A stretch of DNA of 64,000 nucleotides, taken from contig DAOLUH010000003.1 in the NCBI GenBank assembly GCA_035420085.1, positions 80,106 through 144,105 of the forward strand, in the 5' to 3' direction. Each line of letters opens with the position of its first letter. Within the stretch, counting starts at the first letter, position 1. The notes beneath the pieces are model-generated. The model ran no database searches. It was not told the origin of the DNA and saw nothing but the letters and a program-made list of their open reading frames with translations. This DNA comes from Anaerolineae bacterium. GTDB taxonomy: Bacteria > Chloroflexota > Anaerolineae > B4-G1 > SLSP01. This document shows, in pieces, positions 1 to 64,000 of the stretch. The position numbers were made by a program, and so were the translations under genes.

Positions 1-1019
1 AGTGTGTAGCCGGTGTCCGGTCCGTAGACGCGCCAGTCGTAGCTGCGCACCAGCGTGCTGTATACGCCATTGGCCGGAGCCGTCCACACGATGCGCGAAG
101 TCACATCCCGTGGGTAGTTCACGTCGTCGTTCTCCGCCAACGGCGTCGCGCAGTCATTGGTGGCATACAAGGCCAGCAGGGTGTCAGCCTGTGGCCCCAA
201 GTCACCCGTTTCGAGCACGTAGGTCTGCCCGGCGACGGCCTGAAACGCAAACCAGTCGTTGTCGTTCTCGCCGTCGAAGTCATCGCGGTAGAGCGTCTCC
301 CACGCACTGTCGAGACCTGGACATATCCCTGGCGCGTCGGCGATCTGCACCACGGGCGGCGCGGGAGGATACCCACGCAACACCAACGGTAGGAAGATGC
401 GCGTCGGGCGATATACCTGCACCGTTGCTGACTTGCTGACCGGGCCATAGCTGTCGCTCTGCGCAACGGCGGTATTCGTAAGGAACAGACCTTCTGTTCC
501 CGTGTCCACCGTGGCGCGGTAGGTCAGCACCGCGATTTCCTCGTAGCTCAACGTTGCCAGGTGTAATGAGAGAGCATTGTCACCCACAGTGACACTCCCC
601 TTGTCTGCCTTGACGCTCTCCGGCAGCAAGGTCAAGCCCCTTGGCAGCGTGTCGCTGACGACGATGTTGGTCTGCGGACGCACCCCATTGTTGGTCACAG
701 CCACGATGAAGGTCAGCGTCTCGCCCACCTCGGTGCGTTCCGGGCTAACGTCGCGGTAGGTCTTTTCGAGCACCAACACCTCAGCGGCGTTGAGGCCGTA
801 CCAGATACCGCCAGTGACGGTATTGCCCGTGTTCCGCGACGTGGCGACGCTGGTCTGGCCCAGCGTGCCGTGCAGCGTGTAGCGCCCATTGGTCAGCGTT
901 CCTCCGGCGGCGGCGCTTAGCGTATCTGCCGTAATGTGATACGGACCGGGCACTTGCGCTGCCACGGGGACAGCGAGCAAGCAACTCAGAAGCAGTAGGA
1001 GTAACAGTATACGTCGCAT
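1..1019 (-). CDS. secreted repeat protein with DUF11/CARDB-like and pre-peptidase-C-terminal-like segments (3' end runs off the window)
   Basis: Absent from the ORF track because it has no stop in the window. Hand translation from ATG at 1017-1019 (AGGAGG a few nt upstream): MRRILLLLLLLSCLLAVPVAAQVPGPYHIT... (signal peptide). It continues with '...EKTYRDVSPERTEVGETLTFIVAVTNNGVRPQTNIVVSDTLPRGLTLLPESV...' and '...DWFAFQAVAGQTYVLETGDLGPQADTLLALYATNDC...'. The frame stays open to position 1. Confidence 0.6.
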   Translation of the reverse strand, partial: MRRILLLLLLLSCLLAVPVAAQVPGPYHITADTLSAAAGGTLTNGRYTLHGTLGQTSVATSRNTGNTVTGGIWYGLNAAEVLVLEKTYRDVSPERTEVGETLTFIVAVTNNGVRPQTNIVVSDTLPRGLTLLPESVKADKGSVTVGDNALSLHLATLSYEEIAVLTYRATVDTGTEGLFLTNTAVAQSDSYGPVSKSATVQVYRPTRIFLPLVLRGYPPAPPVVQIADAPGICPGLDSAWETLYRDDFDGENDNDWFAFQAVAGQTYVLETGDLGPQADTLLALYATNDCATPLAENDDVNYPRDVTSRIVWTAPANGVYSTLVRSYDWRVYGPDTGYT

Positions 1020-1031
1020 CATCGGCCTCCT

Positions 1032-4000
1032 CTACGGACATGTCGTCGCCCCGAAGGTCGCGCCACGAGTCACGGCGACACAGGTGATGGCGTTGAAGAC
1101 ACCCCCTGTGCCCACGAAGTCGCTGTGCTTGACGAGGATGCGTCCCGGCTGTCCGGCCTGAGTGTTGAGCACCACATAGGTTGGCGCTTCCAAGATACTG
1201 TGGTAGACCTCGACCCACCCGTCGCTGTCGAGGGCTTCACCGTCGGAACTGACGTGGGCGGCATTGACGCTTAGGCGGCTGTTGAGGTCTTCCACCTTGA
1301 TGCCATACGCACTCACGCCACTGGCTGTGTACTTTCCGCCGTAGAGTGTGGCTTCGGCTGGGAAAGGCGGAGTCACAGCTTGCGCCTTGAGCATCAGCGC
1401 CGCGTTGATGGCCGTGCCGCCGCTGACCGTCGCGGTGACGTTTTCCAGCGTGGCGCGTCCGGCGACCCACAGCGCAAAGCTGCTGTGCGCCGTTCCACTG
1501 CTACTCACATTGACGTTGGCGATGAGCACATTGCTCTTTCCCATTGGGGTGAGGATGCCCACGCGAGTCTGCCCGCTGCTGCCGCTGTTGGTCACGGTCA
1601 GGTCGCGTGCGCTGGTGTTGGAGTCCAGGATCAGCGTGGCCTTGTCCACGGGGCTGCCGTTGTCGTCGGTGATTGAGCCTTGCAGCACGGTCACGTCACG
1701 GCCCGCGCCTTGTAGATGCACATACGGCTTGAGCGTCACCGTCTCAGCGTAGACGCCGGGGGCAATCCAGATGAGATACGGGTTTGTGGCGCTGGCATCG
1801 GTGATGCTGCTGACGGCGGCTTGGATGGTGGTGAAGTCCCCGCCGCTCGCCGCGACGACCAGGGTACGGGCATACCCCGGTGCAACGGGGCTGCCGCAAC
1901 CCCACACACCGCTATTCCATTGCGGCATCTGGCCGTTGGCGCAGGTTTGCGGGAGCTGGTAGGGTGTGGACAGACTGAACTGCGTACCGATCAAGGCCAA
2001 ACCGGTCCCGCCGGTGTAGGTGGTATTGTCATCGGCCTCGCAGGTTACCGTGCCGTCAGCATTGATCGCGCGGATGCTACTGCCCACGGCGCACGTGCTG
2101 CTGACACGACGTTGCAGGTAAGTGGTGTCCGCTGTCAAGGTCACGCTGCCGGTTGTCCCACCACCGGTCAAGCCGGTTCCAGCGGTTACACTGGTGATGT
2201 CGCCGCCGGCATCATCATCGGTTTCACAGATCACCGTCCCATCCGCATTGATCGCACGGATGCTGCTCCCTGCCACACACGTGGCACTGACGCGCCGTTG
2301 CAGGTACGTGGTGTCGGCAGCCAGACTCACACTGCCCGCAGTGCCGCCGCCGGTCAGTCCAGTGCCCGCCGTCACAGCCGTAATGTCGCCGCCGCTGTTT
2401 TGATCGTCGGTACAGACCCACGCTGTACCGTTCCATTCGGCCAGTTGGTTAGGCGCACACGTCTGAGGAAGCTGGTAGGGCGCAGCAATGCTGAACTGTG
2501 TGCCACTCAGGGACAGGCCGGTGCTGGCGGTATAGGTAGTGTCATCATCGGCCTCGCAAGTCACTGTCCCATCGGCATTGATCGCCCGAATGCTGCTGCC
2601 CACGGCGCACGTACTGCTGACGCGGCGCTGTAAGTACGTGGTGTCCGCAGCAAGCGTCACACTGCCTGTCGTACCACCCCCGGTCAGTCCGGTGCTGGCC
2701 GTCACGCTGGTAATGTCGCCGCCCGCGTCGTCATCGGTTTCGCAGAGCACCGTGCCATCAGCGTTGATCGCGCGAATGCTGCTACCGGCCACACAACTCG
2801 CACTAACGCGGCGTTGCAGGTAGGTGGTGTCGGCGGCGAGGGTCACACTGCCCGTCGTACCGCCACCGGTTAGCCCTGTACTGGCCGTGACCGCAGTGAT
2901 GTCACCGCCGCTGTTGTCATCCGTCGCGCAGACCCAGACCGTTCCATTCCACTCGGCAGTCTGTCCATTGGTACAGGTCTGCGGAAGCTGATACGGTGCG
3001 GCCAGGCTGAACTGTGTTCCGGTCAGCGTTAGTCCCGCGCTGGCGCTGTAGGTCGTGTCGGTATCCGGTTCGCAGATCACTGTACCATCGGCGTTGACGG
3101 TGCGGATACTGCTGCCCACCGCACAGGTGTTGTTAACACGGCGCTGTAGATATGTCGTATCGGCGCTGAGCGTCACACTGCCTGTCGCCCCGCCGCCACT
3201 CAGTCCACTCCCTGCTGTGACCGCCGTGATGTCGCCGCCGCTGTCGTTGTCGGAGGCACATGTCCACGCTGTCCCGTTCCATTCGGCAACTTGTCCATTG
3301 GTGCAGGCTTGGGGCAGACGGTAGGGGACGGTCAGGTTGACCTGGTTGCCGGACAGGGTGATCCCGGTGCCTGCGGTATAGGTCGTGTCGTTGTCCACGC
3401 CATCGGCGAAGCCTGCCGGAATGCCATTCAGGCCGGACCAGGGTGCGCCAGTGACGCTAAACGTAGCATCATCCAGGCTTAACCCAAATCCAGCCTCGTA
3501 GGTGGTGTCGTTGTCTATGCCATCGGCAAACCCATCCGGCACATTGGTAAAGTTGTGCCAATCCAGGTAGTAGGCGCTGTCTTGTCCGGCGAGTGTCTCG
3601 GCGTCACCTGCGGTGTAGGCATACGTCGCGGTGTGCGTGGTCGTGCTGGTGATGATCTCTATGACTTGTTCGTTGGTGACATAGCCCGCCTGGTTGACGA
3701 TGGAAATGACCTCGCTGGATGTCACATATCCGGCAGCATTAACCGCCGCCAGCGCATCTTCATCTGTGTAGACCGTATCGTTGTCCACACCATCGGAAAA
3801 GCCTTCCGGCACATCGCTCAGCCCCGACCATGGTGCGCCGGTGACACTGAATGTCGTGTCGTCCAAGGTTAAACCAGAACCAGCAATGTAGGAGGTGTCG
3901 TTATCTACACCATCAGCAAACCCATCCGGCACATTGGTGAAGTTGTGCCAGTCGAGGTAGTATGCGCCGTCTTGCTCATTGAGAGTATGCGCATCATCGG

Positions 4001-5432
4001 CAGTAAAAGCATACGTCGCCGTGTGTGTTGTCGTATTGGTGATGATCTCTACGACTTGTTCGTTAGTAACGTAGCCTGCCTGGTTGACAACGGAGATAAC
4101 ACCAGTGGTGGTTACGTAGCCGGCGGTGCTGATCGCTGACAGCGCATCGTCGTCAGTGTAGATCGTGTCATTGTCCACGCCATCGGCAAAGCCTTCCGGC
4201 ACATCACTCAGCCCTGACCACGGTGCGCCGATGACGTTGAACATCGTGTCGTTCAAGGCTAAGCCAGCACCGGCGCTGTAGATTGTGTCGTCGTCTATCC
4301 CATCACTAAATCCGTCCGGCACGTTGGTGAAGTTGTGCCAGTCGAGGTAATACGCACTGTCCTGTCCGTCAAGTGTCGCGGCGTTGCTTGCCGTGTACGC
4401 ATACGTTGCCGTGGGCATAGTCGTGTTGGTGATGATCTCCACGATCTGCACATTGGTCACATAGCCCGCCTGGTTGACGACCGAGATCACCTGACTGGAT
4501 GTAACATATCCGGCAGCGCCGACCGCAGATAGAGCATCGTCATCTGTGTAGATGGTGTCATTGTCGATTCCATCGGCAAAGCCTTCCGGCACATCACTCA
4601 GTCCCGACCAGGGTGCGCCGGTGACACTGAACGTTCCGCCGTCCAGGCTCAAGCCCCACCCGGCAGCGTAGGTCGTGTCATTGTCCAAGCCATCGGCAAA
4701 GCCGTCCGGCACGTTGGTGAAGTTGGGCCAGTCCAGGTAGTAGGCGCTGCCCTGCCCATTGAGTGTTTCCGCATCACTTGCGGTGAGGGCATGGGCCACC
4801 GTGATGGTCAGCATGTGTGTCGTACTCAGCACATCGATAATGCCGGTGGCGGTCAGATACCCGGCAGCTTGCACAGCCGACAGCGCGTCTTCGTCAGTGT
4901 AGATGGTGTCGTTGTCGACGCCGTCAACAAAGCCGTCCGGCACGTGGGTGAGATTACGCCAGTCGTGGTAGGTATCTGGGGCAGCCCCGCCCAGCATTGT
5001 CGCGTCCTCGGCGATCGCTGCGTGCTCAGCCAGGGACGCGCCCAAGGCATACGCCACGGCCCCCAACGGCTGGCGGGGGACGAGTGTCTCGCCGCCCACG
5101 GCGATCTCCAGATAGGTGTCGCCGGTGAAGGTTGCCGGATCAAGAGGTATCTCGGTGCCCAATAACAGGGAGAAGTAACCGTCAGTGACGGTCACGGTAT
5201 GCGCTTCCGGTCCCCAGAGACGTACTCCGTCTGCCTTGCCGTTCCAGAGGCTGAAAGCCATTGGGTACGCGCCGTCGGCCACCGGCAGGCCGGTCGCGTC
5301 CAGCAGGTGGCCCTGGTAGGTCAAGAAATGGGATGGCGCAGCCGGGGCAGCAGGCGCAGCCACGGCACGCACTACATTAGAGACGATCAAGATCGCCAGT
5401 AATACGAGTGTCAAAATGCGTTTAGGTCGCAT
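1032..5432 (-). CDS. 1466-aa secreted, highly repetitive surface protein (putative adhesin) with C-terminal right-handed beta-helix-like domain
   Basis: ORF track. N-terminal signal peptide ([28 protein letters not shown]). Nine copies of a D/EGFxDGxDNDTxY motif. Five copies of '...[57 protein letters not shown]' alternating with 'YQLPQTCxxGQxAEWNGTxWxC'. C-terminus '[46 protein letters not shown]' is typical of pectin-lyase-fold proteins. Lies directly downstream of tadE in the same orientation. Confidence 0.75.
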
Positions 5433-5468
5433 TGTGTATGCTCCTTTCCTTATATAGGTGTATAGGCG

Positions 5469-5885
5469 TTATTCAAACGCGCCCGGCGTGGGTGGGCCGG
5501 GGTAGAACTGTTCCCAGCGGGTGAATGCTCCGGCAGTGACCTCCGGTGCAGCCAGGTCCCACAGCAATAAGGCCGGGGCTTCGTAGCGGGCGGTGGCCTG
5601 GACGCCGCGTTGCAGCGTCAACGGTGTAACCGCCGTCTGTCCTCCGAAGTCCACATTGGACCCTTGAATGAAGCGCGCGGCCCAGGCGCGGCCCGCGTCT
5701 ACGTCGTTGGCCTTGCCTGTCAGGGTCGTTGCATCCTGGGCGTAGGCGGCATTGTTCAGGCGTACCCAGTAGGCCCAGCCGATGCCGATGATCGCCCCGG
5801 TGAGGAACAGAAAGACCGGCAAGACCAAGAGCATCTCGATGAGGGCCTGGCCTTGTTCTTTGTTAGGGTGAGTCATCTTCGGCAT
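5469..5885 (-). CDS. TadE/TadG-like pseudopilin
   Basis: 138 aa. N-terminus 'GQALIEMLLVLPVFLFLTGAII' matches the TadE-like N-terminal hydrophobic segment. Positioned right after the flp pilin gene. Confidence 0.65.
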   Translation of the reverse strand: MPKMTHPNKEQGQALIEMLLVLPVFLFLTGAIIGIGWAYWVRLNNAAYAQDATTLTGKANDVDAGRAWAARFIQGSNVDFGGQTAVTPLTLQRGVQATARYEAPALLLWDLAAPEVTAGAFTRWEQFYPGPPTPGAFE

Positions 5886-5944
5886 TGTGAATCTCCTGGA
5901 TCAGGCCGGGGAAGGCGGCAAGGACCACCCTCCCCGGCGCACGC

Positions 5945-6229
5945 TTAGGGCGCGGTGATGGTCAGCGAGTTGACGCTGGTGGTCGCCTGGCCGTACTTGG
6001 TGCGGATGGCGCGGTACAGCGCCAACACTGCTGCCGCCACGACGAAGACCCCGGCGATGCCGATGATGTATTCCAGCAAGCCCTGCCCTTCCTCGCGGGC
6101 CAGCGCCTGCTTCACCTGCCCGCGCTGCAAGGCGTGCAGCCGTCGCGCGATGGGATGCGCCGCGATCCGTTGGCTGACCCACAGATAGGTCAGGGTGACA
6201 ATGTTTTGAGTGCGTTGCACGATGTTCAT
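5945..6229 (-). CDS. flp: Flp-family type IVb pilin with long leader peptide
   Basis: Track ORF 5945..6343, trimmed to ATG at 6229 (GGAGGA RBS at ~6241-6250 on the minus strand). 'MNIVQRTQ...ALAREEGQG/LLEYIIGIAGVFVVAAAVLAL' carries the Flp prepilin motif G/xxxEY followed by a hydrophobic helix. Confidence 0.6.
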   Translation of the reverse strand: MNIVQRTQNIVTLTYLWVSQRIAAHPIARRLHALQRGQVKQALAREEGQGLLEYIIGIAGVFVVAAAVLALYRAIRTKYGQATTSVNSLTITAP

Positions 6230-6435
6230 AGGCTTATCTCTCCTCCTTCTGCTGTAATGAATATGAAAATGGAAATGTCTTTGGGTATGTGGGGGACGCC
6301 GTGAACGGGACGGCGTCCCCGGATAGGTGTACACTGACGCCACTGCGGGTCACTCTCAGAGCGCCCTCCCAGGCGTGCGGGACAGTCAACGGCTTATAGG
6401 CATCACCTCCTTTCGTCGCGCCAGGCACAGACGAC

Positions 6436-7344
6436 TTACAGAAAGCCGCCCGTCCCCAGGCTGGCAAAGGCGCGTAACGCGCCGGGCGCGGCCAAGACCA
6501 GCAGTGTGGCGAGGATGGCGAAGAAGGCCGGGACGATCATCAAGACCGTATTGCGGTAGCCCCGCGCGGTGATGCGCTGGGTCAGTTCCGTCCGGAGTTC
6601 CGCGGCCAACCCCCGTAATGCCTCGCTTACCCCGCCGCCCAGCCGCGCCGCCGTGCGCAGCAGCGTCACAAACGGGATCAGCGGGGGCAGGTTGCCGTTG
6701 CTTTCCAGCAAGGTTTCCACCCCCGCCGCCAGATCGCCGCTGACGTTGTAGTGCGCCGCGACGTAGCGCAGTTCGGCCACGAACACCCCACCGGGGCGCT
6801 CCGCCAACTGCTGCACCGCCTGCGGCAGGGGGTACCCCGCCGCCAGGAAGTTCGCCAGCCGATCCAGCGCCGAGGCCATATCCGCGAGCATCTGGTCATC
6901 GCGCCGCGACGCCTTGCTCTTGAGGTCCATATCCGGCAAGAAGAAGCCTACCACGCCGGTCGCCGCAGCAACCCCCAAGCTGACCGTGGGACTGAAGCCG
7001 CCGAGGGACGCCAGGAGCACGCCTGCGCCCAGGCCCAGCACCGCCAACAGCGTGGCGCTGGCGATCTTGTAGGCGTAGAAGGTGCGCGTATTGGGATACA
7101 GCGCGCCGATCCGCTGCCAGAACCCCGCCTGCTTGAGCCGCGTTTCCACGTCGGTCGCGTCACGCCGACGCAACAACGTCTCGGCCCACGTCCCGAACAA
7201 GCGGTCCACCAGGGGCCGCCGCGCCTGCACTTGTTCCAGGCCCAGACGCACACTGAGGGTGCGCGGCGGACGGCGTTGCCCTGCACTGACCGCCAGGAAC
7301 GTCCCCAGACCACCCAAGAAAGCTAACCATACGCTGTAGTTCAT
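6436..7344 (-). CDS. tadC: TadC-like pilus assembly membrane protein (T2SS-F domain)
   Basis: 302 aa polytopic membrane protein. 4-nt overlap with the upstream tadB-like gene. Tad operon context. Confidence 0.8.
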   Translation of the reverse strand: MNYSVWLAFLGGLGTFLAVSAGQRRPPRTLSVRLGLEQVQARRPLVDRLFGTWAETLLRRRDATDVETRLKQAGFWQRIGALYPNTRTFYAYKIASATLLAVLGLGAGVLLASLGGFSPTVSLGVAAATGVVGFFLPDMDLKSKASRRDDQMLADMASALDRLANFLAAGYPLPQAVQQLAERPGGVFVAELRYVAAHYNVSGDLAAGVETLLESNGNLPPLIPFVTLLRTAARLGGGVSEALRGLAAELRTELTQRITARGYRNTVLMIVPAFFAILATLLVLAAPGALRAFASLGTGGFL

Positions 7345-8225
7345 CGCGTCGCTCCTTGGGCTTCCAGGTCTAGCCCCGCCTTGGCGATCTTCTGCGCGAG
7401 CAAGTAAGCCACGCCGGAGAAGACAATGGCCACCGCCAGGACGATCTGGCCTTCCAACGTGGCGTAGAAGCCACCCTCGTAGTCGCGTAACGCCAACTTG
7501 AGCAGCACCAGAAAGACGAAGGGGGCAATCGCCACAATCGTGCCTTCGAGTTTGGGCTGTGTCTGCCGGGCGCGGATCTCGTTCTGAATCTGGATCACGC
7601 CGCGCAGCAGGCTTTGCAGCCCTTCCAAGACGGTCTTGAGCTTGCCGCCCTGTTGTTCACGCACGGCGAGAGCTTCGGCCAGCATATCGAAGTAGGGGTT
7701 GTGGCGACGTTCGGCCACCTGGTAGATGGCGTCACTCAGGGTGGCACGGGTCTGCAAGGCGGTGACCACCTGCACGAAGTCATTGCGTACCGGTTCGCGC
7801 ATATAGGGCGTGGCTTCCTGCAAGGCGGCGTTCAGGTTGGGGTTGGCGCTGTAGGAACGCAGCAGCGTCTCGATGGCCTGGCTGAGGGCGTTAACGTAGT
7901 CGCGCTTGAAGCGTTCCTGTTTTGCGGCCCACACCTGCCAGTAGATGACCGGGCCGATACAGATGACGACCCCGGCCAGAATGGTTGGCCCCAAGATCAC
8001 CAACACGCCTCCCGCCAGCGCCGCGCCGATCCCCAGGCCGGTGAGTAGGAACTCCCGGGCCGACAGGGGAATATCGGCGGCCTGCAAGCGCGCGTTCAGG
8101 CGCGCCAGCATTCCCCGCTGATCGACGGGCACGAGGCGCACGTAAGCGCGCGTGGTTGCCCCAATCCAGGCCAGGAGCACCCCCGCCCCGGCTAAGGCCG
8201 CGAAAAGCCAAGTTGTTGTGTTCAT
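7341..8225 (-). CDS. tadB: TadB-like pilus assembly membrane protein (T2SS-F domain)
   Basis: Track ORF 7341..8261. The likely start is ATG at 8225 (MNTTTWLFAALAG...), preceded by GAGGAGG. Confidence 0.8.
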   Translation of the reverse strand: MNTTTWLFAALAGAGVLLAWIGATTRAYVRLVPVDQRGMLARLNARLQAADIPLSAREFLLTGLGIGAALAGGVLVILGPTILAGVVICIGPVIYWQVWAAKQERFKRDYVNALSQAIETLLRSYSANPNLNAALQEATPYMREPVRNDFVQVVTALQTRATLSDAIYQVAERRHNPYFDMLAEALAVREQQGGKLKTVLEGLQSLLRGVIQIQNEIRARQTQPKLEGTIVAIAPFVFLVLLKLALRDYEGGFYATLEGQIVLAVAIVFSGVAYLLAQKIAKAGLDLEAQGATR

Positions 8226-8247
8226 TAGATAAGTCCTCCTCGAAAGT

Positions 8248-8412
8248 AGTCCCAAGTCCAAAGTCGCAAGTCCGAAGTCTTTGCCCTTGGGAGTGAATGC
8301 TGGTTACGCGATGCTCGAAGCTGGATGCGCGTTGCTGACCGCTGACGGCTGATGGCTGACCGCTGATGCCCCCGCTCCTACTGAAAACTGAGCACTGACA
8401 ACTGACAACTAC
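8248..8412. repeat. intergenic block of degenerate short tandem words
   Basis: AGTCCCAAGTCCAAAGTCGCAAGTCCGAAGTC (8248-8279); GCTGACCGCTGACGGCTGATGGCTGACCGCTGATG (8334-8368); CTACTGAAAACTGAGCACTGACAACTGACAACTAC (8378-8412). Confidence 0.7.
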
Positions 8413-8968
8413 TCGCCAGATACAGCCCCGTCCCCACCGCCAGCCAGGGGATAGCAGGGAAGGTGCGGCGTTCGCCGGTGTGGTGACGCTGGCTGAGCAG
8501 GGTCACCGCGCCGCCTATGAGCAAGGTCGCGATCAAGGTCACGACGAGCCGTACATCGGGATACAACGCTGTTAGCACAGCGAAAACCTTGCCGTCACTC
8601 GCACCCCAGATGTTCAGGTCAACGAGCACCAACGCTGCGATCCAACTGCCCACCAGGACTTGCGCTTGCGGGCCGGAGAGTCCGGCGCAGAACGCGGCGA
8701 CCCCAGCGGGATACACCGCTGACGGCCTGTCGGACAGCAGGATCATCAGTAGGGCAAACCCCACCGCCACGCCACCGGGCACAATCGCGCCATCCGGTGG
8801 GACTACAGCGGTGCGCAACAGTCCCATCAACGCCAGCGGCAAGGTTGTTGCCCAGGCCGGGATGTTGCGAGTGCGCAGGTCGCCGTAGCTCAGCCCGGCC
8901 AGCCAGAGGCCGACCAGAACAGGCAAGATGAGCTGTGCTGTCGTCCAATCGCCATCAGCGAAGTGCAT
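8378..8968 (-). CDS. A24-family prepilin peptidase (CpaA/TadV-like)
   Basis: Track ORF 8378..9229, trimmed to ATG at 8968. 'MHFADGDWTTAQLILPVLVGLWLAGLSYGDLRTRNIPAW...GASDGKVFAVL' shows two Asp-containing motifs in a polytopic protein. The start overlaps the stop of the upstream small ORF as TAATG. The last residues (LSVLSFQ) are encoded by an intergenic-type repeat. Confidence 0.7.
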   Translation of the reverse strand: MHFADGDWTTAQLILPVLVGLWLAGLSYGDLRTRNIPAWATTLPLALMGLLRTAVVPPDGAIVPGGVAVGFALLMILLSDRPSAVYPAGVAAFCAGLSGPQAQVLVGSWIAALVLVDLNIWGASDGKVFAVLTALYPDVRLVVTLIATLLIGGAVTLLSQRHHTGERRTFPAIPWLAVGTGLYLASSCQLSVLSFQ

Positions 8969-9096
8969 TACAATCCCCCCAGCGACGTACCTGTCGCCGC
9001 ACACGCCACGAGCACCACGAGGCAGAGCAGGACCAGCCCCGCGATCAGCACTATGCCGGCATCGGCTTCCGCTTGTGTTCCACGTAAGAAGTGCAT
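8968..9096 (-). CDS. possible 42-aa single-TM protein between cpaF and the prepilin peptidase
   Basis: Inner ATG of track ORF 8968..9222: MHFLRGTQAEADAGIVLIAGLVLLCLVVLVACAATGTSLGGL. AAGGA-like RBS. Stop overlaps the next start (TAATG). No homology recognised. Confidence 0.3.
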   Translation of the reverse strand: MHFLRGTQAEADAGIVLIAGLVLLCLVVLVACAATGTSLGGL

Positions 9097-9101
9097 CGTC
9101 C

Positions 9102-10439
9102 TTATCCTCGCTTGAAGTAGTGTTGTAGGCTGACCTGCTGTCCGCTGCGCAGATAAATGCTGGCTTCCAGCGTCTGCGGGTACAGCCCCGTCCACTGCAA
9201 ACCGTGACCGGTGTCCTCCCACAGTACATTCACTGCCGGAATGTCGCCTTCCATCTGACGAGAGGGCAATAGCTCAGCGACCTGGCGCACCACGCGGCGA
9301 CGCTGTCCCGCGACGGTGATGCGCTCGATGTACAGCGCCAGGTCGAAGGCGTCCACCAGGTAGCGGGTGATGACGCCGGGGGCCATCCCGGAATCCGCCA
9401 GTTGCCACATCTGCACCACACGGTTGGCGATCTCGTGGACGCCGTTGGAGTGCAATGTGAGCAACTGCCCGTCGTGGCCGGTGTTGGCCGCCATCAGGAC
9501 GGAGCGAATCTCCGCCCCACGCGCTTCGCCGGTGACGATGCGGTCCGGGCGCATCCGCAAGGCGTTGATCACCAGGTCGTCCAGCGTAATGGGGCGTTGG
9601 CCTTCCTCGGTTTCTTCGGTGGTCACCATCGCGATCCAGTTGTCCAGTCCTAACTGGAGTTCCGGGGTATCTTCCACGGTGACCACCCGTTCTTCCGGGG
9701 GGAGCACCGCGCACAGGGCGTTGAGGGTGTTGGTCTTGCCGGAACCGGTTCCGCCAGTGACGATGAGGTTGAGGCGGCCCAGGACACATTCACGCAGGAA
9801 TCCGGCGATGTCAGCGGTGAGCGTCCCTAACCGTACCAGGTCATCCAGCGTGCGGGCGACCAGGCGATGGCGGCGAATGGTCACGGCGACGGGTACGTTG
9901 TCCACCAGCGGTTCCATTACCGCGTTGAGGCGGCTGCCGTCGTTCATCTTGGCGTTGACCCTGGGGTTGGAACGGTCGAAGCGCCGCCCGTGCCGCGCCG
10001 CCACGCGGTCCACCAGCTTCTGCACCTCACGGGCGCTGGCGAAATGCGCGCTGGCGCGGTACATCCCCCGTTCGGCATCGTCCACCCAGATTACGTCCGG
10101 GCCGTTGATCATGATCTCTTCCACGGTCGGTGTGTTGAGGTATGGGGTGATGACACCGTAGCCGAAGATGTCGTACTGCAAGCGCACCACCAGGTCTTCC
10201 AGCGCCTCGGCAAAGGGCCGCCCCTGTTGCACCGCCGCCAGCGCGTGTTCTTCGACCAGGGCGCGCAGCAGTGTCTCGGCCTCGCGTTCCACGTTAGCCG
10301 TAGGCGCGCGCAAGGCTTCCAGGCTGAACTGCCCGGTCAGGCGTTCCCGCGCGGCGGCGAGGAGGCCGGTGTAGGGATCGGGGGCATCCGCAGTCGCTTG
10401 CGCGGCGACCCGTTGGGCAAAGGTCGATGACGCAGCCAT
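9102..10439 (-). CDS. cpaF: CpaF/TadA secretion ATPase
   Basis: Track ORF 9102..10496, trimmed to ATG at 10439 (TAATG overlap with the upstream gene). Walker A 'GGTGSGKTN'. 'RPDRIVTGEARGAE' and 'TGHDG..TLHSN' are typical of the VirB11/CpaF family. Confidence 0.9.
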   Translation of the reverse strand: MAASSTFAQRVAAQATADAPDPYTGLLAAARERLTGQFSLEALRAPTANVEREAETLLRALVEEHALAAVQQGRPFAEALEDLVVRLQYDIFGYGVITPYLNTPTVEEIMINGPDVIWVDDAERGMYRASAHFASAREVQKLVDRVAARHGRRFDRSNPRVNAKMNDGSRLNAVMEPLVDNVPVAVTIRRHRLVARTLDDLVRLGTLTADIAGFLRECVLGRLNLIVTGGTGSGKTNTLNALCAVLPPEERVVTVEDTPELQLGLDNWIAMVTTEETEEGQRPITLDDLVINALRMRPDRIVTGEARGAEIRSVLMAANTGHDGQLLTLHSNGVHEIANRVVQMWQLADSGMAPGVITRYLVDAFDLALYIERITVAGQRRRVVRQVAELLPSRQMEGDIPAVNVLWEDTGHGLQWTGLYPQTLEASIYLRSGQQVSLQHYFKRG

Positions 10440-11239
10440 TACTGTAGTTCCTCCGTCAGTTCGATGTAGATCTGCCACGTTGGCCCAAACGTCCATTTCA
10501 GCGTCTGTCCGGTGACAGAAAACACCTTCAGCGTGGTTTCACCGTCGATCAGAGCCTCGTGGCGGCCCGGATACAGTATCTCTGCCCTGTGTGCGGGCTG
10601 GTGTTTGCTGCCGCGATAGACGCTGAATCCGGCGTATAACGCGGCCTGGTGTACGATGGCGTACACATAGTCCTCGTCCCAATATGACCCCTCCGGGCTG
10701 GCAATACCGCAGACATTCAGATCAGCGGCGATTTCATCTGGCGCTAGACCGGCAGTGAATTGCACGAAGATGTCAGCCACGATGGCCTCCGTGTCTGGAT
10801 CAGGGATCAGGCTATGCCCGGTCACGACCCGCCCATCGGCGGTTTTGATGCGCACTTCACAGTCGAACAGATAACCATACGGGGGTTGCTTACCCTGGTA
10901 CAGGCCGTATTGCGCCAGGAGTTGCTTCTTGCCGACGCGCGTTGGCCGCTGTTCCACATCCGCGCCAGCCTGAGGTGGCGCGGCGGGGGCGGTGAGATCC
11001 TCAGGGATATAGCGGTTGTTCTCCCAGAGCACATCCAATTCAAGTTCCAGTTCGTCTACCGTGCTCACTGCCACCGCCCAGGTGACATTGTCCGCGCCCA
11101 TTTGGACGAAGACGGACTCCGGGGGATAGCCGGCCCGTTTCAGGGTCAATGCCCGTCGCAGCATCTGGGTATGATCCTCTGGCAGGCCGATGCGCTCCGC
11201 GTGTTCGGCTGCGCTTTCCAAAAACAGATTTGTACTCAT
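10439..11239 (-). CDS. protein with only a serine-recombinase 'recombinase' (PF07508-like) DNA-binding domain; no resolvase catalytic domain and no zinc-ribbon domain
   Basis: Track ORF 10439..11497, trimmed to ATG at 11239 (AGGAGAGAGG RBS). 'GKQPPYGYLF...DPDTEAIVADIFVQFTAGLAPDEIAADLNVCGIASPEGSYWDEDYVYAIVHQAALYAGF' matches the PPYGY ... IF..y..G.s...IA..LN..GI.sP.G..W pattern of the large-serine-recombinase recombinase domain. The ~90 N-terminal residues are helical and unrelated to resolvase. Confidence 0.6.
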   Translation of the reverse strand: MSTNLFLESAAEHAERIGLPEDHTQMLRRALTLKRAGYPPESVFVQMGADNVTWAVAVSTVDELELELDVLWENNRYIPEDLTAPAAPPQAGADVEQRPTRVGKKQLLAQYGLYQGKQPPYGYLFDCEVRIKTADGRVVTGHSLIPDPDTEAIVADIFVQFTAGLAPDEIAADLNVCGIASPEGSYWDEDYVYAIVHQAALYAGFSVYRGSKHQPAHRAEILYPGRHEALIDGETTLKVFSVTGQTLKWTFGPTWQIYIELTEELQ

Positions 11240-11271
11240 TGTTCCTCTCTCCTTGTTGTGGTAGTGTTGTT

Positions 11272-12037
11272 CTAAGATTGATGTGCTTCCCGCGTGGGAC
11301 CGAACGTCCATTGCAGCGTGCGTCCGGTGACGGCCAGCACTGCCAACGTGGTTTCCCAGTCGATCAGCGCCTCGTGTTGACCGGGGTACAGCATCCCCGT
11401 CCAGCGCGCCTGCTTGTGGGCGACGTCGTGGTAGACGACGTACCCGGCATACAGCGGCGCGCGGCGCACGATGTCGCGCACGTTGGCTTCGCCCCAACGT
11501 CCGCCAGTGGGACTGGCGCTGCCGCGCTCGTTCAGGTCGGCGGCGATCTTGCGGGGCGACACCCCGTCAATGAACTGTGTGAAGATGTCTTCCACGATGG
11601 CAGCTTGATCCTGATGACGTACAAGGCTGTGCCCGGTCAAGGTTTGCGGTGATGTCTGGGCCGAAGGTGTAGCCGTATGGTGCGGCGCTCCCATTGTGCA
11701 AACCGTACTGCGCGCGGAGGTGCTTGTTGCCGCCCCGCGCCTGCTCGCGTCCGGCTTTGGCTACCGCCTGTGCTCGCGCGGCGGGAACAGGATCACTGTC
11801 GGGGACGTAGGCTTTGCCCTCCCACGCCACACCCAATTCGCGTTCCAGTTCTTCCGGCGTCCGCAGCGCCACCCGCCAGGTGACGTTAGCCGCGCCCATT
11901 TTGTGGCGGATGCGCAGCGGCGTATATCCATTGCGCTTCAGCGCCAATGCCCGGCGCAACATCCCGGTACGACGTTTCGACAAGCCAATGCGCCGCGCGT
12001 GGTCTGCTTCGCGTTCCAAAAAGATACTTGTTGTCAT
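11272..12037 (-). pseudogene. tandem paralog of the recombinase-domain protein, interrupted by a +1 frameshift near 11650
   Basis: Track ORFs 11567..12037 (MTTSIFLEREADHARRIGL...APYGYTFGPDIT) and 11272..11694 (...QTLTGHSLVRHQDQAAIVEDIFTQFIDGVSPRKIAADLNERGSASPTGGRW...) together align end to end with 10439..11239, but in two frames. Confidence 0.55.
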
Positions 12038-12206
12038 TGTTCCTCTCTCCGAAAATAGTTACAGGTTGCAAGTTAAAAGTTGAAAGTTAAAAAATCCGTT
12101 CGTTCCGTGGCCGAATTTACATTATTAGGGCTGTGTCACAGGTTCGGTCACTCGCCTTGTTAGTTGTTGTTGGTTGCTCGTGGTTGGTTGCTGGATTAAG
12201 CGGTTA

Positions 12207-12260
12207 GCTTCCTGCCTCTTGCCTCTTGCCTCTTGCCTCTTGCATCCTGCCTCTTGCCTC
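12207..12260. repeat. degenerate CTCTTGC heptamer tract
   Basis: GCTTCCTGCCTCTTGCCTCTTGCCTCTTGCCTCTTGCATCCTGCCTCTTGCCTC, immediately 3' of cpaE. The same word family recurs at 45247-45354. Confidence 0.7.
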
Positions 12261-13626
12261 ATTTCCCGACGAACACCTGTTGCACCTGCTGCCACAGCCC
12301 CGGCCCTTTGCGGCGGTCGGGCAGTTTGAAGGCCGCCGCATCGCCCTCGATCTGTCCGCCGCGCCCGACCCAGGTGTGGGCCAACAGCGGGAAGAAGCGC
12401 ACCGCCATCGACACAATTGCGTCCGACGTCGGGTTGGGCTTGTCCAGCACGAAGGGCCGTTGCTGGTTGTTGGCGTAGGTGAACAGCGGATCGTAGGGCA
12501 CTTGGGCGAACTTCTTCATCCCGATGCTGGTAATCAAGTCCTTACTGCGGATGCCCGCCTCTTCGCTCCACTGGTTGATGACCAACTCGAACTTGCCGAT
12601 GTCCTCGCCGAAGGTCTGCTTCAGGCGCGGCACGGTCTGTCCGGTGGAGTGGATGTCGGCCAGATCAGGGCGCACCACGGTGAGTACCAGGTCGGCGGCG
12701 TCCAGCGCGGCGAAATGCACGTCGTTGTTGATGTCCGGTCCCAGGTCGATGACCACGAAGTCGTATTGCTTACGCGCCGTGTCGATGATGGCGCGGATCA
12801 GTCCTAGCGTGCGCTGCGGATCGTCGCGGAACACCGGCTGGCCGGCGATGTGCATTGCCGGGATGCCGCTCAGACAATCCAACTTCGAGGCGGACTTGGT
12901 GCCCCACAGTCGCACTTTCGCCTTGAGCGCCTGGGGAGAGCAACTCGCGTTCTTGGTGCGCAGGTAGTCCGGCAGCAAGGCGTTGACCAAGGCGAAGATG
13001 TTGTGCTCCGCTGGCAGGCCCAGGCGGGGGGCGATTGCGCCGCGGGTCATATCCAGGTCCATCAGCAGCGTGTCGCGCTTGGCGACGACACCCAACGCCG
13101 CCGCGAGGTTGATCGCCAGACTGGTCTTGCCCACGCCGCCGCCTGTGCCCCACAAGGCGATCACCAGGCGTTGCCACCCGGCCTCGGCCACGGTGTAGAG
13201 CGTCGGCGTGTCCAGCGGCACGTAGCTGCTGCTGGCGCGTTCGGCGCGCGCCTGGGTGACGGCATTGGGGATCAGTTCCAGCAAGCGCCGCAACTGCGCC
13301 GCGTCGAGGGGCAGCGAGACGTAGCCTTTCATCCCCAGAGCCAGCAGTTCGTCGGTGCGCGATTCCAGCGGGGGCAGCAAGCCGATGCTGGCGATGGGGT
13401 ATGCGTCGAAGTGCAGCAGTTCGCTGACCAGTTCAGGCCGGAAGCCGGGCAAGGTGGGCGAGAGCAGCACGACGTCCGCCTCCATTTCGGTGGCGTCGCT
13501 GAACACGCCGGAAGCCGTGGTCGGCCCGGCGACGATTTGCATTTCCGGCATATCCGACAAGGCGCGTTCCAGGCTATGCGCGTCGTCCCATACCTTTGTG
13601 CCGATGACGATTTTGATGCGTTCCAT
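12259..13626 (-). CDS. cpaE: CpaE/TadZ-like protein (receiver-like N-domain + ParA/MinD ATPase)
   Basis: 455 aa. Deviant Walker A 'WGTGGGVGKTSLAINLAAAL'. N-terminal CheY-like fold pattern. Tad context. Confidence 0.8.
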   Translation of the reverse strand: MERIKIVIGTKVWDDAHSLERALSDMPEMQIVAGPTTASGVFSDATEMEADVVLLSPTLPGFRPELVSELLHFDAYPIASIGLLPPLESRTDELLALGMKGYVSLPLDAAQLRRLLELIPNAVTQARAERASSSYVPLDTPTLYTVAEAGWQRLVIALWGTGGGVGKTSLAINLAAALGVVAKRDTLLMDLDMTRGAIAPRLGLPAEHNIFALVNALLPDYLRTKNASCSPQALKAKVRLWGTKSASKLDCLSGIPAMHIAGQPVFRDDPQRTLGLIRAIIDTARKQYDFVVIDLGPDINNDVHFAALDAADLVLTVVRPDLADIHSTGQTVPRLKQTFGEDIGKFELVINQWSEEAGIRSKDLITSIGMKKFAQVPYDPLFTYANNQQRPFVLDKPNPTSDAIVSMAVRFFPLLAHTWVGRGGQIEGDAAAFKLPDRRKGPGLWQQVQQVFVGK

Positions 13627-13773
13627 GTAGTTCTCCCTTTGTTGTTTTTTTTCGAGGCGGGGGTGAGAGCGGAGGGCTGAGGACGTGATGGGGAGGAAGG
13701 TGCGCTTCCTGTCACCCTCTCACCTTGTCACCCTCTCTCCCTGTCTATCTCCCGCTCTCCCCCAATCTCTCAC

Positions 13774-14724
13774 TTACCGCGTCACTTGTTCAGTGAGTAG
13801 CGCCTCGATATCGCGTCCCGCCCAGAACGTCGCGTTGAAGTCTTCCCACGCGAAGCCCGGGGTCTCCGGCAAGGCTTGTCCGGCGTCCACGGCGGCGCGC
13901 CAGACGGCGGGCCGTACCGCGAGGGACATCTTCCCGTTGAACACCGCCCAATCCAGGCTCTCGGCAGTGGTCTCGGGGACGAGGACGTCCACGCCCACCA
14001 CCGGCCCGGCGATAAACGGTGCGGGTTGGGGTTGCCCATCGGCGGTCACCGCCCCATACTGCGGGTTGGCGATCTGTTCGTGGTTGACGCGCACCACGAT
14101 GGCCCCCGCCACCACCCGCTTGGTCACCGGCAGTTGCAGCGTGACCGTCACGGGCTGAGTCAACGCCTCGTAGTCGGGCAGCGGCTCCGGTGTGGGCGGG
14201 GGTGGCGTGACCCCGGCGGGCAAGGTCGGCACGGTGCTGGTCGCCAACTCGGTGGCGCGCACTGTGCCTAACGTGGTGTACAAGTCCACCAGGTCGCCGA
14301 CCGCGATGTACGGGGTGCTTTCGGCGTCCACCGGGATAGACTTGATGACCAACTGCGGATCGGTGAGGGCCAGCGCCAGACGGCGCACTTTCTGCGCGTT
14401 CTCACCGGTGGCGATGCGCCCTCGGTTGAGCACGTCGCCTGCGCGGACCGTCTCGACGAAGACCCCGTCGGCCAGCATCGCTTGCAGCGTCTCCGGCGTG
14501 AGGACGACTTGCAGCAACGACGCGCTGAACGACTGCTTGTCCAGCGCGATGTAGCCGTTGGCGTAGGCATCTTGTAGCGCCGTGTACGCCGGAATGTCCT
14601 GCACTGCAATGGCAACTTCGTAGGTGGGCGGGGTGGTGAGTTGCGCGAACAACAGCACCCCCACGAACGCGCCCCCGACGAGCAGCAGGCCGACCCAGAA
14701 TTGAATGGATTTCAAGATACGCAT
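13774..14724 (-). CDS. cpaB: CpaB/RcpC-like Flp pilus assembly protein
   Basis: 316 aa. N-terminal TM helix, then a SAF-like segment 'AIAVQDIPAYTALQDAY'. Tad context. Confidence 0.75.
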   Translation of the reverse strand: MRILKSIQFWVGLLLVGGAFVGVLLFAQLTTPPTYEVAIAVQDIPAYTALQDAYANGYIALDKQSFSASLLQVVLTPETLQAMLADGVFVETVRAGDVLNRGRIATGENAQKVRRLALALTDPQLVIKSIPVDAESTPYIAVGDLVDLYTTLGTVRATELATSTVPTLPAGVTPPPPTPEPLPDYEALTQPVTVTLQLPVTKRVVAGAIVVRVNHEQIANPQYGAVTADGQPQPAPFIAGPVVGVDVLVPETTAESLDWAVFNGKMSLAVRPAVWRAAVDAGQALPETPGFAWEDFNATFWAGRDIEALLTEQVTR

Positions 14725-14744
14725 TTCGTTTGTCTCCTTGTTTT

Positions 14745-14834
14745 GAGTTGTCAGTTTTCAGTTATCGGTTTTCAGTAGGTCAGTTTTTGCGCAGTGGCTT
14801 GCCGGCTGACGACTGAAAACTGACGACTGATAAC
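14745..14834. repeat. imperfect inverted repeat built from CTGAAAACTGA / CTGACNACTGA words
   Basis: GAGTTGTCAGTTTTCAGTTATCGGTTTTCAGTAGGTCAG (14745-14783) against GCTGACGACTGAAAACTGACGACTGATAAC (14805-14834). Related to 8378-8412. Confidence 0.65.
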
Positions 14835-15340
14835 TTCTTCTTTACGCCCAACGTTTCCTCCGCAATGACTTGCGCTGCGGCCTTGAGGTCGCCGAGGACG
14901 GCGTGGGCCTGCGGCCACTGTTGTTTGAGGCGGCGTTCGTGCCATTGGGCGACCGGATTATCGGCGCTGACGATGAGCACCAGGCTGGCCGCGTCCACCA
15001 ATGCTGGCGGCGGGGTCGTTCCTCCATCGGCAATGATATTTCCCAACAACGTGGCGTTCCACACGAAGGCCATCACCGGGGTACGCCACACGGCGCAAGC
15101 GGGGGTCCACAACAATGGTTGCCGCGTCTCGACGGCTTGCTCGACCGCGTACCCACGACGGCTGACTGTCCACTGCGCGGTCAGTCCCAGGTCGAGCACC
15201 GGCGCGCCGGGGCCGGTCATATCCAGCGCCAGCGTGCCATCAGCGGCATCCAGCGGGACGGCGCTGGCCTGCCGGCACAGGTATTGCGCCAAGGTCGTCG
15301 TCCCGATGCCGCCCTTCGCACCCACCACGAGGATCAGCAT
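14780..15340 (-). CDS. small ParA/MinD-like P-loop protein
   Basis: 186 aa. 'MLILVVGAKGGIGTTTLAQYL' is a deviant Walker A. Overlaps the upstream gene by 7 nt. The C-terminal residues (LSVVSFQ...) are read from an intergenic-type repeat. Confidence 0.5.
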   Translation of the reverse strand: MLILVVGAKGGIGTTTLAQYLCRQASAVPLDAADGTLALDMTGPGAPVLDLGLTAQWTVSRRGYAVEQAVETRQPLLWTPACAVWRTPVMAFVWNATLLGNIIADGGTTPPPALVDAASLVLIVSADNPVAQWHERRLKQQWPQAHAVLGDLKAAAQVIAEETLGVKKKLSVVSFQSSAGKPLRKN

Positions 15341-16065
15341 TGGGCTGCCTCCTGGGAGGGCGTTGGTAAAGTGATGCCTAACAGCCGGGCTATGTCGTTC
15401 TCAGATAACGGCCTATCCACGACGATCCAACGCGCGGGGAACGCCCGTCGCTCGCGTCCGCCGTCCACCAGGATGGCGTTGTAGCTGACACGCGCATCGT
15501 CCAAGACTAGATCCGGGTATATGGTAATCCTGCCGCTGCTTGCCGGTTGGTCGGACGGGGTAAGGTCTAGGAGCAGGTAGGGATCACCGCGTTGTGCGGC
15601 ATCGTAGAGGGCGACGCTTTTGCCTTGCGCGGCCAGCAGTTTGGCGGCGGTGACCACGGCGGTCGTTGTGCCTGTCCCGCCGCGTGTGCCATAGAAGCCG
15701 AGACGTAGTTGGCGTGGGATGGGTGCAAAGGGCAACCGTGGGGTTGTCGCGGTAGTAGCGGAGGCCGGCGTGGTCGGTTGCGCCGGTGGTTGCTGGGGCG
15801 CTTGCGCTTCCAGGTACGCGGTCAGGACCTCGGCGGCCTCCTTTTCCGGGACAGGCAATACTGGAATGCTGAGTTTTTCAACGTCGGGAATCTCTGTCCC
15901 TTCCAGGGTAACGATCAGGTTGGCATCAACGAACTTTAGCATTTGCCGCGTCTTTTGCGGGTCGCAAATACCGACGACCAGCACGTCCGGTACGGCGGTT
16001 ACAGCGTCGCTCAGGGCTGCGGCCTGGGCTTCTTTGGGGGCGACACAGAGTACGTTGGTATGCAT
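15334..16065 (-). CDS. receiver-like + degenerate P-loop protein (second CpaE-like)
   Basis: 243 aa. N-terminal CheY-like pattern, Pro/Thr/Ala-rich linker, then 'LGFYGTRGGTGTTTAVVTAAKLLA'. Start abuts the stop of the upstream gene (TAAATG). Confidence 0.45.
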   Translation of the reverse strand: MHTNVLCVAPKEAQAAALSDAVTAVPDVLVVGICDPQKTRQMLKFVDANLIVTLEGTEIPDVEKLSIPVLPVPEKEAAEVLTAYLEAQAPQQPPAQPTTPASATTATTPRLPFAPIPRQLRLGFYGTRGGTGTTTAVVTAAKLLAAQGKSVALYDAAQRGDPYLLLDLTPSDQPASSGRITIYPDLVLDDARVSYNAILVDGGRERRAFPARWIVVDRPLSENDIARLLGITLPTPSQEAAQC

Positions 16066-16668
16066 TTAGTCCTCCACGGTGAAAGCGTTGGATGTGATTG
16101 GTTGGGTGCCGGGTATCCGCGCGGTCAGGCGCAGGGGCGCGGCGTAGGCTGGGCTGACGTCGAAGACCAGGTAGCCTGTGGCTTGTGCGTTGGGCGGCAA
16201 GGTTTGATCTGAGAGCGGAGCGGTGTCCGTCAAAGCTGGCCCTTCGACTACGCTCAGGGCCGGCCCTTCGGCCACGCTGAGAGCGAGTTCTGCGGCTTGC
16301 GCGCGGGAGTAGCTGTGCCCGGCGCTGTCGGCCAGAGTGAACTCGGCCTGGGATAGATCAAGGCGCATACTGCCCGTGTTCTGCACCTCGGCCACGACGA
16401 CGATGAACACGCCGGCGGGCTGAGCAGACAGATTCAGGCCCAAGGGGTGCGTCAGGGTCACGGCGCTGCTTGCCGTGGGCGGTGCGACGTACGTGGCGGT
16501 GTACGCCCGCGTGACGCGCAGTTGCCCTGCCGAGGGTGTCGCCGTGGCAACCACCACCGGACGCACCGGCAGCGGCTCGATGGGTAACGGCAAGATCGAA
16601 AAGATGTTGCAGCCCAGGGGCAGCCCTAGCCCGACACTGATCCCTATGATTTTGACGATGTGATGCAT
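16066..16668 (-). CDS. lipoprotein with DUF4352-like Ig-fold domain; first gene of the Tad operon
   Basis: Track ORF 16066..16695. Likely start is ATG at 16668 (MHHIVKIIGISVGLGLPLGC, lipobox-like). 'VFIVVVAEVQNTGSMRLDLSQAEFTLADSAGHSY...ATGYLVFDV' fits the DUF4352 pattern. Confidence 0.5.
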   Translation of the reverse strand: MHHIVKIIGISVGLGLPLGCNIFSILPLPIEPLPVRPVVVATATPSAGQLRVTRAYTATYVAPPTASSAVTLTHPLGLNLSAQPAGVFIVVVAEVQNTGSMRLDLSQAEFTLADSAGHSYSRAQAAELALSVAEGPALSVVEGPALTDTAPLSDQTLPPNAQATGYLVFDVSPAYAAPLRLTARIPGTQPITSNAFTVED

Positions 16669-16691
16669 CTTCCTAACCCCTTTTGACGCAA

Positions 16692-16845
16692 ACAAAAAAG
16701 GGGAGGACCTGGAACCGAAGTTCCAAGTCCTCCCCTTTCATTTCCTGGCCAGGATACCTAGTCAGGACGCCGCAGGCTTGAAGGCTTCCTGCGGATCGGA
16801 GCGTTTAGCCCCAGACCTTTTCACGGTGGTTGAGCACCGTTATAT
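16692..16845 (-). ncRNA. candidate ~150-nt structured 5' leader or sRNA (copy 1), unknown class, ending in an intrinsic terminator ~25 nt before the Tad operon start codon
   Basis: Minus-strand RNA has three hairpins: ACGGTG-ctcaac-CACCGT, GGGGC-taaac-GCTCC and CCGCAGG-aagccttcaag-CCTGCGG. It ends in a terminator GGGGAGGACyTGGAAC-ttcg-GTTCCAGGTCCTCCCC followed by TTTTTT (plus-strand 16694-16735). Homologous to 31108-31265, with stems preserved and loops differing. Confidence 0.45.
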
Positions 16846-16849
16846 GGTT

Positions 16850-16877
16850 ATTATACATGGCGGACATGCAAAATCAA
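16850..16877 (-). promoter_or_regulatory. sigma70-type promoter of leader copy 1
   Basis: Minus strand reads CCCCCCTTGATT (-35 TTGATT, plus coordinates 16872-16877), a 16-nt spacer, then TATAAT (16850-16855). Confidence 0.45.
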
Positions 16878-16954
16878 GGGGGGTAACGCGATGAATTTCC
16901 GAATTTCGCATATAAAACTTAGCAGCGCAGCAGAGGTGGGTAGCGAACGTTATT

Positions 16955-16982
16955 TTGACTGTCTGTGAAAGGTATCTATACT
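16955..16982 (+). promoter_or_regulatory. candidate promoter of the STAND/TPR operon
   Basis: TTGACT (16955-16960), 16-nt spacer, TATACT (16977-16982), about 70 nt upstream of the first TPR gene. Confidence 0.35.
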
Positions 16983-17050
16983 TGGGTCAGAGTAACAGCA
17001 AAGCATTGGCGAAACAGGTAGCGCGATAGAGGTCCGTTTCCCAAGTTTCG

Positions 17051-18319
17051 ATGTTGAGTCAGATGATGACACACAAAGCATCCCCAGCACCAGCCTATAC
17101 CCAACGCAGTTTGGAACTGCGCGCGGCGGAGTATTATGCCAGTATACGCAAGCCACAGAGCGACTGGAAGTCTATTGAAGACTTAACACCACAACTGGCG
17201 GAGTTTGAACATTTGACACATGCAAAAAAATACGATTCGGCAGCGAGAGTATTAAGGAAAATTGACTTCAACTATCTCGACCTATGGGGATACCATGCCT
17301 ATTTGGCTGCGATGCGAGAAAAATTACTAGGACATATAACAGACGTTGGCGCTCAGGCATACAATTTCGGTAGTCTGGGACGTATTTATCACATTTTGGG
17401 AGAGACCGGGCAAGCTATCGATCTTTATGAGCAAGCACTAACTATTGTTCGAAGGATGAATAATCGGCGTTGGGAAAGCGCCTGGTTAGGAAATTTGGGC
17501 CATGCAAGTTATGATTTGGGACGGATTCAATGGGCCCAGGATCAACTTACTCGGGCTGTAATTCTTGCTCAAGAGGCTAGAAACCACCAAGGTGAAGCCA
17601 CCTGGCTCAATTATCTGGCAAATGTTTACCGTGCTTTGGGAGAACTACGACAAGCTGTCGCGTATTATGAGCAGGCTTTGAATATTGTGGGTGAAATAAG
17701 TGACCGTCGTAGAGAATGTCTTATCTTCAGTGACTTAGCGCGAGCTTACTACAGTTTGGGACAGGCTGAACAGATTGTTTCTTGCTGTGAGAAAGGCTTG
17801 ATTATTGCCCGAGAAATTGGTTATCACTATGGAGAAAGCTGTTGCCTTGTTGGTCTAGCAAAAGGGTCCCTCTTGCTAGGTGACTTCTACAGAGTCCAGC
17901 AATGCTGTACTGAATCTCTGGTTTTGGGTTATCCAGAAAGTAATTATCAAGCAGCATTATTGTGGGGTATTGGTCTTCTGCATCAGCAAGATCTATGTGC
18001 TCGTAATGTCTTTGTTGATGCAATCACACATTGTTTGGTTGTTCTAGATAAAACAGAAGATATGTTTGAAGTTCGTTACCTTTTGGCACTAGCTCTTGTC
18101 GGTCAAGCCGTCTGCGCCCCTTACTGGCCTGATCTTAGCCAGCGTACTGTCCTTCTTGCTCCCGCGCTGACCGAATATCGCCACGCCCTTAACATCACCG
18201 CTGCTCCTGGTGTTGTCAGCAATGCGCTACGCGACCTGGAACTCATCCGCGCGGCGGGTATCGAGGGCCTGGAGCCAGTTTTTGACCTCCTGGAAGGAGC
18301 GTTGCATGAGCAGTTCTAA
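17051..18319 (+). CDS. TPR-repeat protein, paralog 1 of 5 (STAND sensor-like module without NTPase)
   Basis: 422 aa. N-module 'YTQRSLELRAAEYYASIRKPQSDWKSIEDLTPQLAEFEHL', then TPR units (YEQAL.I.R......E...LGNLG..Y..LG). C-module 'ITAAPGVVSNALRDLELIRAAGIEGLEPVFDLLEGAL'. Confidence 0.85.
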   Translation: MLSQMMTHKASPAPAYTQRSLELRAAEYYASIRKPQSDWKSIEDLTPQLAEFEHLTHAKKYDSAARVLRKIDFNYLDLWGYHAYLAAMREKLLGHITDVGAQAYNFGSLGRIYHILGETGQAIDLYEQALTIVRRMNNRRWESAWLGNLGHASYDLGRIQWAQDQLTRAVILAQEARNHQGEATWLNYLANVYRALGELRQAVAYYEQALNIVGEISDRRRECLIFSDLARAYYSLGQAEQIVSCCEKGLIIAREIGYHYGESCCLVGLAKGSLLLGDFYRVQQCCTESLVLGYPESNYQAALLWGIGLLHQQDLCARNVFVDAITHCLVVLDKTEDMFEVRYLLALALVGQAVCAPYWPDLSQRTVLLAPALTEYRHALNITAAPGVVSNALRDLELIRAAGIEGLEPVFDLLEGALHEQF

Positions 18320-19841
18320 TTCCTACACCTGGCGCTCCTTGGAACTACGTGCAGCGGAGTATTATGCCCATATCTGCAAACCGGAGAGCGAGTGGAAAAC
18401 GCTTGGGGATTTAGCGCCTCAATTGGTAGAATTTGAACATTTGGTGAAAGCCGGTGCCTATGATGCGGCGTGCCAAGTCCTGGACAGTATAGATACCACC
18501 CACTTGTTCATATGGGGATATTATGCACTGCTTGTAGGAATGCGAAAAGCCTTGGTAGGAGAGATTCAGTTGTTGGCTTTACAGCTCAATAACTTCGAAG
18601 GGATGGCCAATGCTTTAAGAGTATTGGGAGAGTTGCAATCGGCCATTGCCCACTATGAACAAGGATTAACTCTAGCGCGTCACATCAGGGATCGGTCAAG
18701 AGAGGGAAAATTGCAAGGAAACCTGGGAAGTGCATATTGGGCATTAGGACAATATGAAAAGGGTCTAGCTTCTTATGAAAGTGCTTTAGCGATAGCAAGT
18801 GAAACAGGGGATCGGTGGGAAGAGTGCAAACAACTTAGCCGTTTGGGACGCACCTCCTATCAATTAGGATATTTTGCACAAGCCGTCATGTATCATGAAA
18901 AAGCTCTCACGATTGCTCGTGAAATCAGGAATCGTCAATGGGAAGGGTACATTTCAGGAGCACTAGGCAATATCCGGCGTGCTTTAGGGCAATTCGAAGC
19001 AGCACGTACCCTCTATGAAACAGCTTTGGCAATTGCGTACAAGACGGGGGAGCGCCGTGAAGAAGGTGTGCGTCACTGGAGTTTAGGGCGTCTCTACCAT
19101 GATCTGGGGCATCCTGAAAAAGCGTTGACCTTTTATGAGATAGCACTTCGGTTCAGTCGTGATACAGCAGCTCGAGTGGAAGAACAGAAAGTTCTCGGAA
19201 GTATAGGCGACATCTATCTTGATCTTGAAGATTATACACAAGCTCTAGATTACTACCAAAAGGCCCTGACGATCAATCAGGAAATTGGTTATCGAAGAGG
19301 TCAAGGATATCGTCTGTTGGGGCTACTAAAGGCTAAACTGGCAATTGGAGATTTCGCAGAAGTCCAACATTTGGAATCAGTGGCTATGTCATTCAAGATT
19401 CTTGAAGTTGATTATCACATCCAATTAATTCTGGGAATTGCTTATCTGTATCAGAATACCATGAAAGCATCCGAGTATATCGCCGGTGCTGTCACACAGA
19501 GTCAGGGATTGTTAGCAAAGAGTCGAGGGTTGTATGCTCCTCAATATGCTCTGGGCACTGCTCTGGTTGGTCAAGCTGCGTGCGATCCTCGCTGGCCTGA
19601 CTCCAACCAACACACTGTCTTGCTTGCTTCCGCTTTGGCAGAATACCGTCGTGCTCTTGATATCACCTCGGCTCCCGGTGTTGTCCGCGATGCGCTTCAC
19701 GATCTGAAACTGATCCGTGCTGCCGGCATCGACGGCCTGGAACCGGCATTTGCCTTGTTAGAACAAGCCATAGCTGATTGGCAATCCTTACCGGGTGACG
19801 CTTTACCGTCGCCCACGAGCTTACAGGAGGATACCGTATGA
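18306..19841 (+). CDS. TPR-repeat protein, paralog 2 of 5
   Basis: Track ORF 18210..19841, trimmed to ATG at 18306 (MSSSNSYTWRSLELRAAEYYAH...); 14-nt overlap with paralog 1. C-module 'ITSAPGVVRDALHDLKLIRAAGIDGLEPAFALLEQAI'. Confidence 0.85.
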   Translation: MSSSNSYTWRSLELRAAEYYAHICKPESEWKTLGDLAPQLVEFEHLVKAGAYDAACQVLDSIDTTHLFIWGYYALLVGMRKALVGEIQLLALQLNNFEGMANALRVLGELQSAIAHYEQGLTLARHIRDRSREGKLQGNLGSAYWALGQYEKGLASYESALAIASETGDRWEECKQLSRLGRTSYQLGYFAQAVMYHEKALTIAREIRNRQWEGYISGALGNIRRALGQFEAARTLYETALAIAYKTGERREEGVRHWSLGRLYHDLGHPEKALTFYEIALRFSRDTAARVEEQKVLGSIGDIYLDLEDYTQALDYYQKALTINQEIGYRRGQGYRLLGLLKAKLAIGDFAEVQHLESVAMSFKILEVDYHIQLILGIAYLYQNTMKASEYIAGAVTQSQGLLAKSRGLYAPQYALGTALVGQAACDPRWPDSNQHTVLLASALAEYRRALDITSAPGVVRDALHDLKLIRAAGIDGLEPAFALLEQAIADWQSLPGDALPSPTSLQEDTV

Positions 19842-21637
19842 CCACACCAAGTTTGACCCAGCATCTCAGCCCGTTGCGCCAGGTACTGGCTGCGCAGTTG
19901 ACCGCCGATGACTTGAGCACACTCTGCTTTGACTTGGGCCTGGATTATGACGCACTACCGGCTCAAGAGCAAGGCCACAAGGCACGCGAGTTGCTCAAGC
20001 GCATAGTCCAAGACGATCGTGTCTATGAATTGGTGAGTGCTGGCAAGTCTATTCGCCCTGATGTGACCTGGGATGCAGCCATTGCCGCCTGGTCGCAGGC
20101 GCAGCTAGATGCGGATATGACCTGGTGGCGCGCCAAGCGTGACTGGGATGACGCCGACCGCCGCGAGCGGCGTGAACGGCAGCGCGTGGTCAATGTCCGC
20201 CCTCTGGACGTCACACACACCTTCAAGGATCGTGTGCGCGAGGCCCTGGCATTGCGTGAACACCTAACCGATGGCACAGTGCGTCTAGTTAGTGTGGTAG
20301 GGCGCGGAGGAATGGGAAAGACGGCATTGGTCAGCCACGTGCTGGCCGACCTGGAAGAGATGATTACGCCCGTTGCTGAAGCTGTGCCGGATAAACGACC
20401 GGCGGGAATTCCACCTGCGCTTTACAGTCGCCTGCGCGCGGCCTTGCAGACGTGCGGAGCGTTCGACAGTGACGCGGCCTTGCGTGCTATCTTTGTAGAT
20501 GCGCGACTGGCTCCCTGGCAGAGCCAAATCCCTGAAGCAGATAGCGTCTTTGCCCGTATTCAGCGGACAATTGCCTTCCTGTTTGCGCACACGGCTGATG
20601 CTTCTGGACATCCAGAAAATGCGCTGGCGTTGTTACTGCACGTTCTGAGCGAACAAACGGAAACCGGGGATGCCAATCAGCGTCGTTTACTAGAACTGGC
20701 GGAGGAACTTGTGGCATTGACCAAGACGCCGACCGAAACGCTATCTGGGGCACAGGACGGGACAGCCGCGCAACCGGTGGATGGGATACTCTACCTGAGT
20801 GCGCGTAGCACGGGACTGAGCCTGGAACGCATTTACACGGATGTGGGACGGATGTTGGGCGATCCCGTAGCAAGTCGCCTGGCAGCGCGGTGGGCTGACC
20901 GCGACACACCATTGGCCGCCAAGGTGGAGTACCTGCTGGAAACGTTGCAAGAAGGTGTATATGTCATCTTGCTCGATAACCTGGAAGATGTGTTGGGTGA
21001 CGATAATGCCATTCAGGAAGAAGGACTGCGGCTCTTCGTAGAACGCTGTATGCTACAACCGGGTGGGGCGCGGTTGATTACGACCTCGCGGGAGCAGGTC
21101 TCCGTGGCGCCGGCGGCGGTGCGGAGTGCGCGGCACATCCCCCTGCGAGAAGGGCTGCCGGAAGATGATGCTGTAGCCTTGCTGCGCGACTTCGACAGCG
21201 ACGGTCGCCTGGGATTGCGTGACGCACCGGAAGCCGATTTGCGCCGGGCAGTACAGCTTACGCAAGGCATCCCGCGCGCATTGGAGATCCTGGCCGGCAT
21301 CCTGGATCGGGATCCAACGCAGACGTTGAGCGAGTTATTGGCCGATGAAACTGTCTTTGGTGAACAAGTGATGGAGAGCTTGATTGCCGCCGGATACGAA
21401 CGTTTGGGTGAAGACGAACGGCGTGTGTTGGAAGCGTTGGCTGTTTTCAATCGACCTGTGGATGCTACCGCAATTGCGTTCCTGCTGCAACCCTGGTTCC
21501 CTGCATTGGATGTGCGCACCAGTCTGCGGCGGTTGGTCAACAGCTACTTCGTGACTTTTAACCGGGCGACGGGTGAGTACAGCTTGCATCCGATGGATCG
21601 CGAGTATATGTACCGGCGGATTCCAGAGGAAGCGTGA
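19838..21637 (+). CDS. NB-ARC-type STAND NTPase with a small N-terminal helical (EAD/death-like) domain and no repeat sensor
   Basis: 599 aa. N-terminus 'LRQVLAAQLTADDLSTLCFDLGLDYDALPAQEQGHKARELLKRIVQDDRVYELV'. Walker A 'VSVVGRGGMGKTALVSHVL'. Walker B 'VYVILLDNLEDV'. 'LITTSRE' and a winged-helix-like end '...YSLHPMDREYMYRRI'. About 150 aa are inserted between Walker A and Walker B. 4-nt overlaps with both neighbours. Confidence 0.85.
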   Translation: MTTPSLTQHLSPLRQVLAAQLTADDLSTLCFDLGLDYDALPAQEQGHKARELLKRIVQDDRVYELVSAGKSIRPDVTWDAAIAAWSQAQLDADMTWWRAKRDWDDADRRERRERQRVVNVRPLDVTHTFKDRVREALALREHLTDGTVRLVSVVGRGGMGKTALVSHVLADLEEMITPVAEAVPDKRPAGIPPALYSRLRAALQTCGAFDSDAALRAIFVDARLAPWQSQIPEADSVFARIQRTIAFLFAHTADASGHPENALALLLHVLSEQTETGDANQRRLLELAEELVALTKTPTETLSGAQDGTAAQPVDGILYLSARSTGLSLERIYTDVGRMLGDPVASRLAARWADRDTPLAAKVEYLLETLQEGVYVILLDNLEDVLGDDNAIQEEGLRLFVERCMLQPGGARLITTSREQVSVAPAAVRSARHIPLREGLPEDDAVALLRDFDSDGRLGLRDAPEADLRRAVQLTQGIPRALEILAGILDRDPTQTLSELLADETVFGEQVMESLIAAGYERLGEDERRVLEALAVFNRPVDATAIAFLLQPWFPALDVRTSLRRLVNSYFVTFNRATGEYSLHPMDREYMYRRIPEEA

Positions 21638-23130
21638 AAGATAAGCAGGCTTTCAACAGTGAGCCGATGTCGTACACACGCCAGGCTCTAGAATTGCGTG
21701 CGGCGGATTACTATGCCAGTATACGTAAGCCGGAGTATGAGTGGAAATCTATCGAGGATTTGATCCCGCAACTTACACAGTTCAGACATCAGGTGTGTGC
21801 GTTAGATTACGAAGGCGCTAGTCAAACTCTCCGGGCAATCGATTATGATTACCTCTACCTTTGGGGGTATTACGCACGACTGATCGACTTACACAGCCAA
21901 TTGTTGGGGAACCTGCAAACTCCTCGTCTGGTGATGGATAACCTCGTTGGTCTGGGACGTGTTTGTCGCGCTACCGGCAAATTTACTCAGGCAGTTACAT
22001 ACTACGAAAAGGCTTTGGATGTTGGCGGCACAATCGATGACTCATATAGAAAAAGTGTGCTGTTTGGCCACTTGGGTAGCGTGTATCGTGCTTTGGGCAA
22101 GATCAAACAGGCTATTGAGTTCTACGAGCAGGCTTTAACACTGGCCCTGGAGGTCGCGGATCGCCGTTTACAATGTGATCAACTTGGACACCTGGGGATG
22201 TGTTACCGAAGTCTCGGCGCAATGCACCAAGGTATCCAGTATCATCAGCAGGCTCTCGCCATTGCGCGGGAGATCGGCAATCGTGCTCTGGAAGGTGCCA
22301 ACCTGAGTAGCCTTGGCAGCGCTATGCGCGCGATCGGTAAAATCGAGGAATCTTTGATTTACTACCGACAGGCTCTAGATATTGCGCGACAAACCCGCGA
22401 CCGGCGTGTTGAGGGCTTTGCTTTATCCAGTATGGGCGGTGCGTATCGAGCCTTGGGCGACATCAACTATGCTATTGAATGTTACAGGCAGGCGCTTGAA
22501 ATAGCGCGTGAAACCGGTTATCGCCAAGGAGAGGCGATAGACCTGGGCGACATAGCCAGTGTTTACTACACGTTAGGCAAATATGACCAGGCGCTAGAGT
22601 TGTATGAGCAAGCTCTCAAGATCAGTAGTGAGATAGGGGACTCCCGGCAAGTTGGATATCATCTCGTTGGCCTTGGCAAAACCTGGTTGGCAATGGGACC
22701 CTATTCCAGAGCCATCGACTGTTTTAGGCAATCACTCGACGTGGGCTTACCGGATTCAGCTTACCGTGCGGCATTGGGATTGGCTGTGACCTATCTGACA
22801 CTTGGAAAACCTGAAGCTGCAGCCGCGTTTGGGGACGCGATAGTCCGTAGTAGAGTGCTATTGGATAAAACCCAGGATAATTACCGGGCGTTATATGCAC
22901 TTGCTACTGCCAAGGTAGGCGTTGCCATCTGCGACCCACTTTGGAACAATGTCCGTAGACGCGCCGATCTTCTAGCCCCTGCATTGGATAAGTATCGGCG
23001 GGCTTTGGAAATCACCGCTATGCCTGGTGTTGTACGGGATGCCTTGCGCGACCTCGAACTCATCCGCGCTGTTGGCGTTGAGGGCCTGGAACCAGTGTTT
23101 GCACTCCTGGAAGGGGGATTGAATGGATAG
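21634..23130 (+). CDS. TPR-repeat protein, paralog 3 of 5
   Basis: 498 aa. 'YTRQALELRAADYYASIRKPEYEWKSIEDLIPQLTQFRHQ' ... 'ITAMPGVVRDALRDLELIRAVGVEGLEPVFALLEGGL'. Start overlaps the NTPase stop. Confidence 0.85.
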   Translation: MKDKQAFNSEPMSYTRQALELRAADYYASIRKPEYEWKSIEDLIPQLTQFRHQVCALDYEGASQTLRAIDYDYLYLWGYYARLIDLHSQLLGNLQTPRLVMDNLVGLGRVCRATGKFTQAVTYYEKALDVGGTIDDSYRKSVLFGHLGSVYRALGKIKQAIEFYEQALTLALEVADRRLQCDQLGHLGMCYRSLGAMHQGIQYHQQALAIAREIGNRALEGANLSSLGSAMRAIGKIEESLIYYRQALDIARQTRDRRVEGFALSSMGGAYRALGDINYAIECYRQALEIARETGYRQGEAIDLGDIASVYYTLGKYDQALELYEQALKISSEIGDSRQVGYHLVGLGKTWLAMGPYSRAIDCFRQSLDVGLPDSAYRAALGLAVTYLTLGKPEAAAAFGDAIVRSRVLLDKTQDNYRALYALATAKVGVAICDPLWNNVRRRADLLAPALDKYRRALEITAMPGVVRDALRDLELIRAVGVEGLEPVFALLEGGLNG

Positions 23131-24844
23131 TCCCGATCCTTACAATCGCCGTAACCTGGAACTGCGAGTAGCGGAATACTACGCCAGTATTCGCAAGCCA
23201 GAGAGCGAGTGGAAGACGATTGAGGATTTGACCGCACTATTATCGGAAGTCGAACATCGTTTCTGTGGCGGTGACTGTGATGGCATGGCCAGGTTGCTGG
23301 ATTTGATTGATGTTGATTACTTATTCTTATGGGGATATCATCATCACTTGATTAGACTGCGCGAACAACTGATCAATTGTCACATCGAACCACGTTTGCA
23401 GGTTCAGAACTTAGGTCGATTGGGACGCATAGCGCACAGCATAGGGCGATTCAATCGAGCAATCGAATATCATCAACAGGCCTTGCGTATTATCGAGGAT
23501 GCCGGTTTGGATGACAATGTGGAAAAATGCAAACATCTGGGTTATCTCGGTACCAATTATCACTTCCAGGGCCAGGCTGGAAAAGCGATTGATTACTATC
23601 AGAGGGCGTTAGCCCTTGCCCGCAGTGTACACGACCGTGGCTTTGAAAGTATCTGGTTGGGCTATTTGGGATACGCTTATCGTATTATCGGAGAGTTGGA
23701 TCAGTCGGTCACTTGCTTGGAACGTGCCTTGCAGATCGCGCGGGTGATAGGTGACCGTCGGGAGGAGCAGCGTCATCTTGGCAACCTGGGTAGCACTTAC
23801 TATGATTTAGGAGAAACGGAAAAGGCCCTAACCTACTATCGTGACGCCGTTGCCATTGCACAAGAACTTGGCTATCGGCGGTATGTTGGAATCTGGCAAG
23901 GGGCTTTGGGTGAAGTGTATCGGGACCTGAGGTATTTAGATCAAGCGATTCGGGTGTGTCAAGAGTCTCTGGCTATAGCTCGAGAGGTTGATGACAGATG
24001 GAGTGAAACCCTCTGGTTACGATCATTAGGTAATGCTTACTATAATGTGGGGCAGTTCGAAGAAGCTATCCGTGTTGCCAACCAGGGGCTTGCGATCGCG
24101 CAGCAGATTGGCGATCGGGTATCAGAAGGCGGACATCTGGGTATCTTGTGCAGAACATATCTGTCGCTTGGATTCAATGATCAAGCATTTGAGTATGGTC
24201 AAAATGCGTTAACCGTGACTCGAAGCACGCATGAACCTCGGAATATGTGTGTTCGACTTTGCGATTTCGGGGCTGTCTGTTTCAGCCTTGAGCAACTCGA
24301 ACTTGCGCTTCAGCATTATACGCAAGCTTTAATCCTCGCCCGTGAGGGAGGTGAACCCTATAAGGTGAGTTATTGCTTGTTGGGAATGGCGAGAGTTTTG
24401 CTTGGTGAAGGGCGCTACAGCGAAGCCGAACCGTACAGTCGCGAAGCTTGCACATTGGATGTGCCAGCAACTAAACATCAAGCAGCTCTAGGTTTGGCCT
24501 TTTCACATCTCTATCAATGCAGTATATCGGCTGTGGAAAGTTTCACGGATGCAATTGCAGAATGTCAGACTATCCTGAATAAAACGCCAACGTTATATAA
24601 GACCCGTTACGTCTTGGCGACTGCGATGGTGGGGCAAGCCGTATGTCACTCAAGATGGGGAAATATTGGCGAAAAGAGAACGTTGTTGGTTCCCGCTCTC
24701 GTCGAATATCGCCGCGCGCTGGACATCACATCTGCCCCTGGCGTCGTGCGTGACGCCCTCCGCGACCTGGAACTCATACGTGCTGCCGGTGTCGAGGGTT
24801 TGGAGCCGGCATTTGAACTGCTGGAAGGTGCGTTGAATGAGTAG
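23123..24844 (+). CDS. TPR-repeat protein, paralog 4 of 5
   Basis: 573 aa. 'YNRRNLELRVAEYYASIRKPESEWKTIEDL' ... 'ITSAPGVVRDALRDLELIRAAGVEGLEPAFELLEGAL'. 8-nt overlap with paralog 3. Confidence 0.85.
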   Translation: MDSPDPYNRRNLELRVAEYYASIRKPESEWKTIEDLTALLSEVEHRFCGGDCDGMARLLDLIDVDYLFLWGYHHHLIRLREQLINCHIEPRLQVQNLGRLGRIAHSIGRFNRAIEYHQQALRIIEDAGLDDNVEKCKHLGYLGTNYHFQGQAGKAIDYYQRALALARSVHDRGFESIWLGYLGYAYRIIGELDQSVTCLERALQIARVIGDRREEQRHLGNLGSTYYDLGETEKALTYYRDAVAIAQELGYRRYVGIWQGALGEVYRDLRYLDQAIRVCQESLAIAREVDDRWSETLWLRSLGNAYYNVGQFEEAIRVANQGLAIAQQIGDRVSEGGHLGILCRTYLSLGFNDQAFEYGQNALTVTRSTHEPRNMCVRLCDFGAVCFSLEQLELALQHYTQALILAREGGEPYKVSYCLLGMARVLLGEGRYSEAEPYSREACTLDVPATKHQAALGLAFSHLYQCSISAVESFTDAIAECQTILNKTPTLYKTRYVLATAMVGQAVCHSRWGNIGEKRTLLVPALVEYRRALDITSAPGVVRDALRDLELIRAAGVEGLEPAFELLEGALNE

Positions 24845-26468
24845 CACTTATCCCTACACTCGCCGCGCTATGGAGTTACGAGCAGCGGAATACTATGCCA
24901 GCATCCGCAAACCGGAACAAGAATGGCGATCTATTGAAGATTTGACTCCCCAATTGACAGAGTTTGAGCATCGCGTTCAGGGTGGAGACCATGACGCCGC
25001 GTGTATACTTCTCAATTGGATTGACTATGAGTATCTGTTTCGCTGGGGAAATTACAACTGGCTGCTGCAATTGCGGAAGCAGTTGAATGGTCGCTTACAC
25101 GATGTACTTCTTCAGGCGATGAATCAGGATGGATTAGGTTTCGTGCTCCTGGCACTGGGGCAAATCCGGGAAGCCATTGCGTTGCACGAGGACAGCTTGG
25201 CCCTTGCCGAACAAATAGGGGATCCGCAATTGGTCTGCCAGGTCTTGAATCATTTAGGAACTGCCTATCGCGATCTGGGGGAAGCAACCAGGGCGATTCG
25301 ATTGTATGAGGAAGCACTAAAGATAGCGCAAGACCTGTACTTTCGAGATCGTGAAGGGACGATTCTTGGAAACTTGGGGAACGCTTATCACAACTTGGGG
25401 GATTTTGAGCAGGCAATTGGGTTCTATGGGCAAAGTCTGTCCATTTACCGTGAGTTAGGTAATCGCCGCAGGGAAGGGGCAGAATTAAGTAACTTGGCCA
25501 ATACATACCGGGCAATGAAACAGTGTCATACAGCTTTGCGACATTACGAAACAGCGTTGGCTATCGCTCAGGAGATCAATGACGCGCTGTCTGAAAGCGA
25601 AACGTTAGGGGGCTTGGGCGTCGTATACCGTGAGTTAGGACAGTTTGAGTCGGCGCGCGATCTCTCTGAAAAGGCCCTGGCGATTGCCCGAGCTATCTCG
25701 GCTCGACGTTACGAAGGATTGAACCTGGGCCGCTTGGGTATCATCAATCAGTGCCTTGGGCAATATGCAACAGCACAAGCATACTATGCACAGGCACATT
25801 CCATCGCGTCGGAGATCGAGGATGTGCGCTATGTACGTGCTTGGTCGCATTATCTGGGAACTCTGTACCGTGCCTTGGGAGATTTTGACAAAGCAGTTGT
25901 CCATCACCGGCAAGCATTACCTGAAGGATACGAGGGTGAAGACAGGTCAGGGAAGGGTATCCATCTGCTGGGTCTAGGCAAAGCTCTGCTTGCACAGGGC
26001 CAGTTCGCGGAAGCCCGGTTGTGCTTTGAAGAAGCTTACACGCACAACACAGCCATCCGACATCAGGTACGGTTGATGCAAGGTGTGACTTGTCTGCATA
26101 TTCGGCATACGGCGTGCGCTGAATATTTTCGCACCGCTGTTGACCACTGTCGCGAAATGCTGCAAGCGGGGGACCTATATGAGACTCACTATACCCTGGC
26201 CATTTCTCTGGTTGGTCAGGCTGTCTGTGATCCACATTGGGATGACGCCACTCAACGCGCTGATCTCCTTGCCCTTGCGTTGACCGAGTATCGGCGCGCC
26301 TTGGGAATCACTGCTGCCCCTGGCGTTGTACGCGATGCTTTGCGCGACCTTGAACTCATCCGTGCTGCCGGCGTTGAGGGTGTGGAACCGGCGTTCGCGT
26401 TGTTGGAGCAGGCGCTCAAACGTGACACGCCTGCTACCAAGGGTGGTTCTGATCTCAGCACAGTGTAA
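24837..26468 (+). CDS. TPR-repeat protein, paralog 5 of 5
   Basis: 543 aa. 'YTRRAMELRAAEYYASIRKPEQEWRSIEDL' ... 'ITAAPGVVRDALRDLELIRAAGVEGVEPAFALLEQAL'. 8-nt overlap with paralog 4. Confidence 0.85.
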   Translation: MSSTYPYTRRAMELRAAEYYASIRKPEQEWRSIEDLTPQLTEFEHRVQGGDHDAACILLNWIDYEYLFRWGNYNWLLQLRKQLNGRLHDVLLQAMNQDGLGFVLLALGQIREAIALHEDSLALAEQIGDPQLVCQVLNHLGTAYRDLGEATRAIRLYEEALKIAQDLYFRDREGTILGNLGNAYHNLGDFEQAIGFYGQSLSIYRELGNRRREGAELSNLANTYRAMKQCHTALRHYETALAIAQEINDALSESETLGGLGVVYRELGQFESARDLSEKALAIARAISARRYEGLNLGRLGIINQCLGQYATAQAYYAQAHSIASEIEDVRYVRAWSHYLGTLYRALGDFDKAVVHHRQALPEGYEGEDRSGKGIHLLGLGKALLAQGQFAEARLCFEEAYTHNTAIRHQVRLMQGVTCLHIRHTACAEYFRTAVDHCREMLQAGDLYETHYTLAISLVGQAVCDPHWDDATQRADLLALALTEYRRALGITAAPGVVRDALRDLELIRAAGVEGVEPAFALLEQALKRDTPATKGGSDLSTV

Positions 26469-26473
26469 TTGTC

Positions 26474-26514
26474 GTCGCCAGTGTTGCTGACTGATGAACA
26501 GCAACACTGGCGAC
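26474..26514. terminator. perfect 16-bp inverted repeat between convergent genes (possible bidirectional terminator; no T-tract)
   Basis: GTCGCCAGTGTTGCTG (26474-26489), 9-nt loop, CAGCAACACTGGCGAC (26499-26514). Confidence 0.35.
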
Positions 26515-26522
26515 AACTCTGC

Positions 26523-29500
26523 TTATCCACCCCCCACAATCATCTCCAACTCCGTATCCGCCGGCGGCACAATCCCTGAAATGTCCACGAACTGTACCGG
26601 GAAGATTTCCATTTCACTTTCCTGGCTCAACGTCTTGCGCGTGCGGCGCACATAGCCCACCCCCGTAGGCATATTGAGCACGCTCAGCGTCCACTTGGAA
26701 TAGTCGTCGAGGCTTGTCTTTCCCGGCAAGCGCCCGGCCTTCGACACCGCGATTTCAGCATCTTTCACCGTACTCACCTTCTGGATAATCGCAATACTAC
26801 TGGAAGTCACCACGCCGGATGGCAACGGCTCCCAATGCTGCGCCGACGTCCACAGGTACAGGCCCAGCTTGCGTCCCCGGTCGGTGATGTTGTTCCACAG
26901 GCCCGCATCCTCGCCAATGGCCTGGGCGATCTCCGTTTGGGACGAGGCATCCGAGCGCATCACCACGTGGGCTTCTTCGACGAAAAGCAAGTGCTGCGGA
27001 ATGGGCCGGCCTTGACGTAAGTAATGCTCATAGCGTTCGTCCGCGTGCTGGTAGATGCCGGACACCATCAAGCCAATGATAAACTGCTTCAACGGCCCGT
27101 CATCGCCGAACTTCCCCGTAATCACCGTCGCTTTGTCCGGGGCCGTCCACTCGGTGACCGTCGTGCCGCCTGGCTGCCCGAAGGCGCGCCAGTACACCCC
27201 CTTCGGCAAGAACTCTTCCAGCTTGTCGATGATGCGCTTGACCACGCCGGCGGTGATTGTGTCGCTGCGGTCGGCGCTGAGTGCGGCGAAGCGGGAAACC
27301 AGGGCCTTGTGCAAGTCCTCCATACACAGATTCGCCGAACGGTCCAGGTACACCCTGCCGTCCTCCTCGATGACGCCCGCCGCGCGGTAAGCGTCCAGCA
27401 CTGCGCCCTTGAGCTGGTGGAAGCCGGTTGCCCCGGCGGGGTACGCCAGCAGCCAATGTTTGGCGAACGCCGCCGCCCACTTCGCCGGGTGCAAGTACGG
27501 GCTAGGGATGCGCAAGGGGTTGAATTGCAGAAGGGGCAAGGCAATGCCCGTAGCACCCGTTGGACTGTCAAAGGTCTCGACAGCACTGCCTTGCCCGTAC
27601 AGGGAATAATATTGGAGGTCCTTTGATGGAATCAGCAAGCCCAACTTACGCCATTCCCCCGTGGGATCGAAGACCGTCACCCCGATGCGCGGCGTTCCAC
27701 CTGCCGCGCCGGTCCGCACCGGCCCGGTGATGGGGGCAGAGATCGGGATGCCGTGCTCATCTTGCCGCAATGTGTTGACCACCTGCGAGACAAACCACAG
27801 CGCGGAGTTGGACTTGCCGGAGCCGGAATCCCCGACGATGACGGCGTGCATCAGTTCGTCGGCGCGGAAGCGATGGACGTTGTTGGGATCAGGCTGCAAG
27901 TTGACGTCCAACACCGTGCCCAACGCGATTTCCCCTTGGGTGCGGCGATGCGACAGGTCTTCCGGCCAGGCGTCCAGCGAGGCCGAAATCGTGCCGTCCG
28001 AGATGCGAATCGGGTGGACGAGCGCCGATAACTCGTTGGCCGTCAGGGTTTGCGCGTGGCGCAGCGTGTCGAACGGCCCGGCGTCTTCCGCACGCTCGTC
28101 GAAGTCCAGGGTAATGGCCCGTTGCCACAAGGTCTCGTCCCCCGCGCGCGCCGCGACAGGCACGACGACGTTCTCCTCGCGCATCGCCGCAATGGACGCC
28201 GCAGCCAACCGTTCCAGCCGAGATTCGTCAGGAGCCAGCAGCGTCACCTGCGTCAGGAACAGCCCAGTATCCAGCCCTGCGCTCAAGCGGCGTACCTGCT
28301 GGTCAAGCAACTGCGCCACCAGGTCACGCTGTGTGTCCACGATCTGCCGCCCGAAGGCCAGGCCCGCCACCAGCGAACCGCCGGATGGCCCCATCACGCC
28401 GCGTGTCGTCACCTGGGTACGGCCCGCGTTGGCGACCGTTGCCCCGACCTGTTCGGCGGCCTGGGCTTGCACATACTCGCGCCCTTCGCCGATCATCGCC
28501 TCTTGCCGCGCTTCGGCCCCGTCGATCTGCTCTTGTGAGTCACGGTAACCATCAAAGGTCTCGCTGCGGAAGCCGTTGACCACGCGGTTGGTCTCGCGTT
28601 GCAGCGCGCGGTCGGCGACGATCACATCTTGCTGCGAGAGATGCCCGCTACGCTGCCCGGTCTCGGCATAGCTGCCGCTAAAGGTACGGGCGAAGTGCTC
28701 GACGCCTTGATAGCCATCGCGGGTGGCCTGCTGCCAGGCAGTGTCTTGATCCACGGCACTCTCCCAGGCGCGCTGCGCTTCGCGGTCGGTGTGACTGGCA
28801 TCCTGGTAGGCTTCGCTGTAGCCATAAGCCACTTGACTGCTTCGTACCCCGCCCCCACTGCGCCATTCCGCCGTCTGCACCGTCTCATTGCCCTGCCAGG
28901 TCTGACCCAGCGCCTCCTGCTGGTTGCCGCTGCGTTCGTAGGCATTGTCCGACTGCTCGAAGCCTGCTGTGACCGTGCTTTGCTGCGTGTCGCGGGTGGT
29001 GTCCAGGTTACCCTCAGCCTGCGCGATTTCGTGGTCGCGGGATTCGTACATATTGCCACGCTCTCCGGCCTCCATTGTTTCACCCCCGCCGATGCCGAAG
29101 ATGCGCGGGGCCAGGTTGCCTTCCACGCCTTGATCAGCGTAGGTCTGCATCTGCGCTCCGTCACCCTGCACGTTACTTTCGGTGCTGCGGTCGAAGCCCT
29201 CGCTGCTGTACACGCTGCTGGCTCCGGTTTCGGACTGCTGGTAGCCGCCCTCGCTGTGTTCGTTGCCCGCCCCGCTGAACGACCGCTCGGTCTGTTCGTT
29301 GTAGCCGCCTTCCCAGGCACGGCTGCTGCCCCCGCTGTAGCGTTCCCCGACGCTGAAGTTTTCCACGGATGAACGGCTACCTGCCCCGGAGCGCACGCCG
29401 GAAACCCGCTCATTGATGCTCTCGGCGCTGTGCAGATTGCCGGTCTCATCGGTGTGCTGCTGGCGGTTGCCCTGCTGCGTGGCATCGCGCGCACCCTGGG

Positions 29501-30539
29501 TTTGCACCACACCGGCTTCGCTGCCGCTATACGAGCGGGACAAGGAATAACGGTCGGCATAGTCGCGTTCCAGGCTGACCTGCGCTTCTTCGTGCTCGTT
29601 CACCTGTTCACTCACGTGCTGCTTCTCGTAGTAGCCGGTGTTCTCCTGGCCTTGATGCGCCTCGTGGCTCGCGGTCTCACGGCGGTAGGCGCTGACGCTG
29701 TCGGACTGCCCGGCGGCCAGGCGATGGGCGTTCTGCTCGGTGCGCAAGCTTTGGTCGGCCCGCGTCACCTGGGTGGCACGATGGGTCTGTTCGCTGAACA
29801 CCGCCACCGGATTGAGGAACAGGGGCAGCACCGCACTCACATTGGCCGACTCGCTCTGCTTGACCTTGGAGGCGAAGTAGCTCAGGGCTTGGGCAGTGTC
29901 GGTCAGCATCCGCCGGATGTCCAGCGCGTGCAAGGGGTGTGCCAGGGTCAGGACGGCGAACGGCTCCCCGGCCAGCGCGGCGGCGATGACCTCGAGCTGC
30001 TCTTGCGCATCGGTGGTCACCAGTTGGTTGATGCCGTGCCCTGACCCCATCCCGGGTGCAAGGCGCGGCACCATCTGGCCGATGAGGGACGCGGTGTAGT
30101 GACAATCCCACAGATGCCGGTACAGCGCCGCGGCTTCGTCGCCGGATAGCAGCGTAAAGCGCGACTGCCGGAAGCGCCCTTGCAACGCCGCGACCAGACG
30201 TGCCGAGTTGAGCGCAGCCGCTTGCACGGCCTTTTCCTGAGTCTCTGCCGTTGCCAGCCCGCCGTAGACCTGAACGAGGCCCAATTCGGGCACATTGGCC
30301 AGGCCAAAGGCGGCGGCGGTGTTGCGCGCACCTTGTGGATCGTACAGGCTGCTCACCACGTCGTCGGTGAGTTCCAGGTGCGTCCGCGCGTGGCGATAGG
30401 GCTTGCGCAGGATGCGCAGCGCGTGCGGCGACCACGCCCGCCAGCCGTCGGGCAAGGCCCAGGCATAGGCGTGCAAGGATGCGCCGTCGGGGGTCAGGGT
30501 CATTGAGAAAGTGTTGGTGTTGGTGTTTGTGTTGTTCAT
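26523..30539 (-). CDS. 1338-aa HerA/FtsK-superfamily (DUF87-like) P-loop ATPase with a unique N-domain and a ~440-aa low-complexity disordered linker
   Basis: AAGGAGA RBS before ATG at 30539. C-terminal half: 'GEIALGTVLDVNL...ELMHAVIVGDSGSGKSNSALWF' (HAS-barrel-like segment + Walker A) and 'QHLLFVEEAHVVM' (HerA-type Walker B hhhhEEAH). Residues ~260-700 are a Q/S/E/G/Y/R-rich region with no recognisable fold. Confidence 0.7.
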   Translation of the reverse strand: MNNTNTNTNTFSMTLTPDGASLHAYAWALPDGWRAWSPHALRILRKPYRHARTHLELTDDVVSSLYDPQGARNTAAAFGLANVPELGLVQVYGGLATAETQEKAVQAAALNSARLVAALQGRFRQSRFTLLSGDEAAALYRHLWDCHYTASLIGQMVPRLAPGMGSGHGINQLVTTDAQEQLEVIAAALAGEPFAVLTLAHPLHALDIRRMLTDTAQALSYFASKVKQSESANVSAVLPLFLNPVAVFSEQTHRATQVTRADQSLRTEQNAHRLAAGQSDSVSAYRRETASHEAHQGQENTGYYEKQHVSEQVNEHEEAQVSLERDYADRYSLSRSYSGSEAGVVQTQGARDATQQGNRQQHTDETGNLHSAESINERVSGVRSGAGSRSSVENFSVGERYSGGSSRAWEGGYNEQTERSFSGAGNEHSEGGYQQSETGASSVYSSEGFDRSTESNVQGDGAQMQTYADQGVEGNLAPRIFGIGGGETMEAGERGNMYESRDHEIAQAEGNLDTTRDTQQSTVTAGFEQSDNAYERSGNQQEALGQTWQGNETVQTAEWRSGGGVRSSQVAYGYSEAYQDASHTDREAQRAWESAVDQDTAWQQATRDGYQGVEHFARTFSGSYAETGQRSGHLSQQDVIVADRALQRETNRVVNGFRSETFDGYRDSQEQIDGAEARQEAMIGEGREYVQAQAAEQVGATVANAGRTQVTTRGVMGPSGGSLVAGLAFGRQIVDTQRDLVAQLLDQQVRRLSAGLDTGLFLTQVTLLAPDESRLERLAAASIAAMREENVVVPVAARAGDETLWQRAITLDFDERAEDAGPFDTLRHAQTLTANELSALVHPIRISDGTISASLDAWPEDLSHRRTQGEIALGTVLDVNLQPDPNNVHRFRADELMHAVIVGDSGSGKSNSALWFVSQVVNTLRQDEHGIPISAPITGPVRTGAAGGTPRIGVTVFDPTGEWRKLGLLIPSKDLQYYSLYGQGSAVETFDSPTGATGIALPLLQFNPLRIPSPYLHPAKWAAAFAKHWLLAYPAGATGFHQLKGAVLDAYRAAGVIEEDGRVYLDRSANLCMEDLHKALVSRFAALSADRSDTITAGVVKRIIDKLEEFLPKGVYWRAFGQPGGTTVTEWTAPDKATVITGKFGDDGPLKQFIIGLMVSGIYQHADERYEHYLRQGRPIPQHLLFVEEAHVVMRSDASSQTEIAQAIGEDAGLWNNITDRGRKLGLYLWTSAQHWEPLPSGVVTSSSIAIIQKVSTVKDAEIAVSKAGRLPGKTSLDDYSKWTLSVLNMPTGVGYVRRTRKTLSQESEMEIFPVQFVDISGIVPPADTELEMIVGGG

Positions 30540-30556
30540 AGGGTCTCCTTTGATTT

Positions 30557-30614
30557 GGTAGACGGTAGACAGTAGACGGGTTTTCTTTCCCTGTCTACCG
30601 TATTCCGTCTACTG
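30557..30614. repeat. GTAGACNG word hairpin between the 4-TM gene and the HerA-like gene
   Basis: GGTAGACGGTAGACAGTAGACGGG ... CCCTGTCTACCGTATTCCGTCTACTG. A related GTAGATGGTAGACGGCAGACAGTAGAC lies at 34544-34570, upstream of the kinase gene. Confidence 0.6.
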
Positions 30615-31007
30615 ACGCTTAATCTGTTGAATAACATCCCGGCTTGCCATCCGCCCACCGAAGAACGGCGTACTGCGGTCCCAGAACAGGAAGCGCAAGA
30701 TGTAGGCATAGAAGCCGATGGCCGACATCACGGCGAAGCCCAGCAGCCACACTGAAATGCCGTAGAGCGTCGTCGCGCCTGGCTCCGGCGTGCCGCTGAC
30801 CAGCAATGCAGCGATGCGGTAGGCAAAGAGCAAGCCGGCGTTGCCCGCGAGGAAGAAGTAGATGTAGTTCGTGGTCGCCGCGCGGTCATCGGGCTTGAAG
30901 TAGGCCAGCGCCAGCGCCGCGCCCCACATTGGGGCCAAGACCCAGCGCAGTGCGCCAGGGGCCAGGACGAGGGCCAGGGTGTGTAAGGCCAAGATCAAAT
31001 ATGGCAT
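30609..31007 (-). CDS. small 4-TM membrane protein
   Basis: Track ORF 30609..31160, trimmed to ATG at 31007 (AGGAGG RBS): MPYLILALHTLALVLAPGALRWVLAPMWGAALALAYF... Four hydrophobic helices. No homology recognised. Confidence 0.55.
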   Translation of the reverse strand: MPYLILALHTLALVLAPGALRWVLAPMWGAALALAYFKPDDRAATTNYIYFFLAGNAGLLFAYRIAALLVSGTPEPGATTLYGISVWLLGFAVMSAIGFYAYILRFLFWDRSTPFFGGRMASRDVIQQIKRQ

Positions 31008-31107
31008 TGTGTGTTTCCTCCTATCTATAAATATGTACGTTTCGACAGAGTTTTCAGGATAGTGCATCTTTTCAACCTGTTCAACCTGTCGATCCTGTCC
31101 AAGAAAA

Positions 31108-31265
31108 CGAAAAAGGGGAGGACGCGGGATTGATCCCGTGTCCTCCCCTTTTATTCTCATCTCGGTGTTACGCGGTCAGAGCGCCGCAGGCTTGGAGGTT
31201 CCTGCGGTTTGGAGCCGAAGCCCCGGACTTTTGCGCCTGGAGGGTGATGCTGTATCCAGGTTTAT
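31108..31265 (-). ncRNA. candidate ~155-nt structured 5' leader or sRNA (copy 2), homologous to 16692-16845
   Basis: Minus-strand RNA hairpins: CCTGGA-tacagcatcaccc-TCCAGG, GGGGC-ttcg-GCTCC and CCGCAGG-aacctccaag-CCTGCGG, then CGCTCTGAC. Terminator GGGGAGGACrCGGGAT-caa-TCCCGCGTCCTCCCC followed by TTTTT (plus 31109-31148). Lies ~100 nt upstream of the 4-TM gene. Confidence 0.45.
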
Positions 31266-31269
31266 ATCT

Positions 31270-31299
31270 ATTATACCATATTCATACCTTGAATTTCAA
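31270..31299 (-). promoter_or_regulatory. sigma70-type promoter of leader copy 2
   Basis: Minus strand reads CCCCCCTTGAAA (-35, plus coordinates 31294-31299), an 18-nt spacer, then TGgTATAAT (extended -10; TATAAT = 31270-31275). Confidence 0.45.
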
Positions 31300-31372
31300 G
31301 GGGGGAATGGCTCAATTGCTCAATGTCTGATAATATACAGACTCTTGTGAGATACTCGTAGCTATTTACCCT

Positions 31373-34300
31373 TTACTTTCGCTCTTTGACGATTTGCTGT
31401 AACCATTTCCGGCGCTGTTCGAACGCTGATTTGAGATGAGAGGGCACATACTGTGCAATACTTTGCTCTACTAATGTCATAAACCCAGGGCTACGCATCA
31501 ATGGAAACTGTGCCACCGCACGTCGCATTGCCGGTAACGAGTCAGTAGCCTGAAATGCTTGGAACGCTTGTTTTGTCTCTGTTAAGGCCTCTTGCTTCTG
31601 GGATTCTATCTTTTGGAGTTCTACCATAAATTGTTCTGCCTGTTGTCGATTAGGGCTACCGATTTGCTTCCAGAGAAGCGCTGCCTTTTGCGCCAGAGGA
31701 ATTGCACGGGTTATGTCATCTTGTTGTACGTAAAGTCGTGCCATGTTGAAGGAAAAGTGTGCTACACCGTCATTATCTCCGGCTTCACGCAAGATTACCA
31801 ATGCCTGCTCATAATACTCAACAGCGCGTCGTGTGTTACCCAAATTTGCATACGCATTTCCCAGATTACCCAAAGCATTTCCCTCGTCACGCCGCTCACC
31901 AATCTTCCGGGCAACCTCATAATATTTTTCGTAAAATGCGATGGCGTTTTGTGTGTTTCCCAAGGCAGCATAGGCCACCCCCAGACTTCCCAAGGCGTTC
32001 ATTTCTTTGTACGGATCGCTGGCCTTGCGAGCAATCTCCAACTGTTGACTGTAGTAGCTAATGGCGCTGTGTGGATCATCTGAGTCAACGTGGGTAATCC
32101 CAGGATCTGCATCTTGGGCGGCTTGCGTCCTGATCTGTGCCAAAATTTCACGCACAAGGAGCGTGTGCCCATGGTCCATTTCTGCCGTAAGGATGGCCTC
32201 ATTTCGTTCTCCGGTCCAAATGCGGCGGATAGGAGCAATGATATTCCACCCGTTCTGCTCGATGTGTGGGAATGCTTCTTCCACTGCCGCACGGGCTTGG
32301 CGGTCGCCTCGTGCTGCTGCAGCTATAGCCTGAATAAGCGGTGTAAAGCTCTCGATAAGTTCCACATCTGCTCTGATCTGAGTATCAAGTTCTACAACGA
32401 GTTGTTGCGCAATCTGCGCACTTGGACTGCCGATTTGTGTCCAAATCTGAGCAGCTTCCTGCGCCAAAGGTAATGCTTGTGTCATTTTCCCTTGTTCTGT
32501 GTATAAGCGGGCAATATTGAATGACTGTCTTGCCACACCGTCAATATCGCCAATCTCACGGGCAATGGTAAGTGCTTGACTGTAGAGTTCATTAGCACGG
32601 CGAGTCTCTCCCAATCTAGCGTAGGCTGCTCCCAGGTTGCCCACGGCTCTTCCTTCTCCACGTCGGTTGCCGATCTCACGCCAGATTGTTAAAGCCTGTT
32701 CAGTAAAGCTGATGTCACGGTGCGCATCACCCAGAAGCCCATACGCTACTCCCAAATTGGTTAGGTCATTCCCTTCTCCATACCGATCGCCGATCTCGCG
32801 ACGGATGACTAGTGCTTGCTCATAATACTTAATCGCTTGACGTGTATCCCCTAAATCTTTGTAGGCAATACCTAAGTTACCTAAAGTAATTACTTCTTCA
32901 ATCCGATGACCGAGTTCACGTTGAATCGTCAATGCCTGTTCGTAATACTGGATAGCACGGTTGGCATCTCCTAGATTTTTATAAGCCACTCCCAGATTCC
33001 CCAGAACATCGCTCTCCCCTATCTTATGACCAAGTTTACGGTCAATGATCAATGCCTGCTCGTAATATTGGATCGCCTTTCTCAGATCACCCAGGTTCTT
33101 GTGCGCAACTCCCAGGTTGTTCAGTACGGTACTTTCACCAAGTGCATCATTCATGTCACGGGTTATAACCAAGGCTTGTTCATAATATCCGATGGCGCGA
33201 TGAGTGTCACCCAATTGCTGATAAGCTCCCCCCAAACCTAAAAGCGCCTGTGCTGAATACAAATTTTCTGACTGCAAAATTGCAATTGCGCGTTCAAAAT
33301 AGCTTATAGCCACTTCCACTTTACCAATATCCAAGTAAGCTATTCCAATGACACTATACGATGAGGCAATTTGTAACAGTTCTTCGCGGATCAACACAGT
33401 CGCATCGGCAGGCGGCGGCGCGGGGCGTTCGGCTATAGTGGCATACGCAGACGCCAGAGCAAATTCAAGGCTCTCCCAATCCGCGTAACGGTCGCCTGGA
33501 TTGAGCGCAAGGCAACGGCGTAGAATATAACGCACCGGCGCGGGGATGCTCTCAGGCAGCGGGCGCAAGTTGCCGGTGCGATGAGCATATTCCAACGCTT
33601 CCCAACTCTCAATAGGCGCTGCGGTATAGCCGGTGAACATCTCGTAGAGGATGCAGCCAAGCGCGTACGCATCCGTATAGACGCCCACGGGCGCGCCCTG
33701 CCATTGTTCCGGGGACATATACAGCTTCGTACCAGCGCCCTGTGTAAATTGTGCCTGTCCCACATCTACTTTGTCTATCTTGTTAGAATGTGTTATGGAT
33801 GCATTTGTTTCAACTATTTTGGCTAACCCAAAATCAGTCACGCGCAGCCGGTTGATCTGCGTATCCGGCAAATGATCCGCGCCTACCAGCACATTTTCCG
33901 GCTTGAGATCGCGGTGGACGAAGCCGGGGATGCGCGCGACAGCGTGCTGCATCCCGCGCGTGATTTGTAACGCGAAGAGCAGCGCCGTCTCCGGCGGCAG
34001 TGGACGCCCCCCGGCTTGCCCTGAGCCATATCGAAGGGGTAACCATGAACGCAGCGAGGCGTCTTCACGCTCTTGCCCTTTGGCAATCAGTTCCAGCGCC
34101 AGGTAGACTTCCAGGCCGGTGGTGTCACGGATAACCTCATAGCATCGCACGATGTGCGGATGCGCGCCCAGGTTCATCCAGGTGGTACCTTCGCGCAGGA
34201 ACCGGTCGCGGGTGGCCCGGTCGGGCAAGTATTCCGGCTTGAAGGTTTTGAGCGCCACGGGCAAGTCTTGCTGTTGATCCCGGCAGATATAGACGATGCC

Positions 34301-34525
34301 CATGCCGCCCATCAGCGGGTCGCCGACGACTTCGTAACGTCCGAGGATTGTGTCGCCGGAGCGGTAGACTTTCTGCACCGATTGGGATGCGATTCCCGGG
34401 GCCGGAGACGCAGGTGGGGGCGCAGGCGGCGCGACGGGAGGGGCAGTGCGCGGCGCAGCGGTCTGTGATGGCTTTGCCGGTTCTGGTTCGCCTTTTTGGC
34501 CTAACAGCTTTTTGAAAAAACTCAT
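31373..34525 (-). CDS. Ser/Thr protein kinase fused to a long TPR array
   Basis: 1050 aa. Pro-rich N-terminus. Hanks kinase motifs 'GGMGIVYICRD', 'VALKTFKPEY', 'HRDLKPENVLV', 'DFGLAK', 'SPEQ'. Then ~15 TPR units of the form YEQAL.I.REIGDR..EG..L.NLG.AY. A sharp G+C drop near 33400 coincides with the kinase/TPR boundary. Confidence 0.85.
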   Translation of the reverse strand: MSFFKKLLGQKGEPEPAKPSQTAAPRTAPPVAPPAPPPASPAPGIASQSVQKVYRSGDTILGRYEVVGDPLMGGMGIVYICRDQQQDLPVALKTFKPEYLPDRATRDRFLREGTTWMNLGAHPHIVRCYEVIRDTTGLEVYLALELIAKGQEREDASLRSWLPLRYGSGQAGGRPLPPETALLFALQITRGMQHAVARIPGFVHRDLKPENVLVGADHLPDTQINRLRVTDFGLAKIVETNASITHSNKIDKVDVGQAQFTQGAGTKLYMSPEQWQGAPVGVYTDAYALGCILYEMFTGYTAAPIESWEALEYAHRTGNLRPLPESIPAPVRYILRRCLALNPGDRYADWESLEFALASAYATIAERPAPPPADATVLIREELLQIASSYSVIGIAYLDIGKVEVAISYFERAIAILQSENLYSAQALLGLGGAYQQLGDTHRAIGYYEQALVITRDMNDALGESTVLNNLGVAHKNLGDLRKAIQYYEQALIIDRKLGHKIGESDVLGNLGVAYKNLGDANRAIQYYEQALTIQRELGHRIEEVITLGNLGIAYKDLGDTRQAIKYYEQALVIRREIGDRYGEGNDLTNLGVAYGLLGDAHRDISFTEQALTIWREIGNRRGEGRAVGNLGAAYARLGETRRANELYSQALTIAREIGDIDGVARQSFNIARLYTEQGKMTQALPLAQEAAQIWTQIGSPSAQIAQQLVVELDTQIRADVELIESFTPLIQAIAAAARGDRQARAAVEEAFPHIEQNGWNIIAPIRRIWTGERNEAILTAEMDHGHTLLVREILAQIRTQAAQDADPGITHVDSDDPHSAISYYSQQLEIARKASDPYKEMNALGSLGVAYAALGNTQNAIAFYEKYYEVARKIGERRDEGNALGNLGNAYANLGNTRRAVEYYEQALVILREAGDNDGVAHFSFNMARLYVQQDDITRAIPLAQKAALLWKQIGSPNRQQAEQFMVELQKIESQKQEALTETKQAFQAFQATDSLPAMRRAVAQFPLMRSPGFMTLVEQSIAQYVPSHLKSAFEQRRKWLQQIVKERK

Positions 34526-34578
34526 TGTATCCTCCTGGTAAACGTAGATGGTAGACGGCAGACAGTAGACAAGTACTT

Positions 34579-34794
34579 CGTCAACCTGTCAGGGTTGTTC
34601 ACACGCCGGGTGCACCAACAGCCACGTATCGCTGGCCTTGAGAATATCACCTTCGGTCAGGCGGAGTGTTTCAGTGGTGATGCGCTCTTCGGTGTTGAGA
34701 CGGTATGTGCCGTGCGGCGATTGGACGCCAATTAATGTCCAGCCCTCCGCATTCGGTTTGAAGCGCGCCTGCGGCGTCGCCTGACGCTTACCCC
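34579..34794 (-). pseudogene. start-less ORF remnant encoding an FHA-like C-terminal segment; inferred displaced 3' end of the nucleotidyltransferase gene at 39117-40001
   Basis: Hand translation (minus strand): FKNRGKRQATPQARFKPNAEGWTLIGVQSPHGTYRLNTEERITTETLRLTEGDILKASDTWLLVHPACEQP*. No ATG or GTG start; bounded upstream by TAG at 34795-34797. 'GxxLxxxxSxxGTxxN......L..GD.i' resembles the distal half of an FHA domain. Confidence 0.45.
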
Positions 34795-37700
34795 TATTTT
34801 TAAAACTACAAATGGGCTAGAATAAGTTGAGGTGGGGGCGTTGTGTATCTGAGCTACCTAATCTATCCGATTTTGGAGGGTGAGCTCAAGAATCACGCTA
34901 ATCTCTGCTCCAAGATATCCGCAATCCAGAATAATCGAATTCCCTCGACTCCCGGATAGATTTTTTCCAGGCGTTGAGTATATTCAACAATACCCTCTAG
35001 CTCAAGTTTAAATGTGCTACCACCCTCACTTGGCCGGACTTGGTCATAGGCCTCAAGTAAAGCTTCAACGGCTATACGTAACTTATCCCGCTTCTGTTGT
35101 TCTTCTTCTGACAATGCATTGAATTTGTTAAGCAATGCTGCAGCCGTATCAAAGAACATCTGGAGAGCCGTACTCAATGCTTTTGAAACATCGCCACTGA
35201 TATATGCCTGCAATCTCTCCCTGCCAGGTTCAGTTGGCTCCGGCATTGCTTGAAATTCACTGATTTGGGAAGTGAGTTGGCGCAGTGTGTTAACAGACTC
35301 AGAAAGCTGATTGGCTAAAGTAATATCTGCCGAATCCCATACGTCGAGTTGCAATTCTTCCCTAATGGTATCGGGCAATTCTTGAGAAAAGTAGGCCCAT
35401 GGTTTTTCCTGGATAGTGTCCCCCTGTAGAATAGTGATTGTGTACAGAGGCCAAACCAACTCGTTCAACATTTTCCCACCAACAACAGGGATAACGACGA
35501 TGTACTCACACGTATCCTGAATCAGATAATAGACCAAGCTCTCGAAATCTATAATACCCAGAGTCTCACGCAACGCTGCGGGAAACTGTTGAAGTATTTG
35601 CGTGTAGAGTTCTGTTGGATCCCGCAGGTCAAATCTGACCCATAGGGGAGGCCGACCTTGCCAACGGTGCTCAATATCAAGATAAGTGGCAGTACAAGTT
35701 GGCGATTGTACTGTTGTCAAGGCTTGCTGGATTTGTGAAATCAGTTGGTTTTGTGCCATACGCACCCAGTGAGCTACCTGTATTAGGGGATTTGCAGCCC
35801 CTTTCCAGGGTTCATAGGCATAGAAATACCACAGCATCCAAGCCGTTGTAAGTTCCTCATGTTCGCGTTGTTCCAGTGTGGTTATCAGACTTACATCAAG
35901 TAATTGGCCAAACAATGCGCGGAATTGTTGTTGATAGGTTGTGATTCTGGTCCTAGCATCGAAAAGATTGAGCACCGGCAGATGCGGATTAGTCTTTACC
36001 CCTTTGTCCTGTAGTTCTTTGAGGACAGTAGCTTTTCGTGGATCGTCAGGATGTAGTTTCCCGATATTGAAATCTGTCACCCATATATCTGGAGCTTGAC
36101 CGACAAAGTTGCGCATTGAGCCAAAGTAATCCCGCTGCGCCTCGAGATATGCCTTATACTTCTGAAGCGCAATGGCAGTCGGAACATAAGCCTTATTCTT
36201 CTGAGATGTCGTATTTGGGCCAGAACCTTGCTGGGAAAGAGTTTGTAAAAAGGAAACCGTTGCACTCTCACTGGCGAAACCCCACGGGTCAACTGATGAT
36301 TTAGGTAAATCCAATGTGCTTCCCAACATATCCCAACAGCGTTGCCATACCTGCAGGTCGATATACTTTTGACCAATGCTGAGTGCTTTGTCTCGTTGGT
36401 AGAATTTAACTAGCCCTCGATTAAGTTGCGTTATGCAATTGACAATCAATTGTCGGATTTCTATGATGGTGTCAAGATAGGCTTTCCAACTCTCAGGTCG
36501 ATAAAAGTAGCGCGCCAAGCCACTGGCGATGCTATTCAACCAAGGTGACCATTTTGGCGGCAGGTAGTTCACAGATACACCGTCTTTGCGGGTACTGTCA
36601 CCCTGGGGGAGTTCGATACCTGCGGGTTTGAAACCATATCCCTGCGCAGCATAATGTTCAAAATTGGGAAATAATCTTCGGATCAGGTCAATCTTCGTCA
36701 TTGTCTCATTGTGTAGTCGATCCGTACTGTCCCCAGATGCTTCTCCTATGGGAATAAAGTGAGTCTTGAGTGTTGTGCCTACCTTTTCCAAAGCAAGAAT
36801 ATTGGATTCATGAGCTAGGCGGCGGTGAATGGTTGGCGTATGCGTCTCCAGCCACATTTGGTGACGCTGTGGGTTATACAAATGAAGTGCCAACGACAAA
36901 TCTGCAAGCATTGTGAGGGATAATTCTTCAGAGACAACATCCAGTTCTGCAGCAGAGAGCCATTCGCCAATTGGATGTCGCGATACTAACCGGCCAGCCC
37001 AATACAAAACCTCCGCAACATCTCGCCATATCTCAGGCGTGGAAGGCATTGTTGGGCCTTGATCTAGTTTCTCAAACCAAGCAATCGCCCGCTGGAAAAC
37101 GGAGTCTTTTGACGTCTGGCTTTGACGGATTGCCCTGATTTGAGTTTGTTGCTCTGAAGAGATAAGTTCTCCTAGTTTTGTCCACCATTCACCTACTTCC
37201 GGACCTTCACCCGGTGGCGAGAAATTGAAATCTACTACCGCCCACCACGCCGGGCCAAGAACTTTGTAAGCGGCTTCCGTCGCGGCACAGTTGGTCACTA
37301 CGTAATCATTCACACCAGCCCATAATAAACATCGCAAGACACCGGCGATACATGACCAGGTGTGAGGTTTGAGCGTCATTACAAAGTTGAGAAGCCGCTC
37401 GGAGTCTGCGGGACGTTCCACCAAAGCGTGGAGGATGAATGTTTCCAGGTCTCCTTCAAACATCAACGGCAGTACCTGGGTTGCGATTTCTATCCACGGA
37501 TTTAGGTCAGGCTTGACCAATAATTCGCTAAGAAGACTTGAACGAATTGGATGCAGTCCTTCAAGATAGAATCCATCTGCACTGCGTCGCAGTAGATACT
37601 CCTTCTCAAATTGTGTTAATGTGCGATCCGGACTAGGTAATTTCAAATTGTCAATCAAATCGCGTGTACTCAAGCGTGCACCATAGGCGGAGGCTACAGA

Positions 37701-39136
37701 TACCAGGCACAACAATCGAAGTTCATCAGCAGATGCTCCCATTCGTATATCTTCTTGGATACGTTGGATCTGTCCTTGCAAACGTTGGCGTAACGTCTGG
37801 GTTTGCGTCAGCAGATAGACAAACTCCATCAGTGGTCCTGGAGCTTCGAACTGATCCCAAGCGGCATCAAAATCCAAGAAATCCCAGTGCTCAACCGCGC
37901 TCCTGGCACGTTCGTAGATCAGTTGAGCTTCCTGTTCATTAAAATCCAATTCCACATCGGCAAAATTCAGTCCGGCACCGGCGATATTGGCCCGACGATA
38001 ATCTTCTTCACGCACCGTCACCAATATCTCAAGGTATGGTTGTTGCGTCAGGCGTTTGACCAATTCTGTCCATTCATAATCCTGGGGATGGACATCCACA
38101 TACACTGCCATAGGGACCTGGACAGCACTGGCAAAGCCAGAGAGTGCCAACGCAATACTCAGTGCGTGTTCCACATCCTGCACCCGTTTGACAACAAAAC
38201 GCCACTTTTCGGGATAAGTGTCATGCAGATAGCGATATGCCAGGGTACTCTTACCCTGCCCCGACGCAGCATGAACGATAACCACATTGTTCTGCTGGAA
38301 CGCGCGTGTGATTTCCGCCATTTTATGCTCGCGACGGAAATCGAGTCCCGCGACGATGTGTTCATATCGAGCCTGGACGCCAGCGTAAAACTCATCGTGG
38401 AGCTTTGCGAAGTGTTCATCGGTAATGTGGGCGGTCTCAAGTGGCTCAATCGTAGTATACCATTGCTGATGGTAGTTATACTGTTCAGCGAGAAAATGGC
38501 CCACAGTATTAATCTTATCAATTAGCTCCACGCAAGTGACAGTCTGGCGCTGCTCCGCCAACCGGTAATACCAGGCAACAAATAGGTCAAAGGCGTTTTG
38601 CGGATCAATACCAGTGGACAGACTCTGAATTTGAGAAAGAACTGCTTCCCTTTCTTGGTTTGCGTCTAGCGATACAAGCTGCACGTGGTCAAAGAACTCC
38701 TCAACGTCGGTTTTCTGAAAGCCTTTTTCTGTCAGTTTAGTGATGATATGCTTTCTCTGCTTCTCACTTCCTTCCCAAGCCTGCCAAAGTTCAGGACCAA
38801 TTGCGCCAAAATTCACCAACTTGATGATCGGGGGGATCACTGCACGCAGTAAGTTACTCACACGATGAAAAAAAGAATCTGCCTTTTCTGGTTCGAGGTC
38901 TGATAACGCCAAACTGGAATACGACTTAACTTGTACGACCTCTACCAATTGTCCTGTCTGATCCTGGATATCTAAGTCTTCCTTGCCCTCTGGACAGAAA
39001 ATTTGGGTTCCATCTGCAGCAGACGCAAAGATGCGCCTGAGAGCGTAGAGTGCTTGGAGTCTATAGCCTTGTAGGGCTGCTGGTGCGCCGGGTTGTGTCA
39101 TTTATGATACCTCCACCTATCCTATGAGCTTACCCC
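34776..39136. mobile_element. putative inserted low-G+C single-gene cassette bounded by the 9-bp direct repeat GCTTACCCC
   Basis: GCTTACCCC occurs at 34776-34784 and 39128-39136. G+C is visibly lower between the copies than in both flanks. The two copies sit in the same codon phase (..R G K..) of the NTase gene and of the downstream remnant. No integrase, transposase or terminal inverted repeats were seen. Confidence 0.45.
34893..39101 (-). CDS. 1402-aa Avs-like defence protein: N-terminal Cap4/DUF4297-type PD-(D/E)xK nuclease + P-loop NTPase + ~1000-aa helical C-terminal region
   Basis: 'LQGYRLQALYALRRIF....IFCPEGKEDLDIQDQTGQLVEVVQVKSY' fits the DUF4297 / Cap4 nuclease pattern (GF.YQ..., E..EDhdh, QVK). 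Walker A 'VVIVHAASGQGKSTLAYRYL' lies near residue 285. The rest is a long helical region with no repeats recognised. GGAGGT RBS. Low G+C. Confidence 0.65.
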   Translation of the reverse strand: MTQPGAPAALQGYRLQALYALRRIFASAADGTQIFCPEGKEDLDIQDQTGQLVEVVQVKSYSSLALSDLEPEKADSFFHRVSNLLRAVIPPIIKLVNFGAIGPELWQAWEGSEKQRKHIITKLTEKGFQKTDVEEFFDHVQLVSLDANQEREAVLSQIQSLSTGIDPQNAFDLFVAWYYRLAEQRQTVTCVELIDKINTVGHFLAEQYNYHQQWYTTIEPLETAHITDEHFAKLHDEFYAGVQARYEHIVAGLDFRREHKMAEITRAFQQNNVVIVHAASGQGKSTLAYRYLHDTYPEKWRFVVKRVQDVEHALSIALALSGFASAVQVPMAVYVDVHPQDYEWTELVKRLTQQPYLEILVTVREEDYRRANIAGAGLNFADVELDFNEQEAQLIYERARSAVEHWDFLDFDAAWDQFEAPGPLMEFVYLLTQTQTLRQRLQGQIQRIQEDIRMGASADELRLLCLVSVASAYGARLSTRDLIDNLKLPSPDRTLTQFEKEYLLRRSADGFYLEGLHPIRSSLLSELLVKPDLNPWIEIATQVLPLMFEGDLETFILHALVERPADSERLLNFVMTLKPHTWSCIAGVLRCLLWAGVNDYVVTNCAATEAAYKVLGPAWWAVVDFNFSPPGEGPEVGEWWTKLGELISSEQQTQIRAIRQSQTSKDSVFQRAIAWFEKLDQGPTMPSTPEIWRDVAEVLYWAGRLVSRHPIGEWLSAAELDVVSEELSLTMLADLSLALHLYNPQRHQMWLETHTPTIHRRLAHESNILALEKVGTTLKTHFIPIGEASGDSTDRLHNETMTKIDLIRRLFPNFEHYAAQGYGFKPAGIELPQGDSTRKDGVSVNYLPPKWSPWLNSIASGLARYFYRPESWKAYLDTIIEIRQLIVNCITQLNRGLVKFYQRDKALSIGQKYIDLQVWQRCWDMLGSTLDLPKSSVDPWGFASESATVSFLQTLSQQGSGPNTTSQKNKAYVPTAIALQKYKAYLEAQRDYFGSMRNFVGQAPDIWVTDFNIGKLHPDDPRKATVLKELQDKGVKTNPHLPVLNLFDARTRITTYQQQFRALFGQLLDVSLITTLEQREHEELTTAWMLWYFYAYEPWKGAANPLIQVAHWVRMAQNQLISQIQQALTTVQSPTCTATYLDIEHRWQGRPPLWVRFDLRDPTELYTQILQQFPAALRETLGIIDFESLVYYLIQDTCEYIVVIPVVGGKMLNELVWPLYTITILQGDTIQEKPWAYFSQELPDTIREELQLDVWDSADITLANQLSESVNTLRQLTSQISEFQAMPEPTEPGRERLQAYISGDVSKALSTALQMFFDTAAALLNKFNALSEEEQQKRDKLRIAVEALLEAYDQVRPSEGGSTFKLELEGIVEYTQRLEKIYPGVEGIRLFWIADILEQRLA

Positions 39137-40001
39137 GTTCACTCAACCACTCCGCTTGCAGTGTCACCACTAACTCCTCAACCATCGCCACATCCGGCGC
39201 TTCCGGCAGCCTCGACGCTGCCTCCAACATCGCCAACCGCGCCTCATACTCCGCCGCCAATGCCAACAGTTCCTCGTACTGCAACAGCCCATTCCGCACC
39301 GCTAACAGCCACTCGCAGTCAGGGCGATAGACGTGGACTTCCCCCGTTTCCAGAATCTCCATCCCCATTCGTAGCAGCCGCAGCAAGTGCATCGCGTGCT
39401 TCGTGTCATAGCCATAGCGCGCTTCCAGTGCGGCCCGCGCCGGGTTGCGTTCCCGCCGCCACGCCTGGTAGTGATTCCAGTGCTTGAGCGCGCTGCGATA
39501 CGCCTTTTCCGCATCGTGATCCGGGAACTTGTAGCGCCCTTCAATGTTGCGTCCGCCGTATTCTTCCTGGGTGGGCTGATGATCCGGCGGGTTCTCCAGC
39601 CAACGATGATGCCGTTCCAGGCGGCGCAACTGGCTGATGGCATAGCCGGAAAAGGTCTGCCCGGCTTGACGGGTGAGGAACAGATGACGCTGCGTGCGCA
39701 AGCGTTCGCCATAGCTATCACAGTGCAAGATATGGCGCGGCTCGACGTACAGCGCCTCGATGATGTTCGGATTACATTCCAATGCCAGCCGTGCGAACTT
39801 GACTAGGGCATATACCACGGTGTCGCGCTCCGCGCCGTGGGCGACGTGTTGCTCAAACGGCGTCAGACCCAGGAGATACCGGCGCGGTGGGATACACACC
39901 CCGCACGTATCCAGGTCACTGGCGCTGTTCGCCAAGCCATACGCCTGACTGCCGATAACCACACGGTAGATCAAGTTGGTTTCCCAAAACGGCTCAGCCA
40001 C
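39117..40001 (-). CDS. PF10127-like (RlaP / pol-beta superfamily) nucleotidyltransferase, apparently C-terminally truncated by the cassette insertion
   Basis: Track ORF 39117..40085. The probable start is GTG at 40001, overlapping the upstream stop. 'VVIGSQAYGLANSASDLDTCGVCIPP' (GS..xG...SDxD) and 'KHAMHLLRLLRMGMEILETGEVHVYRPD'. Confidence 0.65.
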   Translation of the reverse strand: MAEPFWETNLIYRVVIGSQAYGLANSASDLDTCGVCIPPRRYLLGLTPFEQHVAHGAERDTVVYALVKFARLALECNPNIIEALYVEPRHILHCDSYGERLRTQRHLFLTRQAGQTFSGYAISQLRRLERHHRWLENPPDHQPTQEEYGGRNIEGRYKFPDHDAEKAYRSALKHWNHYQAWRRERNPARAALEARYGYDTKHAMHLLRLLRMGMEILETGEVHVYRPDCEWLLAVRNGLLQYEELLALAAEYEARLAMLEAASRLPEAPDVAMVEELVVTLQAEWLSERGKLIG

Positions 40002-41142
40002 GCTTGTCTCCCAGGCGCAAGCGCAACAGAAAATCGTCGAGTGCCGGGCGATTCGTCGGCGCTTCCGGCAACGTCGTCGTTGCAAACGCTTCGTCTAGCT
40101 CCGCCTGCAAACGTTCGATGGCTTGCTGGTAGTGTGGCAACGTGGTCTCGTCCAATGCCGCTTGCTCGGCGGCCTTCTGCGCGATCAAGTCGGGGATGAA
40201 GGGCAAATCAAAGGCCGGATACAGGTGCAGCAGGTTGGCCTCGACCTCGCCGGTGCGCAACAGGTGAATGCCGGTGAGCAGCACCCGGTACACGTAGAGC
40301 AACGTCTTCACGCGCCGTGGCGACTCACCCTCGAACTCACGCAGCTTGTTCCGCGCAAAGCCGGCATAGTGATGATAGACGTGGCGTGTAATCGCCCCGC
40401 GCGCCAGGTCACGCAATTCCTCAAACGCTGCGCCGCCCCACACAACCAATGGCGAGTAGAGTTGTTCCAGGACATAACCGTTCTTGCGCAGCAGCAAGTC
40501 CAGGAATTTCTTGACCTCGTGAGTGACCAGGTCAACCTCGTAGCCGCCGTACCGCATAGTGTGACTGAAGGTCTCCTCCGGCGCATCCAGGCCCAGTAGC
40601 GCACGTTGAGGCAAGACAAAGACACCGCGCAAGTCAACGTCGCTGTCTGGCGAGGGAAAGCCATACAGGTGTGCGCCGCTGACGGTGAAAAACAATTTTG
40701 AGTTGGGCAATGCTGCGACAAGGAACCTGAAGGATGACAAATCGAGGGGCGGAATCGTAGTGGCCTTGGTGGGTTGGTTTGGCGCGTCATCACCGGATCG
40801 CTCAAGGGGTACTTCCGATGGCGAGACCGATGACTCCTTACGCGCTGCCAATTCTCGTTCTTCTTGTTCCCTTATCAGCCGTCCTCGCCGCGCCAGGATT
40901 CTGAGGACTTCTACCATCGGATTCGGTTGCACAATGCCGCTGTGGACTAGCATATCCAGCGTTAGCAGCGCGTTGCAGGCCGGACAATGCGTCACCGGCG
41001 CTTCCAATTTATTCTGATCATAGAACGCTGGTGGATCACAATCCCTATCTATTCCAATCATTCGACCACACGGGCACATCATGCCAGTCCTTATACAGCA
41101 TACTGTAATCTCGATTTTCGGTTCAGTCTTTGATTTCGCCAA
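39994..41142 (-). CDS. PF10127-like nucleotidyltransferase with N-terminal Cys-rich (zinc-ribbon-like) extension
   Basis: 382 aa. 'CCIRTGMMCPCGRM...HCPACNALL' at the N-terminus. 'FFTVSGAHLYGFPSPDSDVDLRGVFVLP' and 'TLLYVYRVLLTGIHLLRTGEVEANL'. Confidence 0.65.
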   Translation of the reverse strand: MAKSKTEPKIEITVCCIRTGMMCPCGRMIGIDRDCDPPAFYDQNKLEAPVTHCPACNALLTLDMLVHSGIVQPNPMVEVLRILARRGRLIREQEERELAARKESSVSPSEVPLERSGDDAPNQPTKATTIPPLDLSSFRFLVAALPNSKLFFTVSGAHLYGFPSPDSDVDLRGVFVLPQRALLGLDAPEETFSHTMRYGGYEVDLVTHEVKKFLDLLLRKNGYVLEQLYSPLVVWGGAAFEELRDLARGAITRHVYHHYAGFARNKLREFEGESPRRVKTLLYVYRVLLTGIHLLRTGEVEANLLHLYPAFDLPFIPDLIAQKAAEQAALDETTLPHYQQAIERLQAELDEAFATTTLPEAPTNRPALDDFLLRLRLGDKRG

Positions 41143-41389
41143 GTCTATCCTCTCTGTTCAGTTAAAGCTGATCGCATACGACGATTATACCCTTACCCTG
41201 CTTCCCAGCGACTCCCCTTGCTCTAATACGTGTACGCATCCACCGCTTCCCCTGCCGCATCCCGCAGATACGCCGTGTCTCCGCCATTGTCCCAATTCGC
41301 CGTTCCATCGATCTCCGTACTCGTCCCACTGCCGGTGTCCAATAACAGTCTGCGCTTTGGTGCGTGCAGAGGTAGAGCGCGCGCGTTGG

Positions 41390-41812
41390 TCAATTGAAAT
41401 CCTGGCTCAGGATGCGCGCCGGCGCGACTATAAGTAGCACATTGGGCTGATCGCGGGTGGATTCGGCGTAACGCCGCGCGGCGGCTTCATCTGTGTAGTA
41501 GCGGCGGATAATGCGCCAGCGTATATCGGCCAGGCTGGACGCATCGACTGGCAGGAATTCGGCCACGCCGTAGATTATCACGGTGCGATAATCGGGATGT
41601 CCGCCATCGATGCACAGACTGAGGCGTGGGTCGCGGCGTAGATTGCGGTATTTGGCCGTTCCGGTCGTGATGCTGATGTAGAACTTGCCATCTGCAAACA
41701 GATACCACACCGGGCTGAGCTGCGGTGGACCATTGCGGGTATTCGTGCCCAGCACCGCGTGTCGGGGTGCGGCCAGGAAATCAGCAATTTCTGCGGATGT
41801 CATTGTCAACAT
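41390..41812 (-). CDS. pyridoxamine-5'-phosphate-oxidase-family (PPOX-class, possibly F420-dependent) protein
   Basis: 140 aa. 'AEIADFLAAPRHAVLGTNTRNGPPQLSPVWYLFADGKFYISITTGTAKYRNLRRDPRLSLCID' is the typical split-barrel PPOX pattern. Confidence 0.7.
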   Translation of the reverse strand: MLTMTSAEIADFLAAPRHAVLGTNTRNGPPQLSPVWYLFADGKFYISITTGTAKYRNLRRDPRLSLCIDGGHPDYRTVIIYGVAEFLPVDASSLADIRWRIIRRYYTDEAAARRYAESTRDQPNVLLIVAPARILSQDFN

Positions 41813-41852
41813 AGGCTTGCTCCACTTTGAGTTACATCACAGACGATCATCT

Positions 41853-44800
41853 TCACAGGTCCGTCACCACGCGCACCGCCCCGCCCACATTGAGGAAGCA
41901 CAGCGCCGGGCGCGGGCGTACGCCAAGCAGTCGCTCGGCTGCATCCAGGTAGCGCGTCACCTGCGCCCGGTAATCTGTGGTGGCGAGTAACGCGGTCAAA
42001 GCCACTGGATCGGTGACGTGATCTGTTTTGAATTCCACGAGCGTCCATTGCCCATCGGCACGGAACAGTGCGTCGAGCATACCTCGCTCTAGCGCACCGT
42101 CCGGCGTGACCAGCGTGTACGGGACTTCGTGGAAGCGTTGTGCGGCGCTGTCCATTGCTGTGTACAGGTCGGTGGCTCGAAAGCGTGTCAGCATCCGCGC
42201 CGCGCGCTGGACGGCGTTGCGCAGTTCGGCAGCGTCGGTGATGCCACGGCCACGCGCCTCGGCCTCGGCCCACCGCGCGAAGAGCGCGCCGTCGGGAAAC
42301 AGCCACTGCTCTAGTGCGCCGTGCACCAGTGTTCCCACCACCCACGCCGGAGCCGTGGGCCGGGCTTTCTCTGGAACCACGCGCCATACTCGGCGTGGCG
42401 GATCGCGGTGTGCGACCTCGGTGTCATCATCGGTCGTGGCTGATGGCGGGATCAAGGAATCGAGCAACGACAAGGTCTCCGGCAGGATGGGCGGCACTGA
42501 CGGCTCGGTGGACACACCCGGTGCGGCGATCTCCGCGTTGCCTTCGTAGAGGAAGCAGCTCACCGGCTGTGCTTCGGCAGACAATGCCATGTGTTGTATT
42601 GCCTCCCCCTCAGGATCACACGCTGGCGCAGACGTGCTGAGGTGCAGCGCCGTGTCCAGCCGTTCCAACCAGCCGCCGAGGCCAAGACCGTCCTTGCGCG
42701 CGCTCACCGTCCCACTGAGGATGAGCAGATCCTGCGCCCGTGTCGCGGCGACGTACAACAGCCGGTCGGATTCCGCCGCTTCTTGATCCGCCGCGGCTTG
42801 CTGCGCCAGGCGATAGGCCAGCGAGGTGGCGGCAGGGGCTTCGTCTTCACTGGTACTTTTCAATGGCGGCACGACGCCCAGAAGCGGGTCTACCACTGCC
42901 CCACGCCCACCACGCGCGGCCTTCCCGGCATCGCCAATGACGATGACGGGGAATTCCAGTCCCTTGGCGGCGTGGACGGTCATCAATTGTACTGCGCCCA
43001 CGCTCAGGGTGTGCGCCTCGCCTTCGCGGGTGCCCGCGTCGCGCAGTTGCGTCACGTAGTCCAGGAATGCACTGACGCTGACGATGCCGCTGGTGTGCGC
43101 GTCCGCCAGCAGTTTGGCGAGGTTGCCCGCACCCCGCGCTTGCCCCGCGCGCAGCAATGCCGCACGATAGTGCGTCGCGTCCAGGAAATCCTTGAGGATC
43201 GCGGCCACCGTCACCCGGCCCGCCTGCGCGTGTAGACGTTGGATGAGGGCGACGGCCTCCGCTGCGCAGGGGGCTTCGTCAGCCAGGAAACCCAGCGAGG
43301 CATTGTTGAGCACCGCCCACAGCGAGGGAGCCTTTTGCGCCTTGCGTTCCTCGGTCAGACGGTACAGCGCCAGGTCGGAAAGGTTGCACGCCGGAGAGCG
43401 CAGCAGACCGGCCAGAGCCAGGTCGTCGGTGGGGTCGGCCAGGACGGTGAGCGCGTTGAGGACATCGCGCACTTCCGGGCGCTCGTAGAAGCCGCGCCCG
43501 GCCACGGTGAGGAAGGGGATGCCGGCGCGTTCCAGCGCGTTCTCGTAGTGGGCGAAGGAGGTCGAGGCACGGCAGAGGATAGCGATGTCACCGTAGTCCA
43601 GGGGGCGGGTCTGTGCCTGTCCAGTGTCGGGATTGCGGGACTCAAGTTGTACGTACCCGCCTTCCACCAACGCCGCCAGCCGTGTGACCAGCGCTTCCGC
43701 CGCCTTGTCCAACGCGCCGCCGGTCTTGCTGCCCACACCCAGGTGCAGTTCGACGTAAGGCGGCGTCAGTCCGGCGGGAGGCATGGCACGGTGATGGGTG
43801 AGTGCGGCGAACGGTTCGACGTAGGTGTGCGCCGGGTCCTCGTCCACGCCGAGCACCGGTTGCAGCAGGGCGTTGAGGGCGGCCACGAGGTCGCCATGCG
43901 CGCGGTACGAGGTTTCCAGGGTGAACGCCTTGCCCTGGTCAGCGATCTCCCGGCGGGCAGTGCGGAACACGGTGACGTCTGCGCCGCGGAAGCGGTAGAT
44001 GGACTGCTTGCCGTCGCCGACGATGAAGCACTTGCCCGCATCGCCGTTGAGCAGGGCCAGCAGATCGCGTTGGCGGGCGTTGGTGTCCTGGAATTCGTCC
44101 ACCAGCAGCGCGCGCACTTCGGCCTGCCAGCGCGCGCGGACGGCGGAATGATCGCGCAGGAGCGCCAGCGCCCCGGTTTCCAGGTCGTCGAAGTCGAGTG
44201 CGCGGCGGTCTTCCTTGAGGCGCGTGTAGGCGGCCAGCGTGTAGTCGTACAGGCGCAACAATTCGGGCAGAATCGCCTGCGCCAGGGTTTGATCCAGCGC
44301 CAGGTCAATGCCTTTTCCTACCAATGCGGCAAGGCTTTCGTCGTAACGGTTTTGCAACTCCTTGATGATAGCCTTGGGGTTGGCGGGTTCCCAGTTGGCC
44401 TGCCGCCCGACTTGTTTCATCGCTGCCCGCAAGGGCGCGAGTTGCGCGGACACCGTCGCCCAATCGTCCACCGCGCACGCCGTCGTGATGTCATCCCAGA
44501 GACGCAGTAGCTCCCGCAAAGGCGCGGCCAGGTTGTCCCCAGCGGCTTCGGCGCGTGCCAGTGTTCCGTCAGCACGCAGGGCCAGCAAGTCGGCGAAGTC
44601 CGCCTGCACCACGGCGTCTTCCACGAAAGCGCGGAGCGGGGACGCCAGGTGTGGTTCCCACACGGCCCACCAATCGTCCGGACGGGGGAGCGCGGCGATG
44701 TCTAGCCGTTGCTTGAGCAATTGGGTCAGGAGTCGCGGTAGTTCCCATTCCCCGAAATCGGCGAACAGGCGCGTGGCTTGCGGATCGTCGGCAGCCCAGG

Positions 44801-45230
44801 CCAACGCCGCTTCGACCGTCTGCGCCAGGAGCAGCGCGGCCTGGCCTTCATCCAGCGTCTCGAAGCGCGGATCGATGGCGGCCTCGGCGGGATGGTTGCG
44901 CAGCAGTTCCCCGCACAGGCTGTGGATGGTGCCGATGCGCGCGGCGTCGAGGGCTTCGTAGAGCCGTTGCCAGCGGGTGCGTTCCTCGTCAGTAAGTTGC
45001 CCAGCATCCAGATACCGGCGTACTTCCTGGCGCACGCGGTTACGCATCTCTCGCGCGGCCTTTTTGGTGAAGGTGATAGCGACGACAGAGCGTAGCGGTA
45101 GGTCGTCCAATAGCAGTGAAAGATAGCGCGCCACGAGCGTGCGTGTCTTGCCCGCGCCGGCCCCCGCGGTCACGGCCACGTCCGCGCCCCGCGCCAGGAT
45201 CGGCGGCGTCTGCTCGTCGCTGGGGGACAT
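41853..45230 (-). CDS. addA: AddA-like UvrD-family helicase with C-terminal PD-(D/E)xK nuclease
   Basis: Track ORF 41853..45359, trimmed to ATG at 45230 (MSPSDEQTPPILARGADVAVTAGAGAGKTRTL); the longer N-terminus is translated intergenic repeat. C-terminus 'DALFRADGQWTLVEFKTD' is the nuclease motif. Confidence 0.85.
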   Translation of the reverse strand: MSPSDEQTPPILARGADVAVTAGAGAGKTRTLVARYLSLLLDDLPLRSVVAITFTKKAAREMRNRVRQEVRRYLDAGQLTDEERTRWQRLYEALDAARIGTIHSLCGELLRNHPAEAAIDPRFETLDEGQAALLLAQTVEAALAWAADDPQATRLFADFGEWELPRLLTQLLKQRLDIAALPRPDDWWAVWEPHLASPLRAFVEDAVVQADFADLLALRADGTLARAEAAGDNLAAPLRELLRLWDDITTACAVDDWATVSAQLAPLRAAMKQVGRQANWEPANPKAIIKELQNRYDESLAALVGKGIDLALDQTLAQAILPELLRLYDYTLAAYTRLKEDRRALDFDDLETGALALLRDHSAVRARWQAEVRALLVDEFQDTNARQRDLLALLNGDAGKCFIVGDGKQSIYRFRGADVTVFRTARREIADQGKAFTLETSYRAHGDLVAALNALLQPVLGVDEDPAHTYVEPFAALTHHRAMPPAGLTPPYVELHLGVGSKTGGALDKAAEALVTRLAALVEGGYVQLESRNPDTGQAQTRPLDYGDIAILCRASTSFAHYENALERAGIPFLTVAGRGFYERPEVRDVLNALTVLADPTDDLALAGLLRSPACNLSDLALYRLTEERKAQKAPSLWAVLNNASLGFLADEAPCAAEAVALIQRLHAQAGRVTVAAILKDFLDATHYRAALLRAGQARGAGNLAKLLADAHTSGIVSVSAFLDYVTQLRDAGTREGEAHTLSVGAVQLMTVHAAKGLEFPVIVIGDAGKAARGGRGAVVDPLLGVVPPLKSTSEDEAPAATSLAYRLAQQAAADQEAAESDRLLYVAATRAQDLLILSGTVSARKDGLGLGGWLERLDTALHLSTSAPACDPEGEAIQHMALSAEAQPVSCFLYEGNAEIAAPGVSTEPSVPPILPETLSLLDSLIPPSATTDDDTEVAHRDPPRRVWRVVPEKARPTAPAWVVGTLVHGALEQWLFPDGALFARWAEAEARGRGITDAAELRNAVQRAARMLTRFRATDLYTAMDSAAQRFHEVPYTLVTPDGALERGMLDALFRADGQWTLVEFKTDHVTDPVALTALLATTDYRAQVTRYLDAAERLLGVRPRPALCFLNVGGAVRVVTDL

Positions 45231-45246
45231 TTGAGCCAACAAAGGA

Positions 45247-45354
45247 TGCAAGAGGCAAGATGCAGGAGAGTCGTTACTCGTTACTGGATGCTGGATACTG
45301 GATGCTGGATGCACGTTTTCCATTTCTTGCCTCTTGCTTCCTGCTTCTTGCCTC
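45247..45354. repeat. nested low-complexity inverted repeat between addB and addA
   Basis: TGCAAGAGGCAAGATGCAGGAGAG (45247-45270) against TTCTTGCCTCTTGCTTCCTGCTTCTTGCCTC (45324-45354). These arms flank GTTACTCGTTACTGGATGCTGGATACTGGATGCTGGATG. Confidence 0.65.
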
Positions 45355-48300
45355 ACCATTGTTTGGGCTGATAGTGCCAGCAGAAGGACGCCGCCGGGCA
45401 GTAGGCGGGGCAGCCGTTGTCGGGTGGGGTGGGGACGAAGTGACCTTGACGCGCGCTGCGCACAGCTTCCCAGGCGTGAGTGACGGCGGTGTGCATCGCG
45501 CCTGCCGGGCCGAACAGTCCCGTCTCTTTGTCCGCGAACTTCGCCAGAGTAAAGCTGCTGGCCTCGGCGGCCTGGATGTGCCAGTAGAAGCCGTCGCTGA
45601 CGTTTCCCAGGTCTAGCGCCTCCTGCGCAGCCAGGGCATAGAGCGGGAGTTGCAGCTTCTTGCCCTTTTTGACGTTGGTGGTCGTGAACGCACTCGCCCC
45701 ACCGGTCTTGTAATCGATGATGCGCACGCGCCCGTCCGGCGCGCGGTCTACGCGGTCGATCAAGCCGCGCAGTCGGAAGCTGTCCGCGCCGTCACGGATA
45801 ACCAGTGGTGGATGGTTATCATCCAGTCCAAACGTGGCTTCATACGCGAACGGGACAAAGTCGCCTCGCAGGGCATCCAAGGCAGTCAGCGAGCGGCGAA
45901 CGTTCTCGATGATCTCATCGCGGGTTCGCGCCCACCACGCTGTCGGGCGGAATTGCTGCTCGATGGGAGCGGCGTCCAATATGGGCGCTGCGACGTCAGG
46001 CAAAGCCGCCAGTAGTTGTTCAAGGGCGGTGGGATCGGCGACGGCCTGGTAAAGTTGCTCAAAGATGTGATGGTAGAGGCTGCCCAATTGCGCCGCGTCC
46101 AAGCCTTCGACGGGGCGGGCGCGTGGTTCCAACGCCAGGACGCTGCCCACAAAGAAGCGGAAGGGGCACTCGCGGCAGCTTTCCAGGCGGCTGGCGCTCC
46201 AGGCTCGCGCCGGGTTGAAGCGTTGGGTGAAGATGTCGCTGACCGGGGTCAGATCGCCGTCGAAAAACCCTGTTGCATTTGCGCCCAGGCGCTGCGCCAG
46301 CACGCGCGTTGCCCGTTCCAGTGCAGTGTGATATATCGGCTGGCGGCGCGCCAACGCTTGCCAGAACGGTGTGTCACCTTGCGTACTGAGACCCAGCAGT
46401 AGTTCCTCCCACGAAGCGGCCTCGTCCGGCGCGGGGTAGCTGTGACTGGTCAGGTGGAGCGGTGTCACGGCCACGCGGCGGCGCACTTCGTCCCAATACG
46501 GCGAGGCCTGCCACGGCGCGCCGTTGTCGGCGATGCGCGGGCGGGTGAGCAGCAGCGCCGCGCGTGGGCGCGCAATGGCTTCGTAGAAGTACTCGGCTTC
46601 GGAGCTATCCGGCGACGGCGACAAGGCCAGGCCAAAGTCATCACGCAGACGTTGCCGGTCGGCGTCGCGCAGGAAGGGGTCTTCGGCCAGCGCCGCCGGG
46701 AATTCGCCCTCGGCCAGTCCCAGCACGGCGACGGTGTGGAAGGGGACGCCGCGCGTCTGCGTCACGTCGGCCACCAGCAGCGCCTCGCGGTCGGTGGGCA
46801 GCGGCAGGCGATACGTCGCGGCGTCCACCGCGCCTTCGAGGTCGGTCCAGAACGTAGCAAATGTTACGGGATCGCAGGCCACGGCTTCATCGGCCCACAC
46901 CAGACCGCGCAGAATGTCTTTGAGCGCGTCAAGCGCAGCCCGGTCGCGCTCCACTAATTCTGGCGGGCCGGCGTCTACACGGCGCACCACGCCCAGGTCA
47001 GTGGGCAGTGTGGTCTCGTCCTCGGGTGGGGTGTCGTCGCCGATAAGAGACTCGATCCACGCCACGAAGTCCCGGCAAGGGTGTTCTCCTTCCGGCGGGG
47101 TGACGCGCTGCACAAAGCAGTGAAATATCGCGGCCAGCGCCTCCGCCGCTGCCCCGGTGGGGACGGTCAGGGGGATACCGATGTCAGCAGTGTCCTCGTC
47201 CAGAACGTCGCGCGGTCCGGCGTTGCTCGCCAGGGCAAAGGCTTCTTCCCACTGCGCCAGTCCCGCGACCACACGCCCCCACCGCGCCAGGCGATCCAAA
47301 CTCTCGGTGGTTTCTGGGGTGATGCCGCAGGCCGTCCACTCGAAGTAGGGCGAACGCCAGGCTTCCACCGTCAAACGCCAGGGGAAAGCGCTGTCGGTCT
47401 CGTCGGGCAGCGTGAGGCGCAGCAGGTCGAGCAATGCCGCGACTGCAGGGTTGGCGCGTAGCGGCAGACCGTCGAGGATGTGAACCGGCACGCCGAACTC
47501 GTCCGCTGTCTGCTGGACGAAGGGGCGGTACGGCTCGATGTCGCGGGCCAACAATGCTGCATCGCTCAGGCGCAGATGCTCACGGACGACGCGCGTCTTG
47601 AGCCACCGCAGCGCCGCACGCACTTCGGCCTCGCGGTCGGGCGCGGCAATGAGTACAACGGTATCCTCTGCGGGGCATTGTGCGGCATCGGCGGTGAACA
47701 ACGCCGCTTCCAGGTGTGCCAACGCAGGCGCGCGCGGATCGGGCGTCACGCGGGTGGGCAAGGGTTCTGCCATGATACCCAGGGCGGTTTCCAGGTGACG
47801 GCGCGTGCGGTCGAAGCGGTGATGGATCAGCGCGCGCGCATCGTCGCCAGGGCTGCCGGTGAGGGTGATGACCAATTCGCCCACACGCCCGGCCAACTGC
47901 CGCAATACATCCACCTGTACCGAGGTGAGGTCGTCGAAGCCGTCAACAAAGAGGTGCGACCAATCGAGGCCCACATCGGGATGACGGGCAAGGGCTTCCG
48001 CCGTAAGCCAGCCCAGTCCGGCGAAGTCGGCCCAGCCTTCCTGTTGCAGGCGCTCCTGGTAGGCAGTGTAAAGGTGCGCCAGTTCCAGCAGGCGCGGTTC
48101 GCCGCCCAGTGCTTCGACGGCATCGGTGAAGGTATCGGGTGGGACGCCGCCGGCCTTGAGTTCGCGCACGAAGCCTTGAACAACCTGCGCAAAACCAGGC
48201 CGGTTGCGGAGTGGGGCATAGTGCTGCAACGAGGCATCGGTGATGAGCGCGCGCAGCAGCCGGTACTGGATCGGTTCGGTGAGCAGGACGTAGACTTCCT

Positions 48301-48526
48301 CGGCAGCGCGGAGGATCTCGCGGTAGAGCGTGTCGAACGTCCCCACGCGCACGCCGAGCGCGCCCCCCGTCTCGCCCAGCCGGCGCTGCCACGCGCGCAC
48401 CTGGAGTTGCGTGGGTACGACGACGCGCGGCGTGGCCGTCAGCCTGGCGCTCAGGGCACGGGCCTGGGCGACCAGGTAGGTGGTCTTCCCGCTGGCGGCG
48501 GGGGCGAGGTAGAGGTGGGTGGACAC
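45353..48526 (-). CDS. addB: AddB-like nuclease subunit (inactive-helicase fold, RecB-type nuclease with Fe-S cysteines)
   Basis: Track ORF 45353..48550 uses a TTG start. GTG at 48526 (VSTHLYLAPAASGKTTYL) has AAGGTGA upstream; the start is uncertain. C-terminus 'GLIDRVDRAPDGRVRIIDYKTGG' plus Cys cluster 'CRECPF ... CPAYCPAASFC'. Confidence 0.8.
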   Translation of the reverse strand: MSTHLYLAPAASGKTTYLVAQARALSARLTATPRVVVPTQLQVRAWQRRLGETGGALGVRVGTFDTLYREILRAAEEVYVLLTEPIQYRLLRALITDASLQHYAPLRNRPGFAQVVQGFVRELKAGGVPPDTFTDAVEALGGEPRLLELAHLYTAYQERLQQEGWADFAGLGWLTAEALARHPDVGLDWSHLFVDGFDDLTSVQVDVLRQLAGRVGELVITLTGSPGDDARALIHHRFDRTRRHLETALGIMAEPLPTRVTPDPRAPALAHLEAALFTADAAQCPAEDTVVLIAAPDREAEVRAALRWLKTRVVREHLRLSDAALLARDIEPYRPFVQQTADEFGVPVHILDGLPLRANPAVAALLDLLRLTLPDETDSAFPWRLTVEAWRSPYFEWTACGITPETTESLDRLARWGRVVAGLAQWEEAFALASNAGPRDVLDEDTADIGIPLTVPTGAAAEALAAIFHCFVQRVTPPEGEHPCRDFVAWIESLIGDDTPPEDETTLPTDLGVVRRVDAGPPELVERDRAALDALKDILRGLVWADEAVACDPVTFATFWTDLEGAVDAATYRLPLPTDREALLVADVTQTRGVPFHTVAVLGLAEGEFPAALAEDPFLRDADRQRLRDDFGLALSPSPDSSEAEYFYEAIARPRAALLLTRPRIADNGAPWQASPYWDEVRRRVAVTPLHLTSHSYPAPDEAASWEELLLGLSTQGDTPFWQALARRQPIYHTALERATRVLAQRLGANATGFFDGDLTPVSDIFTQRFNPARAWSASRLESCRECPFRFFVGSVLALEPRARPVEGLDAAQLGSLYHHIFEQLYQAVADPTALEQLLAALPDVAAPILDAAPIEQQFRPTAWWARTRDEIIENVRRSLTALDALRGDFVPFAYEATFGLDDNHPPLVIRDGADSFRLRGLIDRVDRAPDGRVRIIDYKTGGASAFTTTNVKKGKKLQLPLYALAAQEALDLGNVSDGFYWHIQAAEASSFTLAKFADKETGLFGPAGAMHTAVTHAWEAVRSARQGHFVPTPPDNGCPAYCPAASFCWHYQPKQW

Positions 48527-48558
48527 GTTTGTCTTTCTCACCTTACACAAATACAGAG

Positions 48559-49797
48559 TTAAACTCCAGCAATCTTCTTGAGTGCCGCAACAAATTGCGT
48601 TCCTTCTAGATTTACAATGTGATGCCCGTGCAACTCGGGGTCGAACATCTCCGGCGGGCGCGTGAAGATATTTAGAAGCGCTTCATCTTGGTCGACAAAG
48701 TCATCAAGAACTGCTTGCAAACGCTCGCCATCGTTGTAAAAATACTCTTGAAGCAGCGGGACAATCCTGTGATACCAGACAAACTGAAGCCGTTTACGAT
48801 CTTTAATCCCCATAAAGTAGCTATGTCCAAGACGATGGTCACGGTCAAGGAGCATCTCCACGCGAGCGTTAATCCGCCCAAGCAAAGCATCGAGAGGAAT
48901 ACCCTCAATGACCTTCCCCGCTAACAGTGATAAATCAGGGATGGTTTCAATGAAAGTGAAACGACGCCGAAGTGCAATATCCAATAGTGCAATGCTGCGA
49001 TCGGTAGTGTTCATCGTGCCCAGCAAATATAGGTTATCCGGGACACCAAAATGCTGTCCCGATCCTGGCAGAGTGACAATCATCTTGTTGGGTTGTCCCA
49101 AGCGTTTGTCGTCCTCAATCAGTGTGATCAACTCACCGAAGATTTTGGCAATATTGCCACGGTTAATCTCATCAATGATGAGGACAAAGTCATTGTCTGG
49201 ATCGGCGGCAGCCTCATCACACATTTGTTTAAATATGCCAGGCCGCCATTCATAACGGATATTACCCTGTTTGTCGTGAATAGGGCGCAATCCCTCAATG
49301 AAGTCTTCGTAACCATATGCTTGATGAAAAGTTACAACTCGCACGTACTCGGCCGTTGTCTCTGCCCAATACTTCTCGAAAATATCTACTAAACCCGGTT
49401 CGTCACCTTCCATAAGCTCACGCAAATAAGCAGCCTCATTATGTTCAAAGCGGAACAAGGTGCCCTGCATACGGAAACGCACAGGTTCTGAGTTTTGTAG
49501 AAGCGCGTCATCTCGCAACACCTGCCAGGGGATTGGCTTGGAAAGTTTGCGAATACCTTTGACGTAGAAACCTGCATCCTCTGACTGCTGAGGGGGTTCC
49601 ACAACTTCTGCCAGGCAATAGAGTTCTTTATGCGGGTGAGCCAAATAGCCAAAGACAAGATCGCCAGGTTGGATCTCTGCATAGTTGCGCGTGAGACGAC
49701 CACGCCTGAAATCCTCTACATCTTTATCGCCAAATAATGTATCCCAATGCCACTCTTTAGGGTTGGCAACAACGCACCAATAGCCTTGGTATAGCAT
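48559..49797 (-). CDS. mcrB: McrB-like AAA+ GTPase, distal part: EVE/PUA-like domain followed by the AAA+ core from the sensor strand onward (no Walker A in this frame)
   Basis: Track ORF 48559..50028; first start with limited overlap is ATG at 49797 (MLYQGYWCVVANPKEW...). 'VRVVTFHQAYGYEDFIEGLRP', 'FVLIIDEINRGNIAKIFGELITLIEDDKR' and 'LYLLGTMNTTDRSIALLDIALRRRFTFIE' are McrB signatures. Low G+C. Confidence 0.7.
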   Translation of the reverse strand: MLYQGYWCVVANPKEWHWDTLFGDKDVEDFRRGRLTRNYAEIQPGDLVFGYLAHPHKELYCLAEVVEPPQQSEDAGFYVKGIRKLSKPIPWQVLRDDALLQNSEPVRFRMQGTLFRFEHNEAAYLRELMEGDEPGLVDIFEKYWAETTAEYVRVVTFHQAYGYEDFIEGLRPIHDKQGNIRYEWRPGIFKQMCDEAAADPDNDFVLIIDEINRGNIAKIFGELITLIEDDKRLGQPNKMIVTLPGSGQHFGVPDNLYLLGTMNTTDRSIALLDIALRRRFTFIETIPDLSLLAGKVIEGIPLDALLGRINARVEMLLDRDHRLGHSYFMGIKDRKRLQFVWYHRIVPLLQEYFYNDGERLQAVLDDFVDQDEALLNIFTRPPEMFDPELHGHHIVNLEGTQFVAALKKIAGV

Positions 49798-50998
49798 CAG
49801 TCTCACTGATCTGTCCCTGGGTCCAGGCTTCTGCAAAGCGACGGGCGCGAAAGGTCTTGCCGGTACCTGGCGGCCCATACAGAATGACATTTCTCGTTTC
49901 TTTAACGATTTCTTCCAATATAGTGTCAGGCGACCCTGGAACTGGTTTACGCTCCATCGCTTCAAATACGGCAAGCAGGTCCTGATTTTGAGCAAGGTAA
50001 GCGTTCTTGATTTGTCGCCATTGATCACGATTAACTGGCATCACTGTAGGAATGGAAAAGCTAAACTTGGTATCTACCTTGTCGGTTATCTTCCATTCCA
50101 CAGACCGGGCGTTGCGCATTGATAGGTTAGGATTTTGAGGATCATCTGGCGGTACATAAGCACCGGTCACAACACCTATGCCGACAACAGTTGATCTGCC
50201 CTTATTTGCTACCACAATATCCCCAGGTGAGACTTCGTGTGTAAAGAGCCAAATTGACCTTGCGTCCCAACTGAATTTCTCGGCCTCAACCTTCAAAGCT
50301 TGCTTAATCTCCTCCTCGGTTTTATAGTATCGGAAATCGCCGATTTCCTCCCAACCAACCACAATACTGCTATGATCCCGACATTCAGACCATACATTGG
50401 CATTCTCACCCGGGGCAATCTTCCAGATTGCCCGACCACTCTCCGTTTTATCTAAGCGCGCGAGAAGAATCTCTAATCCTCTAGCGTATTCAGAGTCTCC
50501 TTTGTGAAGTGCAATAGCATCCTCCAAGATCGCGCGAGCCGCGTCGTCGTCAATGTAAGTAAATCCTATTTGCCCCACGCGTTTTTTGCCACCCAGGTGA
50601 CGGGCGTGATCGACTGGCAGAAGTTTGATATCTTGAAAGCGCCAGACCTGATCCACAAGGGCTCGAACGTTAGCGCGTCCGGAAGCACCTGACGGGCTTT
50701 CCGGCGTCTCAAAGTCGCCCAACTCGGCACCCCCATAGACACCAACAATGTAACCTTTGGAGTAAAAGAAAACATTGCCGACCTTATTCGAGAACCGTGT
50801 GGGTTGGCGCGTGGCCTGAAAAAAGCCAAGCTTATATCCATCCCGTACATTGCGCTCAAGATCAAAGTTTAGATACTCATGTCCGACATTGCCGGCGCTT
50901 ACGTATTGGTGCCCAGCTTGTTTTACATCAGCTTCGCTGGGGACTCCCGTCCAGTAGTTTTCCTGCCAGGTAATGTTTACTACAACATGTTGCGGCAT
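49757..50998 (-). CDS. mcrB: McrB-like protein, proximal part: two or three N-terminal PUA-like reader domains ending with the Walker A motif
   Basis: 413 aa. 'RAIWKIAPGENANVWSECRDHSSIVVGWEEIGD...SPGDIVVANKG..VVGIGVVTGAY' (PUA/EVE-like). C-terminus 'RNVILYGPPGTGKTFRARRFAEAW', then the frame closes after 24 more codons. Confidence 0.7.
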   Translation of the reverse strand: MPQHVVVNITWQENYWTGVPSEADVKQAGHQYVSAGNVGHEYLNFDLERNVRDGYKLGFFQATRQPTRFSNKVGNVFFYSKGYIVGVYGGAELGDFETPESPSGASGRANVRALVDQVWRFQDIKLLPVDHARHLGGKKRVGQIGFTYIDDDAARAILEDAIALHKGDSEYARGLEILLARLDKTESGRAIWKIAPGENANVWSECRDHSSIVVGWEEIGDFRYYKTEEEIKQALKVEAEKFSWDARSIWLFTHEVSPGDIVVANKGRSTVVGIGVVTGAYVPPDDPQNPNLSMRNARSVEWKITDKVDTKFSFSIPTVMPVNRDQWRQIKNAYLAQNQDLLAVFEAMERKPVPGSPDTILEEIVKETRNVILYGPPGTGKTFRARRFAEAWTQGQISETDAIPRLLVRCCQP

Positions 50999-51000
50999 TT

Positions 51001-52293
51001 CTATCCTCCTGCTAGAGTTTGAGCAAGTTCTTCAGCTAAGGCCTTGCGGCCCTCCCTACTACGCAGATCATGCCGAAGGTTAATCGTTTGTGCACGCAAC
51101 TGAGTTGGGGTGTGTTGCGGCAAACCCTCAATGTAAAGCGTTTGCGGCTCCAACTGCGCTTCTGGATACAAGAGCAGCACATCCTGGCAGTCGTAGCGCG
51201 TAGCATAGGCGTGCATCTGATAGGCATCTGCTTCCTTGATCTCACGATTCGTTTTATATTTCGTGTCGATGATCAGTGCTATGCTTTGATCCGTACGCCT
51301 TAACACTATGTCTGGCTTCAAACGGAATTTCTGCCGTCCGCCATCACGCAGCGTGCGTGCCAGCCAGCGTGGTGATCCTTTGCCCTGTGCCAGGATTTCA
51401 CATCCTTGAAGGCGCTCGGGTAAAGCATAATGGTGACGTAAGAATCCAAGTATAAATCGTTCAAATAGAACATTCATGTCAAAGAGAAACGTGAAGACCT
51501 GGGTTTGACCGGGCCACAATTGCAGTGATTCTTGAGCCAAGAACATGCAGGCCAGGTTGTAAGCTGGGCGGTAGCCAGCATTGAGACGGGTGAAAGTGAC
51601 CTGTGTAAGGTTATGGGATATGGAAGGTAACAATGTAACAGCGTCAAACCACATGCGCAGCAAATCCAGGCGTCGACGATTATCAACATCACGGGCTAAG
51701 TGCGAGAGGTAATGTATCGTGTAGCAAAAGACGCGATTGAGTGGATTATCCTCGACAAATTCGTCGTAGGTGACCAGAAACTTATCTTGTAGCAGCGGTT
51801 GCTCGCGCAATTGACGTCCTAGCAACCAACGTCCTTTCAGTACAGCAAGCACTTCTACCTGGTGACGATAGGTACGATAGGGTCCACGTTCCAATTGTTC
51901 CAGCAGCCGTTCACAAAAGATGCGCACCAAAATCTCAAACAAGTCCCCTCGGTGTTTGAGTAAGGAGGCGAGTTCGGTTTCGTGTACAGGTAATTCGCCA
52001 GCATAAACCAACATCCACAGCAAGTTGGCCACAGCACTATCTACACTGGCAGCACTATGATTATCATCTTTTCCAGTCGCATCAACCTTGGGCAAAACTT
52101 GTAGAACTACATCTCCCAACTGGATCACGCCAACATAGGAAGTGGCATGTAGTTGATGATATCCGAATCGAATCAAATCTACACCGGCCTGTTGATTTAG
52201 TCGTTCCAGACGGCGTAGATGTATATCTCTCAATGGGATATCATCATCAATGAGAGAAATAGGTTGATGTTCAAATACTGAAATTGTTTGCAT
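51001..52293 (-). CDS. mcrC: McrC-like PD-(D/E)xK nuclease subunit
   Basis: Track ORF 51001..52353, trimmed to ATG at 52293 (MQTISVFEHQPISL). 'LKPDIVLRR..QSIALIIDTKYK......ADAYQMHAYATRY' is the McrC catalytic pattern. It lies upstream of mcrB here. Confidence 0.8.
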   Translation of the reverse strand: MQTISVFEHQPISLIDDDIPLRDIHLRRLERLNQQAGVDLIRFGYHQLHATSYVGVIQLGDVVLQVLPKVDATGKDDNHSAASVDSAVANLLWMLVYAGELPVHETELASLLKHRGDLFEILVRIFCERLLEQLERGPYRTYRHQVEVLAVLKGRWLLGRQLREQPLLQDKFLVTYDEFVEDNPLNRVFCYTIHYLSHLARDVDNRRRLDLLRMWFDAVTLLPSISHNLTQVTFTRLNAGYRPAYNLACMFLAQESLQLWPGQTQVFTFLFDMNVLFERFILGFLRHHYALPERLQGCEILAQGKGSPRWLARTLRDGGRQKFRLKPDIVLRRTDQSIALIIDTKYKTNREIKEADAYQMHAYATRYDCQDVLLLYPEAQLEPQTLYIEGLPQHTPTQLRAQTINLRHDLRSREGRKALAEELAQTLAGG

Positions 52294-52697
52294 AAACTGC
52301 TCACACCATATACGGGCTAAACAATTTGCCAATATTTGCCCCAGGCATTCCAATGTTGCCGGTACATCGAGAAAATCGAGACTTAATCAAGTAGAGAGCG
52401 CATCGGCGAACGTAGCTTCCAGGCGTTGGAGTTCAGCAACCACGTCCTGTAGCGCGGTGTTGTACGAGTTGAGGTTGGCATAAGGTTGCGTGTTCAACAT
52501 CGGAGTGTTCTTCTCAAACACTATTCACACCTACACACATAAGGATGCTTTGTTTTCAACGTCTGCCCATAGTCTAGTGCAAAACGCCCAAACGCCAAAT
52601 CCAACCGCGCTTTATCCCCTACATCACACCCTCCTGACATCTCCCCATCACATCTACACCCAAAATATGTGCCCCTTACCCCAAAAAGTGAAAACAC

Positions 52698-52726
52698 TTG
52701 ACCGTCACCATTCGGCTCGTTATAAT
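52698..52726 (+). promoter_or_regulatory. near-consensus sigma70 promoter of imuB-dnaE2
   Basis: TTGACC (52698-52703), 17-nt spacer, TATAAT (52721-52726). Confidence 0.6.
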
Positions 52727-52730
52727 GAAA

Positions 52731-52746
52731 TAGAACCTATGTTCTA
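52731..52746. promoter_or_regulatory. LexA (SOS) operator of the GAAC-N4-GTTC type
   Basis: Perfect palindrome TAGAAC-CTAT-GTTCTA, 4 nt downstream of the -10 box and upstream of an SOS mutagenesis cassette. Confidence 0.7.
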
Positions 52747-52769
52747 TATCATTGGAGCCAAATCTTTCA

Positions 52770-54176
52770 ATGAGAATCATCTGCCTGCTCGCTGTCCATC
52801 TACCGGTCCAGGTCGAACAGCAGGGTGGAGCACTGGACACCGTGCCGCTCATCGTCGGTGGACGCCCCTGGGACCCCGGCGCGGTGCTGGACTGCTCGCC
52901 GACTGCGATGTCTGCCGGGGTGCGCCTGGGAATGCGCCTGGCGCGCGCAGCGCAGGTATGCCCCGGCGCAATCTTCGTCCCGGCGCGGGAAGCCGTCTAC
53001 CGCGAAGCCCACGCCGCCCTGGAATCCACGCTACTTCAGCACACCGACCGCGTCGAGACGGCGGGATTGGGCTACCTGTTCGCCGACGTGTCCGATCTGC
53101 GTGTCCCTGCCGGGCGTGACCCTGCGCAGCCAGACGTCGAACTGGCCCGGTCGCTGGCGCGCGAGGTACAACAAGTCAGCCCTCTGGACGTCCGCATCGG
53201 CCTGGCTCCTCAACGTTTCACCGCCGAACAAGCCGCGCGCGCGGCCCGGCCTCACGGCTGGTGCCCGGTGCAGCCAGGACAGGAACGCACCTTTCTTTCC
53301 CCACTGCCCATCGAGACCCTGCCCCTCGACCCCGAAATGCACCGCCGCCTGCACCTGCTCGGCATTACGACGCTGGGCACACTGGCGGCGTTGCCTCGCG
53401 CAGCCATCGTGCGGCAGTTCGGCGCAGACGCCGGGCTGTTCCACGACCTGGCTGCCGGGCGCGATCCACGCGGCGTCTACCCCGATGCCCCGCCCCTGGT
53501 GGTGGAACGCAGCACGCTCTGCGAGCCACCGTTACGCGATGTCGCCCCCCTGATCGCGCGCGTGGCACGCCTGGGTGAAAGCGTGGCCACCGACCTGGCG
53601 CGGCGCAAGCATCAGGCGCAGGGGATGACGCTGACGCTCGAAGACGAGGCCGGAAAAACGCACATCGTTAGCACGGCCATCGAACCACCCACGGCAGACA
53701 TCGATCAACTCAAACGCCAGGCCGTGGGGCTGGCAATGCGTGTCACCCTCACACACGCCGTGATCCGCGTGACCCTGACACTGTACCCCCTGCGTCCGGC
53801 CTATCTGGCGGCAACGCAACTGGCTCTGTTCACTGCGCCTACCGACGCACGCGGGCGCGCTCTGCAGGAGACCTTGCGACGGCTGCGCCAACGCTTCGGT
53901 GAACTGATCGTCATCGTGGCGTCACTGCTGGCCCCGCCCGGCCCACGCGCGATCCAGACCACGCTCGACGCTGCCGGCCAACCCCTGGCCCTGGTGTGGG
54001 ACCAACGCTTTCACCCCGTCGCCCGCGTCTACGAGCACTGGCGCGAGCGACGGCGCTGGTGGACACAGCCCGTATTGCGCGACTACTACCGCGTCGAACT
54101 ACGTGATCATCAAGTCAAGATCGTGTTTCGCGACCTGGCCAGCGACTGTTGGTTCCTGGAACGGCGGTGGCGATGA
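52770..54176 (+). CDS. imuB: ImuB-like Y-family polymerase homolog (catalytic acidic residues not evident)
   Basis: Track ORF 52752..54176 uses a TTG start; ATG at 52770 (MRIICLLAVHLPVQVEQ) follows GGAG. Y-family layout, but 'AVHLP' replaces the usual DxD. Stop overlaps the dnaE2 start (ATGA). Confidence 0.7.
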   Translation: MRIICLLAVHLPVQVEQQGGALDTVPLIVGGRPWDPGAVLDCSPTAMSAGVRLGMRLARAAQVCPGAIFVPAREAVYREAHAALESTLLQHTDRVETAGLGYLFADVSDLRVPAGRDPAQPDVELARSLAREVQQVSPLDVRIGLAPQRFTAEQAARAARPHGWCPVQPGQERTFLSPLPIETLPLDPEMHRRLHLLGITTLGTLAALPRAAIVRQFGADAGLFHDLAAGRDPRGVYPDAPPLVVERSTLCEPPLRDVAPLIARVARLGESVATDLARRKHQAQGMTLTLEDEAGKTHIVSTAIEPPTADIDQLKRQAVGLAMRVTLTHAVIRVTLTLYPLRPAYLAATQLALFTAPTDARGRALQETLRRLRQRFGELIVIVASLLAPPGPRAIQTTLDAAGQPLALVWDQRFHPVARVYEHWRERRRWWTQPVLRDYYRVELRDHQVKIVFRDLASDCWFLERRWR

Positions 54177-57100
54177 TGTGCGCGCACTACATCGAACTAC
54201 ACGCCCATTCCAGCCACAGCTTGCTGGACGGCGTCGTCTCCCCGCAAAGTCTGGTCGCACACGCAGCGTCTCTTGGTATGCCCGCGCTGGCGCTCACCGA
54301 TCACGACGGGCTGTACGGGGCCGTGCCCTTCATCCGTGCGGCGGAAGCAGCGGGGGTCAAACCGCTGCTGGGCGCGGAGGTCACACTGGCCGACGGCGAC
54401 AGCACGGCGCACCTCACACTGCTGGCCGAGACTCCGCGCGGCTACGCCAACCTCTGCCAGCTCATTACCTTCGCGCATCGTGGACAGTCCAAAGGCACGG
54501 CGCGGCTGGCATTGTCCGACCTGGCCGAGCACACGGTGGGCCTCATTGCGCTGTCGGGATGCCGGCAAGGGGCTATCGTCAAACGGATCATCGCCGGAGC
54601 CTACGATGCAGCGTTGGAGATTGCGCAAGGCTACGCGCGCATCTTCGGGCCGGAGAGCTTCTTCATCGAAATCCAGCGCCACTACCATCCTGGCGAGATG
54701 CGCCTGCTCGGTCACCTGGTGGGCCTGGCCGACCGCCTGCGCCTGCCGGTGGTTGCTACGGGGGACGTCCACTACCTGTACCCCGAACAGCGCGAAGTCC
54801 ACGACATCCTCACCTGCATCCGTCATCACGTCACCCTGGAGGACGCGGGCGACCTGCTGCGGCCCAACGACGAATACCGTTTTCGTACCCCCGACGAAAT
54901 GGCAGCCTTGTTTGCCAACGTGCCGGCAGCGATCACGAACACGCGCGTCATCGCCGACCGCTGTGCTTCTGCGGCGACCTTCTTGCCAGGCGGTGCGCAA
55001 GTGTTGCCGGCGTTCCCCACACCGGACGGCAGCCCGGCGGCCACGTACTTGCGCCACCTGTGCCAGTCCGCACTACGCGCCTGTTACTTTAACTTCATAA
55101 AGCCACAGACGCAACTGGAACACGAGTTGAGCGTCATCCACGCGATGCACTTGGACGACTACTTCCTCACCGTGTGGGACATCGTGCGCTTTGCCCGCGA
55201 GCACGGCATCCGCTGCCAGGGCCGGGGCAGCGCGGCCAACTCGCTGGTGGCCTACCTGCTGGACATCACACCGATTGATCCATTGGCCGCCGACCTGGTG
55301 TTCGAGCGCTTCCTGTCGCCGGAACGCCGCAGCCCGCCCGACATTGACCTGGACATCGCCGCCGACCGCCGTGAGGAGGTCATCCAATACGTGATGCAGC
55401 GCTACGGCTCCGATCATGCGGCGATGGCTTGCACCTTGGTCACCTTCCACGCGCGTTCCGCTGTGCGCGACGTGGGCCGGGCGTTGGGCTTCCCTCCGGC
55501 ACTGCTGGAACGCCTGGTCGGCGCGCTGGACGTCAACGACCCGCAGAGTGTGACGGCGTCGCCCGCGCTGCAAACGGCAGTGGGCGCAGACCTGGACAGC
55601 CCTTTGTTCCAACACCTGCTGCGCCTCGTCCCGCAACTGGACGGCCTGCCGCGTCACCTGGGGATTCACAACGGCGGGATGGTGCTCTCCGGGCCGGCCT
55701 TGGATACGCTGATCCCCTTGGAACCGGCCACACTGCCGGGCCGGATCGTGACGCAGTGGGACAAGGAAGGCTTGGAAGACGCGGGCTACGTCAAGGTGGA
55801 TTTGCTGGGCCTGCGGATGCTCTCGGCCATCGAAGACGCGGTGTGCATCGTGGAAGCGTTGACCGGCGAGCGCCCTGAACTGGAACGGCTGACCTTCGAC
55901 GATCCCGCGGTCTACGAGATGTTGTGCCGCGGGGAGACCATCGGCGTATTCCAGTTGGAGAGCCGCGCGCAAGCAGAGTTGGTACGCAACTTCCGTCCCC
56001 AATGCTTCGCCGATCTGACGGTGGAGATCGCGCTGATCCGCCCCGGGCCACTGCAAGCCAACGTCGTGCGTCCCTATCTGCGGCGGCGTTATGGGCAAGA
56101 GCCGGTGCGCTACGTCCACCCCTTGCTCAAGCCGGCGTTGGCAGAAACCTTGGGGGTGATGATCTTCCAGGAACAGGCGTTGAAAGTCGCCCACGACCTG
56201 GCCGGGTTCACGCCTGGTGAAGCCGAGCAGTTGCGCCGCTGCCTGGGCCGCAAGCGCGCCGAGGAGACCTTGCAGCAGTTCAAGGCACAGTTCTTCGCCG
56301 GGGCGCAGGCCAACGGTGTGTCGTCAAAGATCATCGAGACGGTGTTCACCCAGATGCAGGCGTTTGGCAGCTATGCCTTTCCCAAGAGCCACGCAGCGGC
56401 CTTCGCCGTCCTCACCTATCACTCGGCGTGGCTGCGCTGTTATCACCCAGCAGCGTTCTTCGCCGGGCTGCTGCGCCACCAACCGATGGGCTTTTACTCG
56501 CCGCGGGTCATTGTGGACGAGGCGCGGCGCTGTGGAATACAGATTTTCGGCGCGGACGTGCAGGCATCGGACGTGTCCGCGACGGCGGACGGCAGCGGCA
56601 TCCGCCTGGGGCTGGCAACGGTCTCAGGCGTGGGCGAGAGCGGTGGGGCGCAGATCGTCGCCGCGCGGGAATACGGGCCGTTTACGTCGCTCATCGATTT
56701 CTGCCAGCGCACGCGCCTGGGGCGGCGCGCGGTCGAGGCGCTGATTCTGGGCGGGGCCTTCGACGGGTGGCGTATCCCACGGCGACAATTGGTGTGGGAC
56801 CTGGGAGCGGCAATGGAGACCATTGGTGGCCCACCGCAGTTGGACGTGGTTGAACCCGGGGTACGCCCGGCGTTCCCACGGGCGACCGATACCGAACGCC
56901 TGTGGATGGAAGTGACGACGACGGGGGTGACGGCGCAAGGCCACCTGGTACAGACCGTGGCGCAGACCTTGCGCGCGATGGGGGTAACGCCGGTGCAGGA
57001 GTTGACGCAGTGGCCGGACGGGACGAAGCTGCGGGTGGGCGGGGTGATCATTGCCCGGCAGCGTCCGCCGACAGCGCGAGGCACGGCGTTTATCGCGTTG

Positions 57101-57262
57101 GAAGACGAGGGTGGCGTGGTCAATGTGGTTCTACGTCCGGAGGTGTTTGCGGCGTATCGCGAGGTGTTACGGAGCCGGTTCGCGGTCGTCGAAGGAGTAT
57201 TGCAGTGGCAGGGCCGGGCGTGCAGTGTGGTGGGGGAAAGGGTGTTGGCGGTGGAGGGGTGA
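54173..57262 (+). CDS. dnaE2: error-prone DNA polymerase III alpha homolog DnaE2 (ImuC)
   Basis: Track ORF 54149..57262, trimmed to ATG at 54173 (MMCAHYIELHAHSSHSLLDG, PHP domain). 'DIDLDIA', 'FPKSHAAAFA'. C-terminal OB-fold region. Coupled to imuB. Confidence 0.9.
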   Translation: MMCAHYIELHAHSSHSLLDGVVSPQSLVAHAASLGMPALALTDHDGLYGAVPFIRAAEAAGVKPLLGAEVTLADGDSTAHLTLLAETPRGYANLCQLITFAHRGQSKGTARLALSDLAEHTVGLIALSGCRQGAIVKRIIAGAYDAALEIAQGYARIFGPESFFIEIQRHYHPGEMRLLGHLVGLADRLRLPVVATGDVHYLYPEQREVHDILTCIRHHVTLEDAGDLLRPNDEYRFRTPDEMAALFANVPAAITNTRVIADRCASAATFLPGGAQVLPAFPTPDGSPAATYLRHLCQSALRACYFNFIKPQTQLEHELSVIHAMHLDDYFLTVWDIVRFAREHGIRCQGRGSAANSLVAYLLDITPIDPLAADLVFERFLSPERRSPPDIDLDIAADRREEVIQYVMQRYGSDHAAMACTLVTFHARSAVRDVGRALGFPPALLERLVGALDVNDPQSVTASPALQTAVGADLDSPLFQHLLRLVPQLDGLPRHLGIHNGGMVLSGPALDTLIPLEPATLPGRIVTQWDKEGLEDAGYVKVDLLGLRMLSAIEDAVCIVEALTGERPELERLTFDDPAVYEMLCRGETIGVFQLESRAQAELVRNFRPQCFADLTVEIALIRPGPLQANVVRPYLRRRYGQEPVRYVHPLLKPALAETLGVMIFQEQALKVAHDLAGFTPGEAEQLRRCLGRKRAEETLQQFKAQFFAGAQANGVSSKIIETVFTQMQAFGSYAFPKSHAAAFAVLTYHSAWLRCYHPAAFFAGLLRHQPMGFYSPRVIVDEARRCGIQIFGADVQASDVSATADGSGIRLGLATVSGVGESGGAQIVAAREYGPFTSLIDFCQRTRLGRRAVEALILGGAFDGWRIPRRQLVWDLGAAMETIGGPPQLDVVEPGVRPAFPRATDTERLWMEVTTTGVTAQGHLVQTVAQTLRAMGVTPVQELTQWPDGTKLRVGGVIIARQRPPTARGTAFIALEDEGGVVNVVLRPEVFAAYREVLRSRFAVVEGVLQWQGRACSVVGERVLAVEG

Positions 57263-57297
57263 GGAGAAGACAGCAGATGTACGGCAGTAGATAACAA

Positions 57298-57344
57298 AGG
57301 GCGGACACGGAATTGTTCCCGTATCCACCCTTTTGTTTCTTTTT
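57298..57344. terminator. bidirectional intrinsic terminator between dnaE2 and the convergent GH13 gene
   Basis: AGGGCGGACACGG-aattgtt-CCCGTATCCACCCT, followed by TTTTGTTTCTTTTT on the plus strand and a T-rich run on the minus strand. Confidence 0.6.
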
Positions 57345-57362
57345 GGCCGCGCCGTCAGAGTG

Positions 57363-60146
57363 TCACCAGCAAGGGGAGGTTCGCCACAATCCTTTCCGCC
57401 GGACAAGGATGGCTATCCCCACCAGCGCCAGCAGCGCGCCGAATGGCCAGAGCTGCGGGTCTGGATGCGCGCCGATGACCGTGACGGCGGTAGGATCCGA
57501 CACGCCGCACGAAGATCGTCCAGCAGCGTTGTAGGCGCAGACCTGGTAATACGTCCCGCTGGCGGGGTTGGTCGTGGTGAAGGTCAACACGCCGTTGGGC
57601 GCGCCGAAATCGGGCAGCGTCACCGCGCCGATCTGGTTGCTGGTGTCTGGAGGAAAGTCGGAAGTGTTGCCGCTGTGAATCGTGTAGGCGAGCGCCAGTT
57701 CGCGCGTGCCGGTGGTATCGGTGATCACCGCCGGCCAACTCAGCAGGTCGGGACCGCTGTTCTCTGTGTAGGTGACGATCGGCATGGCCGGAATGTCGAT
57801 TTTGTTCTGCTCCAACAGCACCACACCCCACGTCGCATTGACCGGCACGCTTACCATGCCACCAGAGACTGTGTATGTGTTGCCCTCAATCGCATCGTAC
57901 AGCACTGTGCCATTGGCGAGATTGTAGGGCGCGGCATCCAGGTCGGTGAGATTGACCGTATGTTGGGCACTATCACGGTTGAGGATGATGAGCGCAGTCT
58001 GGCTGCCGGTGGTGCGCGCGAAGCCGTAGAGTTTATTGGCGTCGTCAATCACCAGGCCGTGCTGCACGTCGCCGGATTGCAGCGCAGGGTAGCTCCAGCG
58101 GATGCTCGCCATCTTGCGGGCGAAGGCCAGTGTGTCGGCGGCGGGGCTGTAGGCGCTGCCGGTCGCATCGGGCCAGGGGTAGGGTGCGCGGTTGTAGGGG
58201 GCGTCCTCCCACTTGTTGTTGGCCCACACCCCATCGTGGCTCAGTGCGACTTCGTCGCCGTAGTAAAGCGTCGGTGATCCGGGGTAGGTGAAGGAGAACA
58301 ACCACCATTCCTTCATCCGCTGAAGGGCCGCTCCGTCGTTATCGTTGTTGATCTTCTTGAGCAGGAAGCGCACGCGGTTGGTGTCGTGCGAGCCGGCCAG
58401 GTTCATCATCGCGTTGAAGGCCATCGGCGGATAGTCCTCTGCGATGGAGCGCAAGCGGGCGTTGAATTGCGAGGGGTTGAGGTAACTGATCGCGCCGCTG
58501 GAACTGCCGCTGTTGCTGTCATTGTCTTCAAACAGGGCGCCGCCGGTGCAACCGTTGCCGGAGCAGCCAGTGAATAGCCAGCCGAGTACCGCCGAGCGGA
58601 AGCGATAATTCATCACACTGTCCCATTCGTCGCCCAGCAGCAACCCGGAGGCGTCGCCCCACACTTCGCCGAGCAGCAATGTGTCGGTCTTGCCGGTCAC
58701 CCCTCCATCACGCACGGCGGCGCGGAAGCCTTCCCAGTAATCGTTGGTTGGGTCGGCGGTCACGCCGGGGTCCACGTCGTCGCCCACGTCGAAGCGCCAC
58801 CCGTCCGCGCCGTGGTAGGTCCAGTAGGGGCCGACGGAATTGAGGCCGTCATCCCAGATGAGAGCGCGCACCGCCGCGGAATTCGCCTGCAACTTGGGCA
58901 GCGAGCCGTAGCCCCACCAGGCGGAGTACGTTTGATTCCACGCGCCGCCGGGGTCGTCGCCGTCGTTGCCGTCACAACGATCGGTGAGGCCGGTAGCCGG
59001 CGAACCGCTGTCGGGGATGTAGAACCAACTGCGATAGGCGGAATTCGGGCTTTCGCACGCACCGGAGTTGTCGTCTGCACCTTCACTCAGGTTCACCAGC
59101 GCACCGCTGGCGTCGAACCGCTTGTAGCGGTCAAAGTATCGGCTATCCGACGAGGTGTGATTGAAAACGCCATCGAGGATCACCTTCATCCCGTGCGCGT
59201 GGGCCGCTGCCGTCAGCGCCTGGAAATCGGCGAACGTGCCGAAATCAGGATCGATCAGCAGAAAATCCGCCGTGTCGTATTTGTGATTCGATGGCGAGAA
59301 GAAGATGGGATTGAGATAAAGCACGCTCACGCCGAGCGCGTCGAAGTAGCCGGCGTTGATCTTCTCGGTAATCCCGGCCAGGTCGCCTCCGTAGAAATTG
59401 TCGCCGTACTTATCGGCGCAGGATGGCGTGTAGGTGCTGCGTGGATCGCAAACGACGCTATTCCAGTCGCCTTCGGCATCGTTGGAGCGTACAATCGTGC
59501 CGCTGGTGTTATACGAGAAGCGTCCGGCGGGAGGATTGTTGACCGGGTTGCCGTCGCGGAAGCGGTCGGGGAAGACCTGGTAGACGATACTCCCCTGCAC
59601 CCAATCGGGCACGGTAAAGGCGGAATCGTAAACGGTGATCTGGAAGCTTTTGTTGTCATTGTAGCCGTCACTCATCGCGCCATAACCGCCGCCGTAAAAT
59701 TGAGGATTGTCGTCGGTGTAGAAATCCTGATCGTTGCCATCGTTGATCTCGAAGAAATAGTACAGCACGGTCGTCTGCGCCCCAGCCGGAATGTCCACAA
59801 ACCACCAATCATAGGTTGTGGGATCGGTGTCGAAGCTGCCGTCCCAGGCCATGTTGTGATAGGTTTCCGTGTTGCTTCGATCATCCCACACCCGCACGCG
59901 CGCGCTGTCAATGTCACTCTGCTTGACACGTAAGCGTAATCTGACGGTCGTGGCGGGCGTCACCGGACCGCCGGGCGAACGATAGGCGTTATCGAAGGTA
60001 TCGTGCAGCACTTCGCCCCACTGGATGTTGTTATCTCCCGCCTGCGCGGGCGCTGGGCTTATCCAATCGACCGCAAAACCGATCAACAAGGCTGCCACCA
60101 ACCCCAAACGCGATAAAAACTGCCATAGCATCTCATAACGTTTCAT
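57363..60146 (-). CDS. secreted GH13 alpha-amylase-family glycoside hydrolase with C-terminal Ig/FN3-like domain and TM anchor
   Basis: Track ORF 57363..60173; likely start is ATG at 60146 (MKRYEMLWQFLSRLGLVAALLIG) after GAGGAG. GH13 regions 'VLYLNPIFFSPSNHKYDTADF', 'GWRFDVGDDV', 'LLGEVWGD', 'NLAGSHDTNR'. C-terminal 'LWPFGALLALVGIAILVRRKG'. Confidence 0.85.
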   Translation of the reverse strand: MKRYEMLWQFLSRLGLVAALLIGFAVDWISPAPAQAGDNNIQWGEVLHDTFDNAYRSPGGPVTPATTVRLRLRVKQSDIDSARVRVWDDRSNTETYHNMAWDGSFDTDPTTYDWWFVDIPAGAQTTVLYYFFEINDGNDQDFYTDDNPQFYGGGYGAMSDGYNDNKSFQITVYDSAFTVPDWVQGSIVYQVFPDRFRDGNPVNNPPAGRFSYNTSGTIVRSNDAEGDWNSVVCDPRSTYTPSCADKYGDNFYGGDLAGITEKINAGYFDALGVSVLYLNPIFFSPSNHKYDTADFLLIDPDFGTFADFQALTAAAHAHGMKVILDGVFNHTSSDSRYFDRYKRFDASGALVNLSEGADDNSGACESPNSAYRSWFYIPDSGSPATGLTDRCDGNDGDDPGGAWNQTYSAWWGYGSLPKLQANSAAVRALIWDDGLNSVGPYWTYHGADGWRFDVGDDVDPGVTADPTNDYWEGFRAAVRDGGVTGKTDTLLLGEVWGDASGLLLGDEWDSVMNYRFRSAVLGWLFTGCSGNGCTGGALFEDNDSNSGSSSGAISYLNPSQFNARLRSIAEDYPPMAFNAMMNLAGSHDTNRVRFLLKKINNDNDGAALQRMKEWWLFSFTYPGSPTLYYGDEVALSHDGVWANNKWEDAPYNRAPYPWPDATGSAYSPAADTLAFARKMASIRWSYPALQSGDVQHGLVIDDANKLYGFARTTGSQTALIILNRDSAQHTVNLTDLDAAPYNLANGTVLYDAIEGNTYTVSGGMVSVPVNATWGVVLLEQNKIDIPAMPIVTYTENSGPDLLSWPAVITDTTGTRELALAYTIHSGNTSDFPPDTSNQIGAVTLPDFGAPNGVLTFTTTNPASGTYYQVCAYNAAGRSSCGVSDPTAVTVIGAHPDPQLWPFGALLALVGIAILVRRKGLWRTSPCW

Positions 60147-60331
60147 CGTTGATCTCCTCGTTTGTCTCGCCAATTCTCGGGGGCGTATCGGATGCCCTTC
60201 TATGTCGTTGGCAAGATCATAGTATAATGTTTTGGCAGCCTGTCAAAACGAAACAGCGACATCTTAGCCGATCCAGACACCCGCCGCGACCAACAACCTG
60301 CGTAACACGGTCTGAGCTTGAGGAGGCTACA

Positions 60332-61576
60332 ATGGAAATCATAGATGCTCTCTACAAAAGGATGAAGTTCACGGCGCGAGATAAACGCCTGATTCAACGA
60401 CAACCCTTCACCGCAATCACACCTGGACCCATCGTGCATGACTTCAACGCGCTGCTGGATTACGTTGACGCGCATCCATTGGCCGTCACCGCGATGCAAC
60501 AACTGTCTCTGCGCGCCCTCCCAGAGATCAATGCCCGGCTGCACCGGCCCATCCAAATGGGCTTGCAGCGCCCGCAGCAGAAATCATACCCGGCCATCCA
60601 TGGCCTGTATCTCGTGCTGCGCGCCTCGGGCCTCACTTACCTCGATCAAACGCGCGCCAAACCGCATCTCTGTGTGGACGAAATGTTGTATGCTGCCTGG
60701 AAGGCGCTGAGCCCCACGGAACAATATTGCGCCCTCCTGGAAGCCTGGTTGTTGCGCGGCCATCCAGAAATCGTCGGTGAACGTGAACTTCCGTTCGCGT
60801 TGCCCGAAAACTACGCGAAGTGGTTCTACTTTTTCCAGCGATTGCCGCGCGAAGGCCGCGCCTACACATCCACAGAGGCCCAGACCGAACTCTCCTACAC
60901 TCCCGGTTGGCACAATCTGGGCCTGTTGGACCTGTTCGGTTGCATCGAGATCCAGGTGGGGTCGCCCGTCGCCGGGCAGGGGTGGCAGATAGCCCACCTC
61001 GACCGCACGCCCTTCGGCGAGGCCTTGTTGGCGCTGCTCGCCGCGACCTTTTTCGTTGCCGATGACCGGCGGTCGGATTTGTATAAAGTCACGCCACTTC
61101 CACCGGGAACGTTACAGCCGGCCCTGCGACCTTACATCCCCCAATGGGAACGGCTTCTGCCGTTGCCTGCCGAAGCGACCGTGCGAGACGGCGTTCACAT
61201 TTTTAAAGTCGCGTTGGGGAAAGACTGCTGGCGGCGACTGGCGTTGCCGGCGACATCCACGTTGGATGAACTCGCGCAGCTTATCCTGCACGCCTACGCG
61301 TTTGATAGCGACCATCTGTACCGGTTTTCCTATCAAAACCGGTATGGCAGGCTGTGCCACATCAACCATACTTACTTGGAAGAAGCCCCCTGGACGAGTG
61401 CAGTGCGTGTAGGCGAACTGCCGTTGGCGGTCGGGCAAACGATGACGTTTCTGTTCGATTTGAGCGATCAATGGGAATTCGAGGTCACGTTAGAAGCCGT
61501 GGACACCGATCCTACGGCTGCACAAGCGCCGCGCGTATTGGAACGTCGCGGTAAAGCGCCGCAACAATACACCTAG
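60332..61576 (+). CDS. plasmid pRiA4b ORF-3-like (MM3350/PF07929-like) domain protein
   Basis: Track ORF 60149..61576, trimmed to ATG at 60332 (AGGAGG at 60321-60326). C-terminal 'VHIFKVALGKDCWRRLALPATSTLDELAQLILHAYAFDSDHLYRFSY...MTFLFDLSDQWEFEVTLE' fits that family. Confidence 0.6.
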   Translation: MEIIDALYKRMKFTARDKRLIQRQPFTAITPGPIVHDFNALLDYVDAHPLAVTAMQQLSLRALPEINARLHRPIQMGLQRPQQKSYPAIHGLYLVLRASGLTYLDQTRAKPHLCVDEMLYAAWKALSPTEQYCALLEAWLLRGHPEIVGERELPFALPENYAKWFYFFQRLPREGRAYTSTEAQTELSYTPGWHNLGLLDLFGCIEIQVGSPVAGQGWQIAHLDRTPFGEALLALLAATFFVADDRRSDLYKVTPLPPGTLQPALRPYIPQWERLLPLPAEATVRDGVHIFKVALGKDCWRRLALPATSTLDELAQLILHAYAFDSDHLYRFSYQNRYGRLCHINHTYLEEAPWTSAVRVGELPLAVGQTMTFLFDLSDQWEFEVTLEAVDTDPTAAQAPRVLERRGKAPQQYT

Positions 61577-61597
61577 AAGGATAGCTGTCAGCGCGAA

Positions 61598-61629
61598 CAG
61601 CCCCTCAAACTTGAGGGGCTGTTTTTTTT
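61598..61629 (+). terminator. intrinsic terminator
   Basis: CAGCCCCTCAA-ac-TTGAGGGGCTG followed by TTTTTTTT. Confidence 0.8.
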
Positions 61630-61657
61630 GTTGCCTTGATCCGCACACGAGTGGCCC

Positions 61658-61703
61658 TCACCCGACTATGGGTGGCCCACATCACCCGACTATGGGTGGC
61701 CCA
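61658..61703. repeat. 22-nt unit TCACCCGACTATGGGTGGCCCA duplicated in tandem (24-nt period) next to the degenerate end of the CRISPR array
   Basis: Copies at 61658-61679 and 61682-61703. GTGGCCCA resembles the CGTGGCCCAG part of the CRISPR repeat. Confidence 0.6.
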
Positions 61704-61717
61704 TCACGGGCGGCATT

Positions 61718-64000
61718 TGACACATCCCTCAAAGGGTTCAACCGTGGCCCAGACAAGTTCTGCCGGAGTGCACCGATGGCTTGTGTGACATTGGTTTCCA
61801 TCCCTCAAAGGGTTCAACCGTGGCCCAGACATGCTCTGAAGGCTGCCGCAAAGGCGTCTGGAATCCGTTGTTTCCATCCCTCAAAGGGTTCAACCGTGGC
61901 CCAGACTGTTGGGGTATTCAACTGGTACTCGAAGGAATTACAAGTTTCCATCCCTCAAAGGGTTCAACCGTGGCCCAGACCGCTATTCCCCCGATGTAGA
62001 AACGGTGGAAATAGAGAGTTTCCATCCCTCAAAGGGTTCAACCGTGGCCCAGACTCTTAGCTATCCATTGCGGATAGTAGAGGATCAAAAAGTTTCCATC
62101 CCTCAAAGGGTTCAACCGTGGCCCAGACTTTTATCGCGTACGACCCATACGATCCCGCTAATTCGTTTCCATCCCTCAAAGGGTTCAACCGTGGCCCAGA
62201 CTAGGTGATCTAGGTTTGACTCGTAGGTGCTACTGGAATTGTTTCCATCCCTCAAAGGGTTCAACCGTGGCCCAGACTGAACGGCAGCGTCATCTCCGCG
62301 ACTGGCTCCATTGAGTTTCCATCCCTCAAAGGGTTCAACCGTGGCCCAGACATGACGCTCGATCAAATCCTGGACGACGCCAAAATAGGTTTCCATCCCT
62401 CAAAGGGTTCAACCGTGGCCCAGACTGGATTGGCTCACGCGCGATTCTATGCGGTTGTCGCATCGTTTCCATCCCTCAAAGGGTTCAACCGTGGCCCAGT
62501 GGTTCACTGAAGTGGACCGAAAGGAGACAAACATAAGAGTTTCCATCCCTCAAAGGGTTCAACCGTGGCCCAGACTGCGGTGGTGCGTGCCCGACCGGTG
62601 TCATCAGCGAGACGTTTCCATCCCTCAAAGGGTTCAACCGTGGCCCAGAAGATCGTGGGGAGCTATGCTATGCTCCTCGTGGTTTTGTTTCCATCCCTCA
62701 AAGGGTTCAACCGTGGCCCAGGTGTCGAATTCGGTACTTGCGATGGTTGCGAGGGAAAATTGTTTCCATCCCTCAAAGGGTTCAACCGTGGCCCAGCCAG
62801 CACCAACGCGGCAGTGCAACGCGCTAAATTTGTTGTTTCCATCCCTCAAAGGGTTCAACCGTGGCCCAGTAGCCGCATTCTTCCTGAGCAAGCCGATCTT
62901 CACAGGATGTTTCCATCCCTCAAAGGGTTCAACCGTGGCCCAGTGTAACGCTGTCCGGATACTTCCTGATGGTGTTTTCGGATGTTTCCATCCCTCAAAG
63001 GGTTCAACCGTGGCCCAGGTGGGTGCGTCATTTTGGGTCACAACGGCAGAAGATACTGTTTCCATCCCTCAAAGGGTTCAACCGTGGCCCAGTCACGGGA
63101 ACTTCCCAAACCGACGGACCGGAAATTGTTGTTTCCATCCCTCAAAGGGTTCAACCGTGGCCCAGCTTCGGCTATGGTGGCGGTTTGAATGACCCTGGCG
63201 ATTGTTTCCATCCCTCAAAGGGTTCAACCGTGGCCCAGTACGGCCTGTCCCGAGCAGTAGCATGGGTGACTATGATGTTTCCATCCCTCAAAGGGTTCAA
63301 CCGTGGCCCAGTCTTCAGCCTGACCGCCCTTTCGGGGTCGGGCATAAATGTTTCCATCCCTCAAAGGGTTCAACCGTGGCCCAGCCGCAGACTGTTCAGG
63401 TGTTCAATCCGTACTGGATGTTGATGTTTCCATCCCTCAAAGGGTTCAACCGTGGCCCAGACGGGATGTTTTTGGGGTTGGCCGGTGCACAACCGGTGAG
63501 TTTCCATCCCTCAAAGGGTTCAACCGTGGCCCAGACAGGATGTCACAGCAACGCGCCCTGGCAATGGATGACGGGTTTCCATCCCTCAAAGGGTTCAACC
63601 GTGGCCCAGACATGGAGGATAGACATGGATACGCGAAAGACTCGTTTTGTTTCCATCCCTCAAAGGGTTCAACCGTGGCCCAGACTTTAGTATTGGCAAT
63701 CGTGCTCTTGGGTGGTTGCAAAAGTTTCCATCCCTCAAAGGGTTCAACCGTGGCCCAGACGAAACAGCAAGGACTATTGTGGCTATTAACGAACTTTAGT
63801 TTCCATCCCTCAAAGGGTTCAACCGTGGCCCAGACTTCTCATCGTCTTCTTTCATTTTTCGAGCTTGGCCAAGTTTCCATCCCTCAAAGGGTTCAACCGT
63901 GGCCCAGACCAACAGGCACGGTATTACGTCAACACTGTGTATAACTACGTTTCCATCCCTCAAAGGGTTCAACCGTGGCCCAGACTCAACGATAAGCACA
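61718..64000 (-). CRISPR. CRISPR array: 31 repeats seen (one degenerate), 35-39-nt spacers, continues beyond the window
   Basis: Repeat on the plus strand: GTTTCCATCCCTCAAAGGGTTCAACCGTGGCCCAGAC (37 nt). First perfect copy at 61794-61830, last complete copy at 63949-63985. The copy at 61718-61754 is degenerate at one end. Reverse complement GTCTGGGCCACGGTTGAACCCTTTGAGGGATGGAAAC ends in ...GAAAC, and the degenerate repeat is at the left end, so transcription is inferred on the minus strand from a leader beyond 64000. Confidence 0.95.

Follow-up and report, generated by a model that had tools for sequence, protein, structure and literature searches.

Digesters, sludge, and sediments harbor abundant Anaerolineae, filamentous bacteria most of which are uncultured, and to our knowledge almost nothing is known about how their genes are regulated. 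In a 64,000-nucleotide stretch of an Anaerolineae contig (the window), an original prediction placed a promoter, a leader with three hairpins, and an intrinsic terminator at 16692 to 16877, directly in front of a Tad pilus operon, together with a homologous copy at 31108 to 31299. It regarded the layout as that of a riboswitch or attenuator under selection for RNA structure and offered c-di-GMP as a first guess for the ligand. This raises the question of what the module is, i.e., a leader controlling the genes behind it, an independent RNA, or something else.

All the elements named in the prediction were found on the minus strand, in two homologous modules whose spans we correct to about 16694 to 16883 (copy 1) and 31110 to 31305 (copy 2) (Table 1). 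Each copy is built, by sequence prediction, of a near-consensus promoter, an RNA of approximately 150 nt, and a strong intrinsic terminator, and the two copies align with 79% identity (nhmmer E values of 1e-63 to 1e-65). Four hairpins (P1 to P4), and not three, lie ahead of the terminator. The promoter of copy 1 matches the consensus at 10 of 12 positions, has its −10 TATAAT after the 16-nt spacer that had been predicted, and contains CATG-N5-CATG within this spacer. In copy 2, the promoter (TTGAAA-18-TGgTATAAT, 31299 to 31270) has 11 of 12 consensus matches with the TG present, and its −35 element is embedded in the palindrome CCTTGAAATTCAAGG. The minimum free energies were −80.3 kcal/mol for copy 1 (z = −7.0) and −66.6 kcal/mol for copy 2 (z = −4.3), and none of 200 shuffles folded equally well for either copy. 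As the prediction had it, the arms of hairpin 1 differ between the copies while their pairing is kept (ACGGTG/CACCGT in copy 1 versus CCTGGA/TCCAGG in copy 2), and the loops of hairpin 2 differ as well (TAAAC versus TTCG). The P3 loop of copy 1 holds CCUUC, an anti-Shine-Dalgarno-like sequence. The copy 1 terminator, with the arms GAAAGGGGAGGAC and GTCCTCCCC followed by T6 (stem, 16739 to 16696; T-run ending at 16694), has an invariant base, GGGGAGGAC/GUCCUCCCC, and an inner stem that covaries.

Table 1. Features of the two modules, the remnant copy, and the downstream genes, with positions in the window.
Feature	Position	Strand	Description
Copy 1 promoter	16850-16883	minus	C-run; −35 TTGATT, 16877-16872; 16-nt spacer; −10 TATAAT, 16855-16850
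Copy 1 RNA (type A)	16694-16845	minus	~150 nt; presumed start near 16843-16845, end at the T-run; CM R1 179.7 bits, E 3.6e-50
P1 hairpin	16823-16840	minus	ACGGUG/CACCGU; sequence varies, pairing kept
J1/2 linker	16813-16822	minus	GAAAAGGUCU; conserved, single-stranded
P2 hairpin	16798-16812	minus	GGGGC-UAAAC-GCUCC; stem invariant with G-U pair, loop varies
P3 hairpin	16770-16794	minus	CCGCAGG-AAGCCUUCAAG-CCUGCGG; universal core element
P4 hairpin	16743-16767	minus	sequence varies, pairing kept
Copy 1 terminator	16694-16739	minus	20-bp stem GAAAGGGGAGGACUUGGAAC/GUUCCAGGUCCUCCCCUUUU, UUCG loop, T6
First Tad-operon gene	16066-16668	minus	DUF4352 protein, 200 aa, ATG 16668-16666
Rest of Tad-like operon	6436-16065	minus	Pfam scans; three of its genes have no family above cut-off
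CpaE/TadZ-like ParA	12259-13626	minus	Pfam
Split serine recombinase	10439-12037	minus	Pfam
CpaF/TadA ATPase	9102-10496	minus	Pfam
Prepilin peptidase	8378-9229	minus	Pfam
TadB/C genes	7341-8261 and 6436-7344	minus	Pfam
Copy 2 promoter	31270-31305	minus	C-run; −35 TTGAAA; 18-nt spacer; extended −10 TGgTATAAT
Copy 2 RNA (type B)	31109-31255	minus	CM R1 94 bits, E 3.9e-25
Copy 2 P1	31236-31260	minus	
Copy 2 P2	31211-31224	minus	UUCG loop
Copy 2 P3	31184-31207	minus	loop AACCUCCAAG
Copy 2 P4	31156-31181	minus	weak
Copy 2 terminator	31110-31152	minus	hairpin with one A-C mismatch, T5; T-run 31114-31110
Copy 2 spacer and 132-aa ORF	30609-31108	minus	putative membrane protein, ATG at 31007
1338-aa ORF	26523-30539	minus	after the 132-aa ORF; giant, serine-rich
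Degenerate third copy	57292-57418	minus	P4-like part and homologous terminator survive, nothing else; between convergent genes

Beyond the two full copies, the window holds a single remnant at 57.3 kb (nhmmer E value of 1.4e-5; covariance model score of 21.6 bits, E value of 5.6e-4). At the orthologous place, locus L027 carries a complete module, the lowest scoring of the family. Searches of the window and 1.16 Mb of other loci with nhmmer, the covariance model, and a hairpin-motif scan gave no further copies in the window and no unsuspected minimal modules. Pattern scans for the motif, whose absence from related genomes would have counted against the prediction, yielded approximately 120 additional instances (86 unique), all of them in Anaerolineae/Chloroflexota metagenome-assembled genomes (MAGs) and in digester or sludge metagenomes. 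There were up to six copies per MAG, modules were more than 85% identical between species, and the terminator was found in 114 of 121 instances.

An alignment of 78 distinct sequences was used to assess whether the pairing itself is conserved. Of the cells, 94.9% were paired compared to 86.6% after shuffling, and the covariation score was 0.234 compared to 0.097 for shuffled alignments, none of 500 of which reached it, and to 0.016 to 0.066 for slid controls. Double changes were seen in 18 pairs, and the parts covarying family-wide were P1, P4, and the inner terminator stem. All six pairs of P1 have changed on both sides, with three unrelated stem types occupying its position across the family, and the same is true for eight of the nine pairs of P4, of which more than 50 sequence variants share a like fold. 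P2 and P3, on the other hand, are sequence-invariant within the main family; J1/2, the P2 stem, and P3 do not vary across types A to C, whereas P1 and P4 do, and P3 is nearly invariant even at positions left free by the search pattern. G-U pairs, an invariant one in P2 and others in P1, function on the minus strand alone. Between orthologous loci, identity reaches 91% in the RNA and 89% (median) in the promoter, compared to 76% at third codon positions; DNA lying further upstream reaches 62%. The module thus has a structured 5'-leader domain conserved with the backing of covariation, as expected of riboswitches in general, and, judged by these comparisons of sequences, it is an RNA element under purifying selection, as the prediction had argued from two copies.

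More distant relatives show which parts of this structure are retained. In these, the P3 stem also covaries (GUAGG/CCUAC, CGCGGG/CCCGCG, GCGGG/CCCGC, and CUGCGGG/CCCGCAG), P2 is missing from distant variants, and P1, P2, and P4 are lost or replaced among the relatives. The core common to all seven variants is a hairpin with the loop AA(N)CCUNC(C)A(N)G followed by the terminator base GGGGAGG/CCUCCCC. The minimal variants, which lack the J1/2 linker, consist of this hairpin (P3) and the terminator alone and are still found upstream of the same Tad operon, and the association of the module with the DUF4352/Tad operon holds down to 43% protein identity.

The position of the module relative to genes was equally consistent. 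In approximately 100 of the 109 instances having downstream DNA, the next gene is co-oriented and belongs to one of about seven recurrent families, and each module paralogue is syntenic with its own gene across species. Thus, the module takes a consistent same-strand place between promoter and gene across homologues, with an intrinsic terminator upstream of the coding region, as an attenuator does. Copy 1 lies directly upstream of a genuine Tad operon, as claimed (CpaE/TadZ-like ParA, CpaF/TadA ATPase, prepilin peptidase, and TadB/C in Pfam scans), and its T-run is separated from the DUF4352 ATG by exactly the 25 nt predicted (16669 to 16693). The same leader-DUF4352 arrangement was present at 28 loci, plus distant orthologues. 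For the DUF4352/Tad genes and the small-protein genes, the gap between module and gene is 24 to 30 nt, and there is therefore no room for a separate promoter before them. Copy 2 differs in that it lies not 25 but about 100 nt from its downstream ORF, the spacer containing GACAGGWT repeats and what may be a second promoter (consensus match). The 132-aa gene comes next after type B modules at 35 loci, although an 80%-identical orthologue of this gene is without the module. Only L027 is a clear orphan, with a full but most degenerate module and no co-oriented gene behind it. None of the remaining genes associated with modules (those for the MVKAKTE-type small protein and the Arc-like protein, among others) has a homologue in the window. 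Some loci have Arc-like repressor and recombinase genes close by, and a PHROGs scan of neighboring genes returned nothing beyond an Arc-like repressor, a fragment resembling an integrase, and two hits below significance. The anatomy of the module, its conservation, and its obligate position upstream of a co-oriented gene are established by these data.

We compared the module with catalogued RNA families, using the 4227 models of Rfam 15 at the gathering threshold on the whole window and at E ≤ 10 with lax filters on each copy. There were no matches in the window at the gathering threshold, and at E ≤ 10 only the terminator hairpin matched, far under thresholds, to unrelated microRNA, snoRNA, and sRNA models; the Rfam check proposed with the prediction thus matched no catalogued family. 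A literature search for a leader of Anaerolineae/Chloroflexota or a Tad-associated RNA retrieved nothing specific. The c-di-GMP riboswitch models GEMM-I (RF01051) and c-di-GMP-II (RF01786) did not match either copy even at E ≤ 10, leaving the gene context as the sole point in favor of c-di-GMP. Nor was a classical antiterminator overlapping an aptamer helix conserved across the family. Of the riboswitch/attenuator layout originally proposed, the order of promoter, leader, terminator, and gene stands, being kept in approximately 100 of 109 instances, while a ligand-binding riboswitch is conjectural. A string of hairpins of which one is invariant fits an attenuator controlled by a protein or a pseudoknot, or an sRNA, at least as well as a metabolite aptamer.

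Taken together, the module is best explained as a leader that attenuates transcription in cis and represents an RNA family not catalogued before, a reading to which we assign a probability of about 0.5. According to this model, the strong predicted promoter would fire, RNA polymerase would transcribe P1 to P4, and the very stable terminator would by default halt transcription 25 nt before the Tad operon, freeing the RNA of ~150 nt. The operon would be expressed solely upon read-through of the terminator, and we infer that read-through is controlled via the P3 hairpin, whose loop is common to all variants. In the mechanism we prefer, the CCUYC of the P3 loop would pair with the GGAGG in the basal part of the terminator 5' arm to form an H-type pseudoknot blocking the base pairs beside the U-tract, and a trans factor, protein or small ligand, may stabilize or oppose this pseudoknot by recognizing the invariant P2-P3 core. 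One device could in this way co-regulate the Tad pilus operon, the 132-aa membrane protein with its serine-rich neighbor, and a few other small gene sets.

Consistent with such a pseudoknot, all seven variants retain the loop motif together with the terminator base; the inner stem of the terminator, by contrast, shows free covariation. The duplexes of P3 loop and 5' arm, worth −5 to −9.5 kcal/mol, beat those of 96 to 99% of shuffled loops in types A, B, and L133a; in types D, L133b, and L145 they were no better than shuffled loops, and CCUAC loops leave an A-G mismatch against GGAGG. The partners do not covary because both are invariant. The terminator itself, with 20 bp and about −40 kcal/mol, dwarfs every alternative pairing. 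The second candidate for a switch competing with the terminator is a helix, P0, of 4 to 6 bp between GUCY of J1/2 (GUCU in copy 1) and GGAC of the terminator 5' arm; both candidates are short and lack covariation, in P0 also because its partners are invariant. In L136 and L142, P0 is weakened to two wobble pairs, and the minimal variants lack it altogether. A longer P0 helix was rejected, since the correlation of J1/2 with the bases after GGAC tracks lineage and is uncompensated in hybrid copies. A pairing of CUUGGA with the loop sequence UCCAAG was also discarded as inconsistent, since CUUGGA is located within the terminator in type A but behind it in type B and is missing in hybrids. Two translational explanations fared no better. 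A leader peptide is contradicted by the AUG in GGAAAUGAAAGGGG, which becomes ACA, AUA, or ACG in many copies, and by types A and B having no start codon at a usable distance from GGAGG, and masking in cis of the downstream ribosome-binding site by the P3 loop would rest on 4 to 5 nt of complementarity (by inspection) that is uncorrelated with loop type. No candidate regulator protein was identified. The most ambitious form of the attenuator reading, i.e., an Anaerolineae-specific class of riboswitch or antiterminator in which the invariant hairpin, its loop mimicking the 16S anti-Shine-Dalgarno sequence, captures GGAGG at the foot of the terminator, senses a ligand or protein, and switches on a Tad pilus and cell-envelope regulon, is speculative and in our view rather doubtful.

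The orthologue of the 132-aa gene lacking a module counts against attenuation, and in type B, the distance of ~100 nt to the gene with a possible promoter between them means that the RNA there could be an independent unit. It is possible, if on balance unlikely, that the modules are stand-alone sibling sRNAs acting in trans, whose C/U-rich P3 loop (ACCUCC or CCUUC) pairs with the ribosome-binding sites of target mRNAs or whose RNA sponges a protein, the upstream position being historical or reflecting co-regulation only. The complete promoter and efficient terminator predicted for every module, the multiple homologous copies within a MAG, the reduction of minimal variants to a hairpin and terminator, the full module of the orphan L027, the type B spacer with its possible promoter, and the presentation of a conserved single-stranded C/U-rich sequence in a hairpin loop, as in known anti-Shine-Dalgarno sRNAs, would all suit such molecules. 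However, a position independent of genes would then be expected, and nearly all copies immediately precede a co-oriented gene, each paralogue keeping its own across species, with gaps that would leave the Tad operon without any other promoter. The orphan is moreover the most degenerate copy, all that is left of its counterpart in the window is a decayed remnant with the terminator, and inspection of the loop against downstream ribosome-binding sites gave no extended complementarity. Somewhat less credit is due to a classical small-molecule riboswitch, in which c-di-GMP or another second messenger bound at a P0-closed junction of P2, P3, and P4 would prevent the terminator from forming, acting as an ON switch. 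The layout and a gene context suggestive of a surface/adhesion regulon would agree with this, as would the contrast between the varying P1 and P4 and the constant J1/2, P2 stem, and P3; in folds cut before the terminator 3' arm, GUCY:GGAC is the closing helix, worth 3 to 4 kcal/mol, and AGGUCY of J1/2 replicates AGGUCC of that arm. Still, Rfam riboswitch models were without a match even at E ≤ 10, P0 is short, weakened in L136 and L142, and missing from minimal variants that retain P3 and the terminator before the same operon, the hairpins are in series and not around a conserved junction, and, unusually for a ligand pocket, relatives can do without P2 and P4.

An unregulated device, in which a strong promoter and a leaky terminator keep operon mRNA in a low and constant proportion to the short RNA, or hairpins stabilize or insulate the 5' end and the short RNA is a by-product, appears improbable. 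The conserved switching structures are candidates, and the palindromic terminator with its flanking A-run and T-run is bidirectional in L027 and at 57.3 kb of the window, both of which would fit; stability or insulation, however, would not call for invariant sequence in both loop and stem of P3, in J1/2, and at the base of the terminator, nor for the retention of P3 through large divergence. We give hardly any weight to a mobile repeat, a phage- or plasmid-borne cassette, or a protein-binding site at the DNA level. The multiple copies with high identity between species, assemblies that break within the module (L023, L029, and L144), promoter palindromes, and the nearby Arc-like repressor and recombinase genes could be read in this manner, but three collections of phages, plasmids, and viral contigs were without any match, terminal inverted or direct repeats are lacking, homology begins exactly at the promoter, and synteny ties each paralogue to its gene. 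The compensatory changes and strand-specific G-U pairs point to selection at the RNA level.

In the cis-attenuation reading, the module would place the Tad pilus operon in one putative regulon with a handful of envelope genes. Should it prove to be a conditional attenuator, it would offer a handle on how Anaerolineae control adhesion and filament behavior and add an orphan RNA class, unusual in its invariant hairpin loop and invariant terminator base. The covariance model and alignment from this analysis can be used for annotating the family in metagenomes.

Among structured RNAs of the same phylum, the Chloroflexi-1 motif (RF01698) is a candidate known in Chloroflexus aggregans alone (Weinberg et al. 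2010, PMC2864571). The module resembles it in phylum and in being structured, but at E ≤ 10 the Rfam model of the motif still matches neither copy. The module shares its order of parts with type III toxin-antitoxin loci (ToxIN), with a promoter, a short structured RNA, a terminator that sets the RNA-to-protein ratio, and an ORF; unlike in these, Tandem Repeats Finder detected no tandem repeats inside either module, and the genes downstream, instead of encoding an endoribonuclease toxin, form a Tad operon or encode membrane proteins. Sibling anti-Shine-Dalgarno sRNAs, such as the streptococcal csRNAs, Listeria LhrC, and RoxS/RsaE, likewise occur as several near-identical copies per genome, each equipped with a promoter, a C/U-rich loop whose sequence is complementary to GGAGG, and a Rho-independent terminator, although they are not known to be tied to a co-oriented gene that follows after 25 nt, as approximately 100 of the 109 copies here are tied to theirs.

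A c-di-GMP-II riboswitch precedes the type IV pilus gene pilA1 in Clostridioides difficile, and here, too, a structured 5' leader with an intrinsic terminator stands directly before an operon for a type IV-filament/Tad-type pilus, in a bacterium assumed to be monoderm, with expression predicted to need read-through. The module differs in having hairpins in series, not GEMM folds, with no match in sequence or structure, and in its multiple copies per genome ahead of several different gene sets. The proposed mechanism is closer to that of pseudoknot-based transcriptional ON riboswitches (fluoride/crcB, preQ1, and SAM-II type folds), where a loop pairs with the downstream 5' strand of the terminator across an A-rich connecting strand, but the pseudoknot suggested here has 5 bp without covariation, and the terminator is far stronger than those of typical platforms. 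Lastly, processive antitermination relies on leader elements such as the put RNA of HK022, lambda nut/boxB, LoaP-dependent leader hairpins, and EAR. While no NusG paralogue or N-like protein was seen beside the modules and the EAR model of Rfam is dissimilar, the module, like these elements, has a sequence-specific hairpin between a strong promoter and a terminator that it does not overlap, and is placed ahead of long surface-structure operons.

Both of the minus-strand modules claimed in the original prediction, each a promoter followed by a structured leader RNA and an intrinsic terminator, were present in the window as described: copy 1 (type A, 16694-16883) and copy 2 (type B, 31110-31305). 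The copies align with 79% identity (nhmmer E of ~1e-64), and both were far more stable than shuffled sequences, with folding z scores of -7.0 for copy 1 and -4.3 for copy 2. The predicted layout of hairpins followed by a terminator held, but the hairpins number four rather than three: the variable P1, P2 (GGGGC-loop-GCUCC), P3 (CCGCAGG-AA(G)CCUYCAAG-CCUGCGG), and P4, which is variable and weak in copy 2. The T-run of copy 1 is separated by 25 nt from the ATG of the next gene at 16668. It was also observed that both promoters contain operator-like palindromes, and that an Arc-like repressor gene lies behind some type A modules of other genomes (e.g., locus L022).

Coordinates of the modules and neighboring features (window positions unless a fetched locus, L, is named)
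Feature	Position	Strand	Description
Copy 1 promoter	16877-16872; 16855-16850	minus	C-run, then -35 TTGATT, 16-nt spacer, -10 TATAAT
Copy 1 RNA, 3' end	16739-16694	minus	RNA of ~150 nt ending in 20-bp hairpin GAAAGGGGAGGACUUGGAAC/GUUCCAGGUCCUCCCCUUUU + T6
Copy 2 promoter	31299-31270	minus	TTGAAA-18-TGgTATAAT
Copy 2 RNA, 3' end	31114-31110	minus	T5
Degenerate third copy	57292-57418	minus	P4-like part and homologous terminator only; between convergent genes
Type A palindrome	16856-16868	minus	CATG-N5-CATG in spacer
Type B palindrome	31287-31301	minus	CCTTGAAATTCAAGG, overlapping -35
Copy 2 terminator to 132-aa ORF	31040-31100	minus	three direct repeats GACAGGWT(Y), inverted ATCCTG, consensus-like second promoter TTGAAC-17-TATCCT
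Split large serine recombinase	10439-12037	minus	two ORFs, 156 aa and 352 aa; Pfam Recombinase, PHROG integrase
(GCAAGAG)n repeat	~12200-12260		
Intergenic stretch in Tad operon	13627-13775	minus	148 nt, purine-rich then pyrimidine-rich; long imperfect hairpin, -52 kcal/mol, z about -3
TPR/STAND cluster	17051-26468	plus	six successive genes, including five TPR proteins and one NB-ARC/STAND NTPase
NB-ARC/STAND NTPase	19838-21637		also bacterial Death-like domain (bDLD1) and EAD7 effector-associated domain
1338-aa ORF	26523-30539	minus	serine-rich-like protein
L133b module	L133 5264-5451	plus	between second and third genes of a Tad-like operon
132-aa orthologue without module	L146 1157-1772; L147 884-1499		inside operon, behind 68-aa ORF

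No known family accounted for these elements. When the whole window was compared with Rfam 15 by cmscan, no model reached its gathering threshold, and at E<=10 the terminator hairpin alone of each copy resembled unrelated miRNA, snoRNA and sRNA models; neither riboswitch models, including GEMM-I and GEMM-II, nor Chloroflexi-1 (RF01698) were among the matches of either copy.

The motif was found in related genomes. Scanning GTDB (one genome per species) with a P3-based pattern returned 43 loci, 28 of them true homologues, all in 12 Anaerolineae/Chloroflexota MAGs with up to 6 copies per MAG. A metagenome scan with a pattern leaving P3 and P4 free added 89 loci, sampled from digesters, bioreactors and activated sludge, and the two scans together comprised 121 instances (86 unique). 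Three main types, A, B and C, have wholly different P1 and largely different P4 and inner terminator stems, and inter-type hybrids exist too.

A covariance model, R1, was built from 31 type A sequences, and the five-helix structure was scored on the resulting alignment of 79 sequences (78 distinct). Paired cells made up 94.9%, compared to 86.6% in shuffled alignments, and both sides had changed in 18 pairs among the distinct sequences. The covariation score was 0.234, against 0.097 for shuffled alignments (0/500) and 0.016 to 0.066 for slid controls, with covariation in 6/6 pairs of P1, 8/9 of P4 and 4 of the inner terminator, which bears out the selected RNA structure proposed originally. The P2 stem, the P3 stem and the basal terminator (GGGGAGGAC/GUCCUCCCC) did not vary in this alignment, and P3 was invariant even when the search pattern did not constrain it. 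Across orthologous loci encoding the DUF4352 protein, median identity to the window was 0.91 for the RNA and 0.89 for the promoter, compared to 0.84 for coding sequence, 0.76 for third codon positions and 0.62 for DNA further upstream. These differences, among hosts that are fairly closely related, therefore show purifying selection on both RNA and promoter.

The operon behind copy 1 is a real Tad-like operon, as claimed: a DUF4352 protein is followed by three genes without a Pfam family above cut-off, a CpaE/TadZ-like ParA, an inserted split serine recombinase, a CpaF/TadA ATPase, a prepilin peptidase, TadB and TadC. Divergent from copy 1 lies the conflict-system-like TPR/STAND cluster. Behind about 100 of the 109 instances with downstream DNA stood a co-oriented gene from recurrent families: a 132-aa membrane protein (35, type B), DUF4352/Tad operon (28, type A), 73- to 97-aa proteins of three related families with an Arc-like repressor next (~26), a 177-aa coiled-coil-like protein (7), and a 203-aa secreted/membrane-like protein (5, type C). 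We infer that recurrent opposite-strand ORF clusters are antisense shadows of the same genes. In the window, the 132-aa gene is followed by the 1338-aa ORF, which has no Pfam domain and matches NCBIfam ser_rich_anae_1 below threshold (318 bits; cut-off 650). The GACAGGWT(Y) repeat stretch before the 132-aa gene is kept in orthologous loci. Among the exceptions, the gene behind the module is an ISL3-like transposase gene in L016 and, in L035, where the canonical terminator is absent, a 1094-aa N6-methylase/RM-like gene; both arrangements look like secondary disruptions. In L027 the module is an orphan, flanked by convergent genes, and scores lowest among the full copies; its positional counterpart in the window is the degenerate third copy, downstream of a 936-aa ORF with a C-terminal hydrophobic stretch followed by RRK, whereas L027 is intact at the orthologous place.

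Homologue searches with the DUF4352 and 132-aa proteins led to more distant contigs, which were fetched, and the regions upstream of these genes were examined with the covariance model and by direct reading. Diverged modules were found there. Type D (L136, L139, L140, L142) lacks P2 and has GUAGG-AAACCUUCACG-CCUAC as P3; type E (L141) consists only of P3 (CGCGGG-AACCUCCACG-CCCGCG) and terminator. L133 carries GCAGG-AACCUCCAUG-CCUGC plus terminator (L133a) and, within a Tad-like operon, GCGGG-AAUCCUACCAG-CCCGC plus terminator (L133b), the latter having several hairpins, promoter TTGCAT..TGGTATAGT and terminator GGGGAGGCCC; L145 has CUGCGGG-ACCUACCG-CCCGCAG plus terminator. Since these stems differ yet still pair, P3 covaries as well. 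Three elements make up the universal core read from these sequences: a strong promoter, a hairpin whose loop reads AA(N)CCUNC(C)A(N)G, and a terminator with base (A)AAGGGGAGG/CCUCCCCUU. A 132-aa gene orthologue, 80% identical, occurs without a module.

Together, the module's anatomy, the selection on it and its obligate place upstream of, and co-oriented with, a gene, at a gap of 24 to 30 nt that leaves no room for another promoter, suggest that it is an attenuator and that the downstream operon needs terminator read-through. One candidate pairing would join the P3 loop to the terminator base: CCUYC in the loop complements GGAGG at the foot of the 5' arm, i.e., the base pairs adjoining the U-tract. 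Duplex energies were -5 to -9.5 kcal/mol; types A, B and L133a outperformed 96 to 99% of shuffled loops, whereas D, L133b and L145 had no such advantage. The geometry would be an H-type pseudoknot in which L1, AA(N), is short and the connecting strand is rich in A, and the pairing would account for a loop and terminator base that never change among the variants, although the inner stem drifts. A second candidate, helix P0, would pair GUCY of the P1-P2 linker J1/2 with GGAC of the 5' arm and close the P2/P3/P4 junction; it has just 4 to 6 bp and is missing from minimal variants. The partners do not vary in either pairing, and hence neither gives a covariation signal. Because the terminator is so stable, a trans factor, a putative protein or ligand recognizing the invariant P2-P3 core, seems necessary for read-through.

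A metabolite riboswitch would be a special case of this cis model, and is weakened by P2 and P4 being dispensable in relatives. It is possible that the modules are instead sibling trans-acting sRNAs with an anti-SD loop, especially type B, with its ~100-nt spacer and possible second promoter. A leaky terminator without regulation leaves the invariance of the sequence unexplained, and synteny, strand-specific G-U pairs and the absence of any instance from phage, plasmid and viral-contig collections all contradict a mobile or DNA-level element.

The finding is genuine and no artefact, and is relevant to RNA biologists and Chloroflexota researchers. No account of such an element turned up in our literature searches. 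The modules make up a structured RNA family that is new and narrow in distribution, although the kind of RNA, an attenuator leader or an sRNA, is familiar.

Follow-up and report, generated by a model that had tools for sequence, protein, structure and literature searches.

A split STAND locus of Anaerolineae combines one NB-ARC NTPase with five stand-alone TPR genes

Six plus-strand genes at positions 17051-26468 of the window (the whole 64-kb stretch of DNA that was analysed, from a filamentous bacterium of the Anaerolineae) comprise one NTPase, N, and five TPR genes, T1 to T5. The NTPase carries no repeats and the TPR proteins carry no NTPase, which raises the question of whether the six make up one system, and of what such a system could do. 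We favor, with a probability of roughly 0.6, an NLR/Apaf-1-like conflict module (for immunity or programmed death) in which the three roles of a STAND protein would fall to separate polypeptides.

An operon-like array of six overlapping genes

The six overlapping plus-strand reading frames reported by a first-pass annotation of this DNA are all present. They encode, in order, T1 (17051-18319; 422 aa, the shortest copy, with the fewest 40-residue TPR units and a GC3 of 0.41), T2 (18306-19841; 511 aa), N (19838-21637; a 599-aa NB-ARC-type STAND NTPase), T3 (21634-23130; 498 aa), T4 (23123-24844; 573 aa, the longest copy) and T5 (24837-26468; 543 aa), each T gene being a stand-alone TPR sensor. 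Overlaps of 14, 4, 4, 8 and 8 nt were observed between T1/T2, T2/N, N/T3, T3/T4 and T4/T5, respectively; the T2 stop overlaps the start of N, and the GTG start of T3 overlaps the TGA stop of N. Ahead of each start, the last codons of the preceding gene hold a purine-rich Shine-Dalgarno-like site. The mechanical reading frame of T2 begins at GTG 18210; the ATG at 18306 was chosen because it fits the conserved N-terminus and a Shine-Dalgarno-like site, GGAAGGAG.

A promoter-like site (TTGACT-16-TATACT, plus strand, 16955-16982), identified by its match to the consensus only, lies approximately 70 nt 5' of T1. It is the sole such match on the plus strand of the intergenic region before the array, and the region that holds it (16895-17213) is 78% conserved in a related locus, L042. 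Six nt past the T5 stop, directly before a convergent gene, a perfect 16-bp inverted repeat with a 9-nt loop and no T-run (26474-26514) is a candidate operon terminator, likewise on consensus match only, and no convincing plus-strand terminator was found within the six-gene block. Taken together, the overlaps, the embedded Shine-Dalgarno-like sites, the one promoter-like site and the terminal hairpin suggest an operon-like coupling of the six genes.

The NTPase hub and its fused relatives

In Pfam searches N matches NB-ARC/AAA_16 and no repeats, and its sequence ends in ...GEYSLHPMDREYMYRRIPEEA, which confirms the earlier statement that the only NTPase stops just after the winged helix. The order of its domains is EAD7, a long helix, a nucleotide-binding domain with a bDLD1 insert, a helical domain and the winged helix. 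The EAD7 adaptor domain (19874-20059, plus strand; aa 13-74; PF19960, 47.4 bits, cutoff 32) has four helices in AF2 models. Bacterial death-like domain 1, bDLD1 (20405-20707, plus strand; aa 190-290; PF20689, 49.8 bits, cutoff 25), is modeled as an inserted six-helix bundle that follows the Walker A helix and precedes the next beta-strand; at this position fused relatives hold only about 10-15 residues in consensus. Both domains had been missed by the first-pass annotation; with them in N, what had looked like two parts is probably a system of three.

The motifs of N, all on the plus strand, are Walker A GRGGMGKT (20300-20323; aa 155-162), Walker B ILLDNLED (20966-20989; aa 377-384), TTSR 3' of it (21077-21094), the GxP motif GIPRAL (21266-21283) and the MHD-like LHPMD (21584-21598). 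Residues G155, R156, G158, G160, K161 and T162 of Walker A are invariant across 50 homologues, and Walker A, Walker B, TTSR, GxP and LHP are all invariant or nearly so; judged by its motifs, the nucleotide switch of N appears intact. An AF2 model of N (mean pLDDT 79.8) gave Apaf-1, NRC1/2 and the CED-4 NB-ARC as top Foldseek matches. Apaf-1/CED-4 and the plant NB-ARC NLRs (NRC helpers, Sr35, RPP1) are its best structural matches, at a sequence identity of only 10-19%. Like Apaf-1, with its CARD and NB-ARC, N as predicted pairs a death-fold-type adaptor with an NB-ARC switch; in the eukaryotic proteins, by contrast, the sensor is of WD40 or LRR type and lies in cis.

The five T proteins match TPR families only and are 42-47% identical among themselves (44-46% for the others against T1), all sharing the N-terminal motif given in the first-pass annotation and a conserved C-terminal module. 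Across 22 sensors of this type, column conservation is 0.75-0.86 at the ends and 0.4-0.5 in the middle, and the number of repeats differs. The N-modules of T1-T5 (the first ~100 residues) match residues ~540-640 of 92 fused NB-ARC-TPR homologues at 55-65% identity, the segment that in those proteins comes directly after the winged helix, as had been proposed; their C-modules (the last ~120 residues) match the extreme C-termini of the same 92. The fused relatives read ...GEYSLHPLDREYAYRQLPDDEEPEAYNRRNLELRAADFYASIRKPESEWK... at the junction, and the break in the window falls exactly in this short acidic linker of PDDEEPEA type. These alignments support the view that each T protein corresponds to the whole C-terminal arm of the fused relatives. 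When N and T3 were re-fused, the AF2 model had a pLDDT of 82.4 and matched a solved STAND-TPR protein, 6mfv, in Foldseek.

The fused EAD7/DUF4062/trypsin-NB-ARC-TPR proteins of Anaerolineae and other Chloroflexota are direct homologues (~70% in the NTPase core, 55-65% in the sensor N- and C-modules) and belong to the AP-ATPase-clade STANDs of 'multicellular' bacteria (Kaur et al. 2020, 2021; PMC7159879, PMC8195603). Like the locus, they have the EAD7 adaptor and TPR units of 40 residues, and their linker lies at the same position. The differences are that their sensor is in cis, one per NTPase, whereas here it is a separate gene, of which a locus has between one and at least six copies (five in the window), and that N has gained the bDLD1 insertion in its P-loop domain.

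Recurrence of the layout and turnover of its sensors

The clean split layout was found in at least 10 Anaerolineae assemblies, at the same chromosomal site in all but one. The first-pass annotation had read the locus as a STAND protein split at the NTPase/sensor junction with its sensor half amplified; the linker break, the module matches and this recurrence bear it out, and single fused genes, its refuting case, are absent from orthologous loci, which keep an NTPase of 599-604 aa and stand-alone sensors. As the same architecture recurs in independent assemblies, it is not due to chance. A locus holds one to at least six sensors overall and four to six at the shared site, and at least 44 stand-alone sensor clusters compare with 14 split-NTPase clusters.

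The 22 sensors fall into 17 types that are distributed among the loci as a mosaic. An identical NTPase protein (P0001) is paired with two different downstream sensor sets. The window and L035, otherwise a near-identical strain, are 100% identical in DNA over 10 kb to the N/T3 junction, 88-92% across N and ~60% in the variable part of T2. Orthologues of T3 occur in L002, L006, L035 and L036 (76-99%), T4 is found elsewhere in L035 only (100%), and the T5 orthologue in L005 is 92% identical, with a dS of 0.215 compared to 0.936 for the adjacent NTPases; sensor dS is far lower than that of neighboring NTPases. Haplotypes have exchanged whole sensors, with recombination breakpoints in the conserved N- and C-modules. 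The pattern indicates turnover of the sensor set through recombination at the boundaries of modules, a point absent from the first-pass annotation, and strains differ in their sensor sets.

The block has a G+C of 46-59% and a GC3 of 0.41-0.62, compared to a G+C of ~63% in the flanks and a GC3 of 0.77-0.86 in flanking core genes. It lies at a conserved site with the same flanking genes on both sides in related genomes. Of the earlier proposal of horizontal acquisition, the low G+C stands, but recombinational exchange of cassettes within the lineage fits the data better than a one-off acquisition of the whole block. Other low-GC islands of the window look defence-like (McrBC-EVE, an nSTAND-like gene and a kinase-TPR gene).

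One alternative reading of the locus is that a single sensor at a time, e.g. the translationally coupled T3, works with the NTPase, and that the rest are spares for recombinational replacement, comparable to the orphan toxin/immunity modules that follow rhs or cdiA genes. The coincidence of breakpoints with the conserved modules and the swapping of whole sensors would agree with this, as would a disrupted sensor in one haplotype, which implies that not every copy is always needed. We nevertheless consider it unlikely: each sensor is equipped with a separate start codon and Shine-Dalgarno-like site and shares an overlap with its neighbor, sensors flank N on both sides, and the conserved ends, only 60-78% identical in DNA within the locus, are a poor substrate for frequent intralocus recombination. 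In addition, dN/dS is 0.12-0.19 in all tested orthologous sensor pairs (four types including T3 and T5) and 0.07-0.11 for N, indicating that purifying selection acts on N and the tested sensors; no sign of positive selection was seen in these pairs. Both the rhs/cdiA cassettes and type I restriction-modification systems with multiple or shufflable hsdS resemble the locus in having a constant core and interchangeable specificity modules, bounded by conserved segments where recombination happens. Their proteins are unrelated, however, and here each cassette is a complete translatable gene; no invertase or recombinase was found in the N/T1-T5 locus.

A proposed three-part conflict module

In the reading we favor, the hub would be one constant NB-ARC NTPase with two homotypic adaptor domains, EAD7 and the inserted bDLD1. 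The first ~40 and last ~50 residues of the TPR proteins, which are strongly conserved, would dock in trans on its winged-helix/nucleotide-binding surface and keep it off, while a foreign protein or peptide would be bound by the variable middle, a stack of five to nine TPR units of 40 residues. Ligand on any one sensor would free the hub for nucleotide exchange and oligomerization, and the clustered EAD7 and bDLD1 would then recruit an effector bearing the same adaptor and encoded elsewhere. Five sensors could in this way provide combinatorial ligand recognition, and across the population the sensors accompanying the hub are reshuffled by recombination at the conserved boundaries. The template is Avs1-21 and bNACHT, STAND NTPases whose autoinhibition is relieved when their TPR-like sensor binds a phage protein; autoinhibition in Avs7 comes from a contact between the NTPase and the far lobe of the TPR sensor, and is lifted by ligand binding (PMC13581612). 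Avs, in contrast, is a single polypeptide with a fused effector.

As N carries no effector domain, the effector is probably a separate protein too. The coupling principle of EADs has been described (PMC7159879, PMC8195603); relatives of bDLD1 are fused to caspase, CHAT, TIR, SIR2, kinase, NACHT and EAD7 domains, and EAD7 in other genomes to TIR and FGE-sulfatase. Candidate effectors would be of caspase, CHAT, TIR, SIR2 or kinase type. No EAD7- or bDLD1-tagged effector turned up, whether in the 64-kb window, among the related loci or by a pattern scan of the same MAGs, a scan that picks up close relatives only, in MAGs that are incomplete.

An additional scenario is that the TPR proteins are inhibitors or chaperones acting in trans, as antitoxin-like guards, and that the hub itself senses, e.g. 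via EAD7 or bDLD1, firing once they are degraded or titrated. The conserved ends are equally suited to inhibition, and the repeat arm of fused STANDs does autoinhibit the nucleotide-binding domain (PMC13581612). A simple inhibitor, however, needs neither 17 or more divergent types nor variable repeat numbers and strain-specific repertoires, and the homologous arms of fused relatives are in the canonical sensor position; we rank this scenario below that of spare cassettes. Less probable again is a non-immune signaling or regulatory STAND (MalT/AfsR-like or developmental) whose TPR paralogues scaffold endogenous partners. STAND-TPR proteins are known from the literature to serve as regulators too and the locus keeps a fixed chromosomal site, but it lacks a DNA-binding or other output domain, its outputs, EAD7 and bDLD1, typify conflict systems that have caspase, TIR and SIR2 partners (PMC8195603), it is hypervariable and mosaic between near-identical strains, and its GC3 is atypical, as in the neighboring defence-like islands. 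Finally, an artefact or decay, in which assembly frameshifts or pseudogenisation broke a fused gene or a tandem fused array, can be dismissed as extremely improbable, because the clean split recurs across different samples under purifying selection, and the break in the window lies within the linker, where stop and start overlap properly and Shine-Dalgarno-like sites are present, whereas in the real frameshifted fused genes that exist among shorter relatives (L043, L044 and L008) the NTPase frame continues into the N-module and then runs out of frame, the next one beginning mid-module.

No PADLOC model matches the N/T1-T5 system, and no description of a layout of one NTPase with many stand-alone sensors was found in the searchable open literature, in line with the initial impression that it was undescribed. 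The sensor/helper NLR networks (mammalian NAIP-NLRC4, Solanaceae NRC) similarly connect many diversified sensors to one conserved hub, but their sensors are complete NLRs with an NTPase, whereas here they are NTPase-less and share one operon with the hub; the likeness is an analogy and not a homology of arrangement. The locus suggests that one switch may serve many sensors, with sensor genes that are interchangeable and swapped among strains.

Organisation of the array and the split of its sensor arm

The array consists of six plus-strand open reading frames: T1 (17051-18319, 422 aa), T2 (18306-19841, 511 aa counted from the ATG at 18306), the hub NTPase N (19838-21637, 599 aa), T3 (21634-23130, 498 aa), T4 (23123-24844, 573 aa) and T5 (24837-26468, 543 aa), all found exactly where the first-pass annotation had placed them. 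The successive stop/start overlaps are 14, 4, 4, 8 and 8 nt, and each of the six starts is preceded by a GGAAGG/GGAGG-type Shine-Dalgarno-like site, which in the TPR genes is formed by the codons through which the preceding gene encodes its conserved C-terminal 'LLEGAL' peptide. A promoter-like site is located at 16955-16982, no convincing plus-strand terminator was seen inside the block, and a perfect 16-bp hairpin (26474-26514) lies 3' of T5. As had been claimed, the block is lower in G+C than its flanks (46-59% vs. ~63%); in the TPR genes GC3 is 0.41-0.52 and in N it is 0.62, compared to 0.77-0.86 in the flanking core genes.

By its P-loop motifs, its NB-ARC profile match and its order of nucleotide-binding domain (NBD), helical domain and winged helix, N is a STAND NB-ARC / AP-ATPase protein. 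Its switch motifs are intact and conserved: Walker A (GRGGMGKT, aa 155-162), Walker B (ILLDNLED, aa 377-384), TTSR, GxP (GIPRAL, aa 477-482) and the MHD-like LHPMD at the end of the winged helix (aa 583-587), with G155, R156, G158, G160, K161, T162 and D380 invariant across 50 homologues. The Pfam P-loop match (NB-ARC/AAA_16) covers aa 139-175; that to NB-ARC itself (PF00931, 32.0 bits, cutoff 23.5) is limited to this segment because the domain is interrupted by an inserted bDLD1 (PF20689; bacterial death-like domain 1, or EAD3; aa 190-290, 49.8 bits, cutoff 25). The insertion sits in the NBD between the Walker A helix and the following strand, where fused relatives (NB-ARC-TPR proteins with NTPase and sensor arm in one polypeptide) have only 10-15 residues. 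An EAD7 domain (PF19960, 47.4 bits, cutoff 32) occupies aa 13-74, and the 14 homologues found with full-length N are 65-95% identical across the 89-aa EAD7 segment. Pfam detected neither repeats nor an enzymatic effector domain in N, which stops 12 residues past LHPMD, and no match to N was obtained in NCBIfam or in a PDB sequence search. Its initial description as a 'sensor-less NB-ARC' therefore holds with regard to the missing repeats and is incomplete with regard to EAD7 and bDLD1.

In the AF2 model of N (mean pLDDT 79.8), a four-helix EAD7 is followed by a 35-residue connecting helix, a beta-alpha NBD carrying a six-helix insert, then the helical domain and a two-stranded winged helix (572-593). 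The top Foldseek matches were Apaf-1 (1z6t), the NB-ARC domain of NRC1 (8bv0), NRC2 and CED-4 (prob 1.0, TM 0.3-0.43), with Sr35 and RPP1 as further structural matches in the PDB. A repeat sensor (TPR, WD40 or LRR) on the same chain is typical of the STAND NB-ARC family, although not strictly defining; N has none, the homologous sensor arm being supplied by five separate genes.

The nearest relatives of N outside its own clade are mostly proteins of 850-1050 aa in which EAD7, DUF4062 or a trypsin domain is joined to NB-ARC and TPR, and these fused relatives are ~70% identical to N over the NTPase core. The first 100 residues of each T protein display 55-65% identity to residues ~540-640 of 92 fused proteins, directly after the winged helix, and the last 130 residues match the extreme C-termini of the same proteins. 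The junction in the fused proteins reads ...GEYSLHPLDREYAYRQLPDDEEPEAYNRRNLELRAADFYASIRKPESEWK..., N terminates in ...GEYSLHPMDREYMYRRIPEEA and its stop codon, and the T proteins start with M(5-15 residues)Y.RR.LELRAAEYYASIRKPE.EWK. The fission point is therefore within a short acidic linker and every T protein represents an entire sensor arm, which bears out the earlier proposal of a STAND protein split at the NTPase/sensor junction. A re-fused N+T3 chain modelled by AF2 (pLDDT 82.4, pTM 0.64, junction of low confidence) had its best structural match in the archaeal STAND-TPR protein of solved structure 6mfv, with peptide-binding TPRs of the LGN/Pins type next in rank.

TPR families were the only Pfam matches of T1-T5. 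The other four are 44-46% identical to T1, and no two of the five exceed 47%. The conserved parts are the first ~90 and the last ~110 residues (the N- and C-modules), separated by a variable number of 40-residue TPR units. A genuine 1:1 split at the same linker was found in a DUF4062-type relative (locus L007), the sensor of which differs in its C-module, and fission at this position has therefore occurred more than once; among the loci examined, the 1:many array was seen only with bDLD1-type NTPases.

Recurrence of the locus and turnover of its sensors

The locus was compared across a representative genome set and metagenome contigs. EAD7-bDLD1 NTPases of 599-609 aa form fourteen 90%-identity clusters, 73-95% identical to N, the named members of which are all labelled Anaerolineae, and stand-alone sensors adjoin the NTPase at every locus looked at. 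Two sensors lie upstream and three downstream in the window; the corresponding numbers are one and three in L002, at least two and four in L005, at least one and two in L001 and in L036-L038, at least two and two in L004 and L045, at least one and three in L035, two and three (one disrupted) in L039-L042, at least one on either side in L006, and none and one in L003. The latter (8144-9346) contains the most divergent bDLD1-type NTPase (73% identical), paired 1:1 with its sensor; 650 nt upstream of this NTPase lies a gene with a NERD domain. A further MAG (L047, 3236-12164) carries two sensors in tandem, with HNH, a 1756-aa DEAD/MZB helicase and an SNF2 gene after them.

The first-pass annotation had left room for the genes being a fused gene broken by assembly frameshifts. 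Neither this nor a pseudogene accounts for the layout: the linker split is clean in at least 10 assemblies, and true frameshifted relatives look different. The 'short NTPase + TPR' pairs of L043 (2150-5342), L044 (3802-6689) and L008 (10001-13889) are frameshifted fused genes, in which the NTPase reading frame runs through LELRAADFYASIRKPESEWK into the N-module before the frame is lost, the following reading frame beginning mid-module; the TPR part in L008 ends in a C-terminal ADP-ribosylglycohydrolase domain. The NTPase has dN/dS ratios of 0.07-0.11 and orthologous sensors have ratios of 0.12-0.19, which indicates that all are functional genes. A long reading frame in L006 was discarded as a new N-terminal effector fusion, as a scaffold gap (run of X) separates the upstream sensor from the NTPase. 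In the haplotype of NTPase P0003 (L039-L042), the first downstream sensor, of the L001_d1 type (78-80% identity), is broken into reading frames of 254, 58 and 214 aa (e.g. L039, 3397-4887); the breaks are identical in four independent assemblies, so that the sensor is a true pseudogene.

An orthologue of the 1338-aa gene (26523-30539, minus strand) follows the array at all loci but L003 (L006 ends earlier), and L002 also shares the upstream genes of the window; these common flanking genes therefore define one chromosomal site, L003 excepted. The 1338-aa gene is of core composition (GC3 0.80), displays 87-100% amino acid identity among related loci and was called as two genes (988 and 341 aa) in L036-L038. 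Its product is serine/glutamine-rich, with a C-terminal P-loop (GDSGSGKS) and an NF033849 match below cutoff. As a linked effector this convergent gene was rejected: it carries neither EAD7 nor bDLD1, and is a core-composition gene merely flanking the site.

L001, L002 and L005 are located on contigs DAOUAQ010000154/256/264 of a single MAG, H66_674; their NTPases are 84-89% identical to N and their sensor sets differ. A reading of these as three paralogous loci was revised, as all three contigs carry the same flanking gene. Most probably they represent haplotypes of one site that were binned together, a segmental triplication keeping a small residual probability. The bin is most likely strain-mixed, so that several haplotypes of the locus would coexist in one community.

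At a threshold of 55% identity, the 22 complete sensors of seven loci make up 17 types; any two sensors of one locus are at most 47% identical, and the few types common to several loci are distributed in a mosaic pattern. The NTPase P0001 is accompanied by T3/T4/T5-type sensors in L035, and the identical protein in three other assemblies by a T3-type sensor and one unrelated type. DNA identity between the window and L035 is 100% over 10 kb (~21700 to 31637), 88-92% over the T2 C-module and all of N, and ~60% in the T2 variable region, with breakpoints at the N/T3 junction and inside the T2 C-module. In comparison to L036, similarity ends inside the T3 C-module/T4 N-module and returns inside the T5 C-module. 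The dS of T5 and sensor L005_d4 is 0.215 as against 0.936 for the adjacent NTPases, and that of L001_d1 and L004_d1 is 0.277 as against 0.661. Since the conserved sensor ends within a locus share only 60-78% DNA identity, these data argue for exchange between alleles and strains and not for ongoing intralocus conversion; recent gene conversion between the conserved ends of paralogues is unsupported. The same is true of a point-mutational arms race, dN/dS being 0.08-0.14 in the variable middle of orthologous pairs. Sensor diversity is that of many old types and of their exchange. A profile of T1-T5 retrieved 463 relatives at E <= 1e-20, and the best 120 of these comprise at least 44 distinct stand-alone clusters (N-module start at residue 6-32), compared to 14 hub clusters.

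Low-GC islands and other genes of the window

Three islands of low GC interrupt the window, an otherwise high-GC segment of an Anaerolineae chromosome: the sensor operon, a kinase-TPR/nSTAND-like/RlaP block and an EVE-McrB/McrC block. This is consistent with a defence-type neighbourhood. The second island (31373-41142, minus strand) encodes a 1050-aa Pkinase+TPR protein (31373-34525), a 1402-aa protein with weak nSTAND_NTPase5/nSTAND3 matches (34893-39101) and two RlaP (PF10127) nucleotidyltransferases (39117-41142), all on the minus strand, and looks like another STAND-type conflict locus. The third (48559-52353, minus strand), a type IV restriction system that includes an EVE reader domain, is composed of an EVE+AAA_5 (McrB-like) gene, an overlapping 413-aa open reading frame with no Pfam match, and McrC. 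AddA/AddB-like genes (41853-48550) adjoin it, and directly past it comes an error-prone polymerase cassette (52752-57262, plus strand), in which an ImuB-like (IMS) gene precedes one for a DnaE2-like Pol III alpha.

A 1466-aa open reading frame (1032-5432, minus strand) had no Pfam match; its N-terminus displayed a weak match, below cutoff, to the Bdellovibrio 'mosaic adhesive trimer' fibre family (NF053851, E = 5e-7). A G+C-rich 20-bp hairpin (16696-16739), with a T-run on the minus strand, lies directly upstream of the start of a DUF4352 gene (16066-16695, minus strand); it belongs to the divergent intergenic region that also contains the operon promoter, and could act there as terminator or attenuator. 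No Rfam families or tRNAs were found within the window.

Proposed effector coupling and a possible mode of action

The NTPase is the only enzymatic content of the operon. EADs (effector-associated domains), among them EAD7 and bDLD1, are adaptors that have been proposed to couple NTPase cores to effectors with the same domain, often encoded elsewhere in the genome (PMC7159879, PMC8195603). Fusion of an EAD to the core NTPase, as in the EAD-coupled conflict systems of Kaur, Burroughs, Iyer and Aravind, is found twice in N (EAD7 and bDLD1/EAD3). A search with local HMMs for an EAD7- or bDLD1-tagged partner in the six-frame open reading frames of the window and L001-L006 returned NTPases only, as did a single-sequence EAD7 scan, reaching close relatives, of genome contigs of the same, incomplete MAGs. 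The inserted bDLD1 has 1088 representative relatives, and among the 80 best matches scanned it is fused to caspase, CHAT, kinase, TIR, SIR2, NACHT/nSTAND, Roc-COR and EAD7. Elsewhere, mostly in Chloroflexota, EAD7 is fused to FGE-sulfatase, NB-ARC or a ~260-aa domain of no known family, and in a Verrucomicrobiae MAG to TIR. Directly upstream of the DUF4062-NB-ARC gene of L007 and its single stand-alone TPR gene lies the gene for a 795-aa protein (7557-9944) with EAD7 embedded between kinase-domain matches, a candidate EAD7-tagged effector beside a 1:1 split relative. All close homologues are labelled Anaerolineae or Chloroflexota; the Anaerolineae are a class with many filamentous members, and EAD-coupled conflict systems show a preference for multicellular or filamentous bacteria.

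PADLOC provided no model for the system: T1-T5 matched generic TPR models only, and N gave a marginal match to PD-Lambda-4_A (E = 0.0057). In Avs and the known anti-phage STANDs the effector is fused to the NTPase, whereas N is without such a domain. STAND sensors diversified by DGRs have a template/variable repeat pair and a nearby reverse transcriptase; neither was seen at the array. No near-identical repeat pair is present at 16.5-27 kb (direct repeats are mostly 60-80% identical, at most 87% over 23 nt), and no reverse transcriptase was seen among the large window reading frames scanned, those under 200 aa being covered in part. The parts, i.e. NB-ARC STAND, TPR sensor, EAD7 and bDLD1, are already known. 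Their arrangement (a linker-split sensor arm, one to at least six sensors around one hub, a P-loop-inserted death-like domain and strain-reshuffled sensor sets) is not described in the searchable literature, including two Aravind-group surveys, the bacterial NLR/BASS and bNACHT papers and a 2026 Avs survey, as had been supposed for the one-NTPase/many-sensor layout. Given the existence of a fused ancestor and of 1:1 splits, the arrangement does not amount to something categorically new.

The hub combines an intact switch with two adaptors. Its sensor genes are complete and under selection, lie coupled in one orientation, and encode proteins whose ends are conserved and whose repeat stacks vary. 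One scenario, to which we assign a probability of roughly 45%, is a 'hub-and-sensors' NLR, in which an Apaf-1-like NTPase would be shared by strain-specific TPR receptors docking in trans, linked by death-fold and EAD adaptors to a separately encoded executioner, with the receptor set re-dealt by recombination at module boundaries. By analogy with fused STANDs, the conserved sensor ends would dock on the hub and autoinhibit it, and a ligand bound in the TPR superhelix would release it, with oligomerisation next; the clustered EAD7 and bDLD1 may then recruit the effector in trans. In Avs7, the NTPase is contacted by the distal TPR lobe, and ligand binding relieves this contact (PMC13581612).

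Other, less likely explanations were also considered. The sensor genes may be a cassette reservoir; rhs/cdi orphan cassettes, however, have no translation start of their own and depend on recombination into the main gene, whereas each sensor of the array has its own start codon, Shine-Dalgarno-like site and complete N-module, and dN/dS is 0.12-0.19 in the orthologous sensors compared. The sensors could also be inhibitory guards, or the array a non-immune regulator. An artefact, the last of the alternatives listed, is ruled out by the clean linker splits.

STAND/NLR receptors are usually viewed as single-chain molecules, with sensor, switch and often effector covalently linked, and to our knowledge many-to-one wiring is known only among complete NLRs of plants and animals. 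If the sensors are separate and share a switch, NB-ARC autoinhibition and activation can work in trans, and the conserved N- and C-modules would offer a simple experimental handle on the sensor surfaces that control the switch; a hub accepting plug-in TPR sensors also has engineering appeal. The array would be a cheap route to broad recognition, a 1.5-kb sensor gene being added or swapped instead of a whole receptor being duplicated. Identical hubs with different sensor sets also show clearly that this immune-type locus is polymorphic, here within a filamentous lineage that is uncultured. Should the 'hub-and-sensors' scenario be true, it would represent a fully modular apoptosome-like pathway of receptor, switch, adaptor and effector, and an equivalent in prokaryotes of the sensor/helper NLR networks, with gene fission in place of the duplication of whole NLRs as its origin.

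Follow-up and report, generated by a model that had tools for sequence, protein, structure and literature searches.

Two adjacent genes on the reverse strand of the window (i.e., the whole stretch of 64,000 nucleotides analysed here) are the subject of this work: one codes for a small membrane protein of 132 amino acids, and the next for a protein of 1338 amino acids, with an unmatched N-terminal domain, a middle part of low hydrophobicity and a C-terminal P-loop ATPase of the HerA clade (Table 1). Both reading frames are present exactly as a preliminary description of this DNA had given them, and the assembly artefact which that description had allowed for, in the ATPase gene or its linker, is ruled out by the more than 25 independent loci sharing the architecture. 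In addition, unitigs from two independent activated-sludge runs span the ATPase gene without indels. The two genes are, on the other hand, no self-contained two-gene module as first thought, since they head a conserved operon of about 20 genes of the Tad/Flp pilus type.

Table 1. Features of the locus, with positions counted from the first nucleotide of the window.
Feature	Position	Strand	Evidence or remark
Promoter-like site, TTGAAA-18 nt-TATAAT	31270..31299	-	11/12, extended TG; 5' edge of conserved module
Structured 5' leader, several hairpins	31092..31262	-	fold z = -5.9; compensatory changes in 11 pairs
Small polytopic membrane protein, 132 aa	30609..31007	-	3-4 TM; conserved motifs KPDDR, TPDPEG, RFLFWER
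Stable intergenic hairpin, membrane-protein stop to ATPase start	30540..30608	-	dG -32 kcal/mol, z = -6.4
ATPase gene, 1338 aa	26523..30539	-	
ATPase N-domain, aa 1-262	29754..30539	-	family-specific alpha/beta fold; AF2 pLDDT 77.5
Middle low-complexity region, aa 263-715 (453 aa)	28395..29753	-	G/S/E/Q/A/R-rich; 1 Lys, 1 Pro, 20 Tyr
C-terminal HerA-clade P-loop ATPase, aa 716-1338	26523..28394	-	Walker A, Walker B and conserved Q1234
Walker A, GDSGSGKS	27810-27833		
Walker B, LLFVEEAH	26967-26990		
Low-GC cargo island: five TPR proteins and one EAD7-bDLD1-NB-ARC protein	16951..26522	+	Pfam, GC
Second, diverged promoter and leader copy	16677..16850	-	142 bits, full length
Accessory gene block, DUF4352 to CpaB/RcpC position	13774..16695	-	conserved
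DUF4352 protein	16066-16695	-	conserved accessory gene
Two short ParA-like/HTH proteins	15334-16065, 14780-15340	-	conserved accessory genes
316-aa protein at CpaB/RcpC position	13774-14724	-	clostridial protein at same position matches RcpC, E 1e-5
Tad/Flp pilus core	5469..13626	-	CpaE to TadE
CpaE/TadZ-like	12259-13626	-	AAA_31 (Pfam)
Serine-recombinase fragments	10439-12037		inserted between cpaE and cpaF
CpaF/TadA	9102-10496	-	T2SSE 6e-40 (Pfam)
Prepilin peptidase	8378-9229	-	Peptidase_A24 (Pfam)
TadB	7341-8261	-	T2SSF (Pfam)
TadC	6436-7344	-	T2SSF (Pfam)
Flp pilin	5945-6229	-	Flp motif (G/xxxxEY) visible as EEGQG/LLEY
TadE	5469-5885	-	TadE 1.4e-7 (Pfam)
1466-aa secreted repeat protein, 3' of pilins	1032..5432	-	

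That the large protein ends in a HerA-type ATPase, as the preliminary description had it, is the common verdict of fold, Walker motifs, conserved sensor glutamine and family profile. Residues G908, K909, E1188, E1189 and Q1234 are invariant, or nearly so, across 38 relatives, the AF2 model of the C-terminal 623 residues reaches a pLDDT of 85.8, and its Foldseek matches are structures of DndH-C, HerA, TdpA and Sir2-HerA, with E values from 7.5e-14 to 1e-8. DndH-C comes out best (7.5e-14, TM on target 0.71), S. solfataricus HerA gives 3.4e-13, and DUF4297-HerA is, with Sir2-HerA, also among the best. The family profile matches PDB HerA at E 3e-17. The protein scores 13.2 bits against the Pfam model DUF87 (PF01935), which is under the gathering cut-off of 23.2, and 11 of the 38 relatives match this model when it is judged by E value (E<=0.001) rather than by gathering score. 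The region before Walker A, in which the HAS-barrel-like segment of the preliminary description would lie, was modelled by AF2 as mixed alpha/beta with only a beta-hairpin; the protein has no transmembrane segment, and its C-terminus comes directly after the ATPase domain. From its fold, we infer that this domain would assemble into a hexameric pump.

The N-domain, of about 260 residues, had been described as matching nothing recognisable, and indeed neither sequence and profile searches nor fold comparison of the modelled residues 1-262 give it a significant relative in the PDB or BFVD. Its matches to the N-domain of TrwK/VirB4 (E 0.4-2) are not significant. It was an exhaustive search with this domain that revealed the family; all its occurrences are N-terminal, in proteins of the same architecture, and G87, G93, G154 and E183 are invariant. 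Word-indexed homologue searches gave few relatives, and two restricted to the C-domain did no better; in the full-length search, the low-complexity region may have swamped the list of candidates. Weak fold matches to the nuclease domains of parvovirus NS1 and CRESS Rep prompted us to consider the N-domain as an HUH nuclease or relaxase, a reading rejected because the family alignment contains neither a conserved His-x-His nor a helix-borne Tyr.

Between these two domains lies the long low-complexity stretch of about 450 residues reported earlier, with G12 S11 E11 Q11 A10 R8 % as its main components and 14% of hydrophobic residues; a charge-hydropathy plot groups it with disordered sequences. 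Its composition thus fits the disordered linker first proposed, yet the idea of a free and unconstrained linker does not survive, given that the region aligns almost without gaps, at 35-39% identity, with homologues that are 40% identical overall, and that Lys and Pro are nearly absent from it throughout the family. This conservation and depletion point to a constrained element rather than a passive tether. Nor is such length the rarity among bacterial ATPases that it was thought to be: an S/T/G-rich middle of 175-738 residues is found in all 38 aligned relatives, and FtsK has the same plan of long linker and motor. Internal repeats were looked for and discarded, the top off-diagonal score being 33 against a mean maximum of 31.8 in shuffled sequences.

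The reading frame of the 132-aa protein extends up to 31160, and an AGGAGG ribosome-binding site precedes the ATG at 31007. Its three to four hydrophobic spans bear out the small polytopic (4-TM) protein of the preliminary description, and so does its pairing with the ATPase, as its gene sits directly 5' of the ATPase gene at every locus with upstream sequence. It has no match in Pfam, NCBIfam or PADLOC. Homology to the small membrane proteins found upstream of clostridial relatives was considered and rejected (hhalign probability <1%), and the two are positional analogues only. The hairpin separating its stop codon from the ATPase start has no U-run after it.

Upstream of both genes, homology between close loci begins sharply at about 31305-31316. 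Covariance model R1 places the leader 5' of the gene for the membrane protein in every Chloroflexota clade. The leader matches no Rfam family, and its last element is a terminator-like hairpin, rich in GC and with a U-run (about 31100-31152). A cargo island of 9.5 kb, with a GC content of 0.46-0.52 versus 0.63-0.66, sits between the ATPase gene and the remainder of its operon, and the same promoter and leader element precedes both halves of the operon split in this way; to judge from its sequence, the second copy probably restarts the downstream part. The 40-52% clades are without the island, the DUF4352 gene coming straight after the ATPase gene, and the island content differs among loci L005-L008 and L012.

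The neighbouring defence-like genes are a variable cargo of low GC content. An anti-phage HerA working with an unrecognised effector would agree with the position of the gene between defence-like islands, with Sir2-HerA and DUF4297-HerA being among the best structural matches, and with matches to the HerA and mad8 models of PADLOC, weak and partial as these are (E 4e-6 to 3e-4). The defence role suggested earlier is nevertheless made unlikely by the lack of a nuclease or Sir2 partner: no Sir2, DUF4297, NurA or other nuclease is conserved beside the gene, either in the window or in 26 loci of the family. The partners that are conserved, across two phyla, are the membrane protein and the Tad genes, and the adjacent STAND/TPR genes vary between loci and have a foreign GC content. 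We consider such a role highly improbable.

All the components of a Tad/Flp pilus gene cluster (ATPase, platform, pilin, peptidase and TadE) are present in this one locus, and the cluster extends outside the window, where a CLIPPER-repeat protein and two further TadE/TadG genes follow. The neighbourhoods of homologues tell the same story: in 26 Chloroflexota loci, with identity down to 40%, the pair heads the same cluster, in the order membrane protein, ATPase, DUF4352, ParA-like proteins, CpaB-like, CpaE, CpaF, TadB, TadC, Flp and TadE. Two clostridial megaplasmids, pB6464 of Alkaliphilus and pRUMAL01 of Ruminococcus albus, have the same kind of cluster; the gene bears the annotation 'serine-rich protein' there and is flanked by a small membrane protein and CpaB-CpaE-CpaF. 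This name belongs to the NCBIfam family NF033849 ('ser_rich_anae_1'), a model that the 1338-aa protein covers end to end (positions 29-1162 of 1163, E 8.7e-95) with 318 bits, under the cut-off of 650, whilst the individual scores of six S-rich relatives are 752-1404 bits. Members of NF033849 (e.g., RUMAL_RS16760 and HYG84_RS19200) share the N-domain, an S/T/G-rich middle, the HerA-like C-domain, a small membrane protein upstream and Tad genes downstream; the Chloroflexota clade differs from them in having additional accessory genes and a middle rich in Q/E/R and not dominated by Ser. The 1338-aa protein represents a divergent sister clade of NF033849, and the whole architecture is that of a catalogued yet unstudied family. 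No description of an association between Tad and HerA, or of pRUMAL01 biology, was found in the literature.

Such strict embedding in a Tad operon, with a leader in common, could mean that the protein handles no DNA and is an accessory motor in the manner of VirB4 or EssC, taking part in assembly or retraction of the pilus, or in export of repeat proteins or minor pilins. VirB4 and EssC are ATPases of the FtsK-HerA superfamily serving pilus biogenesis or protein secretion and are precedents for such a role, to which the weak fold matches of the N-domain to TrwK/VirB4, the large secreted repeat proteins and the several TadE/TadG genes downstream would add. Known Tad systems, however, need no ATPase beyond CpaF, which is present here, the nearest relatives of the C-domain are the DNA-handling HerA, DndH and TdpA and not VirB4/EssC, and the clusters adjoin SSB and replication genes. 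An accessory motor of this kind seems unlikely to us, if less so than the other alternatives.

The cluster is present in many copies in sludge Chloroflexota, with 2-4 per MAG (which can merge strains). These copies are 87-97% identical, and each brings its own Tad genes and has unrelated upstream flanks. The plasmid clusters adjoin SSB, primase, DnaE and a weak Replic_Relax-like protein (E 0.007 for the one clostridial neighbour concerned), and an SSB gene within the cluster is confined to the 52% clade. Diverged copies in different flanks, location on megaplasmids near replication genes and cargo varying beside the leader copies suggest a cluster with the behaviour of a mobile unit, or of one amplified recently. 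The family is carried by only 2 of 72,556 plasmids, both typed by MOB-suite (per PLSDB) as just mobilizable or non-mobilizable, with no mating-pair apparatus recognised. The Chloroflexota clusters yielded neither a relaxase, a coupling protein or an integrase nor a tRNA or att site, and a tRNA search of the window gave none, and therefore no integration site of the tRNA type there. A prophage or packaging-ATPase reading was dropped because the viral collections (IMG/VR, GenBank phages, BFVD folds) gave no matches.

Mobility of this sort might also be served by a pump for maintenance, i.e., an FtsK-like segregation or resolution motor that, together with ParA-like proteins, partitions or clears the DNA of the element when filamentous hosts divide. 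The two ParA-like genes and CpaE in the cluster, its presence on megaplasmids and the FtsK-like plan of 4-TM part, long linker and motor would be in keeping with this. The likeness to FtsK, SpoIIIE and Streptomyces TraB (the latter an example of a single pump of this plan mediating conjugation) indeed extends to the very long low-complexity linker, the C-terminal ring translocase and the superfamily. Here, however, a polypeptide of its own makes up the membrane part, the motor is of the HerA and not the FtsK clade (no match to the FtsK_SpoIIIE model PF01580), the FtsK alpha/beta/gamma signature and the C-terminal winged-helix DNA-recognition (gamma) domain are absent, and the linker is without Pro, whereas that of FtsK is rich in Pro and Gln. 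In addition, the gene is tied more closely to pilus genes than to replication genes, and the Chloroflexota copies show no replication module. A maintenance pump is, in our judgement, quite improbable.

The reading we tentatively prefer, at a little under even confidence, is that of a DNA translocase that is docked at the membrane and coupled to a Tad pilus, by analogy to archaeal Ups/Ced or Thermus TdtA; a membrane-docked translocase was already the suggestion of the preliminary description, which is supported in this. DNA is suggested as the substrate because every characterised structure or family match is a DNA-handling relative of HerA, and the SSB and replication genes within or beside some clusters point the same way. 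Against the reading count the failure to find a relaxase, coupling protein, integrase, tRNA or att site with the Chloroflexota clusters, the restriction of the SSB gene to one clade, the derivation of the multiple copies from MAGs, the non-significant likeness of the N-domain to that of VirB4 and the rarity of the family on plasmids. Tad systems have their own ATPase and normally serve adhesion, for which reason the substrate could be other than DNA. According to this model, the 1338-aa ring ATPase would belong to a specialised Tad (Flp) pilus system and be co-regulated with the pilus. Invariant adjacency suggests that its N-domain may dock the motor to the small membrane protein and/or the Tad platform, and the middle region may space or organise the motor at the docking site in the way of the FtsK linker. 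The Tad pilus would make contact with another cell or with DNA, and the motor would move DNA across the membrane, in either the import direction (as CedB/CedD) or the export direction (as TdtA and TraB).

Known DNA pumps resemble this system in some parts and not in others. With HerA (the DNA-end-resection helicase of archaea and bacteria), defence HerA, DndH/DptH and TdpA it shares the ATPase fold, Walker A and B, sensor Gln and profile, whilst it differs in having about 715 additional N-terminal residues and in its partners, which are a membrane protein and a pilus operon instead of NurA, Sir2, DUF4297 or Dnd. The ATPases CedD and CedB import DNA together with Ups pili (PMC11868833). The Ced/Ups system likewise combines a HerA-clade ATPase having a distinct N-domain with a pilus of archaeal type (Tad-related) and small membrane proteins (CedA). 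CedB and CedD, however, have their own TM helices and no low-complexity region, no CedA/VirB6-like protein was identified here, and in the present system motor and pilus genes share one cluster. The CedB and CedD models do not match the 1338-aa protein; relatives match the NCBIfam models of CedD (best E 2.6e-18), CedB and VirB4 within the ATPase domain, at 22-40 bits for the Ced models in the two relatives checked, far under the equivalog cut-off of 600. TdtA, the HerA-like DNA-donation ATPase of an ICE in Thermus (PMC5365140), is similar as a membrane-associated pump. The VirB3-VirB4 pair has a small membrane protein gene immediately 5' of a large FtsK-HerA-superfamily ATPase gene too, whilst the VirB4/CagE/TrbE models do not match the 1338-aa protein and match 3 of the 38 relatives weakly, within the ATPase domain. 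The pilus is of Tad type and not a conjugative T4SS, and Pfam found no VirB6, VirB8, VirD4 or relaxase among the major ORFs of the window cluster or the called genes of loci L001 and L032, in scans covering the small and hypothetical ORFs in part.

Conjugation and DNA uptake are poorly understood in Chloroflexota and many anaerobic Firmicutes, where canonical T4SS genes are often missing. With a Tad pilus and a HerA pump kept together across phyla, on megaplasmids and multi-copy islands, the cluster is a testable candidate for a missing route of DNA transfer, and the islands also gather defence-like cargo. Whether it amounts to a new class of bacterial DNA-transfer apparatus, joining Tad contact to a HerA pump in monoderm-type lineages (Chloroflexota, Clostridia, Armatimonadota), is a bolder proposition, which we hold to be somewhat unlikely. 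If true, it would be a bacterial counterpart of archaeal Ups/Ced, working without relaxase, VirB4 or VirD4; a conserved low-complexity domain lacking Lys and Pro would tether its pump to a small membrane protein dedicated to this task, and elements and megaplasmids carrying the apparatus would owe their spread to it. A conserved middle of 175-738 residues almost without Lys and Pro is in itself unusual for a cytoplasmic ATPase, and may help to explain the arrangement of such motors at the membrane. Among the carriers there is a cultured strain, Ruminococcus albus 7, and the 'serine-rich protein' of NCBIfam is now given a genomic context and a working hypothesis.

The genes of the small membrane protein and of the 1338-aa ATPase, taken in the preliminary description for a two-gene module, are not self-contained but head a conserved series of Tad (Flp) pilus genes. 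When one genome per species was scanned, 26 loci emerged, all from Chloroflexota/Anaerolineae MAGs. In each locus of sufficient length, at identities as low as 40%, tblastn and ORF clustering recovered the same order: membrane protein, ATPase, DUF4352 protein, ParA-like protein, a 316-aa protein, CpaE, CpaF, TadB and TadC. Directly 3′ of the gene for P0017, a 52%-identical homologue, lie genes for a DUF4352 protein, ParA-like proteins, SSB, a protein in the CpaB position, CpaE, CpaF, TadB, TadC, a pilin and TadE; in the window the cluster runs past the left edge with further TadE/TadG genes. The pair itself had been observed correctly, both ORFs, the ribosome-binding site and the translated motifs being in place, whilst its interpretation was right in part only. 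In the 132-aa protein, three or four stretches are hydrophobic. The ATPase gene is no assembly artefact: the same architecture recurs in more than 25 independent loci, and unitigs of two independent activated-sludge runs cover the gene at even depth and without indels. Between the membrane-protein stop and the ATPase start lies a very stable hairpin (30540-30608, minus strand; dG -32 kcal/mol, z = -6.4) without a U-run, perhaps an element for processing or stability, or one that fixes the proportion of the two proteins.

Two features of the pilus genes deserve mention. In this window only, cpaE and cpaF are separated by two or three partial ORFs that carry serine-recombinase 'Recombinase' domains (10439-12037, minus strand); since every other locus has the two genes side by side, the fragments are probably what is left of an inserted element that has decayed. 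A 1466-aa protein (1032-5432, minus strand), whose gene immediately follows those of the pilin and TadE, has a signal-peptide-like N-terminus, a C-terminus resembling a beta-helix, Cys-containing repeats and further repeats of ~50 aa that bear DGxDNDT motifs; it is possibly a pilus-associated adhesin.

The island that splits the operon comprises the genes of one EAD7-bDLD1-NB-ARC (STAND) protein and of five TPR proteins. In close relatives its place is taken by other cargo, which makes the site an insertion hotspot, adjoining a leader copy; more distant clades carry none. The defence role suggested earlier for the ATPase fails, because an effector is missing and the neighbouring STAND/TPR genes are variable and foreign, and a defence HerA seems very improbable to us.

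On the 5′ side of the membrane-protein gene, different loci have unrelated sequences. In the window, this side (31373-41142, minus strand) encodes a 1050-aa Ser/Thr kinase fused to TPR repeats and a 1402-aa nSTAND NTPase with a weakly Cap4-nuclease-like N-terminus, both low in GC and cargo-like, as well as two RlaP nucleotidyltransferase-family genes, followed by an AddA/AddB-like helicase-nuclease pair (41853-48550), a low-GC McrBC system whose McrB is EVE-AAA_5 (48559-52353), and an ImuB-like Y-family polymerase with a DnaE2-type polymerase (52752-57262).

Homology among close loci starts at ~31305-31316, at a promoter-like site (11/12 match). The structured leader after it is ~170 nt long, has no Rfam counterpart and closes with a strong terminator-like hairpin (z = -5.9). 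A second copy, ~70% identical to the first and with compensatory stem changes, precedes the DUF4352 gene in the window and in the relatives' loci L006 and L007. Since each half of the operon is preceded by a copy, the split has left both with the same control element, a candidate for attenuation or antitermination. With a covariance model, every Chloroflexota clade showed the leader upstream of the membrane-protein gene (rough E-values of 4e-9 to 3e-4), and the clostridial plasmids gave no match. By this shared leader the ATPase pair is linked in function to the Tad genes.

Features of the pair, its cluster and the leader elements (window coordinates unless a relative's locus is named)
Feature	Position	Strand	Remark
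Small membrane protein ORF, 132 aa	ATG at 31007	-	upstream of ATPase ORF; AGGAGG ribosome-binding site
HerA-type ATPase ORF, 1338 aa	26523-30539	-	ORF reading
GDSGSGKS	27810-27833	-	translated, in 1338-aa protein
LLFVEEAH	26967-26990	-	translated, in 1338-aa protein
Island, 9.5 kb	16951-26522	+	between ATPase gene and remaining operon; GC 0.46-0.52 vs cluster 0.63-0.66
Remaining cluster genes	16695 down to 1032	-	same genes as in other loci
Promoter and leader, first copy	31092-31299	-	upstream of membrane-protein gene
Promoter and leader, second copy	16677-16900	-	just upstream of DUF4352 gene, far side of cargo
Leader, locus L006	13774-13948		
Leader, locus L007	22895-23069		
Leader, loci L014, L016-L018, L020-L022, L025, L028			upstream of membrane-protein gene

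The ATPase consists of an N-domain (aa 1-262), a 453-aa middle and a 623-aa C-domain. As had been supposed, nothing in PDB or BFVD resembles the N-domain (model pLDDT 77.5) significantly, whether in sequence, profile or fold; the weak matches are generic alpha/beta sandwiches such as YbjN, several TrwK/VirB4 chains (E 0.4-2) and HUH nuclease domains. Pfam gives the whole protein a sub-threshold DUF87 match only. The AlphaFold2 model of the C-domain, built from a 42-sequence alignment (pLDDT 85.8), matches DndH-C (E 7.5e-14) and Sulfolobus HerA (3.4e-13), as well as TdpA and the Sir2-HerA and DUF4297-HerA complexes; in PDB, the family profile finds HerA chains (3e-17) but neither VirB4 nor FtsK. 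The motor therefore belongs to the HerA clade, as first recognised from its motifs, and the catalytic residues are kept in 38/38 aligned relatives.

The middle (aa 263-715; 28395-29753) was thought to be a disordered linker, and its composition (G 12, S 11, E 11, Q 11, A 10 and R 8%; just 14% hydrophobic residues) is compatible with disorder. Lys and Pro, however, are usually enriched in disordered linkers, and here there is one of each; across the whole family Lys is mostly 0-2% and Pro mostly 0-0.5% of the middle, a near-absence that holds for most of the 38 members. In the protein's own lineage length and sequence are conserved too: 40%-identical homologues share 35-39% identity with 0-7 gapped positions, near the 44-47% of the N-domain. 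This, with Tyr scattered in G/S/Q contexts and no internal repeats above chance, argues for a constrained element. Nor does its length seem rare, as middles of 175-738 aa occur in 38/38 full-length relatives. FtsK is built of a membrane part, a long linker and a motor, a plan that the present architecture recalls, so that linker length alone is not unprecedented; that the protein works as an FtsK-like maintenance pump we nevertheless hold to be improbable.

With the N-domain as sole query, an exhaustive search gave 57 cluster representatives, nearly all of 1000-1760 aa with the domain at the N-terminus. All 38 full-length relatives combine it with an S/T/G-rich middle and a C-terminal P-loop, and all match NCBIfam NF033849 ("serine-rich protein"), with named members in Anaerolineae, Armatimonadota and Clostridia. 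The window protein matches this model end to end with 318 bits, under the 650-bit cut-off; it is a divergent sister clade of a family that is catalogued but uncharacterised. Within the ATPase domain some relatives also match CedD (best E 2.6e-18), CedB, antiphage HerA and VirB4 models. In PLSDB the family occurs on only 2 of 72,556 plasmids, Alkaliphilus pB6464 (436 kb) and Ruminococcus albus 7 pRUMAL01 (421 kb), where it bears the annotation "serine-rich protein" and is flanked by a small polytopic membrane protein and by CpaB(RcpC)-CpaE-like-CpaF-TadB-TadC-Flp-prepilin peptidase-TadE genes. The association of membrane protein, ATPase and Tad pilus therefore spans phyla, even though homology between the Chloroflexota and clostridial membrane proteins is not detectable. 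Upstream of the cluster both plasmids encode SSB, primase, DnaE and a protein with a weak Replic_Relax match; in pB6464 this is a 481-aa hypothetical protein two genes upstream (11726-13171 of its locus; almost full-length, sub-threshold, E 0.007), possibly a relaxase-like partner. The literature searched gave no account of the invariant link to the Tad operon and small membrane protein, of the conserved Lys/Pro-free middle or of the duplicated leader.

Two to four copies occur in single MAGs; one, for instance, has four copies with protein identities of 87-97%, and another has a pair with 88%. In the four-copy MAG, where flanks are available, each copy has its own Tad genes, upstream flanks differ and nucleotide homology runs from the leader on, which fits an amplifying or mobile unit, bearing in mind that MAGs can merge strains. 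No integrase, relaxase, tRNA or att site was found within reach of the cluster. Contigs of relatives spanning both genes are present in one sludge RNA-seq run, weak evidence of expression given possible DNA carry-over.

What could such a motor do beside a pilus? It might serve pilus biogenesis or protein export, which we consider rather unlikely. We tentatively favor, with less than even confidence, a HerA-clade DNA translocase docked at the membrane as a component of the Tad pilus machine, a reading built on the observed fold, partners, synteny and shared leader. The motor would form a hexamer docked by the N-domain, with DNA as its substrate, which it would either import or export. Possible analogues are the archaeal Ups pili with CedB/CedD (PMC11868833), Thermus TdtA (PMC5365140) and Streptomyces TraB, and the pair would represent a pilus-associated translocase of the FtsK-HerA superfamily.
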